Notes under the pieces: model-generated
What the model was told of the DNA's origin: nothing
Databases searched by the model: none
The model's input: the letters and a program-made list of their open reading frames with translations, nothing else
Position numbers and translations under genes: made by a program
Shown here: positions 1 to 34,144 of the stretch, one piece after another
Layout: every line of letters starts with the position of its first letter
How positions within the stretch are numbered: position 1 is the first letter of the stretch
DNA from: Candidatus Nanohaloarchaea archaeon
Lineage (GTDB): Archaea > Nanohalarchaeota > Nanosalinia > Nanosalinales > Nanosalinaceae
Assembly (NCBI GenBank): GCA_041640035.1
Contig: JBEQBC010000007.1
Coordinates: 1 to 34,144, forward strand
Direction of reading: 5' to 3'
Length of the DNA: 34,144 nucleotides

Positions 1-21
1 CTGTTTCTGCTCTGTCTCCAT
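1..21 (-). CDS. 5' end of a divergent gene running off the window (METEQKQ...); possibly a transcriptional regulator
   Basis: ATG at 21-19 on the minus strand, about 24 nt from the palindromic TATA at 45-52. Only 7 codons are visible, so the regulator idea is a guess from context. Confidence 0.4.
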
Positions 22-44
22 GGTTACACCTGTGTACCCGGCTC

Positions 45-68
45 TTATATAATGGTTCGTTTCGAAAC
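45..68. promoter_or_regulatory. Bidirectional archaeal TATA box plus a putative operator palindrome
   Basis: TTATATAA (45-52) is self-complementary and lies 24-28 nt from both divergent ATGs. A perfect palindrome GTTTCGAAAC sits at 59-68. Confidence 0.55.
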
Positions 69-79
69 CAAGTAACATT

Positions 80-1015
80 ATGACACTAAAAGTACAGGGG
101 CTGCACCACTTCACAGCCATAGCAGGAAATCCAACAGAGAACGCAAAATTCTATGTAAACAAGCTGGGAATGCGGATGGTGAAGAAAACAGTCAACCACG
201 ACGCACCGGAGATGTACCACCTATTCTACGGAGACAAAAAAGGTACTCCGGGAAGCGGAATAACATTCTTCCCAGGCATGGCAGATCAGCCAGGCCGGCC
301 AGGAGCCGGAATGATAACAGAACTAGGCCTCAGAATACCAGAAAAATCACTGGAATACTGGAAAGAACACCTCGAAGACGAACAAATAGAATTTGAACAG
401 CAGGAATGGAGGGGAAAACAGACGCTCAGCCTCTCCGACCCGGACGGACTCAAGCTCCGACTAGTACCTGTACAAACCGGCGAAAATTATACACCGTGGG
501 AGAACAGCACAGTCCCTGAAGAAAACCAGGTCCAGGGAATGAACCATGTTAAACTGTCTGTAGGCAGAAGTTCAAGCATCGAACCAGTACTAAACAAGAT
601 GGAACTGGAGAAATCTGAAGACAAGTACGAGAACACTTTCTTCGACGCAGAGGACGGATCCTGTGTCGAGGTAGAGGAAACCGATCAGAGAGGAAGAATG
701 GGTAAAGGTTCAGTACACCACATCGCGTTCAAAGCAGGAGAAACTGAAGAAGAAATCGAGCAGTGGCGTGAAAAACTGAAGAAGATAGGTACGAGGCCTT
801 CACCGGCTATCAGCAGGAAATACTTTACATCAACATACGCGAGAACGCCGGCAGGTATACTTTTCGAGTTCTCCAGCATGGGGCCAGGATACACAGCTGA
901 TGAATCAGTAGAAGAACTTGGAACTAACTTCGTACTACCTGAAAAACTTCAAGGCAAGATGGAAGAGATAAAAGAGAATCTTCCGGAGTTCAGAGAGGAG
1001 GAGATCAACCAATGA
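80..1015 (+). CDS. VOC/glyoxalase-family ring-cleaving dioxygenase (MhqO/MhqA-like)
   Basis: Motifs GLHHFTAIAG, LVKKTVN-like MVKKTVNHD..MYHLFYGD, GxGSVHHIAF and YFxSxYxRxPxGILFE are typical of two-domain MhqO-type proteins. Confidence 0.9.
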   Translation: MTLKVQGLHHFTAIAGNPTENAKFYVNKLGMRMVKKTVNHDAPEMYHLFYGDKKGTPGSGITFFPGMADQPGRPGAGMITELGLRIPEKSLEYWKEHLEDEQIEFEQQEWRGKQTLSLSDPDGLKLRLVPVQTGENYTPWENSTVPEENQVQGMNHVKLSVGRSSSIEPVLNKMELEKSEDKYENTFFDAEDGSCVEVEETDQRGRMGKGSVHHIAFKAGETEEEIEQWREKLKKIGTRPSPAISRKYFTSTYARTPAGILFEFSSMGPGYTADESVEELGTNFVLPEKLQGKMEEIKENLPEFREEEINQ

Positions 1016-1620
1016 GTGTGCATGAAGGACAGGAGACATTTGAAGCAGGGCAGGACCTGCAGGAAGCAGATAAAGCAGTATTGATGCTTCACGGTCGAGG
1101 AGCTACAGCAGAGAGCATACTTCAGCTTTCTGAAAGGATTCCAGAAGCTGCATATATCGCACCTCAGGCAGCCAACCGTGAATGGTACCCTCATAGCTTC
1201 CTGGAGCCACGGGAGAAGAACCAGAAGCACCTGGATTCAGCGCTGGAACTTGCTGACTCTTTGGTCAGCGCTCTCGCTGCCGCGGTAGGAAAAGAGAATG
1301 TATATCTTCTTGGTTTTTCACAGGGTGCCTGTCTGGCGTCAGAGTATGTTGCCAGTAACCCTGACCGTTACGGAGGTTTGATTGTGCTCAGCGGAGGGCT
1401 GATAGGAGAAGAGGTACAGCAGTTTGAGGGCGATCTTGAAGGTACTCCGGTTTTCATTGGCTGCAGTGATAATGATCCGCATATCCCGCTTGAAAGAGTT
1501 AAGGAGACTGTAAGGACTTTGGAAGAGATGAATGCCGATGTTGAAGAGTACATTATGGAGGGATCTCACCATGGAATCGTGGAGCATGAGGTAGATAGGA
1601 TAACTGAAATGTTGTCCTGA
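1012..1620 (+). CDS. Phospholipase/carboxylesterase (alpha/beta hydrolase, MhqD-like)
   Basis: MLHGRG, GFSQG nucleophile elbow, DPHIP and a C-terminal His. ATGA overlap with the upstream dioxygenase. Confidence 0.9.
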   Translation: MSVHEGQETFEAGQDLQEADKAVLMLHGRGATAESILQLSERIPEAAYIAPQAANREWYPHSFLEPREKNQKHLDSALELADSLVSALAAAVGKENVYLLGFSQGACLASEYVASNPDRYGGLIVLSGGLIGEEVQQFEGDLEGTPVFIGCSDNDPHIPLERVKETVRTLEEMNADVEEYIMEGSHHGIVEHEVDRITEMLS

Positions 1621-1714
1621 GGTCCGATTTAGCACTCCATTAAAACATTCACTTCCTAATTTTTCTTCAGAGACCGTATTTCCTACATTTTAACTGGTCT
1701 CTGGAGTTTTTGAA

Positions 1715-1939
1715 ATGTTCTTACTTTATGAAGACACATTATATGATGGAGAGAAACATTCTGCTATTCTGGGACGAGCAGATGACGACGAAGAGTACAT
1801 TCAGTTTCTCCAGCCATACAGCGAAAGACTTGAATCTCAGAAGGCTCATGATGATGCGCTGGAAACTATATTTGAGAGAACGGAAGACCTCAGTATACGG
1901 TATACCTCTGTAGAGTATGAATTAAAGAATGATCAATGA
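1715..1939 (+). CDS. Small acidic hypothetical protein (74 aa)
   Basis: ATG ORF with the host-like acidic composition, filling the gap and ending 4 nt from the convergent pduO stop. Confidence 0.5.
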   Translation: MFLLYEDTLYDGEKHSAILGRADDDEEYIQFLQPYSERLESQKAHDDALETIFERTEDLSIRYTSVEYELKNDQ

Positions 1940-1943
1940 TTTA

Positions 1944-2462
1944 CTAGTATTTTGGGTTTTTCTCGTCTACGCCGGCAAGATGGTTTTCGTGTCTTGCCAT
2001 GAGGAAGAATAGGTCGCTTAAACGGTTGATGTAGGTTAGTACTTCTTCACGGAGCTGTTCGCTTTCATCAAGTTCTACGATGTTTCTCTCTGCTCTCCTG
2101 GCTACACTTCTCGCCATGTGCAGGTGTGCTGCGGTTTCACTGCCGCCTGCCAGGACAAAGCTTCTCAGCGGAGGGCATTCTTCTTGGTAGTAGTCACATA
2201 GATCTTCCAGATCCTGAATGTTTTCCTGTGTTATCTTTACATCTGGTTCTCGGTTAGCGAGTTCTGCTTGTAGTATGTGTAGTTCGTTCTGTATTTCCTC
2301 GAGCTCGTCTTCTTTGTTTTCTGTGTAGCTGCGGCATAATCCGGTCAAGGAGTTCAGTTCGTCTACTGTGCCGTAGGCTTCGATTCTTTCGCTGCTTTTG
2401 GATACTCTTTCGCCTGAAGAAAGGTCTGTCCGGCCTCTGTCCCCTCGCCCTGTATATACCAT
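1944..2462 (-). CDS. pduO: ATP:cob(I)alamin adenosyltransferase, PduO type
   Basis: VYTGRGDRGRT, RIEAYGTVDELNS, ARSVARRAER and YINRLSDLFFLMAR signature motifs. Confidence 0.95.
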   Translation of the reverse strand: MVYTGRGDRGRTDLSSGERVSKSSERIEAYGTVDELNSLTGLCRSYTENKEDELEEIQNELHILQAELANREPDVKITQENIQDLEDLCDYYQEECPPLRSFVLAGGSETAAHLHMARSVARRAERNIVELDESEQLREEVLTYINRLSDLFFLMARHENHLAGVDEKNPKY

Positions 2463-2500
2463 AGAAAGGTTTTCCTGTTCGAAAGTAAAAAATGTAACCG

Positions 2501-3022
2501 CTACTCAAGTTCTTCGATATCTTCTACCCAGTCGCTCGGGATATCTGTTGCCACCCATTCAAGGGTGCTGCGCAGAGTGTTCGCCTGATTGAAGTACATA
2601 GTACCTTCTTCGAAATCGATCTCGTCATAATTACTAGCTACTTCCCGAGGTGAGTAACCTTCAATTCTGTCCAAGCTGTCGAATGGTACAGCAAGTTCAA
2701 TTAGGTAAGTCTCGTCTACTGGTTTTCTGGATGCATGATCTCTGGCCTCCTCCTCTGAAGTGGTGAAGTACAGAGGGAAATCCTTGCTTAGACCGTTAGG
2801 AGCGGTTTTATTATCCATATCTGCACCTATACTTTCCAGATTCTCGCGGGAGTCGCCTCGGTAAAGATGTAGTACTTCGTTTGATCTATCTACAGTTTCC
2901 TGTTCCTCTGCTAACTGATCTAGTTCTCCGAACGCGTATCCTATTGCCTCCGGGATTGTTGATTTACTGTATTCTATACCTTCAGCGTATAGGTGCGGAA
3001 GGTCTTCGGAAGGCTCATCCAT
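2501..3022 (-). CDS. Hypothetical protein with a probable ADP-ribosyltransferase-like fold
   Basis: Ordered motifs LHLYRG / PLYFTTSEEEARDHA / YLIELAVP / LEWVATDIP. The likely start is MDEPSED at 3022; the ORF track starts at 3046. Confidence 0.6.
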   Translation of the reverse strand: MDEPSEDLPHLYAEGIEYSKSTIPEAIGYAFGELDQLAEEQETVDRSNEVLHLYRGDSRENLESIGADMDNKTAPNGLSKDFPLYFTTSEEEARDHASRKPVDETYLIELAVPFDSLDRIEGYSPREVASNYDEIDFEEGTMYFNQANTLRSTLEWVATDIPSDWVEDIEELE

Positions 3023-3096
3023 AATGTTGTTTTCAACAAGCAACAATAAATATTCTGTCCGATTTTTTATATCGCTTCGCCGACCTTAACAACGAT

Positions 3097-4248
3097 GTGA
3101 AACTCCACGAGCACGAAGCCAAACAGATCCTGGAAGAATACGGACTTAACACACCTTCACAGGAACTGGAGGAAAACAAGGAGTATGTAGTGAAAGCACA
3201 GGTCATGGCAAATAACAGGAAAGAAATCGGAGCTATCAAGTTCGCAAAAGACCTGGAGGAAGCAGAAGCGCTCAAACAGGAGATAACTGGCGCAGAGTTC
3301 AAAGGAGTAGAAGCTGAAAAAATTTTGATCGAGGAGAGAATGAATATTGGGAAAGAATACTACGCATCCTTCATGTACGACACAGACAGCAGAAGCCCCG
3401 TCATGATGTTCTCAAAAGAAGGTGGAACAGGGGTAGAAGACAGAGAAGCAGAAAAACTTGAACTACCGGATGATTCACAGTTCAGATTCAGGCAGTTCCT
3501 CAAAGAACAGGGAGTAGAAGGAAAAACACTAGTAAAACTAGGAGCCACACTACAGAAACTATTCAAAGCATTCCTGGAAGAAGACGCAAGACTACTGGAA
3601 GTCAACCCATTAGCCAGCACCGACAAAGGATTCACAGTAGTCGACGCCATGATGGAACTGGAAGACGACGCATCATACAGAAGAGACAGAGAATTCCCAG
3701 AAAGAACAGCAACGGGGGAGGAAAAAACCGAGAGAGAACTAAGAGCCGAAAAAATAGATGAGGACGACCACAGAGGAATAGCAGGAAAATACACAGAACT
3801 CGAAGGCGATATCGGAATGATGCTAGCAGGCGGAGGAGCCAGCCTAACAAACATGGACGCATTGATAGAGTACGGCGGCGAACCAGCCAACTATACAGAG
3901 TATGGAGGAAATCCGCCGACAGAAAAAGTCTACCGGCTATCCAAAGTCATTATGAGCAAACCCGGTCTCAACGGGCTCTGGCATGTAGGGGGAACCGCAA
4001 ACAATACAGATATCTACAGAACGATGAAAGGGTTCGTACAGGCGCTGGAAGAAGTTGAACCCGATTACCCGATAGTAATACGCCGTGATGGCCCGAACGC
4101 AGACAAAGCATTTGAGCTGCTTAGGGAAAAGAAAGAAGAGCTAGGTCTGGATATGAAGCTGTTTAGAAACGATAAACCGATGACTGAAAGCGCCGAGGAT
4201 CTGATGGAGATGGTTGAAAAGTATAAAGAGGAGCAGAAAGATGAGTAA
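3097..4248 (+). CDS. Citryl-CoA synthetase / ATP-citrate lyase beta-type subunit (SucC-like ATP-grasp plus ACL-type citrate-binding domain)
   Basis: KLHEHEAK, VVKAQ, EYY and LEVNPL of the SCS-beta superfamily. The C-terminal MLAGGGAS, PANYTEYGGNP, GGTANNT and IRRDGPN match ACL rather than SucC (NGAGLAM, ANFLDVGG, VRLEGNN). Confidence 0.8.
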   Translation: MKLHEHEAKQILEEYGLNTPSQELEENKEYVVKAQVMANNRKEIGAIKFAKDLEEAEALKQEITGAEFKGVEAEKILIEERMNIGKEYYASFMYDTDSRSPVMMFSKEGGTGVEDREAEKLELPDDSQFRFRQFLKEQGVEGKTLVKLGATLQKLFKAFLEEDARLLEVNPLASTDKGFTVVDAMMELEDDASYRRDREFPERTATGEEKTERELRAEKIDEDDHRGIAGKYTELEGDIGMMLAGGGASLTNMDALIEYGGEPANYTEYGGNPPTEKVYRLSKVIMSKPGLNGLWHVGGTANNTDIYRTMKGFVQALEEVEPDYPIVIRRDGPNADKAFELLREKKEELGLDMKLFRNDKPMTESAEDLMEMVEKYKEEQKDE

Positions 4249-4906
4249 GATTCCTGTGTTTGATATTGGAGATACGCTGATTCCTTCAAGCGAGAACATC
4301 AATCAGGCGGTAAACAAGCAACTGGAGAAAGAAGGGGTAGAAGAGAAGCCCTTTTTCCCGATCAACGACTTTAACATCTACAAGGTGGAAGATGTACGGG
4401 CCTGGCTGGACAAACACGGTATAGATGCCGATGCTGAAGCAATCAGAGACGCTTACCTTGACTGGAAGGACGATTACTTCAAGCGTTCAGGTATACTCAA
4501 GGAACTGAAGAAACTGAATGAGGAATACGGACCTATCGGCTTCATAAGTGACAACAGTTTGGAAGCACGGGAATACTATACAGAGGTCTTCAAAAGACAC
4601 GGTTTGGATTACAGTGGTTTCGTGGTGTCTGAGCAGGTTGGAGCGGAGAAACCAGATCCGGCGATATTTAAGGCATTTCTGGATGAGCGAAGTGAACCAT
4701 CAGAGAAATTTGTCTACTTCGGAAACTATGTGGAAAGAGACAGAGGAGCTGAAAAAGTTGGAATGGGCTTTGTCTGGGTCAAACAGTTCCATACATTTGA
4801 CTCTGAAACCGATAAGAGCCCTCAGATACAGAATCTATCCTACAGGACGGTCAAAGAATCGCTTGAAAAAATTTCAATAGGAAACGGAGATGAAAACAAC
4901 CTATGA
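4241..4906 (+). CDS. HAD-superfamily hydrolase
   Basis: FDIGDTL (motif I), VGAEKPDPAIF (III) and YFGNYVERD..A..VGM (IV, with Asn in place of Asp). The ATG at 4241 overlaps the upstream stop. Confidence 0.85.
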   Translation: MSKIPVFDIGDTLIPSSENINQAVNKQLEKEGVEEKPFFPINDFNIYKVEDVRAWLDKHGIDADAEAIRDAYLDWKDDYFKRSGILKELKKLNEEYGPIGFISDNSLEAREYYTEVFKRHGLDYSGFVVSEQVGAEKPDPAIFKAFLDERSEPSEKFVYFGNYVERDRGAEKVGMGFVWVKQFHTFDSETDKSPQIQNLSYRTVKESLEKISIGNGDENNL

Positions 4907-5793
4907 GCATACTGGTAGATGAGAACACAAAAGTACTTGTCCAAGGGATTACTGGCAGAGAGGCAAGTGAAAAAGTACCGGAGATGATCGAGTACGGAAC
5001 CGAAGTCATTGCAGGCGTAACACCCGGCAAAGGAGGACAGAAAGTCGAAGGAGTCCCGGTCTATGACACGGTCGCGGAAGCTCTCTCACAGCACCCAGAG
5101 ATAAACACCTCACTCATCTATGTACCACCCTTCGCAGCCAAAGACGCAATACTGGAAGCACTGGAAAACGGCATCAAAACACTGAATGTAATCACAGAAA
5201 GAATACCAACACGAGACGCATGGAAGATATACCAAGAAGTCCAGAAACACGACGCCAGTTTGGTAGGGCCAACCTCAGTAGGAATAATAACACCTGAAGA
5301 AACCAAACTAGGGCCGATCGGCGGAAACGAACCAGAAAAAGTCTACAAAAGCGGCAAAGTAGGGATAATTTCCAAGTCGGGTGGAATGACAACTGAGACG
5401 GCCTGGGTGGTTAGACAGGCAGGATACGGTGTATCAACAGCAGCAGGTCTCGGAGGCGATGTAATCGCAGGAACAACCTTCGAAGACGCCCTTAAAATGT
5501 TTGAAGAAGACGATCAGACTGAAGCAGTTGTCATGTATGGAGAGCTTGGAGGAACTTACGAGGAGAAAGCAGCAGAACTACTCGAGAACAACGGTTTCAC
5601 CAAGCCCTTGATTGCTTTCATAGCTGGAAATTTCACTGAAGACATGCCTTCACGGCAGTACGGTCACGCAGGAGCAGTGATAAGAGGAAACCGCGGGAAA
5701 CCCTCACACAAGAAAAAGAAACTGGCTGAAGCTGGAGCACATGTAGTCGATGTACACCACGAGATAGGTGATAAGCTTAACCAGCTTCTCTGA
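4903..5793 (+). CDS. CoA-binding alpha subunit (SucD-like; probable citryl-CoA synthetase small subunit)
   Basis: VLVQGITG, GVTPGKGG, ISKSGGMT, YGELGG and the phospho-His motif YGHAGA. Confidence 0.88.
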   Translation: MSILVDENTKVLVQGITGREASEKVPEMIEYGTEVIAGVTPGKGGQKVEGVPVYDTVAEALSQHPEINTSLIYVPPFAAKDAILEALENGIKTLNVITERIPTRDAWKIYQEVQKHDASLVGPTSVGIITPEETKLGPIGGNEPEKVYKSGKVGIISKSGGMTTETAWVVRQAGYGVSTAAGLGGDVIAGTTFEDALKMFEEDDQTEAVVMYGELGGTYEEKAAELLENNGFTKPLIAFIAGNFTEDMPSRQYGHAGAVIRGNRGKPSHKKKKLAEAGAHVVDVHHEIGDKLNQLL

Positions 5794-5840
5794 TATCTAC
5801 AGTCCCAAGATATAATTCTCAAGGAATTCAACTGCTTCAC

Positions 5841-6230
5841 ATGTACGGAATAACCAGAAAGATCGGGGAAGAAGATTTCGAAGAGGTACGGGATAGAACG
5901 GAAGAACGGCTTTCAGAGCACGGATTCGGAGTTCTATCTGAAATCAATGTACAGGAAAAACTTGAGAAAAAACTGGATGTACAGTTTCAGGATTACACCA
6001 TTCTCGGTGCTTGCAGTCCTTCTCATGCATATGAGGTGTTGAATGAGGAAACGAAGCTTGGCTTGCTTCTGCCTTGTAATGTTATAATCTACAGAGAGGA
6101 AGGAGAGGTCTATGTGTCAGCTGTTGATCCTGAAAAACTTCTTGAAGTAGCGGAGAACGACGATCTGGAGCCGGTAGCTGAGGAGATAAGAGAAAAACTG
6201 GTTTCCGTCGTGGAAGAAGTACAGGGATAA
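5841..6230 (+). CDS. DUF302 family protein
   Basis: GFGVLSEINVQ..L..KL, YTILGACSP and GLLLPCNVIIY. Confidence 0.9.
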   Translation: MYGITRKIGEEDFEEVRDRTEERLSEHGFGVLSEINVQEKLEKKLDVQFQDYTILGACSPSHAYEVLNEETKLGLLLPCNVIIYREEGEVYVSAVDPEKLLEVAENDDLEPVAEEIREKLVSVVEEVQG

Positions 6231-6267
6231 AAGAAGAAAAGAGACAGAAAGTTATTGACTTGTGTTT

Positions 6268-6915
6268 TTACCGGTCTGCTCTCAACAGCTTACCGTAGTA
6301 CACTCCTGTGAATATCACGAGAACTCCGAGTACTGTAAAGAACTCGACAACCATGTACTGTACTGGTCCGGATGCAGCTCCGTGTAGAGGTCCTGAGACC
6401 GCAAGGACAAGGAATCCTAGTGCCATCAGGATCAGTTTCTTTCTTCTCACTCCTTCGCTATTCCTTGCCATGTTCAGGAACACTAAGGTTCCCATTCCAA
6501 CCCAGACGACTAGTGAGGGGATCGCAATCACAGGGACTATTTGAGCCCATGCGGAGATCTGCAGGTGCATCGCTATTCCTCCGGCCAGAAGCAGTCCTCC
6601 GAAGACATACTCCGTCCATTCTGGCTTGTAGATGTAGGTCGCTATCCTCGAGAAGTATGCCAGGCTGATGTACATGAACATGTGTGCGAATACAAGGATG
6701 CCTGTCAACTCGGTGCTTCCAAGGTTGGGGTAAAGTACTCTGGAGCCCAGTATAAGCTGGAAAAGCGCGAAGAAGGCAAAAGATTTGTAAAGCATCTCTA
6801 TAGTGTGAATGCCTTCTTCTTTGGTCGTTTTCCAAAACTTAAGAGATATCAGACCGGTTACGAAAGCCATAATAAGGCTTCCGATATTGCTGATCATGAC
6901 TGGTTCTAAAGCCAT
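6268..6915 (-). CDS. Seven-TM membrane protein, sensor-like, with no cytoplasmic domain
   Basis: About 7 hydrophobic segments with a basic loop (VRRKK) before TM6. The likely start is MALEPV at 6915; the ORF track starts at 6978. Confidence 0.7.
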   Translation of the reverse strand: MALEPVMISNIGSLIMAFVTGLISLKFWKTTKEEGIHTIEMLYKSFAFFALFQLILGSRVLYPNLGSTELTGILVFAHMFMYISLAYFSRIATYIYKPEWTEYVFGGLLLAGGIAMHLQISAWAQIVPVIAIPSLVVWVGMGTLVFLNMARNSEGVRRKKLILMALGFLVLAVSGPLHGAASGPVQYMVVEFFTVLGVLVIFTGVYYGKLLRADR

Positions 6916-7144
6916 AACAGAACAGTGTAAATTATCAAACAAATTATTTTCGGTCGCTATCAAGAAAAATACGCTCATTTATCTCTTATTCAAGCACCTA
7001 ATCCGCTTTCAGCTCGGAAAAGAAGATTTTATTTGGTTAAAAATATTTATGGTAAATAAATCGAAATTCTAGGTCTTCTCCACTAACCGAATAGGAACAA
7101 GGAATATCAATATCAACGGTCCAATGGTTTCCTAGGTGTACAAA

Positions 7145-7846
7145 ATGACAGATTGGGAGACAGAGATAGCATCAAGTGGTGAAGATGCAGTTATCAGAGG
7201 AAAACCGTTGGAGGAAGTGATGGAGATGGATTTCGCTGATGCTATCTGGATGCTTTTGAAGGGAGAAGAACCTTCTGAAGAGGAATCAGAAATATTCAAT
7301 ACTATACTAAGTTCATCGATAGATCACGGTGTAGGAAACCCGAGCACAGTATCTGCTCGAACAGTTCAGAGCGGAGGGAACGATATGAATACCTCTGTAG
7401 GTGCTGGAGTGCTAGCACTTGGAGATAAACATGGAGGAGCTATTGAAGAATGCATGAATCTTCTGCAGTCCGATAAAAGTGCTGAAGAGATAGTCGGTGA
7501 AAAACTTGAGGCGGGCGAAAAAATTCCTGGTCTAGGACATAAGGTCTACAGTGAGGAAGATCCTCGCGCTTCAAAAATTCTGGAGAAAGCTGAAGAACTC
7601 GGTTTGGCTGGTCCGGCTGTAGAGAAGATGCAGGAAATCCAGAGTGTCTTCGCAGAGCGAAAGGTCGACCTCGTCATGAATGTTGACGGTGCAATCGCTG
7701 CTGTTATGAGCGACTTGGAGTGGAGCCCTGAGCTTGGAAAAGGGTTCTTCATTATCGCAAGGACTCCTGGTCTCGTGGCGCATGTACATGAGGAGATGGG
7801 TGAAGAGGACTTCAGACGGGAAGAAGGAGAGTACAAAGGAAAATAA
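7145..7846 (+). CDS. ccl: Citryl-CoA lyase (citrate-synthase fold, short type)
   Basis: W.TEI start, IRG, IDHG..PST..AR, GDKHGGAIE, IPGLGHKVY..EDPR, NVDGAIAA and FIIARTPGLVAH. At ~233 aa it is too short for a citrate synthase. Confidence 0.88.
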   Translation: MTDWETEIASSGEDAVIRGKPLEEVMEMDFADAIWMLLKGEEPSEEESEIFNTILSSSIDHGVGNPSTVSARTVQSGGNDMNTSVGAGVLALGDKHGGAIEECMNLLQSDKSAEEIVGEKLEAGEKIPGLGHKVYSEEDPRASKILEKAEELGLAGPAVEKMQEIQSVFAERKVDLVMNVDGAIAAVMSDLEWSPELGKGFFIIARTPGLVAHVHEEMGEEDFRREEGEYKGK

Positions 7847-7868
7847 AAAATCGAGATGAGGCTTTCTT

Positions 7869-8399
7869 TTACCTCATCTTGCTGTTCATATCTTTCAGAA
7901 CCTTTTTAATCTCTCTGAGCTCTCTTACGACTTCTTCATTGCTAACCTGGTTGCCTGATTGCTGAGTCTGGCTCTGGCTGGAGCTGTGGTCCAGTCGCTG
8001 GTTGACTATGTCTTCTACCTTTCTCGGGTCGTCGATGCTGTTGAAACGCATCTCAACACCTTGTCCTCCAGCGGTACTTATCTCGATGCTTCCGAAGTCG
8101 AAGTAGTTACCGAAGATTCCCTGACTGAAGGAAATGTTCTGAACCTTGTCGAAACCGATCTTCTGAACGCTTCGGGACATTATACCGGTCTTCTTGTACA
8201 GTCCCTGATTTGTCACTACAAAGCTCGTGTTCACTACATTCAGGTACGATCCAATGATCATCAGTATTCCTATACCCACGAAAACAAAAGGTATGGAGAT
8301 TATTGCGACCGGTAGAATGCTTTTCAGGCGAGGTCTGCCCTGCCAGAGAACTTTCTCGTTCTCATCAAGGTTAGCCCAGTCTATATTTGTCTCTGCCAT
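7869..8399 (-). CDS. Membrane-flanked bacterial/archaeal PH-domain protein (bPH_2-like)
   Basis: L..NEKVLW.GRP, a TM hairpin, then VVTNQ.L....GI.SR....I.FDKVQNI...QG.....FDFGSI.I.TAG, and a C-terminal helix. Confidence 0.85.
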   Translation of the reverse strand: MAETNIDWANLDENEKVLWQGRPRLKSILPVAIISIPFVFVGIGILMIIGSYLNVVNTSFVVTNQGLYKKTGIMSRSVQKIGFDKVQNISFSQGIFGNYFDFGSIEISTAGGQGVEMRFNSIDDPRKVEDIVNQRLDHSSSQSQTQQSGNQVSNEEVVRELREIKKVLKDMNSKMR

Positions 8400-8498
8400 A
8401 TAACCAGAGTTTCTCAATTCCACTGTTAAAAATTCCTTCCCCCTGAAGCCTAGTGAAATCGAAACTATAAAACCTGTAAGAACTTATTGAATAAATAT

Positions 8499-8903
8499 AT
8501 GAGAAAAGGAATAACACCTGTAGTAGCTATTATTCTCTTGATATCGATTACTGTTACAGCGGCTGGAACAGTATACACTTATGTAAATGCCGCTCAGCCA
8601 GATGATGTCGGAGATCAGGTGGAGTTCTCAGATCAACTCAGTGTCAACTTTGAAAGCTGCTGGTCTGATGGCTCAGGTTACAGATACAGCATAAGAAACA
8701 CCGGTGAAACAGCGTTCAACACTTCCAAAATAAATGTTTTAGTAAACAGCAGACCTCAATCTGAAAGTGAGTTTGACTTCACTCAGGTTGCTGTAAACCC
8801 TCAGGAAACATTTGAACTATTCGTCGATAATGTTGATAGAGGAGATACACTGGAGATGGTTAAAGGAGATACGACAGTCACTGAGACCTGCAGAATAAGC
8901 TGA
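8499..8903 (+). CDS. Type IV pilin / archaellin-like protein with a class III signal peptide
   Basis: MRKG|ITPVVAIILLISITVTAAG prepilin motif, followed by a beta-rich domain with IRNTG and two Cys. Confidence 0.88.
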   Translation: MRKGITPVVAIILLISITVTAAGTVYTYVNAAQPDDVGDQVEFSDQLSVNFESCWSDGSGYRYSIRNTGETAFNTSKINVLVNSRPQSESEFDFTQVAVNPQETFELFVDNVDRGDTLEMVKGDTTVTETCRIS

Positions 8904-8925
8904 AACATGTACAAAATAAGTGGGA

Positions 8926-9000
<75 letters not shown>

Positions 9001-9072
9001 ATCTGTTGACCTGTGTGAATAAGAGGAGGTGTTAATACTTTTAAACATGTTCTAATTTCTGAATTTCCTTCA

Positions 9073-10107
9073 CTAGCTCATATCTCTTATGTCCTTGAAA
9101 GCCTCCTCGTTTACATCCAGTCCTTTCATCGAGATCTCAAGTTCGTCCGCAAGCCGGTCAAGGTTCTCTTCTTCCAGTTCCATAGGATCTATTTCAAGTG
9201 CTCCACATGCGGAGGTCACACTTGATTCTGCTGTAGCTTGAGGTACATCCTTTGAAAGTCTTTCAACAACTTTCAGAGCCAAGCTATTCATCTCAGGTCT
9301 TTCTCTCTCAAACTCTGCCTTCAACGCGAGGACCATATCACCCAACACCTCTCTGAACTCTTTCAGTTCATCTGCGTTGGTATGGATTCTTGAAAGATCT
9401 ACCTCTTCCAGTTCCTCGTTCTTGATTTTCTCGGCTTCGTCCGAAAGCTCTCTGATCGGCTTGCTTAGTTTGATCGATGCTACAACTGCCAGTATAACTG
9501 AGATGAGTATCACGAGGCTTCCCATCATCATGATGTTTGTGCTGAGTTCGCCCAGGCTTTCATGCAGTTCGGATAGCTGCCTGATCTCTGAGTCAACTAC
9601 TTCTGCGTTGATGGTAGCAGAGGCGGAGGCAACTCTCTGGAAGTCTCCTCGGAAGTTATCGATTGCGGTGCTTGAGATAGTGCTTCCGGTTCTCACACTT
9701 GAGGAAGTATAAACAATCTGTTTCTCCATATCATCCTGAGCTTTATTCAGTACTTCAAGATTCTGAGCTACAGTACTGTTCTCTTCGGTATCATTTAGCT
9801 CCTGTTCGAGATTATAGGTCGCCTGAATAAATCTCTGATAATTATCCTCAAGTTCTCTGGACTCCACCAGCGCCTGATTGGTCTCTCCCTGATCCAGGTG
9901 ATGCTGGATATTCTCAAGGTTCACAAGCATCTGTTCGGAGGAATCAAAAGCCGTCTTGCTGCTTTCAATAACAGATATTGAACGGTCAATTCTCTGTTCA
10001 GCTTGCTGGTTCGTGTTCTGTACTGCTTGATGGGTTAAAACCGTGAGAGCTGGTGTGAAGGCAGCGATGAATAGAAAGCTTGCCACCATCATCGTCCGAA
10101 TTTTCAT
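9073..10107 (-). CDS. Membrane sensor: TM, extracellular helical bundle, TM, HAMP and a short C-terminal helical domain
   Basis: Two TM segments flank a ~165-aa helical region. HAMP pattern SKPIRELSDEAEKI...DELKEFREVLGDMVLAL. No kinase or MCP domain. Confidence 0.82.
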   Translation of the reverse strand: MKIRTMMVASFLFIAAFTPALTVLTHQAVQNTNQQAEQRIDRSISVIESSKTAFDSSEQMLVNLENIQHHLDQGETNQALVESRELEDNYQRFIQATYNLEQELNDTEENSTVAQNLEVLNKAQDDMEKQIVYTSSSVRTGSTISSTAIDNFRGDFQRVASASATINAEVVDSEIRQLSELHESLGELSTNIMMMGSLVILISVILAVVASIKLSKPIRELSDEAEKIKNEELEEVDLSRIHTNADELKEFREVLGDMVLALKAEFERERPEMNSLALKVVERLSKDVPQATAESSVTSACGALEIDPMELEEENLDRLADELEISMKGLDVNEEAFKDIRDMS

Positions 10108-10169
10108 ATATCAGAAATATGGCTGAGAGTCAAATAAAAAAAGAAAGGTATGAAATGTAGGCGGATTTG

Positions 10170-11171
10170 TTACTCTGCGATTTCTCCCTCAACTGTGATT
10201 CCGAATGACTGTCCTAGAGAGGTTGCTGGTGAGGAAGAGTGCTTTGCCCACACTGTGTGGATGTCGATTTCGCTGGAGACATCTTCAATGGATCCGGATG
10301 CACCTGAAGCCTGTAGAATTCCTTTGTCCAGATCGGCACCTTTGTTGACAGCTACAGTGTTTGAGAAGCCCTGGTTGGCCATATGACCTGCGAGCTCCCA
10401 TTCAGCTACAACTGTACTGTTGTACTGCTCCTGAAGATCCTTGATGGTTGAAGGTGTGAAATGATCAAGGTGTCCATGTGTAATCAGAATCATATCTACA
10501 TCCGGTACATTACTTAGATCCTCCTTCCAGTCCTGAGGTGCGGAAGGATTGGTCTCGATCCATGGATCGACCATGATGTTGCTTCCTTCAGGTCCTTGGA
10601 ACATCAATGTTCCATGACCTACCCACATAGTCTCTACACCGTTGACGGTCTCCCATTCGCCGGTTTCAAGAGTTTCTGCCTCTGAATCAGTTTCATTGTT
10701 TTCACGGAGGTCAGAAAGCTCGTTGCTGAACTCCTCTGGATTCTGATCCAGGTAAGGGAAAGTTCCGTAATGGATTGGGATAGATGTCTCAGCATCTACA
10801 TCAGCAGCCATCTCGGCTCCTGTCTCCATATCCGCCGTGTAGACATTCCCTGTAGAGAAGAAAGCTACTGAAGGATCAAGCTCGGGCTTGATGTAGTTCT
10901 CAAGAGTCCACATAGGAGCGGTATCTCCTGAGACATAGAAGCTTTCCCCGTTAGGGAAATCAATCACATATCCCATTGAAGAACCGGCGTAAAGAGGTTC
11001 TCCAAACCTGTTAGGCTGTTGCTCATCTAGATTGGAAGCGATATTCTGAACATCCTCTTCCTGTAACTGACTTTCCTGTGAGCCTGTTTGGGAAAATGAT
11101 TGAATAGCTACACCGGCAGAAATAACTAGGGCTAGGGCACCTAGTCCAACTGCTAAGTCGGTTCTTTCCAT
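10170..11171 (-). CDS. Membrane-anchored, circularly permuted metallo-beta-lactamase-fold hydrolase (UPF0173-like)
   Basis: N-terminal TM/signal. The motifs YVSGDT and IPIHYGTFP come before WVGHG, VDPW, LITHGHLDH and AKHSSS. Confidence 0.85.
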   Translation of the reverse strand: MERTDLAVGLGALALVISAGVAIQSFSQTGSQESQLQEEDVQNIASNLDEQQPNRFGEPLYAGSSMGYVIDFPNGESFYVSGDTAPMWTLENYIKPELDPSVAFFSTGNVYTADMETGAEMAADVDAETSIPIHYGTFPYLDQNPEEFSNELSDLRENNETDSEAETLETGEWETVNGVETMWVGHGTLMFQGPEGSNIMVDPWIETNPSAPQDWKEDLSNVPDVDMILITHGHLDHFTPSTIKDLQEQYNSTVVAEWELAGHMANQGFSNTVAVNKGADLDKGILQASGASGSIEDVSSEIDIHTVWAKHSSSPATSLGQSFGITVEGEIAE

Positions 11172-11275
11172 ATTTACTGTAATAGCTATTCTCGTTCTTA
11201 AGATTTAGACAGTACATTTCACATTCCCCTCTAGAACCATTACAGTTAACAGGAAATCCAATAAATTACATCATC

Positions 11276-11587
11276 ATGAGTGTAGAAAAATTCAGATCCG
11301 ACCTAGGTGAAGTCGCGATAACCGACTCCCATATCGAGAGGGAAAGAGATAATGATGAGGAATGGGAGCGTATCAAGAGAACATTCAGTGAGAAAAAACT
11401 GCTGGATGAAGCACATTTCTCCGATATCGAAAGGATCGAGTACGAGAACGGATCTGTATACCCGAACATCAGGGTCAAGACTTCTGAAAGATGGCAGCGT
11501 CTTTTCTTCCATGTCGGGGATGAGGCAGAGGAATGCTTCAAGGAACTGAAGTACCGGCTTAATGTGTACAGACAGACATTCTCCTAG
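11276..11587 (+). CDS. Hypothetical protein, possibly PH-like fold
   Basis: Acidic 103-aa ORF with a beta-strand pattern (GEVAITDSHIER...FSDIERIEY...IRVKT...LFF) ending in one helix. Confidence 0.7.
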   Translation: MSVEKFRSDLGEVAITDSHIERERDNDEEWERIKRTFSEKKLLDEAHFSDIERIEYENGSVYPNIRVKTSERWQRLFFHVGDEAEECFKELKYRLNVYRQTFS

Positions 11588-11630
11588 AGGAAAGCTTTTA
11601 ACCCGGTACAGCCCTATAAACAGTAATATT

Positions 11631-12230
11631 ATGGTAAGCGTACTAAGCAGGATAATCGACAAATTCACATCCGACGACGAAATTAAGATCGAAGACATGG
11701 AGCTTGAAGAACTCAAAGAGGAAAGAGCAGACCTCAGAGCAGACCTCGAACTGAAAAGAGACAAGCACGAAGGACTGGCAGAAGACCGCAGAGCCAAGTT
11801 CCAGAGACTACAGGAAACAGACGAACAACTACTGAAAGAAGAACTAGCAGAAGAAATAGCTTCAATTGAAGACGAGATGAGCATATACCACAACGAACAC
11901 GCACAGGTAATGGACGCGTTAAGAGTGATCGACGGCTTCATCGCGATTAAAAGGAAACAGGAACTGATGGAAGACCAGGGAATCGTCCAGGAAATCGAGG
12001 ACATGGACCAAGAAGAACTTGTAGACACCTTGAAGCAGGAAAGAGTACAGGAACTGATCCAGGACGAACAGTGGAGCGAACTGGAAGATGTATTCAGAGG
12101 CGAACTCCGACCTGACTACAGCGGAAATAAACGAGTCAACGAGATAATCGACTCCGCAGAACAAACCGCCGATCAGAGCGTTGACGAAGCACTAAACCAG
12201 CGAGACAAAAACCGGCAGACACTGGATTAA
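11631..12230 (+). CDS. All-helical coiled-coil protein (ESCRT-III/PspA-like candidate)
   Basis: N-terminal amphipathic helix MVSVLSRIIDKF, then long heptad helices, 199 aa. A TATA-like CTTTTAA lies ~30 nt upstream of ATG 11631. Confidence 0.75.
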   Translation: MVSVLSRIIDKFTSDDEIKIEDMELEELKEERADLRADLELKRDKHEGLAEDRRAKFQRLQETDEQLLKEELAEEIASIEDEMSIYHNEHAQVMDALRVIDGFIAIKRKQELMEDQGIVQEIEDMDQEELVDTLKQERVQELIQDEQWSELEDVFRGELRPDYSGNKRVNEIIDSAEQTADQSVDEALNQRDKNRQTLD

Positions 12231-12247
12231 AGCAGGTGTAGTATAGA

Positions 12248-12652
12248 ATGGCTGATGAATGTATATTCTGCCAGATTATCGAAGGCGAAATGCCTTCTCA
12301 CCAAATCTATGAGGACGATAAAGTCGTAGCATTCCTCGATGTAAACCCGGTATCCAAAGGACATACACTGGTAGTTCCGAAGGAGCATGTGAATGATATC
12401 CATGAAGCTGAAAACATGGACTACATGTGGGAGCCACTTGTCAAGGTAGCGAACACGGTCAAGGAAGAGTTCGGTGCTGAAGGAGTAAACATTGCACAGA
12501 ACAACGGTGAAAAAGCAGGACAGGAAGTATTCCACCTACACTTCCATGTAACACCGATCTACGACGGCAACGAGCTGGACATAACCTACAACCGAAGCGA
12601 ACTAGAAAACGGAGAAGAGATAGCGGAGCAGCTCCGGAAAGACCTTGAATAA
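12248..12652 (+). CDS. hit: HIT family nucleotide hydrolase
   Basis: CIFCQII, AFLDVNP..GHTLVVPK and AGQEVFHLHFHVTP histidine triad. Confidence 0.95.
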   Translation: MADECIFCQIIEGEMPSHQIYEDDKVVAFLDVNPVSKGHTLVVPKEHVNDIHEAENMDYMWEPLVKVANTVKEEFGAEGVNIAQNNGEKAGQEVFHLHFHVTPIYDGNELDITYNRSELENGEEIAEQLRKDLE

Positions 12653-12693
12653 AAAAATCATCAACATATTTTCTTCTTTTAATTTTCCTTCCT

Positions 12694-13017
12694 ATGGAGA
12701 GAAAAAAGCTGGCGGGTTATTCCGCTATAGGCTTTGTATTACTTAGTTTTCTGGCCGGTTTAGTGGTTAATCCGTCGATGCAGACCTTGATGGACTGCCC
12801 ATGTGAGTTACAGCAAATTGATAACTCTACTCAGGATGGTGAAGTACCCTGCAACAGCGTCACCACTACGGATTACATCTTCTTCACGGGTGTCCTGAAT
12901 GTTTATCAGGAGAAGGAAGGACAGGAGATAATAATGTGTGAAAACGGTGAACGAGTAGGAGAAAAAGTCAGGTATGATGAAGTATCTGATATCAAGGTCG
13001 GCACCCTCCTGAACTAA
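12694..13017 (+). CDS. Small membrane-anchored or secreted protein with 4 Cys
   Basis: Basic N-terminus plus a hydrophobic helix, followed by CPC...C...C. Confidence 0.7.
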   Translation: MERKKLAGYSAIGFVLLSFLAGLVVNPSMQTLMDCPCELQQIDNSTQDGEVPCNSVTTTDYIFFTGVLNVYQEKEGQEIIMCENGERVGEKVRYDEVSDIKVGTLLN

Positions 13018-13073
13018 CAGAATTTCCGAATATGTGGAAAATCCATAAGAACCTCCCTTCAACAAAAATCTTT

Positions 13074-13901
13074 GTGGCGCTCATAGAAAACCTGCTAATA
13101 GTATTTATCGCAGGTCTGATAACTGATTTAGCCACAGGTATAGGTGCGATACCGTTCTTTTTCATCAAAGAATTTAGTTCAAGGTACTTAATCAGTCTCT
13201 GGGGATTAGCATCCGGTATAATGATTTCAGCGTCCTTCCTGGGCCTGATTCCGGAAGGACTGAAGGCAGCTCAAGAGTACCCTCTCTACGGCTCCGAATA
13301 CTTGGCGGTAGGAATCGGACTTCTGATAGGAATAGCACTTGTAGTCGTTGCGCGTAAAGCGATCGATGAGGTCGAACTTGATCCAGGAACATTTGAGGAA
13401 GCGGACTTCAAGAAGATGATACTTATACTCGGAATACTTACAGTCCACAGCTTCCCGGAAGGCATAGCTATCGGTGTCTCATTCGCAGAAATGGGTCTAG
13501 GAAACACAGGTATACCGGTACTAGGCTTCATGATTCCGGCCATCGGTATAACGATGACTATCGCGATATCAATCCACAATATTCCGGAAGGCATCGCGAT
13601 CTCGATACCTTTCAAGGCTTCAGGTGTCTCAAACTGGAAGACAATGGGTGCCGCAATTTTCTCAAGTGTTCCACAGCCTATAGGCGCTTTAATAGCGTAC
13701 CTGTTCGTGCAGCAGGCGAGGATGTTCCTTCCTATCGGTTACGGGTTCGCAGCCGGTGCGATGATATTCCTGGTATTGACAGAGTTTGTGGAGGAAGCAT
13801 TCGAAGAAGCTGAAGAGATAAAATCAAGTGGCTGGCCTGAGTTCCTGGCAGGAAACCTCGCAGGATTAATAATCATGGTACTTCTATTTGCTTTCGTATG
13901 A
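13074..13901 (+). CDS. ZIP (ZupT/GufA) family divalent metal transporter
   Basis: LTVHSFPEGIAIG, ISIHNIPEGIAIS and GFAAGAMIFLV. The likely start is GTG at 13074. Confidence 0.93.
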   Translation: MALIENLLIVFIAGLITDLATGIGAIPFFFIKEFSSRYLISLWGLASGIMISASFLGLIPEGLKAAQEYPLYGSEYLAVGIGLLIGIALVVVARKAIDEVELDPGTFEEADFKKMILILGILTVHSFPEGIAIGVSFAEMGLGNTGIPVLGFMIPAIGITMTIAISIHNIPEGIAISIPFKASGVSNWKTMGAAIFSSVPQPIGALIAYLFVQQARMFLPIGYGFAAGAMIFLVLTEFVEEAFEEAEEIKSSGWPEFLAGNLAGLIIMVLLFAFV

Positions 13902-14275
13902 TAGAACTAGCTGGGAACCTGTTGATAGAAGACGGAGAACTACTTCTGATCTACCGCAGCGACGAGGAACACTGGGAAGTACCCGGCGGCAAAGTCGAAG
14001 AAAATGAATCACCGACCCAGGCAGCAGTAAGAGAGGCAGAAGAAGAGATAGGCGTCGAAGTCGAGCTTGAAAAACCGTTTTACACGGGAGAATTCATGAA
14101 GGACGGCGAAATGTTTCTATGGCACGGATACATAGTCTCGACGGATGAAGAACCATCTCTGGAGGAGGAAAAGTTTTCGGACCTGGAATGGATAGATGAA
14201 GAAAGGCTTGATGAACTGGATTTGGCGCCGAACCTGAGGCAGATCGAGCCAGCGCTTCGAAAAGTACTCGGTTGA
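13898..14275 (+). CDS. Nudix hydrolase
   Basis: Nudix box GGKVEENESPTQAAVREAEEEIG. ATGA overlap with the ZIP gene. Confidence 0.93.
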   Translation: MIELAGNLLIEDGELLLIYRSDEEHWEVPGGKVEENESPTQAAVREAEEEIGVEVELEKPFYTGEFMKDGEMFLWHGYIVSTDEEPSLEEEKFSDLEWIDEERLDELDLAPNLRQIEPALRKVLG

Positions 14276-14316
14276 ACGGTATCTTTTAAGATCTGAGTAC
14301 ATCATTCTTGAAATAC

Positions 14317-15471
14317 ATGCTAGAGTTCCTGCATAGAAAGGAAGTAGACCAGATATACCTGTACGAATTCCTTCAACGATTCGTAGTATCTCTAATAGGG
14401 ATTTTCATACCGATACAGATAGTATCCGCAGGACTCTCATACAATATAGCTTTTATCTACCTCATAGTCATGGGCATAGTTTTCACTTTGAGTGTGATAC
14501 CGGTCTCCTTCCTGATATCCAAGATAGGATTCAAACACGGCTTGATAGCAAGCTATCTATTCTATATACCGGCTTTCATGCTTTTGCGTTTCCTTGAACT
14601 GACGCCTACTGTTGCGGTAGGTGTAGGAGTAGTTTACGCTATCGCACAGAGCCTTCACTGGCTTTCACTTAACTCGGAGTTCGCAGTGGATTCAAGCGAC
14701 GGTGAGAGAAGCGATGAGTCTGGAAAGATGATAGGCTTACCGCGGCTAGCCGGCACTATCGCTCCGGTTACAGGCGGAGTTATCATGGCGACCTTCGGCT
14801 TCCCGATGCTTGTAACAGTGGCACTGGTCTTCCTAGGGCTTTCTATAATCCCTCTTTTGATGAGTGGCGATCACCGTGATCCTATGGATTACAGTGTAAA
14901 GGATATCTGGGATAAAGAGCACAGAAGATTCGCAGGACTTTTCGTTCTCCGTGGAGCAGATATAGGTACAGCAGTCTACCTCTTCCCATTGTATGTTTTC
15001 CTTGTAATCGGAGGAGAAGTCAGCGCCGGAGGAGCAAGAACAGTTGAAGGAATCGGAGCAGTACTAATGGCCCTGGTAACAGGTAAACTTTCCGATAAGT
15101 TTGGCAGATTGAAGATGATTGTGGCAGGATTGCTGGCTATAACTGTAGCACACTTCTCAAGGACCTTGATATCATCAGGAACACATGTAGTAATGCTTTC
15201 ACTGTTCGCAGGACTCGCATTCATGGTTTACTATGTACCTCTCTACTCGATATATGCTGATATAGCAGAAGATGAAGATATACTTGAGTTCTACGCACTG
15301 CGTGACTTCTTCCTGAACATTGGAAAGCTTATGGCTTACCTCGTAGCGTTCGCAGCCTCCATGTACTTTGGATCATTCAAACAGGGCATAGCTACAGCAT
15401 TCGTCTACACAGGTCTATGTACACTGGCCTTGGTTGGTTATAGTCAGTGGCTGAAAGAAGAAGATGAATGA
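14317..15471 (+). CDS. MFS transporter
   Basis: About 12 TM segments, with motif A-like loops ISKIGFK and GKLSDKFGRLK. Confidence 0.88.
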   Translation: MLEFLHRKEVDQIYLYEFLQRFVVSLIGIFIPIQIVSAGLSYNIAFIYLIVMGIVFTLSVIPVSFLISKIGFKHGLIASYLFYIPAFMLLRFLELTPTVAVGVGVVYAIAQSLHWLSLNSEFAVDSSDGERSDESGKMIGLPRLAGTIAPVTGGVIMATFGFPMLVTVALVFLGLSIIPLLMSGDHRDPMDYSVKDIWDKEHRRFAGLFVLRGADIGTAVYLFPLYVFLVIGGEVSAGGARTVEGIGAVLMALVTGKLSDKFGRLKMIVAGLLAITVAHFSRTLISSGTHVVMLSLFAGLAFMVYYVPLYSIYADIAEDEDILEFYALRDFFLNIGKLMAYLVAFAASMYFGSFKQGIATAFVYTGLCTLALVGYSQWLKEEDE

Positions 15472-15496
15472 AAGAAGAGGGTAAAAAGAGGAGCTG

Positions 15497-16078
15497 TTAC
15501 TGGTTGAATTGGTTTGAGATGTTTACATCCTGTTTCTCTTCCTCTGTGGCTTCGAAAAGCTCCTTGTCACTGTATCCCATCATGTTCGCCATGAGGTTGT
15601 ACGGGATCTGGTGGATGCGTGTGTTGTAGGTGTTGACTGACTGGTTGTAGAACTCTCTTCGGTCAGCGATCTGATCCTCGATATCAGATACTCTTTGCTG
15701 AAGCTGCTGGAACTGTTCGCTGGATTTCAGGTTCGGGTAGTCCTCTGCTACTGCGAAGAAGTTTCCAAGCGCTCCACGCATCTGTTTGTCGGCTTCTGCC
15801 TTGGCTTGTGGGCTTGAGGCTTTCTGAGCCTTGTTTCTGGCCTGTGTTATCTCGTTCATTACTTCCTGTTCGTAGTCCATGTACTCCTGTGCGGCGTCTA
15901 CCAGTTTGGGTATCTCGTCGCTTCTCTGTTTCAACAGTACATCGATGTTGCTCCATGCCTCGTTGATATCTTTTCTGAGTCTTACCAGGCCGTTGTACAT
16001 CATTACAAGGTAGCCTATGAGTCCGAAGAAGATTACTCCTCCGGTTAGAAGTATCAGAAGTGTTGTTCCTTCTACCAT
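15497..16078 (-). CDS. lemA: LemA family protein
   Basis: N-terminal TM, YNGLV, AWSNIDVLLKQRSDEIPKLV, AVAEDYPNLK and RREFYN..V..YN. Confidence 0.95.
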   Translation of the reverse strand: MVEGTTLLILLTGGVIFFGLIGYLVMMYNGLVRLRKDINEAWSNIDVLLKQRSDEIPKLVDAAQEYMDYEQEVMNEITQARNKAQKASSPQAKAEADKQMRGALGNFFAVAEDYPNLKSSEQFQQLQQRVSDIEDQIADRREFYNQSVNTYNTRIHQIPYNLMANMMGYSDKELFEATEEEKQDVNISNQFNQ

Positions 16079-16109
16079 ATCTAGAATACCTGTTTAGCCG
16101 CTTTTAAAT

Positions 16110-16952
16110 TTACAGTATGCCCATCATTCCTGCCATCAACATGTATCCAAGTGGTATAAGGATGATTCCTCCGAGAAGCATGGCCTTGTAGGTCCAGCCC
16201 CACCGGTTTCTAAGGTACTCTTCCGTCTTATCGGTAACATAGAACATCGGAGCCTGTCCTTCCTTGATGACAGGGTAGTTGGTTCCGTCCTGTCTGCGTT
16301 CCTCTTCCGCGTAACCGAAGACATAAAGGTGGTCGCCTGGCTGGATATAGTACTCCGTAAATCTTCTGTCGTTATCGAAGATTGTAAGCATCTCGTTGTT
16401 TCCTTCCTTAACATTTTCGTTTTGATCGATGAAGTTCTGGATATGCTGCGGCGGTTCTTCTCCTCCATCAAGCTTTTCTTGGTAGTCTTCATCCGGTAGC
16501 TCTATTTCTGCCTCGCTTACCTCTAAGACTGCTGCGCCTGTTCCGTCGTCTATTCCGATTGGTTCGCTGGTTTTTCCGCTGTCGATAGTTTCCCAGTGGC
16601 TGTCATCTCCGTCACTCTGGTATTCTTCGACTTTGTATTCGTAGTATACGCATTCTGTGTTGGTTATCGGTGTCTGGAATTTCTTTGATACGACTCCTGC
16701 GTCTCCTTTGACTTCTACTGTTCCCATGGACATGGATCGTATCTTCTGTGTTGGCGTATCTCTTACAAGTTGTAGTCTGCGGAATCTTCCGAATCCCCAG
16801 TTGAATAGTCCTACTCCTCCGATGAAGACAAGTGTTGAGAACAGGAAGTTTTCTACTGCGTCTTCTCCGCCCGGTAGTTCTCCGAGCAGAACTGTGGATG
16901 CGATTCCGATTATGACAAGGGCTGCGCTGGCTCCGTATCTTAATGTACCCAT
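16110..16952 (-). CDS. GIDE/BAM-domain membrane protein
   Basis: TM pair, DTPT.KIRS...G.VEVKG, CVYYEYKVEE, IDDGTG, RFTEYYIQPGD.LYVFG and a C-terminal TM. Confidence 0.82.
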   Translation of the reverse strand: MGTLRYGASAALVIIGIASTVLLGELPGGEDAVENFLFSTLVFIGGVGLFNWGFGRFRRLQLVRDTPTQKIRSMSMGTVEVKGDAGVVSKKFQTPITNTECVYYEYKVEEYQSDGDDSHWETIDSGKTSEPIGIDDGTGAAVLEVSEAEIELPDEDYQEKLDGGEEPPQHIQNFIDQNENVKEGNNEMLTIFDNDRRFTEYYIQPGDHLYVFGYAEEERRQDGTNYPVIKEGQAPMFYVTDKTEEYLRNRWGWTYKAMLLGGIILIPLGYMLMAGMMGIL

Positions 16953-17029
16953 GCTTCGTGATTTAGAGCCGTGCTTAAAATAATTTCAGGGTCAAAAAAC
17001 CGTGTTCTGAATACTGAAGAGAAAAATTT

Positions 17030-17068
17030 GAGAATAGAAAAAGAGAGATAGGGGGGGTGGATCGGTTT
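17030..17068 (-). terminator. Putative pyrimidine-rich terminator downstream of rpo10
   Basis: The minus strand reads CCCCCCCTATCTCTCTTTTTCTATTCTC shortly after the stop codon. Confidence 0.4.
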
Positions 17069-17269
17069 TTACGCGATCTTGTGTTCGGCGACTTCGTCTG
17101 CGTAGTCGACATGTGTGAGGAAGATTGTCCGGCAGCAGTACTTGTCAACATTTAGGTCGTCAAGCACTTCACCTTTCTCTTCGCCGTCTTCTTCTACTCG
17201 TTCCTGGTATTCCTCCCATTTGTCGCCGATTACCTGGCCGCAGCTCATGCAGCGTACTGGAAATTCCAT
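17069..17269 (-). CDS. rpo10: DNA-directed RNA polymerase subunit N (Rpo10)
   Basis: PVRCMSCG and YCCR Zn motifs, in the conserved position after rps9. Confidence 0.97.
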   Translation of the reverse strand: MEFPVRCMSCGQVIGDKWEEYQERVEEDGEEKGEVLDDLNVDKYCCRTIFLTHVDYADEVAEHKIA

Positions 17270-17278
17270 AGTTGTTTT

Positions 17279-17689
17279 TTACCTGTAGGACTTCTGCTGT
17301 TTGTGTCGAGCTCCTTTGCTCGACTGGCTTGGTTTTCTGGTCTCGGTTCTTCGAGGGTCTTCGACCATCATGTTTCGGTCGTATTCCCTGAACTCTCTTT
17401 CCAGGTCGTCGCTTCCTGTCCATTCTACCAGTGCACGGGCTACTGCCATTCTCATGGCTTCTGCCTGTCCCTGTACTCCGCCGCCGTTGGCGTTGACCTC
17501 GATTGTGAGGTCTCCGTAGATTTCTTCTCCGGCGATGGTTAATGGTTCTTTGACTCGGTTCTGAACCATTTCTTCCTGTACATGGAGGGGTCGGGAGTTG
17601 ATTCTTAGTTCTCCGTCTCCTTCTGTGATGGTTGCTCGTGCTTTGGCTGTCTTTCTTTTACCTGATGCGTGTGCTGCTTCGTCGCTCAT
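17279..17689 (-). CDS. rps9: 30S ribosomal protein S9 (uS9)
   Basis: SGKRKTAKARA, GGGVQGQAEA, ARAL and C-terminal QKSYR. Confidence 0.97.
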   Translation of the reverse strand: MSDEAAHASGKRKTAKARATITEGDGELRINSRPLHVQEEMVQNRVKEPLTIAGEEIYGDLTIEVNANGGGVQGQAEAMRMAVARALVEWTGSDDLEREFREYDRNMMVEDPRRTETRKPSQSSKGARHKQQKSYR

Positions 17690-17691
17690 TT

Positions 17692-18123
17692 TTAGTTCTG
17701 TTCACCTCTGAAATCGGAACCGATGTGCTCTGAGATTTCGGTCAGGGAGACATAGTTCCTGTTCTTCAGGTCTTTGCCTTCCTTGACTTCTACCTCTTCT
17801 ACTTCGTCGAATCTGTCCGGTACCTGTAGGTATGCTCGGACATTCGATCTGAGTTCTCTTCCGTCCGGTCCGTCAGGAAGCATGTTCTTGACTGTACGCT
17901 TCAGGATCTTGTCCGGACGCTTCTGGAAGTAAGGTCCGCGGTCTCTTCTTCCACGGTCAAACTTCTGTTTGTAGTCTGCTAGTACTTTTTCTTTTTCTCC
18001 TGATACGACTGCGTCTTCGCTGTTGACGATGTGTACTTCTTCGCCGTCTTTTACTCTTCTTGCTACTTCTGATGCGAGTCGTCCCAGGATCTTGTTTTCT
18101 GCGTTGATTACTGTTGCGCTCAT
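17692..18123 (-). CDS. rpl13: 50S ribosomal protein L13 (uL13)
   Basis: VINAENKILGRLASEVA, IVNSEDAVVSG and RPDKILKRTVKNMLP. Confidence 0.96.
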   Translation of the reverse strand: MSATVINAENKILGRLASEVARRVKDGEEVHIVNSEDAVVSGEKEKVLADYKQKFDRGRRDRGPYFQKRPDKILKRTVKNMLPDGPDGRELRSNVRAYLQVPDRFDEVEEVEVKEGKDLKNRNYVSLTEISEHIGSDFRGEQN

Positions 18124-18470
18124 TTTACGATTTTCACCTCTGAACCTTCAGGGTTTTCGTCCAGTAGGTCACGGATGAACTTGAACTCTCCGTTTTCGTT
18201 TATCTTGTTTTTAGCTCCTGTGGAAGCTTTGAAAGCTGCAACTTCAACCTCTTTGCTCAGGATACCTGAGCCGAGTACCTTTCCTGGTACTACTACCGTG
18301 TCGCCTTCTTCTGTCACTCTCTCGATATCTGAGATGTTGACTTCAGGTCTTTGACGGTTTACTTTTCCAAGGTTTTCAGCTACATCTTTCCAGATGTTTG
18401 CGTCCTGCTGTTCGAGTGTTTCGATAGTCTCACGCAGGACAGGGTTCGTAGGGTCTGCTTTTTTATCCAT
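18120..18470 (-). CDS. rpl18e: 50S ribosomal protein L18e
   Basis: TNPVL, IWKDVA, VNISDI, VVVPGKVLGSG and VAAFKAS. Confidence 0.96.
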   Translation of the reverse strand: MDKKADPTNPVLRETIETLEQQDANIWKDVAENLGKVNRQRPEVNISDIERVTEEGDTVVVPGKVLGSGILSKEVEVAAFKASTGAKNKINENGEFKFIRDLLDENPEGSEVKIVK

Positions 18471-18544
18471 GAAAAATTTTACACCTCGCGGCCTTGAAAC
18501 GCCACTTGTCGGTACAATTGAAGATAAACCTGAAAATTTATAAA

Positions 18545-19450
18545 TCAGGTTTTCCTGTTTGTTGGTTCGATACGGTCAAGGAAGAAACTGTTTTGCCGGC
18601 CTTCCTCTGCTTCATAGTAGAACTGAAGTTTCATGGTTTGATTCAGTTCAAATTTTGCCTCCTGTTCCCGGAATAGTTTTCGCAGACTGTACAGGTTGGT
18701 CTCATTCTGTTTGAAGTCTTTTCTTTCTGTGAAATCTATCTTAATCACTCCGTCCTTGCTTGTTGTGGAACTGTTTGCTGGAAGCACTCTGATCCCTGTT
18801 GAAGTTCTGGAGAGATTGTTGAACCTGGCTTCTACAGCTATGTATTCCGTAAGGTTGAACTCCTGGGCAAGGTAGTACCCCATATCTCTGCTTAACTTGG
18901 TTCTAGGGAATCTTTCGATCTCTACTCCTTTCATGTTCTTGTTGAATCTCAGGTCTGTGAAGGTCCCGGTGAAAAGTTCTTTCCATCCTGGCGGCTTTCC
19001 TCCGAATGAAACCAGTTCTGTATTTCTGATCGTGCTGTTCTCTATTTTCACCTGGTTGTACAGGGTTTTCTCAGCTGTCTGACCGGTTTTCAAGTCTTCC
19101 ATAAGAACTGTGAACCGGTCTTCTTCCGCTGCTATGTAGGTGTAGTTGTGTGGACTTAATGTAACGCTCGTATTTTCGCTAGGACCTATCGAGGTCTTAT
19201 TGTCCATGAAGAGTCTGTGAGGTCCTTTTGCCGTCGGTTCGATTATGTAGAAGCGAGGTTCTATACTGTTCTCCTCGTTATTTGTGATGTTGAGAGTGAT
19301 TTCCTCGTATCCTGCGCCGTCTGTTAACTCTCCTTTCGAATCTAACTCTATCTCTGTGTTTAAACTTACATCAAACATCTGATAGAATCCTATAAACCCT
19401 GTCAGGAATACAGAGAATACGATTAACGCCTTAAGTCTTCTTTTATCCAA
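18545..19450 (-). CDS. Membrane-anchored extracellular protein, sequon-rich (paralogue of 20743..21594)
   Basis: TTG start, N-terminal TM and 10 N-x-S/T sequons. Confidence 0.78.
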   Translation of the reverse strand: MDKRRLKALIVFSVFLTGFIGFYQMFDVSLNTEIELDSKGELTDGAGYEEITLNITNNEENSIEPRFYIIEPTAKGPHRLFMDNKTSIGPSENTSVTLSPHNYTYIAAEEDRFTVLMEDLKTGQTAEKTLYNQVKIENSTIRNTELVSFGGKPPGWKELFTGTFTDLRFNKNMKGVEIERFPRTKLSRDMGYYLAQEFNLTEYIAVEARFNNLSRTSTGIRVLPANSSTTSKDGVIKIDFTERKDFKQNETNLYSLRKLFREQEAKFELNQTMKLQFYYEAEEGRQNSFFLDRIEPTNRKT

Positions 19451-19454
19451 AATT

Positions 19455-20708
19455 CTACCACTTCAGTTTATCCAGGTCAGGTGAGACCAGTTTTTCATTT
19501 TTAGCGAGATAAACTATCACCATTATCGGTATCATAACCAGCAAGTATTTTCCAGCGGATCTGTAATTAAACCAGAGGATCAGTGACGGCATTATCCATG
19601 CGATCCATTTTAGTTCATCGAAGTAAAGCCAGTAAAACGCCATTGAACAGACGATGAATAGCAGCATCACTGCTGTGAAGAAACTGTTTGGAAGATAGCT
19701 CAGGGACAGGCTTAGCTGTGAAAGACCTACTCCTAACTGGATCAAGGTTCCTTCCGAGGAAAGCGGCGTGAAGACTCCCTGAAGCCATGAAATAGGGTTA
19801 TCCAGGAGGAAAGGCAGATTTGGAAGTAGAAACACTGTTCCTACAACTCCGAACTGTTTGAAATTCTGTATAACTCCTTCTCTAAGTGTATCGTTTTCTT
19901 TTAGTATCCATATTGCGAGGAAGGGGGCGGTAAACCATGGTATCTGTTTGAAAGCGTAGGAGATACCCAGGAAAATAAGTGAAAGATATCTTTTTGGTTG
20001 CCAGAACCAGATAGCTAGGAGAAGCATTGAAAGCCATGTAAATTCTACTCCGGAGAACTGAAGACCGTTCACGAAGAAATGAAAGGTCAGTCCTCCTAAA
20101 AGGCTGTATTCAGGGTCTGCTGCCAGGACGAAGATAAGTCCGGATAGCAAGACGAAAAGCGAAGTAGTGAAAAACAGGTTAGTGTAGCCTAAAGCGACCT
20201 GTGGAACAAGGTAAAGAAAGGAAAGAGAGGGATAAGACAAGTTGCTTACATATCCTCCGTTCATCAACGGGGTTCCTTCTTCCACATCCTCAAAATTGTC
20301 TATAGAAGGCAGCATTGAATGATTGTACGGGTTTTCACCTTGAAGCGTTAGATTGGCCGAGTAAACACTGAAGGCTCCGATATCTGCTTCAGCTCCGGTC
20401 CTTAAATCATCTGCTGAAACACTGAATATCATCACTATGATCAGGAAGATCACTGATACAATCTTCAGATATTTTTTCTTGTCGATATCTGAGAGAATCA
20501 GCACCGCGGCGCTGAAGACCAGACCGAAACTTATCCAGTTCAGGATGAGTGCTGTTGTATCACCTATCGCATACTGGGCGTTCCTTACAGTTCCCGCGAC
20601 CAGATACAGGCTCATGATCACAAGCAGGATATCAGCAACATCCAGAGGATTCTCAACATAATCTCTTACCGGATATCTCTCCTTCAGTTCCTCGTAGTCA
20701 AAATCCAT
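19455..20708 (-). CDS. Polytopic GT-C-type glycosyltransferase (GT87/DUF2029-like)
   Basis: Acidic loop (EAD), G.NPY, YPSLSFL, AFKQIPW, LPNLPF and many TM segments. Confidence 0.75.
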   Translation of the reverse strand: MDFDYEELKERYPVRDYVENPLDVADILLVIMSLYLVAGTVRNAQYAIGDTTALILNWISFGLVFSAAVLILSDIDKKKYLKIVSVIFLIIVMIFSVSADDLRTGAEADIGAFSVYSANLTLQGENPYNHSMLPSIDNFEDVEEGTPLMNGGYVSNLSYPSLSFLYLVPQVALGYTNLFFTTSLFVLLSGLIFVLAADPEYSLLGGLTFHFFVNGLQFSGVEFTWLSMLLLAIWFWQPKRYLSLIFLGISYAFKQIPWFTAPFLAIWILKENDTLREGVIQNFKQFGVVGTVFLLPNLPFLLDNPISWLQGVFTPLSSEGTLIQLGVGLSQLSLSLSYLPNSFFTAVMLLFIVCSMAFYWLYFDELKWIAWIMPSLILWFNYRSAGKYLLVMIPIMVIVYLAKNEKLVSPDLDKLKW

Positions 20709-20742
20709 GGTTAACTATTTGTCCTTCTAACTGTTTATAGAT

Positions 20743-21594
20743 TTACTCCGGGTTGTAGAACCGGTACTGATTGATTTGAATCCAGTGGAAATCCTTCTGA
20801 TGTGATCTAAAAGCTAGTTCATATACAGTCTCTTCGCTCCTGGTGGAACCGAACTCTTCTGTAAGATTGACTTTCCTCTCGAAATACTGGGTGCCGTTAC
20901 GGTTATCCAAACTGATATCGAACTCTTTATCATTTACAACTGCCTTAAGTTCCGTCTCCTCTCCGAGACCTTCGTATTTACCGGAAACAACTAATCTTTC
21001 GTTTAATCTGTAATTATCCCTGTATGTGAAACCACAGACATTACTGCAGTTCCTGAAAGAGGCATTCAAACCTTTGTTCACCATACTCATGTTGTAGTCG
21101 CCGTTACCGTAGATGGAGCCGGTCCAGTGAGACCTATAACCGCTCGTTTTGACAAAATAAGGGTTTTTCTCTGAAAGGTACTCGTTATCGAAGCTTACTA
21201 TCCTTGAATCGAATCTCCCTGTTTCTCTATCCTTTATAATCAGCATGTAGTCTCCTGCAGGAGGTATCAAACCTCTTTTCTCATCCAGGAAGCCTGTGAT
21301 ATTTGATTTTTCTCCTTGAGCTAGAACGGTGCTATTTGTCTGTAATTTGACTTCTCCTCGCTGTCTGGGACCGACAGCATACAAAACAGGTTCAAGAGAA
21401 CTGTTCTCGCTGTTCTCTACAGAGTAAGTAAAACCTTCGTACATAGAGCTATCGTTAGCAGTAATTTTATCGACCATTTCTATTTCTGCATCAATTTCAG
21501 AGCTGAAAAAACCATATAAAGCAGCTGTTGCTACTAGAAAGAATACTGCTATCCCTATACCTGCCTTACCTCTGCTCGGAGAAATCTCCCGCAC
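20743..21594 (-). CDS. Membrane-anchored extracellular protein, sequon-rich (paralogue of 18545..19450)
   Basis: GTG start, N-terminal TM and 9 N-x-S/T sequons. Confidence 0.78.
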   Translation of the reverse strand: MREISPSRGKAGIGIAVFFLVATAALYGFFSSEIDAEIEMVDKITANDSSMYEGFTYSVENSENSSLEPVLYAVGPRQRGEVKLQTNSTVLAQGEKSNITGFLDEKRGLIPPAGDYMLIIKDRETGRFDSRIVSFDNEYLSEKNPYFVKTSGYRSHWTGSIYGNGDYNMSMVNKGLNASFRNCSNVCGFTYRDNYRLNERLVVSGKYEGLGEETELKAVVNDKEFDISLDNRNGTQYFERKVNLTEEFGSTRSEETVYELAFRSHQKDFHWIQINQYRFYNPE

Positions 21595-21664
21595 GACTAA
21601 GTATTAGGTTCTCTCAGGTTTAAACAGTAACCTCTCAAATGTACTCTGTCCTGAATCTAGAAGG

Positions 21665-22357
21665 TTACTCCCAGTACCGGTTTTTCCTGATTTTCAGGCT
21701 TGGAACATAGTGTAGAAAGTTGACTGCTTCTTTCCAGTCCAGGCTGCTGGAACCATTCAGTCTTCCCTGGAAAGTGTAGCCTACTTCCTCGACCTCTCCT
21801 TCTACATCCGCTAGTATTTCCAGAAGTATTTTGAATCCTTTCGGGTTCAAACGGTCCAGGTCGACTTTGTCGAGGTTGACTGCGAAGAATCCGCTCATAG
21901 GGTCGGATACCTGTCTAGCGTCCCTTATCCAGGTCTTCGAGTATGTTTTTCCAAACAAGCTGATCAGTTTCCGTTTCGGTGTCCATTCCTCGACCTCTCC
22001 ATCTTCACTGTGTCGAGTTCCTACTGCCAGATCTGAGTCTCCCAGTTTTTCCACCAGTTCGCTTACTCTGTGTGTAGGGTGCTGCATGTCTCCGTCCATA
22101 ACCACGGCCCGGTTCCATGTCGCATGTTTGAAACCGGTTAGAACACTTCCTGCCAGGTCCATATCCTCTCTGACCAAGGTGTGAACCTCCTCACAGTGAC
22201 TCTCCAAAGCCCGGAGTTCCTCAACTGTGCCATCGCTGCTTCCGCCGTCAACGAAAATCACTTCGAAGTCATGGCTCAGTTCTCTCTCCAAACCCTCATA
22301 CAGGTTAGAGACATTACCGGACTCATTCAAAACAGGTACAACAATAGAGACACTCAT
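21665..22357 (-). CDS. GT2 glycosyltransferase, polyprenol/dolichol-phosphate mannose synthase-like
   Basis: SIVVPVLNE, VDGGSSDGT, VMDGDMQHP, SDPMSGFFA and GFKILLEIL. Confidence 0.92.
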   Translation of the reverse strand: MSVSIVVPVLNESGNVSNLYEGLERELSHDFEVIFVDGGSSDGTVEELRALESHCEEVHTLVREDMDLAGSVLTGFKHATWNRAVVMDGDMQHPTHRVSELVEKLGDSDLAVGTRHSEDGEVEEWTPKRKLISLFGKTYSKTWIRDARQVSDPMSGFFAVNLDKVDLDRLNPKGFKILLEILADVEGEVEEVGYTFQGRLNGSSSLDWKEAVNFLHYVPSLKIRKNRYWE

Positions 22358-22414
22358 GTTATAGAGAAAAATGGGGGAAACTGGTTGAAAAAGGAATAAG
22401 GTCGCTGGTAGAGG

Positions 22415-23107
22415 CTAGGTTTCTATATCTACCTGGCTTTTTTCTATCCCTTTCTGAAGTGATGCGATGTTTTTGACAGCTTCTTCGGTGTTTTCACCGG
22501 CTATTATCAGGGCATTGTATTCTTCGTTTTTCAGAGCTGAGGCATCTAACCTTGGGTTGACTTGTTCCAGTTTCTCTGCCAGTTCGTTGACTGATGTGCT
22601 GCCGTGGATTACATATCCGTCATTTACCGATGTCTCCAGCTGAGCGGTCTCCTCTTCCTGATTGATATCCTCGATCTGTACTTCTAGGTCTCTGTAGCTC
22701 AGTGTTTCGTCCTCGCTGTATGCCTGGTCGTGTTTGATTTCCCCTTGTTCTCTGACTGTCAGGTAGGCTGCGTTTTCTCCGTCTGTATCTGTCAGCTGTA
22801 CTTTGTAGTCGTTGATCTCTACTTCTTCGGTTACCTGTACGGTTTCGCAGTCTCTTCTTTGAAGATTGAGGATCTCCAACTGTTCCAGATCTGTTTGTTC
22901 CGGCTGTAACAATAGTTCTTCTTTTATACATGGGTTTTCGGTGCTTGGTTCGGCAGAACTTGTCTCTGCTTGTTCGAGGTCCTTCAAGCCTTTTTCCAGA
23001 GTTCCGTAGTTTGTCTGTGCTGAGGCTCCGGGAACTGTGATGAGTGTGGCGCCAATCAGCATTACGGATCCGGTCAGGCCTTTAAGGACTAGGCTGTCGT
23101 TTTCCAT
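22415..23107 (-). CDS. Secreted miniature S-layer-protein paralogue
   Basis: Signal peptide ending ASA|Q. The C-terminus (VIHGSTSVNELAE...YNALIIAGENTEE) resembles the C-terminus of the S-layer protein. The likely start is MENDSL at 23107. Confidence 0.7.
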   Translation of the reverse strand: MENDSLVLKGLTGSVMLIGATLITVPGASAQTNYGTLEKGLKDLEQAETSSAEPSTENPCIKEELLLQPEQTDLEQLEILNLQRRDCETVQVTEEVEINDYKVQLTDTDGENAAYLTVREQGEIKHDQAYSEDETLSYRDLEVQIEDINQEEETAQLETSVNDGYVIHGSTSVNELAEKLEQVNPRLDASALKNEEYNALIIAGENTEEAVKNIASLQKGIEKSQVDIET

Positions 23108-23205
23108 AACGAAGTTTTTCACCCTGTTGGGTATAGAAATCTTTGTGTAGTTGTCAATAAAAAACAGTGGTTACCTGTTAGACAGTTACCGAACAGAAAA
23201 AATTG

Positions 23206-23754
23206 TTATTGGCCGTACATCCGTGGCTGCGGCATATCAACGGTGTCAAGCGGGTTCAGGTCGTAACGGGCTTCCAGGTAGTCCATCATCTCCATCCCGT
23301 CGATCTTCTTATCGAACTTCTCAAGGATGCTGCGATACATGCTCTCCGCCTTCCTGTAATTGGTCAGGAACTCCTGTTCCAACTCTCTGTCCGCATCCTG
23401 ATCAAGATGGTAATCAGTATGACTTCCTTCACCGAAGAAATCGTCCTCACCAATCTCCCGCTCGATCCTTCTTGCCTCCTCCAGTTCATCTGTGAAGTCC
23501 TCTAAAGCAGCAGGTACATCATCTATCATGAAGTCGACCAGTTCCTCGTCAAGCTCCTCACCTTCTTCTCCATTACGATCTTTCCGTCTTCTCTCCACAG
23601 CTCTTCCGTACAACCTGTTAAGTGTGTCTTCGACGGATTCAGCCAGTCTTCTCAGGTGTTCTCCCTGGCCTGGTCTGATGTTCATCCATGGTGCGCCACT
23701 GAAATCGTAGGTATCCGGTATCTCCGGTTCCGGTAATCGAGGGTCTTCAGCCAT
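23206..23754 (-). CDS. Hypothetical acidic helical protein
   Basis: 182-aa ATG ORF that overlaps the upstream gene by 8 nt. Confidence 0.75.
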   Translation of the reverse strand: MAEDPRLPEPEIPDTYDFSGAPWMNIRPGQGEHLRRLAESVEDTLNRLYGRAVERRRKDRNGEEGEELDEELVDFMIDDVPAALEDFTDELEEARRIEREIGEDDFFGEGSHTDYHLDQDADRELEQEFLTNYRKAESMYRSILEKFDKKIDGMEMMDYLEARYDLNPLDTVDMPQPRMYGQ

Positions 23755-24286
23755 AACGCAGTGACTCCTCCTTCACTTCCTCTATGGTTTCATCCAGGTC
23801 TTCGTGGTACTGACGCAGTATGTCTCTCATACCGATTACACGCAGCCGGTCATCGTCCTTCCACGGTCTTATCTCGTACTCGTGCCTGTCAATTTTATAC
23901 GCTGCTTCCCTCTGTGAAAGATAAGCGTCGACTTCCTCAGTTGATACAGTGCCTTCTCCATGAAGACTGTTTACCACTTCTGCGATCTGAGGTGTCGCCA
24001 GTTTGTTCGCTAATCCGTCGACATAGTCTTCTAATGCTGGTACTTCGTCTTCAGCGATGTATTTTCCGTCTATATCCTCTGAAAGATAACTGGGTTCGAC
24101 TTCACTGTTTCTGAACCTTACCTGTTCCTCCCTGCCTTCCTCCGGTACGGCTTCGATATCATTTCTTTCCAGCAGTTCGACTATCTCCCCTCTCTCCAGG
24201 TCTGTCTCCTTAGCAATCTCACTGGGATTCCTCCACTTCTCTAAGAACCGGTGGAGTACATTTTGCTCGTCGACCTGTTCACTCAT
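23747..24286 (-). CDS. Hypothetical protein with possible HTH motifs
   Basis: NPSEIAKETDLERGEIVELLE and TPQIAEVVN....VSTEEVDAYL patterns. Confidence 0.7.
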   Translation of the reverse strand: MSEQVDEQNVLHRFLEKWRNPSEIAKETDLERGEIVELLERNDIEAVPEEGREEQVRFRNSEVEPSYLSEDIDGKYIAEDEVPALEDYVDGLANKLATPQIAEVVNSLHGEGTVSTEEVDAYLSQREAAYKIDRHEYEIRPWKDDDRLRVIGMRDILRQYHEDLDETIEEVKEESLRYG

Positions 24287-24364
24287 TACAATGTACTAAA
24301 CCACAACCAAAATTTATCAGTCTGATGTAACAACAAAAAGGTACTCTGGTTTACAAGCTAAGAG

Positions 24365-24404
24365 TAATAGAATAGAAAGAGAAGAAGAGAGAGAGAGGAA
24401 AAGT
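24365..24404 (-). terminator. Putative pyrimidine-tract terminator of the S-layer gene
   Basis: The minus strand reads ACTTTTCCTCTCTCTCTCTTCTTCTCTTTCTATTCT immediately after the stop codon. Confidence 0.5.
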
Positions 24405-27400
24405 TTATTCCTCTACAAGTTCGCCGGTCTCACTGTCGATAACGGCCTGAGACTTACCTTCCAAGTCCTCAAGGTTCTCATCATAATCAGCAAGGAAGTT
24501 ACCTGCTGCCGTAGTGTCCTCAGCGGTCTGACCAGCAACAACCAGTGCATCATAACCATCAGTGAAGGCATCCGAAACCATCTGAAGCAGTCCCTCACCT
24601 TCAGTATACTCATCACCGGTCCAGGAATCACCCTGTTCAGCTAGGTCCTCTGTGAGATCGTTCACATCAGGACCACCGACTAGAATTAGGTCTTGGCTGG
24701 TACTTGCTTCGCTGTCAAGTACACCTACTTCAGATGTACCCTGAGGTTCAATCAGGTTGTAAGAACTGTCACCTGACTGGCTTGTGGAAACCTCTCCAAC
24801 AGCATGACTAGCATAACGCTGATTCTCTGGGTAACTGAAGCTTGCAGAACCTTCAGGCTCGAAATCAACCTGAGTACCGTAGTTACTGATTGTGGTGGTT
24901 TCGGAAGTGGTTGAACTGATGCCGTTGTTTGAATCAAGACTGTCCACTTGATTACTTCCATCGTAACCGACTTGCAGGTTATCAAAGCTACCGCTTCCTT
25001 CTTTCACATCAATAGCTGAGTTGCCTGAGTCATAACGGATTTCTGCTCCTAGCTGAGTGTCAAGAGTCTTATCCGAACTGCTTAGAGTGAAGTCTTCTTC
25101 ACCGTTTCCACCAGTACTATCGAAGCTTGTAGTGAAAGAGAATCCATAACCTGTATCATGAGTGGTTGAACTATCTCCTACGCTGACAGTTTGCTCAAAT
25201 GTTTCGTATGAAACTGTCACCTCATCAGCGGAATCATCAAACTGCACTCTTACAGGATGTCCGCTTACATCAGTGTAGAGATCCTTATCTCCAGAACCAT
25301 CTTCTAGGATGCCTCCAGAAATACTGCCGGTAATGACTGTGTCGGTTCCGGCTTGGTAGACACTATCGCCATCATCATCTACAATTGCGTCTCCGTCCAC
25401 ATAGGCGTTGTCTTCATCGTCACTGGTGTGCTTAATATTGGTTCCGAAGTTGTGTAGTGTTTTTCCGCTTAGAGCAACCTGGTTATTTCCAGTGGTTATC
25501 TGGTTAACTTCAAGGATGTCTTGGCTGCCATCGTATGCATTGCTTCCGACATACATTGTCTTTCCAGCTGTGAAAGATTGCTGGCTGTTGGAAAATCCGC
25601 CTGAGACAATCACTGTGTCAGTTCCTGAGGCATCCAAATTTGTATCGCTACTTCTTATGATGGCTTCGGATCCAACATCTAATGAGGTATCTCCGGTATT
25701 CTCGAGATAATACTCATCTAGTTGATTTAATGACACTCCTACATCAGCACCTGTTGATGTCACTCCGCTTCCAGCGGAGTATGTCTGAGTTGAGAAAATC
25801 GTCGCTCTTACATCTGTTGCGGCGATTGAACCACTTCCGTCATGATCGACATAGATTGCCTTATCGGCAGAATAACCTCCGCTTTCATCAACATCCCAGT
25901 AGGAAAGTTGCGCAGATCCTAGATTCCCGTCGAAATTGTTGGCAGGACCATAGCTACCGGAGGTAATGTCGTAATCTACAGCTTCAAATGTTGCTCCTTG
26001 CGAACTTTGATCTGTTCCAAAGTCTAGTATTACGCTATCTCCAGAGCCGTAAGAACCATCATCTCCTCCGGCAGTATCATAATCAATATTGTTGAGGGTG
26101 GCGGTGCCGTCGAAATTTACACCGCTGGAGGTTGCTACATATGGACTATTGCCTTCAGGGAAGACAATATCTCCGGATGAGATGCCTGAACTCGAGTCTG
26201 TATCGTATACAAGTTCGTCTCCATCACTGTATGAACCGGTGGTAGATCCATCTGCATCTACATAATGCCATGAGCCAGTCAGAGAACTCAAAGTAAATCC
26301 TGTATCAAAGTCGGCTGAACTGACTTGTGCAGGTCCTGTTCCTGCTAAGTTTCGGTTTATGTCACCTGTAGAGCCTCCTGATGAAGTTGATGCTACTGTG
26401 ATTGAAGTTTCTCTTGTAGCAGTGCTATCAACTGTTGATGCAGAAGTAGAGTAGATTGGTTCTAGTGCGTTTCCTGAGCCGTCTCCAGTGTATTGACTGT
26501 CAGCCTCTGTGTCTACATATTTTACAGAGGAACCGATGGCTGAAAGGACGCCACTACTTCCGCCTTTCTCTATCTCACCTGGATTCAATTGATTGTCACC
26601 ACTGTCTACAATTGCCTGGTTTCCATCGAATCCTGACGAGCTGGCGATATAATATTCAGAAGCTGAAAAATCAGATATGGTAGAACTTCCTAAGTTTGAG
26701 TTTCCTACCTCCCTAGTTGCCTTTAGAACATCGTCTTCGTCTTCGTATGTTCCAACATTAGTTCCATCATCTACGAACATGGTAGGACTAGTTGTTGATC
26801 CATCATTGAAGTTATAGAGTGTGCTCGTAGCTCCTGCTACCAAATTCCGGATGTCTAGACTCTGGTCGAATCCTTCTTTGTCTGTGTATTCGACGGTGTA
26901 GTCTTCGCTGAATGTGATTTCTTCTGTTGCTTCGTTGGTTAGTCCGGTGTTTGCAAGTGTGAAGTAGCCTTGTGGTCCTTGGAAGCTGTCTCCTGCCTCT
27001 AGGGCTTCGACTTCGTCTTCGTTCAGGTTGTCACTGTTTTTGTCGACTGCTGCTACCTGGTTGGATAGGCTGATCTTGGAGATTTTTCCACTCTGGAATG
27101 TTAGACTGGTTTTGTAGTCTGGTGTGATTTCGCTGTCTTCTCCGTCTACAAGTGTGTATTCGCTGTAGGTGGATGTTACATCTATGTAGTCTCTCTGGCT
27201 TCCGAAGAACACGCTGTCTGCTGTTACTTCGAATTTTCCGTTGTCTACCGTTGTTGTGTTGCCTGTTCCGAGCCCTGTTGATTTCAGTTCATCTCCGTCT
27301 TTACTGATTGATACATAGATTTCGCTGTTAGACTGGTCCTTGTCGACTACTTCTACTGTGTATGGTCCGTGTGTGTAGCTGTCTCCAACTTCTAATCCGT

Positions 27401-28010
27401 TCTGGTCTTGGTTGCTTCCTAGGTCTACTTCTCCTGCTCCTGTGTCGATCCCTGTTACCTCGTATTCTTCTCCGAGAAGTGTGATTGTTTCGTCTGTGTC
27501 GAAGCTTGGACTGTAGCTTACCGAATAACTTACCGTGTTGGAGCTTACTGTGGTTTCTACTGTATCGTTTACTGCGATGGTGTTGACTCCGGTGTTGGTT
27601 ACATCTATATTTTCTACGATGTAGTGGTCTGTGTCGTCATCCGCTGTTACGACTTCTCTGACTAGGTTGCTGTAGTCTGATTTATCGATTGAAAGGCTGG
27701 AAAGGCTTCCACGGATAGCCACATCTTTGCTAACCCCGTTTACACTGGTGGTTTCTCCTGAGCCTTCAACGGTCTGTGTAGTATTGCTGTACGCGTCGTT
27801 TCCAAGTGTTGTCGCGATATCTATAGCTGATACAACATCGGATGTTTTTGCGTCTTCTCCTACTACGATGCTAGAGCTTAGTGCTCCGTCATCGTCTACG
27901 AAAGGTTGTGGTAGGTCTCCAAGGTTTTGAGCTGCTGCACCGGAAGCCAGGAGCGTTACTCCAAGCAAGCCGGCAGAAAACTTCTTCGAAAGCTTGCGGA
28001 TCTTTTTCAT
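24405..28010 (-). CDS. S-layer protein (S_layer_N / S_layer_C type) with a large internal insert
   Basis: Signal peptide MKKIRKL..GAAA|Q, N-domain L..PQPFV...IVVG..A..SDVVSAIDIA and C-domain LILVGGPDVN.LT...ALVVAG....T..A. Confidence 0.88.
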   Translation of the reverse strand: MKKIRKLSKKFSAGLLGVTLLASGAAAQNLGDLPQPFVDDDGALSSSIVVGEDAKTSDVVSAIDIATTLGNDAYSNTTQTVEGSGETTSVNGVSKDVAIRGSLSSLSIDKSDYSNLVREVVTADDDTDHYIVENIDVTNTGVNTIAVNDTVETTVSSNTVSYSVSYSPSFDTDETITLLGEEYEVTGIDTGAGEVDLGSNQDQNGLEVGDSYTHGPYTVEVVDKDQSNSEIYVSISKDGDELKSTGLGTGNTTTVDNGKFEVTADSVFFGSQRDYIDVTSTYSEYTLVDGEDSEITPDYKTSLTFQSGKISKISLSNQVAAVDKNSDNLNEDEVEALEAGDSFQGPQGYFTLANTGLTNEATEEITFSEDYTVEYTDKEGFDQSLDIRNLVAGATSTLYNFNDGSTTSPTMFVDDGTNVGTYEDEDDVLKATREVGNSNLGSSTISDFSASEYYIASSSGFDGNQAIVDSGDNQLNPGEIEKGGSSGVLSAIGSSVKYVDTEADSQYTGDGSGNALEPIYSTSASTVDSTATRETSITVASTSSGGSTGDINRNLAGTGPAQVSSADFDTGFTLSSLTGSWHYVDADGSTTGSYSDGDELVYDTDSSSGISSGDIVFPEGNSPYVATSSGVNFDGTATLNNIDYDTAGGDDGSYGSGDSVILDFGTDQSSQGATFEAVDYDITSGSYGPANNFDGNLGSAQLSYWDVDESGGYSADKAIYVDHDGSGSIAATDVRATIFSTQTYSAGSGVTSTGADVGVSLNQLDEYYLENTGDTSLDVGSEAIIRSSDTNLDASGTDTVIVSGGFSNSQQSFTAGKTMYVGSNAYDGSQDILEVNQITTGNNQVALSGKTLHNFGTNIKHTSDDEDNAYVDGDAIVDDDGDSVYQAGTDTVITGSISGGILEDGSGDKDLYTDVSGHPVRVQFDDSADEVTVSYETFEQTVSVGDSSTTHDTGYGFSFTTSFDSTGGNGEEDFTLSSSDKTLDTQLGAEIRYDSGNSAIDVKEGSGSFDNLQVGYDGSNQVDSLDSNNGISSTTSETTTISNYGTQVDFEPEGSASFSYPENQRYASHAVGEVSTSQSGDSSYNLIEPQGTSEVGVLDSEASTSQDLILVGGPDVNDLTEDLAEQGDSWTGDEYTEGEGLLQMVSDAFTDGYDALVVAGQTAEDTTAAGNFLADYDENLEDLEGKSQAVIDSETGELVEE

Positions 28011-28101
28011 AGTTAAACAATTAGAAATAATGAGTCGGTCCCGTATAAAATGTACGCCCGGTAAATTCGGAGCCTGTAGAATATGTGTCGTTAAGCTGGT
28101 T

Positions 28102-29814
28102 TTACCTGTTTATTCCGAAGTTACCTTTCTCGTTTTCCAGCTCTCTTCTTAGGTTCTCGATTATCTGTTCGGCCCGGTCGTAGTTTTCGTTCTCCACTGC
28201 AAGTTCTGCCTGACCGATCTTTCTTCTTGCATCGCTTCTGACGCTGTCGTCGTAGTGGTGTGCTCTCAGCAGTCTTGCGACTTCATCCATCTTGTCAGCG
28301 ATCTCTGATTCACGGCTGTCTCCGAACATTGCTGCGATGCTGTCTTTCTTCATGACGATTACTGCTGTGAAGGCTAGAACAGCCAGTACTGCTGCTACTT
28401 CTTTCACCGGTAGTCCTGATGAGCTTTCTGTAGTATCTGAACTCATTCTCTGTGCTTCTTCTGCAAGTATCTCTGCTCGACTGTAGTCGCCTTCCTCGTA
28501 TGCGTCCTGTGCTCTTTCAAGTAGTTCATTGGCTTCTGTTTCTTCCTCTACTGTCTGGTTTGCCTGTTCGATGGTTTCCTCTGCTGTTTCTCTCGGTGAC
28601 TGTTCACAGTTCTCTGTACATTCTTCTTCCTGATCTCTTGTTCCGCTTGAAGTTGCTGCGAAGTATCCTGGCGGATCTATTATGGTTTCGAAACGGTAGC
28701 TGGTATCTGTTTCACCTACAAGTACTGTGCTAAGTTCCTGCCAGCCCCCTGCGTTGAAGCTCTGGATCATCATCTGTGAAGGGTATATACTGTTCTGTTC
28801 CAGCCGTGTTTTCGACTGTTTGAAAGTTGTTGCGATACTGCTGATCTCTGATGTATCCGCACCATTTATCTGGATCCTGTAGTATGTGAGAGCTGAGTCA
28901 ACAGCTGATACCTCTGTAGGAGCTGCTCTACCCAGATTAGTTACCTCTACTGAGAAGTTAGATGCACCCTGATTTTTAGACACTGTTAGTCTTTCTACTC
29001 CTGTCGCACCTGATTCCTGTAGATCGATTTCAACCTCTGAACTGTTATCTGCATAATTTACATCTGCTGTAACCGTGTTTCCTGAATCTGTTACATCCAC
29101 AGTTAGTTCCTGATCTGATGTACTTCCTCCTGTTGTAGGTACTCCGCCTCCAGCGAAAGAGCCCCCGCCTCCGGACCCACCTCCGGTTGAACCTGAACTT
29201 ACCTGTATATTCTGCGTTGTGGTATCTGTGTTACCTACCAGATCTGTCACTGTCAGTTCAACTGTTTTCTCACCTGTACTTGAGAAAGAGACGGAAGGTG
29301 TTTCTCCCTGTGCACCGGAAACACTCCAGTCGTAATTCAGTATCTGTGTATCGTCGCTGGAACCTGAAGCATCAAGCTCCACTGATTCGCCTGTAGTAAC
29401 TGTGCCAGGTACCGAGAATGAGGCTGTCGGGTTTTCGCTGTCTGATCCGGTGAGGTCTTTTTCTGTGCTGTTTCCGCTGTAGTATGTTGATTCTCCTACC
29501 TCCTCGTTACCGGTTCGGAAGGTGATTGTGTCGCCGGATCCGCCGCCACATACTACGAATCGGTCGTCCTGGTCTGCGTATGTTCCCTGTGATACTGAGG
29601 TCTGTACGCTTACCTTTTCTCCGTCTATGTATGCGGATACTTCTGTTCCCTGTGGTGCTGGTTCTCCGTTTATCGTGAGGTCTCCTCTGAAGTCATGTGG
29701 TATGGAGGGTGCTCCTGATGAGTCTGAGGATGAAAGGCAGTCGCTGGCAGCCCCTAGAGAGGGTAAAGCCAGTAGTACTAGTGCCAGCGCTGCTATTTTC
29801 TTCATCTTTATCAT
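28102..29814 (-). CDS. Cell-surface protein with PKD and PGF-pre-PGF-like domains, a C-terminal TM and a cytoplasmic tail
   Basis: Signal peptide, PHDFRG.LTINGEPAP.GT domain, PKD (PTASF...LDASGSSDD..I..YDW...LTVTD), Gly linker, PGF-pre-PGF-like region (GWQELST...YRFE...PPGYFA) and a TM. Confidence 0.82.
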   Translation of the reverse strand: MIKMKKIAALALVLLALPSLGAASDCLSSSDSSGAPSIPHDFRGDLTINGEPAPQGTEVSAYIDGEKVSVQTSVSQGTYADQDDRFVVCGGGSGDTITFRTGNEEVGESTYYSGNSTEKDLTGSDSENPTASFSVPGTVTTGESVELDASGSSDDTQILNYDWSVSGAQGETPSVSFSSTGEKTVELTVTDLVGNTDTTTQNIQVSSGSTGGGSGGGGSFAGGGVPTTGGSTSDQELTVDVTDSGNTVTADVNYADNSSEVEIDLQESGATGVERLTVSKNQGASNFSVEVTNLGRAAPTEVSAVDSALTYYRIQINGADTSEISSIATTFKQSKTRLEQNSIYPSQMMIQSFNAGGWQELSTVLVGETDTSYRFETIIDPPGYFAATSSGTRDQEEECTENCEQSPRETAEETIEQANQTVEEETEANELLERAQDAYEEGDYSRAEILAEEAQRMSSDTTESSSGLPVKEVAAVLAVLAFTAVIVMKKDSIAAMFGDSRESEIADKMDEVARLLRAHHYDDSVRSDARRKIGQAELAVENENYDRAEQIIENLRRELENEKGNFGINR

Positions 29815-32800
29815 CCTAGTTCTTCTTCAGTGTTCATCCCTGCCAGTGTGTCGTCGTTCTCCATGAAGACCCAGTAACCTTCGTATGGGTACATTCCGTA
29901 GGTTTCACTGTTGTCAAGGTTGGATGTGAATACGCTCCAGTCTGCCTCGTTTCCTGAAGGGGATATAACGGTTGAGTATCCTGTGTCTTCCTTTGTGATT
30001 CCGCTTACTGAGTTCAGGAAGTATTCTGAGGCCATGTAGGTGCTTTTCGGTCTGTCTATTCCTGCGTTGACTGCTAGTCCTACAAGGTTCCATCCCTGGT
30101 CCAGTTCTCTGACTGCTGGTCTTACTGCTGTGTTTCCTCTCTTGCTCTGCCATTTGAAACCGATTCCGTCGGTCTCTGAGGCCTTGATGTAGTAGGCTTC
30201 CAGTGGTTTGAGGTTGTGGCTGTCTTCAAGCTGTTCCCAGTTCTCGTTCTCTACATCATATCTGTAGGCGATCGAACTGTTCATACCGTTTCCGTACTGC
30301 TTGAGTTCTCCCCATTCTGATTCGTAAAGTCTTCTAGGTGTTGATATCAGGTTCCATCCTGGCTGCATCGCCATGGTTTGATCCATGGTTTCGGATGTTT
30401 TCTGTGATCCGAGTAGCCATGGCCGTGCCATCGGAAGTGCTCCGCTGTAACTGTCTCTGATCAGGATGTCTCCTCTCTCGTACTCTGATACCTGTCCGTC
30501 GTAAAGGTTCTTGACGAACGGTGTAGGTCCTGCGCCTGATCCCCACCAGTTGTCCTCAAGGTTTCCGGTTGAGCTGACCAGTCCTACTCCGTAGTAACTG
30601 TTTCCTGCTATATCAGTCATTGAGACATTTACATGTGAGCTATCTGCTATGAGTGCTGCACGATTTCTTTCGATATCTGAATCTGTCAGCTTCATATCCG
30701 AGTACTGTCTTGCTGATGTCGCGAAGTTGTTGCTGTAGGAACTCATGTTCTCCACTCTGATATCTGTCTGCATCACCGATATACCGATGTAGTTGTCTCT
30801 GAACTCAGAATCCATCACTTTAACCTGATAACTGTCCGTGGCGGTTATGCTTGGTGCTTCTTCTGTTCCGATTGCTTCTCTGAGTTCGCTTGGCGAGCTG
30901 TACTGGCTTGCTTTCTCTCTGATTGTTTCTATCCGTTCGCCTACGCTTTCTACTGCGTTCACTGTTTCCCGTGCGTCGATAGCTGATGATGCTGTGAACT
31001 GCTGGAAGTCGCTGGTGTCAGGTGTGGAGTATACTCCGTAAGAGTTGTTGTAGAATCTGCTGTCTTTCACTACTGCTTCTACTCCTGGTGTGGTGAGGAC
31101 TGCTCCTCCGTACTGACTGGATCCAAGGTTTCTGAATGTCACATCTTTGACTGTCAACGGTGTGTCATCTGTGCTGTCCTGTGTGTAAAGTACTCCGGCT
31201 GCTGCTCCAACTATCTCCAGGTTCTTGATCGTTACTGGTTCGGCGTTTACATCCATGACCAGGTGCTGTGCTCTTCCTGAGATGGTTACATCTCCCTGTC
31301 CCTTGATGGTGACTGCTTTGTCGATTGTAAGCGGTAATGTGTCTTTGATCCCGGTGTAGGTGTCTTTGACTATGATTGTGTCTCCGGAGTTCGCGTTGTT
31401 CACTGCTTTCTGGATCGAGCTGTATGACTTGTCCGTACCTGAGATAACCACTGAGTCGCTGTTCGCTGTGATCAGGTCTGTGGTCTTGCTGACTTCTCCG
31501 CTTGGAATCGATTCGTATGCGTTCATCCCTGGGAAGGAGAATGTGTATGTGTAGTTGTCTCCGCTGTTTGGAAGTGTTACGGTTTCCTCGAATGTCCCTG
31601 CGATTCCGTATCCTTCGTTAGCGTCCTGTGTTGAAAGTACTCTTCTTGGCTGGTCTGTGTTGCCGTCCTTGAATACCTTCAGGCCTTGACAGTTTGAGTC
31701 TCTTACCTGGCAGATTCCCTGGTAGACTGCGTCTGTTCCGCTTCCTGCGTCTTCAGGTCCTTTCAGTTCAAATCCGACATTCTTAGGTTCGACGACTGCG
31801 TCCTCAACAATCATTGTATGTGAGTTGCCTGAGTCGTCCTCAACAACCATCTTGACATCGACTTTTTCGTAACCGTTCTTAGGGATGCTTCCCTGTAATT
31901 GGAAGTTGTCTTCTACTTCATTTGCCAGTCTCCAACTGCTTTTGTTCCCTGAGCTACGGTATCGGTAGTAAACTGCTAAGTTTGTACCTGGATTGTTGTC
32001 TCCTCCTGTTATATCGAAGTCGACTGAATTACCTGAGAACTTGACAGGCATATTGATGTCGGAGAAGTATGGTGGTACTCTGTCGGAGCCTTTGGTGATA
32101 TCGTAATGGGTTTCGATTCTGCTCCATGCCGGCATGTCCTCTATCATCGACATCTCCAGTTCGATTCTGTAGTCGGTGTTGTCCTTCAGGTTTCTGGTTA
32201 TTCCATACCAGTAGAAGCTGTCCCTCTGATCCAGGGTCTTGCTTCCGTTCTCGTAGATCCTGAGGGTTGGTCTTCCTTCTCCTTCGAACTCTGTGTTTCC
32301 ATTAGGTCCTCTGAGAAGATTCTCGATTCGTATATCATTGTAAGCGGTGATCTGAGCTTTTCCAGGTAGTACAGGAAGTTCTCCTAGTGATGACTGTGAT
32401 CCTGTGTTCTCTGGCGGAAGTGTCTGCCCCCAGCTGAACGGTCCTACATCCACATCCAGTTCGTAATCTGCCTGTGCTGCTTCCAGTTCGTGTGTGGTGA
32501 TGCTTGTCGGTACTGCTGTATCTGTTCCGAGGAACGGACCGAGATAAGAGCCTGAAGTCTGCCATGAAACCGTTCTATCGTACTCCGTCTTATCCGTAAG
32601 GTTTCCAGGATAAGCTACTGATACAGGGGTGGTCCTTGTTTCTGAGAAGGATACATCTCCGATGTCTGACTGTGTGTCGAATGTTGCTGCTGTCGCGTAG
32701 ATATCCTTGGCTACTTCTTTGTGGACATCGGCTGCTTCTCCACATCCGTTGCTGCAGATACTGTTTTCCTGTTTCAGTGCGAGTCCTGAGATGGTTACAT

Positions 32801-34142
32801 CCCAGTCGACATCTGCGTCGTCAGCTACCTTGGATACATGTACGGTCTGGTCTCCGAGCGCCTCCATATCTATGTTGCCGACAACTCCGGCGTCCCAGCT
32901 TTCCTGGCTCATGAAACCGATTTCCATGGATCTGTGCCACAGAGTGTTTCCGTTCCATGTCCCGGGGTAGTTTACTGCTGTAGCTGTCGACGCATCCAGT
33001 GTAACACTGTTTACGGAGGAGGTATCGACTTCTTCCTGTAAGACGAATTTTTCATCCGTTCCGAGTTTGAGTGCGGATACCACATAGTTGTCCTGTGGTA
33101 GTGCTATCTGTGTTGATCCTCCGCTTAGTTCAACCTGTTCGACTTCGTCTCCGTTCGCTGCGTTGTTGATGTATACTTCTGCTGAAGTGTCTGTTCCTGT
33201 GCTGTCGTGGACATTTACTGTCAGGTAGTTTCTTTTGACGAAGCTGTATGGAAGTCTGTGTTCTATCTGGTTTCCGTCCGAGTTGACTACTGCGGTTACT
33301 GTTCCTTCCAGGATCCCGCTACAGCTTCCTGCATTGGTTACATCCATGGTGATGTCTTTACCTGCTTCTGAGCTGATGGTTGTGTCGTTTGCTGAGAAGC
33401 TGAAGGTAGGTGAGCAGCCTCCTGAGCTTTCAAGGTTGTCTGGATCTTCTACATAGAAGGTGACCGTCGCGGAGTCGTCTCCTGGTAGAAGGCTTACATT
33501 GAAGGTTTTGGAGAAGCTTGTTGAGTCGACTTCTCCCATGAAAAGTGAGGATTTCTTGAATGATACTGATGCGTTCACTGCTTCTGTCAGGTTGATCCGT
33601 CCTGCTCCCTGCGTGAAAACATCTTCTCCTATACTGTTTGAAGTTGTTTTCAGTACTGAGGTGGTTTCGTTGACTGTAAGGTCTCTGTCCTGCATCAGAA
33701 GGGCTGCTGCGCCGGATACATGTGGTGTTGCCATTGATGTACCCTGGATGCTGTTCCATCCTCCGTCGATCCATGCTGCTTTGATCCCTACTCCTGGTGC
33801 TACCAGGTCAGGTTTGATTCCGGCTACTGAGCCATTGCTGTAGTAAACCGGTCCTCGGCTGCTGAAGTATGCTATATCGTCGTTTCCGTCTACTGCTCCT
33901 ACGGAGAGTGCGTCTTTTGCGTTACCTGGGCTTCCGACTGTTCGGTAGCTGCTTCCATCGTTTCCTGCTGCTACGACTGCGAGTACGCCGCTTGAGACAG
34001 CTGAGTTGATTGCCTTAGCTTTAGCTGAGTTTGCTGCTCCTGGTCCTCCAAGTGAAAGAGAGATAATGTCCAGGTGGTCGCTGGTGTTTCCGTCTCCGTT
34101 AGGGTCGACTGATCTTTCTATTGCGTCGATTATGTCGCTTGA
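29811..34142 (-). CDS. Large extracellular S8 subtilase (Vpr-like) with beta-sandwich regions, a right-handed beta-helix and a C-terminal GWNL domain; 5'-truncated by the window
   Basis: The frame is open to the window end: DIISLSLG, VVAAGNDG, FSSRGP, IKPDLVAPG and catalytic GTSMATPHVSGAAALL. Later come SIQKAVNNA.SGDTI.V, beta-helix coils, NWWG and PGWNLISTP...GWNLVG...EGYWVF. Confidence 0.92.
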   Translation of the reverse strand, partial: SSDIIDAIERSVDPNGDGNTSDHLDIISLSLGGPGAANSAKAKAINSAVSSGVLAVVAAGNDGSSYRTVGSPGNAKDALSVGAVDGNDDIAYFSSRGPVYYSNGSVAGIKPDLVAPGVGIKAAWIDGGWNSIQGTSMATPHVSGAAALLMQDRDLTVNETTSVLKTTSNSIGEDVFTQGAGRINLTEAVNASVSFKKSSLFMGEVDSTSFSKTFNVSLLPGDDSATVTFYVEDPDNLESSGGCSPTFSFSANDTTISSEAGKDITMDVTNAGSCSGILEGTVTAVVNSDGNQIEHRLPYSFVKRNYLTVNVHDSTGTDTSAEVYINNAANGDEVEQVELSGGSTQIALPQDNYVVSALKLGTDEKFVLQEEVDTSSVNSVTLDASTATAVNYPGTWNGNTLWHRSMEIGFMSQESWDAGVVGNIDMEALGDQTVHVSKVADDADVDWDVTISGLALKQENSICSNGCGEAADVHKEVAKDIYATAATFDTQSDIGDVSFSETRTTPVSVAYPGNLTDKTEYDRTVSWQTSGSYLGPFLGTDTAVPTSITTHELEAAQADYELDVDVGPFSWGQTLPPENTGSQSSLGELPVLPGKAQITAYNDIRIENLLRGPNGNTEFEGEGRPTLRIYENGSKTLDQRDSFYWYGITRNLKDNTDYRIELEMSMIEDMPAWSRIETHYDITKGSDRVPPYFSDINMPVKFSGNSVDFDITGGDNNPGTNLAVYYRYRSSGNKSSWRLANEVEDNFQLQGSIPKNGYEKVDVKMVVEDDSGNSHTMIVEDAVVEPKNVGFELKGPEDAGSGTDAVYQGICQVRDSNCQGLKVFKDGNTDQPRRVLSTQDANEGYGIAGTFEETVTLPNSGDNYTYTFSFPGMNAYESIPSGEVSKTTDLITANSDSVVISGTDKSYSSIQKAVNNANSGDTIIVKDTYTGIKDTLPLTIDKAVTIKGQGDVTISGRAQHLVMDVNAEPVTIKNLEIVGAAAGVLYTQDSTDDTPLTVKDVTFRNLGSSQYGGAVLTTPGVEAVVKDSRFYNNSYGVYSTPDTSDFQQFTASSAIDARETVNAVESVGERIETIREKASQYSSPSELREAIGTEEAPSITATDSYQVKVMDSEFRDNYIGISVMQTDIRVENMSSYSNNFATSARQYSDMKLTDSDIERNRAALIADSSHVNVSMTDIAGNSYYGVGLVSSTGNLEDNWWGSGAGPTPFVKNLYDGQVSEYERGDILIRDSYSGALPMARPWLLGSQKTSETMDQTMAMQPGWNLISTPRRLYESEWGELKQYGNGMNSSIAYRYDVENENWEQLEDSHNLKPLEAYYIKASETDGIGFKWQSKRGNTAVRPAVRELDQGWNLVGLAVNAGIDRPKSTYMASEYFLNSVSGITKEDTGYSTVISPSGNEADWSVFTSNLDNSETYGMYPYEGYWVFMENDDTLAGMNTEEELG

Positions 34143-34144
34143 TG

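Follow-up and report, generated by a model that had tools for sequence, protein, structure and literature searches.

Analysis of a 34,144-nt stretch of nanohaloarchaeal DNA (the window) revealed sucC-like, sucD-like and citrate synthase-like genes on one strand. Do these genes encode an ordinary succinyl-CoA synthetase (SCS) and a remnant of the TCA cycle, or a citryl-CoA synthetase (CCS) and a citryl-CoA lyase (CCL) for the cleavage of citrate?

Organization of the locus

The beta, alpha and CCL ORFs were found at the coordinates first given for them; the features of the interval are listed in Table 1. The HAD, DUF302 and minus-strand membrane ORFs had been omitted from the initial annotation.

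Table 1. Features of the predicted citrate-cleavage interval
Feature	Position	Strand	Details
beta, citryl-CoA synthetase large (CcsA-type) subunit	3097..4248	+	383 aa, GTG start
HAD-IA-type hydrolase	4241..4906	+	221 aa from ATG 4241; Pfam HAD_2 37.6 bits
alpha, citryl-CoA synthetase small (CcsB/SucD-type) subunit	4903..5793	+	296 aa, GHAGA (H255)
DUF302 protein	5841..6230	+	129 aa; Pfam DUF302 81.6 bits
hydrophobic membrane ORF	6268..6978	-	236 aa, pI 8.97
CCL, citryl-CoA lyase	7136..7846	+	236 aa from GTG 7136; alternative start ATG 7145

The mechanical ORF of the HAD gene began at a TTG (4214); counted from its ATG, the gene shared 8 nt with the end of beta and 4 nt with the start of alpha. 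Proteins of the operon were acidic (pI 4.3–5.1). The end of alpha and the start of CCL were 1342 nt apart, and the minus-strand ORF stood between CCL and the other genes of the cluster. This ORF yielded no match in Pfam and NCBIfam searches or in tblastn against 80 related loci, and it is outside the citrate-cleaving system. Among the related loci compared, a DUF302 gene followed alpha in the window, in L002 and in L003 alone, whereas other nanohaloarchaea had a small acidic ORF of unrelated sequence there; the DUF302 gene is probably a passenger. The nearest related locus was L002 of a Candidatus Nanohaloarchaea MAG (95% identity of the beta protein, 84–94% of the DNA), confirming the first assignment of this DNA to a probable nanohaloarchaeon.

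Domains, motifs and relatives of the beta subunit

A Pfam scan of beta detected an ATP-grasp_2 domain (102.3 bits) and a C-terminal Citrate_bind domain (PF16114, residues 216–364, 87.4 bits against a cut-off of 26.8), and no match to Ligase_CoA. The score of beta with the NCBIfam SucC equivalog (194.8 bits) was far under the cut-off of 370. Its top PDB match was the large subunit of Hydrogenobacter thermophilus CCS (6hxq_B, 228 bits, E 2.4e-66), versus 154.3 bits for the best SCS beta and 142.8 bits for Chlorobium AclB. The C-terminal domain alone scored 128.6 bits with 6hxq_B versus 67 (SCS beta) and 64.5 (AclB). By these PDB scores beta was closer to the characterised CcsA than to SucC or the beta subunit of ATP-citrate lyase (ACL), at an identity of ~35–40% to the characterised H. 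thermophilus enzyme.

Four ACL-type citrate-binding motifs proposed earlier (AGGGAS, ANYTEYGGNP, GGTANNT and RRDGPN) were all present in the translation. In an alignment of 46 relatives, G245–G247, N265, G271, P273, A301, R329, R330 and G332 were invariant and N302 and T304 were at least 90% conserved; given this conservation, the motifs are not chance occurrences. G271, N302, T304 and R330 aligned with G309, N346, T348 and R379 of human ACLY, which we take to be citrate-contact residues, and the SucC aligned with them had Leu at the R379 position and Arg/Asp at the N302/T304 positions. When the 78 best-scoring representatives were scanned, Citrate_bind was found in 75 and Ligase_CoA in none, and the first SucC-type protein appeared at 161 bits. 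Judged by its sequence, beta is a citrate-type subunit and not a SucC.

Phylogeny of the beta subunit

In a tree of 81 sequences, beta lay inside a nanohaloarchaeal clade (support 100) with an Iainarchaeum sequence as sister (98), and the two together were nested in a group of 56 sequences with named ACL beta subunits and P0163, the Aquificae CcsA proxy (510 bits to 6hxq_B). The ACL betas grouped by themselves in a clade with a long branch (support 100), away from the beta of the window, and E. coli SucC likewise formed a distinct clade with the Ligase_CoA proteins (100); SH-aLRT support for the branch between the CCS/ACL and SucC groups was only 82%. Uniting the nanohaloarchaeal betas and SucC in one clade was rejected by an AU test, run on 33 of the 81 sequences with a simpler model (delta lnL 72.8, p 2.4e-5). 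Beta was placed outside the SucC clade, in line with its first reading as an ACL-type subunit, and the order of the CCS lineages and ACL inside their group was not fixed by the trees.

The alpha subunit and conserved gene linkage

Alpha contained CoA_binding and Ligase_CoA domains and was, as first described, SucD-sized with no lyase fused to it. It scored 312.2 bits with NCBIfam SucD (cut-off 336), was 44% identical to E. coli SucD, and matched an archaeal SCS alpha (2yv2_A, 280.6 bits) better than the CCS small subunit (6hxq_A, 257.4 bits). H255 of the phosphohistidine motif aligned with residue 247 of E. coli SucD counted from Met (His246 in mature numbering). An AclAB/ACLY identity was rejected, alpha ending at its own stop codon (5793) and CCL being a separate ORF.

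Alpha was assigned as CcsB because of its operon partner. In 37 of 37 nanohaloarchaeal-type loci and in 35 of 37 others, alpha followed beta in the same orientation. Beta, alpha and CCL were together on one strand in 35/35 and 24/30 of these two classes, counting only loci with at least 3.5 kb of downstream sequence, and the linkage of CCL was kept across DPANN archaea, CPR bacteria and other bacteria.

The citryl-CoA lyase

The product of the last gene scored 237.5 bits with the NCBIfam citryl-CoA lyase model NF004869, exceeding its cut-off of 212. Pfam Citrate_synt matched over profile positions 138–349 of 357 only, the N-terminal part being absent. The top PDB match was H. thermophilus CCL (6hxp_A, 188.2 bits), the best-scoring citrate synthase reaching 85.6 bits; 2-methylcitrate synthases were among the weaker family and PDB matches. 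H64, H99, H135, R144, D184, F205 and R209 aligned with E. coli GltA H229, H264, H305, R314, D362, F383 and R387; the catalytic His/His/Asp and oxaloacetate-binding Arg residues of citrate synthase are listed in PMC13147460. The protein is predicted to be a CCL, a shortened homologue of citrate synthase, and a standalone lyase downstream of alpha had been correctly recognized.

A HAD hydrolase gene inside the operon

A HAD gene was located between beta and alpha in 29 of the 38 nanohaloarchaeal-type loci (28 by tblastn and L034 by Pfam). Motif I was VFDIGDTL in the 26 members aligned; its Gly at Asp+2 stands where phosphatases have the Asp+2 acid/base. All homologues with an organism name were from Nanohaloarchaeota, and the protein represents an atypical subfamily seen only in records so named. 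A HAD gene within the CCS operon is not mentioned in the available parts of Vavourakis et al. 2016 (PMC4766312) or of bioRxiv 10.1101/2022.10.25.513756. The embedded gene is the only new detail of the locus, and its conservation makes it a small new lead. That it functions as a third part of the citrate system of nanohaloarchaea is rather improbable; one possibility is that it could hydrolyse an acyl-phosphate such as citryl-phosphate, or reset or regulate the enzyme. If it were such a part, this, with the published idea of citrate exchange with a haloarchaeal host, would point to a symbiont-specific variant of citrate cleavage.

Proposed pathway and alternatives

The results above establish domain content, nearest solved relatives, position in the trees, conservation of the catalytic and citrate-contact residues, and gene linkage; what the substrate is, which way the flux runs and what the pathway does for the cell we infer as follows. 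The interval likely encodes a two-step citrate cleavage of the Hydrogenobacter type, which would supply acetyl-CoA and oxaloacetate from imported citrate. If the mechanism resembles those of SCS and ACL, H255 of alpha would be phosphorylated by ATP and would hand the phosphate on to citrate bound by the Citrate_bind domain of beta; CoA would then take the place of the phosphate, yielding citryl-CoA. The separate CCL would split this intermediate to acetyl-CoA and oxaloacetate. In nanohaloarchaea, which are fermentative, the products would most likely serve biosynthesis or onward fermentation to acetate. Most TCA enzymes are absent from nanohaloarchaea according to the available parts of PMC4766312, PMC9563170 and PMC10266531, and in the last of these tripartite tricarboxylate transporters are proposed to import citrate or isocitrate. 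According to a table in PMC13147460, citrate cleavage is near equilibrium overall (about -8 kJ/mol), and its direction can therefore not be read from sequence.

CCS and CCL might instead run synthetically, from acetyl-CoA and oxaloacetate via citryl-CoA to citrate and ATP; the energy of the thioester would then be saved through substrate-level phosphorylation, and the host may receive the citrate by export. Cleavage of scavenged citrate and the reverse direction had both been raised in the initial annotation, and either is a reasonable idea. The ACL of Desulfobacter postgatei is said to work in reverse, which speaks for this direction, but ADP-forming acetyl-CoA synthetase, which speaks against it, gives one ATP per acetyl-CoA with no oxaloacetate spent. 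The two steps are indeed both near equilibrium (-5.9 and -2.1 kJ/mol, each +/- 3.9; PMC13147460), but nanohaloarchaea already have this synthetase (PMC9765267), lack enzymes using citrate further (PMC4766312, PMC9563170 and PMC10266531, as far as available) and are reported to have tricarboxylate importers (PMC10266531, in its available part), and synthesis seems unlikely. Use of a related substrate, such as 2-methylcitrate/2-methylcitryl-CoA or another hydroxy-acid, is less probable again. The limited identity to the one characterised CCS, the 2-methylcitrate synthases among the CCL matches and the unexplained HAD hydrolase in the operon would allow it, but the beta residues aligned with the ACLY citrate contacts and the oxaloacetate/catalytic residues of citrate synthase in CCL are conserved, and the score of CCL exceeds the cut-off of a curated citryl-CoA lyase model.

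An ordinary sucCD with a degenerate citrate synthase, as the relic of a TCA cycle since lost, is very hard to credit. The top NCBIfam names were SucC for beta and SucD for alpha, and alpha had an SCS alpha as top PDB match, but both NCBIfam scores were under the curated cut-offs (beta 194.8 against 370), beta had no Ligase_CoA, the aligned SucC differed at the positions of R379, N302 and T304, the trees and AU test put beta outside SucC, and the linkage with CCL was conserved across DPANN archaea and bacteria. The initial annotation had warned that pipelines would miscall the genes, and database names were indeed inconsistent: among the 120 homologues listed, the name was "succinyl-CoA synthetase beta subunit" in 4 JGI records and succinyl-CoA synthetase in one UniRef record, with "ATP-grasp domain-containing protein" (8) and "hypothetical" (3) at NCBI. 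In 14 JGI records the name was "citryl-CoA synthetase large subunit".

The analysis confirms that sucCD-like and citrate synthase-like genes, in nanohaloarchaea as in numerous other DPANN archaea and CPR bacteria, should be read as CCS and CCL. Metabolic reconstructions of these reduced symbionts change accordingly: in place of a TCA remnant, they would acquire a path that leads from scavenged citrate to acetyl-CoA and oxaloacetate. This rereading is in print, and KEGG/JGI names reflect it in part (K15232 CcsA, K15233 CcsB, K15234 CCL).

Comparison with known systems

Citrate cleavage by two enzymes encoded by three genes (CCS and CCL) was first found in Hydrogenobacter. The interval resembled H. 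thermophilus CcsAB (6HXQ) and CCL (6HXP) (EC 6.2.1.18 / 4.1.3.34) in having three separate genes, a beta with ATP-grasp and citrate-binding domains, a SucD-like alpha and a lyase reduced to a short citrate synthase core. H. thermophilus CcsA (6hxq_B) had motifs of the FGGGGS / ANFTDIGGNPP / GGTANNT / RRNGPE type, GGTANNT being identical in the window. The layout is that of the Aquificae CCS/CCL, and the earlier idea of an "architectural intermediate" is not supported; the label "three-piece ATP-citrate lyase" was right about the three separate genes but simply describes CCS/CCL. Unlike the subunits in the window (383 and 296 aa), the H. thermophilus PDB chains are longer (large subunit 429 aa, small 353 aa). 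The nanohaloarchaeal operon has the HAD gene in addition. H. thermophilus is an autotroph with an rTCA cycle, whereas the nanohaloarchaeon is a fermentative DPANN archaeon with an acidic proteome and no rTCA cycle.

Two-subunit ACL (AclAB of Chlorobium and Nitrospira/Nitrospina; 6HXJ; EC 2.3.3.8) has a homologous beta with Citrate_bind and shares the overall chemistry from citrate to acetyl-CoA and oxaloacetate. In ACL, however, the CCL module is fused to alpha, whereas alpha of the window stops at 296 aa and CCL has its own gene; ACL betas have ANFT where the window beta and CcsA have ANNT. SucCD (E. coli, 1JKJ and others) shares the fold family and the phosphohistidine mechanism, but SucC has Ligase_CoA and not Citrate_bind, and the beta and alpha of the window miss the SucC/SucD cut-offs.

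The CCS/CCL homologues published for Nanohaloarchaea and other DPANN/CPR are the same genes in the same phylum. In the available parts of PMC4766312 (2016) and bioRxiv 10.1101/2022.10.25.513756 (2022 preprint), these homologues were already described as 35% identical to H. thermophilus CCS, as monophyletic with CCS/CCL and as mislabelled SCS and citrate synthase, and a role in citrate cleavage was proposed for them. CCS/CCL was thus already known in this archaeal group, and the finding in the window is correct but ordinary.

Gene organization

ORF listing and translation revealed six ORFs in the interval 3097–7846 (see table). The gene for a HAD-type hydrolase overlapped the stop of the beta gene by 8 nt and the start of the alpha gene by 4 nt (as ATGA), indicating that beta, HAD and alpha formed one packed operon. 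The citryl-CoA lyase (CCL) gene followed 1342 nt after alpha; because a DUF302 gene and a minus-strand membrane ORF separated these two, the cluster was loosened here. The minus-strand ORF, which parted CCL from the other genes of the cluster, had no family match and no match in the 80 related loci described below. In the closest relative (L002), another insertion, a minus-strand FIST-domain gene (L002:8757–9932), lay between HAD and alpha. Between alpha and CCL, DUF302 was confined to the window, L002 and L003; in nine other nanohaloarchaeal loci this slot held a small acidic ORF (~118–149 aa) without a Pfam match. Seven of the nine were mutually related (25–55% identity), and those of L025 and L037 matched no other member. 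Surrounding genes in the window (large surface proteins, a pilin, a tRNA and ribosomal proteins) fit a DPANN archaeon.

Features of the window, with examples of the ORFs between alpha and CCL in related loci
Feature	Position	Strand	Remarks
PduO-type ATP:cob(I)alamin adenosyltransferase	1944–2462	-	Pfam Cob_adeno_trans
beta	3097–4248	+	383 aa, GTG start
HAD-type hydrolase	4241–4906	+	221 aa counted from ATG; mechanical ORF start TTG 4214
alpha	4903–5793	+	296 aa
DUF302 protein	5841–6230	+	between alpha and CCL
hydrophobic ORF	6268–6978	-	236 aa, pI 8.97
citrate-synthase-like protein (CCL)	7136–7846	+	236 aa
archaeal type IV pilin	8487–8903	+	
tRNA-Glu(TTC)	8923–9001	-	
S9/L13/L18e ribosomal protein cluster	17279–18470	-	
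three very large surface proteins	24405–33734	-	S-layer outer domain, PKD, beta-helix; 1201, 570, 1307 aa
small acidic slot ORFs, among others	L004:3270–3680, L010:6494–6904, L011:10029–10442, L032:10039–10446		

Family assignment and conserved residues

The initial annotation had proposed a three-piece ATP-citrate lyase (ACL) with citrate-binding motifs in beta and a standalone CCL downstream. All four motifs that it quoted were present in the translation. Beta matched Pfam ATP-grasp_2 and Citrate_bind (87.4 bits, cut-off 26.8) and had no Ligase_CoA in the Pfam scan, and it scored below the cut-off of NCBIfam SucC (194.8 against 370). Its best PDB sequence match was the citryl-CoA synthetase (CCS) large subunit of H. 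thermophilus (6hxq_B, 228 bits), followed by succinyl-CoA synthetase (SCS) beta (154 bits) and Chlorobium AclB (143 bits). The separate CCL was likewise borne out: this protein exceeded the cut-off of NCBIfam citryl-CoA lyase NF004869 (237.5 against 212), matched Pfam Citrate_synt over its C-terminal two thirds only, and was closest in the PDB to H. thermophilus CCL (6hxp_A, 188 bits; top citrate synthase, 86 bits). Alpha contained Pfam CoA_binding and Ligase_CoA and scored below the NCBIfam SucD cut-off (312.2 against 336). Its PDB scores were 280.6 bits to SCS alpha (2yv2_A) and 257.4 bits to CcsB; by its own sequence, alpha is ambiguous between the two.

Alignment with human ACLY placed beta G271, N302, T304 and R330 opposite G309, N346, T348 and R379, which we take to be citrate contacts. 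The SucC included in the alignment had Arg, Asp and Leu in place of N302, T304 and R330. The four residues were invariant or at least 90% conserved across 46 beta relatives. H. thermophilus CcsA had the same motif set as the window beta, with an identical GGTANNT, whereas ACL betas had ANFT in place of the ANNT within it; beta thus had the motifs of CcsA and not those of ACL. Alpha H255 aligned with the E. coli SucD catalytic His. Lyase H64, H99, H135, R144, D184, F205 and R209 aligned with H229, H264, H305, R314, D362, F383 and R387 of E. coli citrate synthase, residues listed in a table within PMC13147460.

Relatives and phylogeny of beta

Searched against 1.84 billion representatives, beta matched 246 proteins at E <= 1e-30. 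Of 150 listed, 119 were scanned against Pfam, the other 31 being fragments, split matches and five others. Citrate_bind was detected in 75 of the 78 best-scoring scanned relatives and Ligase_CoA in none of these 78; in score order, a SucC-type protein was first met at 161 bits.

An 81-row tree was built with IQ-TREE (LG+C20, quick search), using as references named ACL betas of Nitrospinae and Nitrospirae, E. coli SucC from the K-12 record, and P0163 (510 bits to 6hxq_B) as a proxy for Aquificae CcsA; P0163 and the homologue P0166 were named by PDB sequence search. The window beta grouped with nanohaloarchaeal sequences (support 100), and the sister of this clade was a sequence from Iainarchaeum (support 98). 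Both were inside a 56-row group that contained P0163, a long-branched ACL clade and numerous sequences from DPANN, CPR, Chloroflexota and Acidobacteriota. All Ligase_CoA proteins grouped apart from it, together with E. coli SucC, in a clade of their own (support 100). The branch dividing the CCS/ACL and SucC groups had 82% support, and the branching order within the CCS/ACL group was not resolved by this tree. In an AU test on a 33-row subset (LG+G4), forcing the nanohaloarchaeal betas together with SucC cost 72.8 log-likelihood units (p-AU 2.4e-5). Since joining to SucC was rejected, the outcome that would have overturned the initial annotation, beta branching within SucC, was not observed.

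Three well-supported SucC-like clades (e.g. the homologues P0165, P0175, P0184, P0193, P0196 and P0206) branched beside SucC; they had weak or no Citrate_bind (0–43 bits) and no Ligase_CoA, and possibly act as CoA ligases on other acids. Unusual architectures were also seen: P0212 was a fully fused ACL of 1023 aa, and in P0243 an RNA polymerase alpha C-terminal domain preceded the ATP-grasp part.

Linkage of beta, alpha and CCL

When one genome from each GTDB species was scanned, relatives were encoded in 523 stretches, and the window proteins were mapped by tblastn onto the best 80. Nanohaloarchaeal-type loci (L002–L040; 59–95% identity) were mostly titled Nanohaloarchaea, Nanosalina, Nanohalobium or Nanosalinarum. 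The others (L041–L081; 39–47% identity) came from archaea (Iainarchaeum, Micrarchaeota, Aenigmatarchaeota, Woesearchaeota, Nanoarchaeia), several CPR phyla, Anaerolineae/Caldilineae, Blastocatellia/Chloracidobacterium and others. Within these best 80 of 523, alpha followed beta on the same strand in 37/37 nanohaloarchaeal-type and 35/37 other loci. Where at least 3.5 kb of downstream sequence was present, beta, alpha and CCL were collinear in 35/35 and 24/30, respectively, the six exceptions being L045–L049 (five of Acidobacteria type) and L052. That a citrate-type beta is linked to CCL across so wide a range of lineages makes the strongest indirect case for cooperation among the three proteins.

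On the strand opposite to the CCS genes, and upstream of them, lay an adenosyltransferase gene. Of the informative nanohaloarchaeal-type loci, 28 of 30 shared this arrangement, against 0 of 35 others; it may be gene order retained by descent and not a sign of a functional link. An Anaerolineae locus had a second, very divergent beta/alpha pair (L078:10975–13033) right after its beta-alpha-CCL cluster.

Some record titles looked wrong (among L003, L044/L045, L058, L060, L062 and L065). L003 was titled a Colwellia polaris MAG, yet carried a nanohaloarchaeal operon (beta 81%, CCL 86% identical); L045 (Actinomycetota) was almost identical to L044 (Blastocatellia); and two of the loci titled Gammaproteobacteria (L058, L065) grouped with Magasanikbacteria (CPR) in the tree. 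These odd titles are probably binning or labelling errors.

A HAD hydrolase gene inside the operon

Of the 38 nanohaloarchaeal-type loci, 28 had HAD in the slot separating beta from alpha as judged by tblastn, and L034, added by Pfam, brought this to 29; three loci (L003, L006, L039) had two tandem copies. It was found there in 0 of 38 other loci, and ORFs of ~200 aa in the non-nanohaloarchaeal operons, checked for hidden HADs, were a methyltransferase, a thioredoxin or unassigned. The HAD family was small: all organism-named members among its 135 homologues (E <= 1e-5) were from Nanohaloarchaeota, in a search that may miss distant members because it relies on shared words.

In 26 aligned members, motif I (VFDIGDTL) retained the nucleophile Asp, with Gly at the Asp+2 acid/base position and Asp at +3; further motifs were ISDN and EKPD, and YFGN...RD replaced the usual GD/DD motif IV. 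In its motifs I and IV, this HAD-IA-type subfamily is atypical. Database names were generic (FMN phosphatase YigB, glucose-1-phosphatase, HAD family hydrolase), and PDB sequence matches were weak (<=27 bits; Pyrococcus HAD hydrolases and a dehalogenase). In P0130, a CCS-beta is joined with an unrelated domain of HAD type. This fusion was considered as a beta-HAD link, but was not counted as evidence because its HAD part had no significant similarity to that of the window (best E 0.36). A role of HAD in the CCS reaction is speculation.

Proposed function and direction

By analogy with the H. thermophilus enzymes and ACL, the alpha His would be phosphorylated by ATP, CCS would give rise to citryl-phosphate first and citryl-CoA next, and CCL would split citryl-CoA into acetyl-CoA and oxaloacetate. 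The reaction is described as near equilibrium in a passage of PMC13147460, so we infer its direction from context. No other TCA genes were found in the 34-kb window, and parts of PMC4766312, PMC9563170 and PMC10266531 describe nanohaloarchaeal genomes as fermentative, with most TCA enzymes missing. For nanohaloarchaea, PMC9765267 reports malic enzyme, a pyruvate dehydrogenase cluster and an acetyl-CoA synthetase of the ADP-forming type, and tripartite tricarboxylate transporters are proposed in a section of PMC10266531 as importers of citrate or isocitrate. Cleavage of imported citrate by CCS/CCL fits this context best. Operation in reverse fits less well: it would lead to a dead-end metabolite, and its ATP yield would be no higher than that from the acetyl-CoA synthetase already there.

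Comparison with known systems

The initial annotation had regarded the cluster as an architectural intermediate. This description was not supported, as the layout was the same as that of Aquificae CCS/CCL and not between CCS/CCL and ACL. A literature search with the enzyme names and Nanohaloarchaea found no biochemical study; apart from a few unrelated papers, it yielded only the two sources described next. Passages of Vavourakis et al. 2016 (PMC4766312) note SCS-like genes and a citryl-CoA lyase in nanohaloarchaeal drafts; they give 35% as the identity to H. thermophilus CCS and suggest that ATP-dependent cleavage of citrate may be the role. A 2022 preprint (10.1101/2022.10.25.513756), in the portions consulted, presents CCS and CCL as the sole rTCA enzymes of Nanohaloarchaea, monophyletic with CCS/CCL and mis-annotated in GenBank as SCS or citrate synthase; it reports homologues in further DPANN and CPR lineages and proposes that Nanohaloarchaea and their haloarchaeal host share an rTCA cycle. 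The JGI name "citryl-CoA synthetase large subunit" was on 14 of 120 listed homologues. Because these sources precede it, the finding, which is correct, was already known as a genome interpretation; the HAD gene within the CCS operon is the single new detail.

Follow-up and report, generated by a model that had tools for sequence, protein, structure and literature searches.

The open reading frame at positions 10170..11171 on the minus strand of the window, the whole 34,144-nucleotide stretch of nanohaloarchaeal DNA analysed here, almost certainly encodes a genuine, conserved circular permutant of a UPF0173-like MBL-fold hydrolase. Taken as a whole, the data were best explained by a maintained permutant of a binuclear-metal hydrolase of the UPF0173 type that carries a membrane anchor and is partnered with a sensor protein encoded downstream, a reading to which we assign a probability of about 0.8. 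The conserved sensor-gene partner is new in our study and was not part of the original prediction, which had been made from the sequence alone.

Domain Order of the Permuted Hydrolase

The reading frame encodes 333 amino acids (P0001) and ends with a TAA stop at 10170-10172. All strings on which the original prediction relied were found in the order given there: YAGSSMGYVIDF (residues 61-72), YVSGDT (79-84), IPIHYGTFP (131-139), LETGE (168-172), ETMWVGHG (180-187), VDPW (201-204), THGHLDH (231-237), AKHSSS (309-314), and SLGQSFGITVEG (319-330). The protein starts with a hydrophobic segment (L6-I23; 11103..11156, on the minus strand like all features described below), which is read as a signal anchor or a signal peptide (Kyte-Doolittle 19-mer mean of 2.12, starting at residue 5). 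An acidic Q/E-rich linker (residues 24-51; 11019..11102), unaligned to the HMM of canonical relatives, leads from the anchor to the catalytic domain. The old C-terminal half follows (residues 52-172; 10656..11018; HMM nodes 129-237, 82.7 bits, 7e-27), with motif 4 (GDT, containing D83; 10920-10928) and motif 5 (HY, containing H134; 10770-10772). Only three residues (W-E-T, residues 173-175; 10647..10655) connect the old C-terminus to the old N-terminus, and this joint forms the gap separating the two HMM alignments. The old N-terminal half, including WxGH (residues 176-314; 10230..10646; nodes 8-124, 93.6 bits, 3e-30), contains motif 1 (D202; 10566-10568), motif 2 (H232-x-H-x-D-H237; 10461-10478) and motif 3 (H311; 10239-10241). 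A C-terminal tail (residues 315-333, P-ATSLGQSFGITVEGEIAE; 10173..10229) is conserved in the nanohaloarchaeal clade only.

The HMM used for these boundaries had 253 nodes and was built from 132 canonical-order relatives. The two P0001 matches (nodes 8-124 and 129-237) together covered the canonical core completely, and the canonical relative P0032 gave a single collinear match over nodes 7-241. Similarly, P0032 matched the 228-position UPF0173 model NF001911 in one stretch (positions 3-227), whereas P0001 matched it in two stretches of swapped order, with profile positions 3-97 at 10323-10631 and 116-226 at 10668-11009. The score of P0001 on this model was 119.7 bits, below the curated equivalog cut-off of 144 bits, and the scores of other permuted members straddled this value (188.6 for P0016 and 138.3 for P0029). 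Furthermore, P0001 matched Pfam PF12706 (Lactamase_B_2) with 55.2 bits against a cut-off of 27 and PF13483 (Lactamase_B_3) with 53.9 bits against a cut-off of 24, each in two stretches.

In a phmmer search against the PDB, TM_1162 (3x2z) was matched twice, in an order swapped relative to the query: residues 178-275 corresponded to chain residues 1-89 (i-E 1.8e-9), and residues 59-152 to chain residues 119-209 (i-E 3.3e-5). The same two-piece swapped pattern was obtained against 7e3v and 6hrg (Igni18). In addition, the permuted member P0016 was 41% identical to canonical P0032 in the N-half (166-303 versus 82-209) and 51% identical in the C-half (54-148 versus 222-316). The two segments match complementary canonical segments in reversed order across the whole core, and the swapped order in P0001 is far above chance. 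The original prediction of a natural circular permutant, which expected two local HMM matches in swapped order, was in agreement with these results, and the collinear full-length alignment that it had named as contrary evidence did not occur.

Both halves of P0001 are homologous to UPF0173 (NF001911/PRK00685; TM_1162 3X2Z, Igni18 6HRG, and the S. aureus protein 7E3V). P0001 shares with this family the five conserved MBL motifs (Asp; HxHxDH; His; Asp/Cys; His), the strings WxGH, DPW, THGHxDH, HSS, GDT, and HYxTFP, and the domain size. It differs in its swapped halves, in the opening of the chain behind the motif-3 His with fusion of the original termini, and in its membrane anchor. The solved UPF0173 members are soluble, and Igni18 forms its trimer through the loop that is cut in P0001, as far as the accessible part of the Igni18 report describes them.

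Conservation and Origin of the Permuted Family

The permuted family was aligned with 33 full-length members. One homologue search gave 20 full-length permuted homologues, 15 cluster representatives among the 150 matches listed were collinear with P0001, and 21 metagenome loci carried a permuted gene. An alternative is that the frame is a chimera of pieces of two adjoining canonical genes. Tandem canonical UPF0173 genes do occur in other Nanohaloarchaeota (L076, L081, and L083), and read-through matches spanning such pairs imitate the permuted order. However, the reading frame is open and has no stop, and the resident tandem genes are distant (15-44 bits for the N-half versus 91-105 bits for P0032-P0034). 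The search for the same order in other genomes, which the original prediction had proposed, returned it in the 33 full-length proteins, from many independent assemblies and at 26-93% identity. At the junction, where the original prediction had proposed a check of read support, Logan contigs tile 10000-11400 without differences, and one contig piece (10519-10832) bridges the junction, although the run may be the source sample, so that this support is not independent. For practical purposes, the artefact is refuted by conservation, and its probability is negligible. Resident canonical genes of Nanohaloarchaeota were also rejected as the source of the permuted gene, their scores being far below those of P0032-P0034.

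In a FastTree tree, the permuted rows formed one side of one branch (33 versus 132 rows, support 94), and the same single branch was recovered by IQ-TREE with 24 of the 33 permuted rows and the 46 nearest canonical rows (SH-aLRT 91), which is consistent with a single origin. The closest canonical rows were P0034, P0045, P0032, P0033, and P0165. The taxa named by the sources were Nanohaloarchaea SG9, Aenigmarchaeota, and Patescibacteria, to which the family is confined as far as the sources name taxa. Only three of 70 genomes of the phylum contained the full-length permuted gene. Selective maintenance of the P0001 gene is the best explanation.

The family may have originated by one tandem duplication, in-frame fusion and trimming among already exported canonical enzymes, and the gene would then have spread among Nanohaloarchaeota, Aenigmarchaeota (small-genome archaea) and Patescibacteria. 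A distant MBL protein, P0058, was also found to be a tandem fusion of N-C-N-C order. This fusion and the tandem canonical UPF0173 genes of the phylum illustrate intermediate stages of permutation by duplication. No relative was found in viral contigs scanned with the permuted member P0018. Longer or fused forms were searched with alignment A2 and none were found, which is weak evidence. In a scan of genome contigs with A2, none of 66 loci was permuted; the scan was swamped by canonical relatives because its pattern was the shared THGHxDH motif. These 66 loci were reused as the control set for gene neighbours.

Break Site and Terminal Strand

According to the accessible part of the Igni18 report, the two sheets of Igni18 consist of β14 with β1-β6 and of β7-β13, His118 belongs to the loop PVR5 next to the catalytic pocket, and PVR5 also lies at the interface of the trimer that the protein forms. 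Query residue 70 corresponds to Igni18 residue 130 in the alignment, and the cut in P0001 directly follows the motif-3 His. After the N-terminal anchor and a linker of about 28 residues, the chain would first build the canonical second-sheet part (about β8-β13 of Igni18), which supplies the bridging Asp and the final His. It would then run from the old last strand through the three-residue joint to the old first strand, form the first sheet with the motif 1 Asp and HxHxDH, and return to the second sheet, ending with the motif-3 His strand and, in nanohaloarchaea, a 19-residue tail. This order implies that the chain was opened in the variable loop PVR5 bordering the catalytic pocket, and the membrane tether would enter the fold at the active-site rim. 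The mapping to Igni18 argues for the earlier proposal that the new termini lie beside the active site.

The joint of only about three residues, together with the Igni18 trimer and its PVR5 interface, could also suggest that the halves pair between chains in a domain-swapped dimer or oligomer; the sequence would then be permuted, and the monomeric fold would not. Nevertheless, β14 and β1 are adjacent within one sheet in the described Igni18 structure, so a short hairpin joint would suffice. Moreover, the ESM Atlas model of the homologue P0004 is predicted to be compact (pTM 0.77), and the clusters neighbouring it in structure are canonical UPF0173 ones (TM by row of 0.63 and 0.59). Such exchange between chains is very improbable, and for P0001 we infer intramolecular folding, with the termini and the tail placed as described above.

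The original prediction also held that the strand at the breakpoint is present at both ends of the protein. This claim proved marginal, since 9-31% of shuffled tails reached at least as high a score somewhere in the model. In seven of 15 cases, a C-terminal tail of the nanohaloarchaeal clade aligned best, without gaps, at the position hypothesised for the strand, with only 6.5-8.6 bits on the canonical HMM. When the a-priori position alone was considered, the score of the window's sub-clade was reached by 31-70 of 2000 shuffles, and the scores of other tails (P0009, P0010, and the sister sub-clade) by 110-735 of 2000; the tested tails are kin, so that they amount effectively to one weak test. 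The HMM alignment continued through the tail in some members, and the other permuted clades end 2-17 residues past HSS. The P0001 tail may be what is left of the loop and strand once located behind the break. A derivation of the N-terminal linker from the strand that preceded the break was considered and rejected, with collinear scores of at most 1.7 bits that were mostly negative. Duplication followed by trimming is a plausible route, as proposed originally, but the redundant strand proposed as its relic is of marginal significance.

Metal Ligands and Membrane Anchor

All seven metal ligands are present in P0001 (H232, H234, D236, H237, H311, D83, and H134), as had been predicted, and D202 is present as well. 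The seven ligands were complete in 29 of the 33 permuted members, and D83, D202, H232, H234, and D236 were invariant in all 33, which suggests selection for metal binding and catalysis, of which such a pattern is typical. The motif-3 His was replaced by Gln in three members, and P0026 lacked two ligands, so catalysis may not be universal in the family. P0001 itself is probably catalytically active, judging from its retained ligands.

A hydrophobic N-terminal 19-mer was found in all 33 permuted members compared with 14 of 132 canonical relatives, which points to export, in line with the original prediction. The charges flanking this segment mostly fitted an N-in/C-out orientation, and the catalytic domain is very probably extracytoplasmic. 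Among the five nearest canonical relatives, P0032 and P0033 have RRxFLK Tat-type leaders, P0034 has an N-terminal TM segment, and P0165 has a signal-like hydrophobic segment. P0032, P0033, and P0034 are likewise predicted to be extracytoplasmic; they differ from the permuted clade in their canonical order and in having the tether or leader at the old N-terminus rather than at the active-site loop.

The Downstream Sensor Gene

A gene encoding a two-TM, sensor/transducer-like protein of 344 amino acids starts 62 bp past the MBL stop on the same strand (9073..10107). The protein is predicted to contain TM1 (residues ~6-24; 10036-10092), an extracytoplasmic helical domain (~25-191; 9535-10035), TM2 (~192-212; 9472-9534), a HAMP-like segment (~213-265; 9313-9471), and a conserved C-terminal domain (266-344; 9076-9312). 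Two TM segments, both recognised as hydrophobic runs, thus flank the sensor domain. A T-rich run within the 62-bp gap might represent either a terminator or a promoter.

The partner gene was found beside the permuted gene, on the same strand, in the genomes G040 (59% identity) and G010 (29%), and a two-TM sensor was located downstream in all three nanohaloarchaeal loci. Of the 21 metagenome loci, eight end within nine bases of the match; the remaining 13 extend at least 600 bases downstream, and all 13 have the sensor there. As a control, the genes downstream of 18 canonical relatives were examined, and HAMP was found in none. In five of the 13 metagenome loci Pfam HAMP was confirmed, with 39.9-57.4 bits for the bacterial partners; two of these five encode full histidine kinases, and at one of the two a response regulator comes next. 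Among NCBIfam models, the bacterial (Patescibacteria-like) partners resembled WalK best, but with 63-252 bits against a cut-off of 725 bits, and WalK membership is not claimed for them.

For the nanohaloarchaeal partner family, Pfam HAMP was matched in six of 17 homologues (best E 7.9e-4), staying under the Pfam cut-off of 25 bits, and 4HB_MCP_1 was matched in one. HAMP (PF00672) gave no match at E ≤ 1 in the window's partner protein and none at E ≤ 0.01 in a scan of its own genome. The partner profile matched the Tar periplasmic four-helix bundle (2asr) with E 0.0043, and in NCBIfam the partner matched the N-terminal portion of a sensor histidine kinase (E 1.5e-4). Homology between the nanohaloarchaeal and bacterial sensors was considered and rejected: the hhalign probability was 5-7% with only TM2 and HAMP aligned, and the ectodomains showed no detectable homology. 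The two groups appear to share architecture only. No response regulator was found in the window's own genome, which is 89% complete.

Genes of paralogous sensors occur in G009, G010, and G011, where each is preceded by one for an anchored SBP_bac_5 protein. In G044, a genome of the same genus, the conserved flank and the sensor gene have no MBL gene between them. A specific divergence of the sensor ectodomain in G044 was examined and rejected, as the region-wise identities were even.

Possible Function of the Locus

P0001 may be a metal-dependent hydrolase exposed on the outside of the membrane, where it would work with the downstream two-TM sensor as a ligand-recognising or ligand-processing partner; in the locus it would take the position held by a membrane-anchored solute-binding protein beside the paralogous sensors. 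Functional coupling of the hydrolase to the sensor is slightly favoured; the occurrence of the sensor without MBL in G044 and the even region-wise identities of the sensors count against it. Alternatively, the protein could be a stand-alone surface hydrolase (a phosphodiesterase/nuclease, lipase/phospholipase, or lactonase) with which small, host-dependent cells would process external nutrients, the sensor only regulating it or being linked by chance. Such a role would suit the promiscuity of the UPF0173 member Igni18, for which the accessible part of the report gives β-lactamase, lactonase, lipase, phosphodiesterase, phosphotriesterase, and phospholipase activities. It would also suit the 5'-3' exonuclease gene that precedes the permuted gene in six of eight annotated Patescibacteria-like loci, with TsaE and a PilB-like ATPase encoded farther upstream at five of the six and a ComEA-like gene at two, as well as the sensor without MBL in G044 and the own genome without a detected response regulator. 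However, the upstream genes change between loci (L087 and L102) while the downstream sensor stays, and the pairing with a sensor is kept across two domains of life and absent from the 18 canonical relatives. We regard nutrient scavenging without a sensing role as possible but doubtful.

It is also conceivable that the pocket, like that of a solute-binding protein, only binds a ligand and offers it to the transducer without catalysis. The anchored SBP_bac_5 protein at the same upstream position of the paralogous sensors fits this idea, as do the H311Q substitutions, the ligand losses in P0026, and a cut that removes the loop PVR5, which in the Igni18 structure as described shapes the pocket and the trimer interface. 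The retention of seven ligands in most members, with HxHxD, D83, and D202 invariant, speaks against a non-catalytic co-receptor, which is improbable. The coupling of an active hydrolase to the sensor can be extended to an adaptive role for the permutation itself. The tether, shifted to the pocket rim from behind the fold, would turn the pocket towards the membrane and the transducer ectodomain, giving an enzyme-coupled sensing module whose HAMP protein would register substrate turnover or pocket occupancy. Such a module would have passed between DPANN archaea and Patescibacteria, and a solute-binding-protein co-sensor could replace it or be replaced by it. This extension is speculative and, in its full form, rather unlikely.

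Comparison with Known Systems and Significance

Natural circular permutants include concanavalin A compared with favin, the swaposins, and DNA methyltransferases, for which a route of duplication, fusion, and trimming is presumed. P0001 shows the same kind of rearrangement in a different fold. The MBL superfamily is among the most studied enzyme folds, and full-text literature searches turned up no account of an MBL fold with circular permutation. The permuted members are labelled 'MBL fold metallo-hydrolase' or 'UlaG' in databases; given these generic labels and an equivalog model that misses P0001, the permuted architecture is invisible there. The natural termini beside the metal site show where the MBL sandwich tolerates opening, a point that would be useful for engineering split or switchable MBL enzymes.

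In LuxP-LuxQ, TorT-TorS, and MBP-Tar, an extracytoplasmic protein encoded beside a two-TM transducer supplies ligand recognition. The anchored SBP_bac_5 protein preceding the paralogous sensors in G009, G010, and G011 resembles this arrangement. The putative partner described here differs in having an enzyme fold with intact metal ligands. The WalRK locus of Bacilli encodes accessory WalH and WalI and the β-lactamase-fold WalJ, according to the accessible part of PMC4801191. As described there, the likeness lies in a two-TM kinase with an extracellular loop, syntenic N-terminally anchored extracellular accessory proteins, and an MBL-fold protein; WalJ is different in being cytosolic, in canonical order, and of another MBL subfamily (PMC4801191). 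WalH and WalI are not MBL proteins in that account (PMC4801191). P0001 unites a WalH/I-like topology with the MBL fold.

The linkage to a sensor at every informative locus provides a testable handle on environmental sensing by host-dependent cells. If the adaptive reading were true, the permuted hydrolase and its partner would represent a previously undescribed signal-transduction input device of ultra-small, host-dependent cells.

Order of the two halves

The ORF at 10170–11171 (minus strand) runs through 333 codons without interruption and encodes P0001, originally predicted to be a natural circular permutant of a UPF0173-like metallo-β-lactamase (MBL) hydrolase. The HMM searches returned the two local matches in swapped order expected of such a protein. 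The Pfam families Lactamase_B_2 (55.2 bits) and Lactamase_B_3 (53.9 bits) were each matched above threshold and each as two stretches, and P0001 appears to be a member of the MBL superfamily. The UPF0173 equivalog NF001911 also matched in two stretches (119.7 bits, below its cut-off of 144 bits). At the DNA level, its positions 3–97 lay at 10323–10631 (minus strand), downstream of positions 116–226 at 10668–11009 (minus strand). Moreover, phmmer against all PDB chains gave the same swapped pattern for TM_1162, S. aureus 7E3V and Igni18; in TM_1162, chain residues 1–89 corresponded to query residues 178–275, and chain residues 119–209 to query residues 59–152. An HMM built from 132 canonical-order relatives aligned nodes 129–237 with residues 52–172 and nodes 8–124 with residues 176–314, and therefore the whole canonical core is present. 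The cut lies between nodes 124 and 129, straight after HSS, while node 237 is rejoined to node 8 with three residues between. The canonical relative P0032 gave a single alignment with this HMM (nodes 7–241). The predicted exchange of halves was thus borne out by Pfam, NF001911, the PDB chains and the canonical HMM, and we put the probability that the circular permutation of this MBL-fold hydrolase is real and conserved at about 95%.

P0001 appears to work like the UPF0173 hydrolases and to descend from them. It differs from the equivalog in two defining properties, score and collinearity, and is therefore filed as a permuted offshoot, outside UPF0173 membership. Other folds are well known to undergo circular permutation. 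For the MBL fold, no earlier report was found in the full-text library searched, outside of which most subscription-journal papers lie.

Conservation and assembly support

The same order was found in other genomes. A word-indexed search returned 21 proteins, 20 of them ordered as in P0001 (32–93% identity, 77–100% coverage); the remaining one was a canonical protein of 232 aa covering 27% of the query. At E ≤ 0.001, a profile search across 1.84 billion representatives found 7682 matches. Among the 150 matches listed, 15 were collinear in one stretch and the rest gave the two-stretch match of canonical proteins. The 171 proteins collected by that stage were scored with separate half-HMMs: the C-half came first in 36, the N-half in 134, and one contained a single half only. 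The 36 comprised 33 full-length permuted proteins, two fragments (P0035 and P0081) and one N-C-N-C tandem fusion (P0058).

A misassembled junction was weighed as the source of the swap. Contigs from the one Logan run holding the locus tile 10000–11400 with zero differences and zero alternative joints, and a 314-base piece (10519–10832) bridges the joint; this support is not independent, since the source sample may itself have been the one sequenced in that run. The permuted order is inherited, and an artefact is ruled out.

The window is one contig of a 0.98-Mb genome (24 contigs, 89% complete). Its GC content is about 46%, its encoded proteins are acidic, and a close homologue of P0001 carries the source name Nanohaloarchaea archaeon SG9. 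The neighbours are ordinary chromosomal genes, namely a succinyl-CoA/ATP-citrate-lyase-like set, HIT, ZIP, NUDIX, ribosomal proteins S9 and L13, and an S-layer protein. The ATP-citrate-lyase-like set, here in a nanohaloarchaeal genome of about 1 Mb, consists of three plus-strand ORFs, with ATP-grasp_2 and Citrate_bind (3097–4248), CoA_binding and Ligase_CoA (4903–5793), and the C-terminal part of citrate synthase (7136–7846). In addition, three consecutive very large surface-type proteins are encoded on the minus strand: 1201 aa with S_layer_C (24405–28010), 570 aa with PKD (28102–29814), and more than 1300 aa with a right-handed β-helix (29811–33734).

Anchor, metal site and chain ends

Residues L6–I23 of P0001 form a predicted hydrophobic anchor. 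A 19-mer of mean hydropathy of at least 1.96, beginning within the first 28 residues, occurred in 33/33 permuted proteins versus 14/132 canonical ones. The N-flank of the segment is generally less negative than the C-flank, a pattern consistent with an N-in/C-out orientation that puts the domain outside. Export had been predicted, and it is quite probable that the permuted MBL is displayed outside the membrane. As also anticipated, P0001 keeps all seven metal ligands, as do 29 of the 33 members; the exceptions are H311Q in three members and H237Q with H134R in P0026.

According to the Igni18 paper (PMC7846560), that fold has two sheets, (β14, β1–β6) and (β7–β13), and the motif-3 His118 lies inside PVR5 (residues 117–126), a loop that contributes to the trimer interface and, with two other variable loops, surrounds the catalytic pocket. 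The old termini are neighbours in one sheet of Igni18, and therefore a three-residue joint is plausible. By alignment, Igni18 residue 130 corresponds to query residue 70, and the motif-3 His to H311. This mapping would place the new termini in PVR5 at the pocket, in keeping with the predicted position beside the active site. The ESM Atlas model of the homologue P0004 (pTM 0.77) had canonical UPF0173 clusters as structural neighbours (TM by row 0.63 and 0.59). On sequence evidence, P0001 is a permutant that probably lies outside the membrane, with its chain ends predicted at an active-site loop.

The original prediction also held that the strand at the break point seems to be present at both ends, which fared less well. 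The 19-residue C-terminal tail is conserved only in the 15 nanohaloarchaeal-type proteins; the remaining permuted clades end 2–17 residues past HSS. In some members, the canonical HMM keeps aligning beyond HSS and, across a deletion, reaches the next strand. The hypothesised position was the best ungapped match in 7 of the 15 tails, with small scores. At this a-priori position, 31–70 of 2000 shuffles reached the score in the window's sub-clade and 110–735 of 2000 in the other tails tested, a marginal result. The tail is possibly a relic of a redundant strand; since it is conserved, it probably now has its own role.

Phylogeny and origin

The halves were aligned separately and concatenated after removal of six rows: P0058, the fragments P0035 and P0081 (identified on inspection), P0169 (one half only), and P0051 (192 aa) and P0158 (168 aa), likely fragments judged by short length alone. 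FastTree placed 33/33 permuted rows on one side of a single branch versus 132 canonical rows (local support 94). IQ-TREE, with 24 of the 33 permuted and the 46 nearest canonical rows, recovered the same branch (SH-aLRT 91). With a distant root chosen arbitrarily, the canonical rows closest to the permuted ones were P0034, P0045, P0032, P0033 and P0165. P0032 and P0033 start with RRxFLK Tat-type leaders, and P0034 with a TM segment followed by a spacer of about 60 residues. The permuted P0016 and P0032 share 41% and 51% identity over the two halves. The permuted family appears to have one origin, among exported relatives.

Source-named members were few: P0004 is assigned to Nanohaloarchaea and P0024 to Aenigmarchaeota, while P0028 and a member of the P0029 cluster, P0173, are assigned to Patescibacteria. 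In the window's phylum, 3/70 genomes contained the permuted gene at full length, namely its own, G040 (75%) and G010 (51%); many others among the 70 have only canonical UPF0173-like ORFs. No canonical UPF0173 copy was found in the window's own genome (89% complete). The phylum's resident canonical genes were considered as a direct source and rejected because they are distant: their N-halves scored 15–44 bits on the permuted-family HMM versus 91–105 for P0032–P0034.

The canonical UPF0173 genes of other Nanohaloarchaeota often occur as same-strand tandem pairs about 45–55 bp apart, as in the minus-strand pairs of loci L076 (1039–1719 and 1762–2403), L081 (1030–1698 and 1747–2379) and L083 (1495–2175 and 2229–2864). 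Permutation through duplication and fusion would start from such an arrangement; these pairs are only distantly related to the permuted family. A naturally occurring case of the fused intermediate is P0058, a 453-aa protein from the search of representatives, which has a signal peptide and in which a distant MBL hydrolase is fused in tandem (N-C-N-C).

The downstream putative sensor gene

A partner gene extends the original prediction. It encodes a putative 344-aa sensor (9073–10107, minus strand), 62 bases downstream of the permuted MBL on the same strand. Two hydrophobic segments surround about 167 residues, followed by a P-I-x-x-L...D-E-L...M-V-L-A-L segment and a conserved 80-residue end. 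In the intergenic gap (10108–10169, minus strand), a T-rich run, CTTTCTTTTTTTATTT, lies about 30 nt ahead of the sensor ATG; it might act as an archaeal terminator, as a TATA-like element, or as both. The sensor profile matched 2asr, the periplasmic four-helix bundle of Tar (E 0.0043), Pfam HAMP was matched in 6/17 sensor homologues (best E 7.9e-4), and NCBIfam gave a match to the N-terminal region of a sensor kinase (E 1.5e-4).

The family occurs in 7/70 genomes of the phylum. In G040 and G010, homologues with 59% and 29% identity, respectively, lie downstream of the permuted MBL, and in the 4-kb G010 locus the two genes are the sole matches to the window. Six further sensor homologues come from contigs equal in length to that of an MBL homologue, which suggests the same pairing. 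Furthermore, G009, G011 and a second G010 locus contain a paralogue (34–35% identity) downstream of a solute-binding protein of the SBP_bac_5 family that has an N-terminal anchor (L110, 1343–2908 and 2915–3967, and L111, 1418–2983 and 2990–4042, both 6 bp apart; L109, 1270–2658 and 202–1008). No ABC permease genes were found within the fetched stretches of these three loci.

In G044, of the same genus (G044:C5:11000-15300, compared with window 8886–13897), the MBL is absent and the sensor (49% protein identity) abuts a flank of ZIP, HIT and two small genes that is 86% identical in DNA to the window as far as position 11282. With 59% identity, the sensor of G040, a genome of another genus, resembles the window's sensor more than that of G044 does (49%). 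From this one comparison, the locus looks like a case of cassette replacement. In L112 (G038:C9:27500-31000), at about 1406–1798 on the minus strand, only fragments were found: a match to the first ~60 MBL residues (anchor and linker) abuts one to sensor residues 265–344, apparently left over from a deletion of the pair.

Scanning metagenomes with P0029, a member from Patescibacteria, gave 21 loci. Thirteen continue for 600 bases or more beyond the match, and each of these has a mutually homologous same-strand gene 26–116 bases downstream; the other eight stop at most 9 bases after the match. Pfam HAMP was found in 5/5 partners scanned, versus 0/18 downstream genes of canonical relatives as a control. 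Two of the five are complete histidine kinases (L087 and L102), with a response regulator next in L087. The best NCBIfam resemblance of these partners was WalK, far below cut-off. The archaeal and bacterial partners share their architecture, with no detectable ectodomain homology. In six Patescibacteria-like loci (L085, L088, L091, L092, L096 and L103), a 5'-3' exonuclease lies directly upstream of the permuted MBL (in L103 with two genes between), preceded by TsaE and a PilB-like T2SSE ATPase in five of the six and by a ComEA-like HHH_3+LTD gene in two. The gene order of the lineage, or a connection with DNA uptake, may explain this arrangement.

A classical relay was also considered. No response regulator was found in the archaeon's own genome (89% complete), and its sole histidine-kinase-like ORF (L107, G000:C9, 859–1815, plus strand; 318 aa) is soluble and lies elsewhere in the genome, with HisKA at 24.3 bits (below cut-off) and HATPase_c at 42.7 bits; both points count against such a relay in this archaeon. 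Binding-protein-dependent sensors provide a second analogy for the MBL/sensor pair, after the WalRK locus, the closest at system level. At that locus, a two-TM kinase is kept with the anchored extracellular accessory proteins WalH and WalI and the cytosolic β-lactamase-fold WalJ (PMC4801191). The permuted MBL appears to be genetically coupled to a sensor/transducer in archaea and bacteria, and the gene positions suggest that the upstream anchored protein, MBL or binding protein, would supply the transducer's input.
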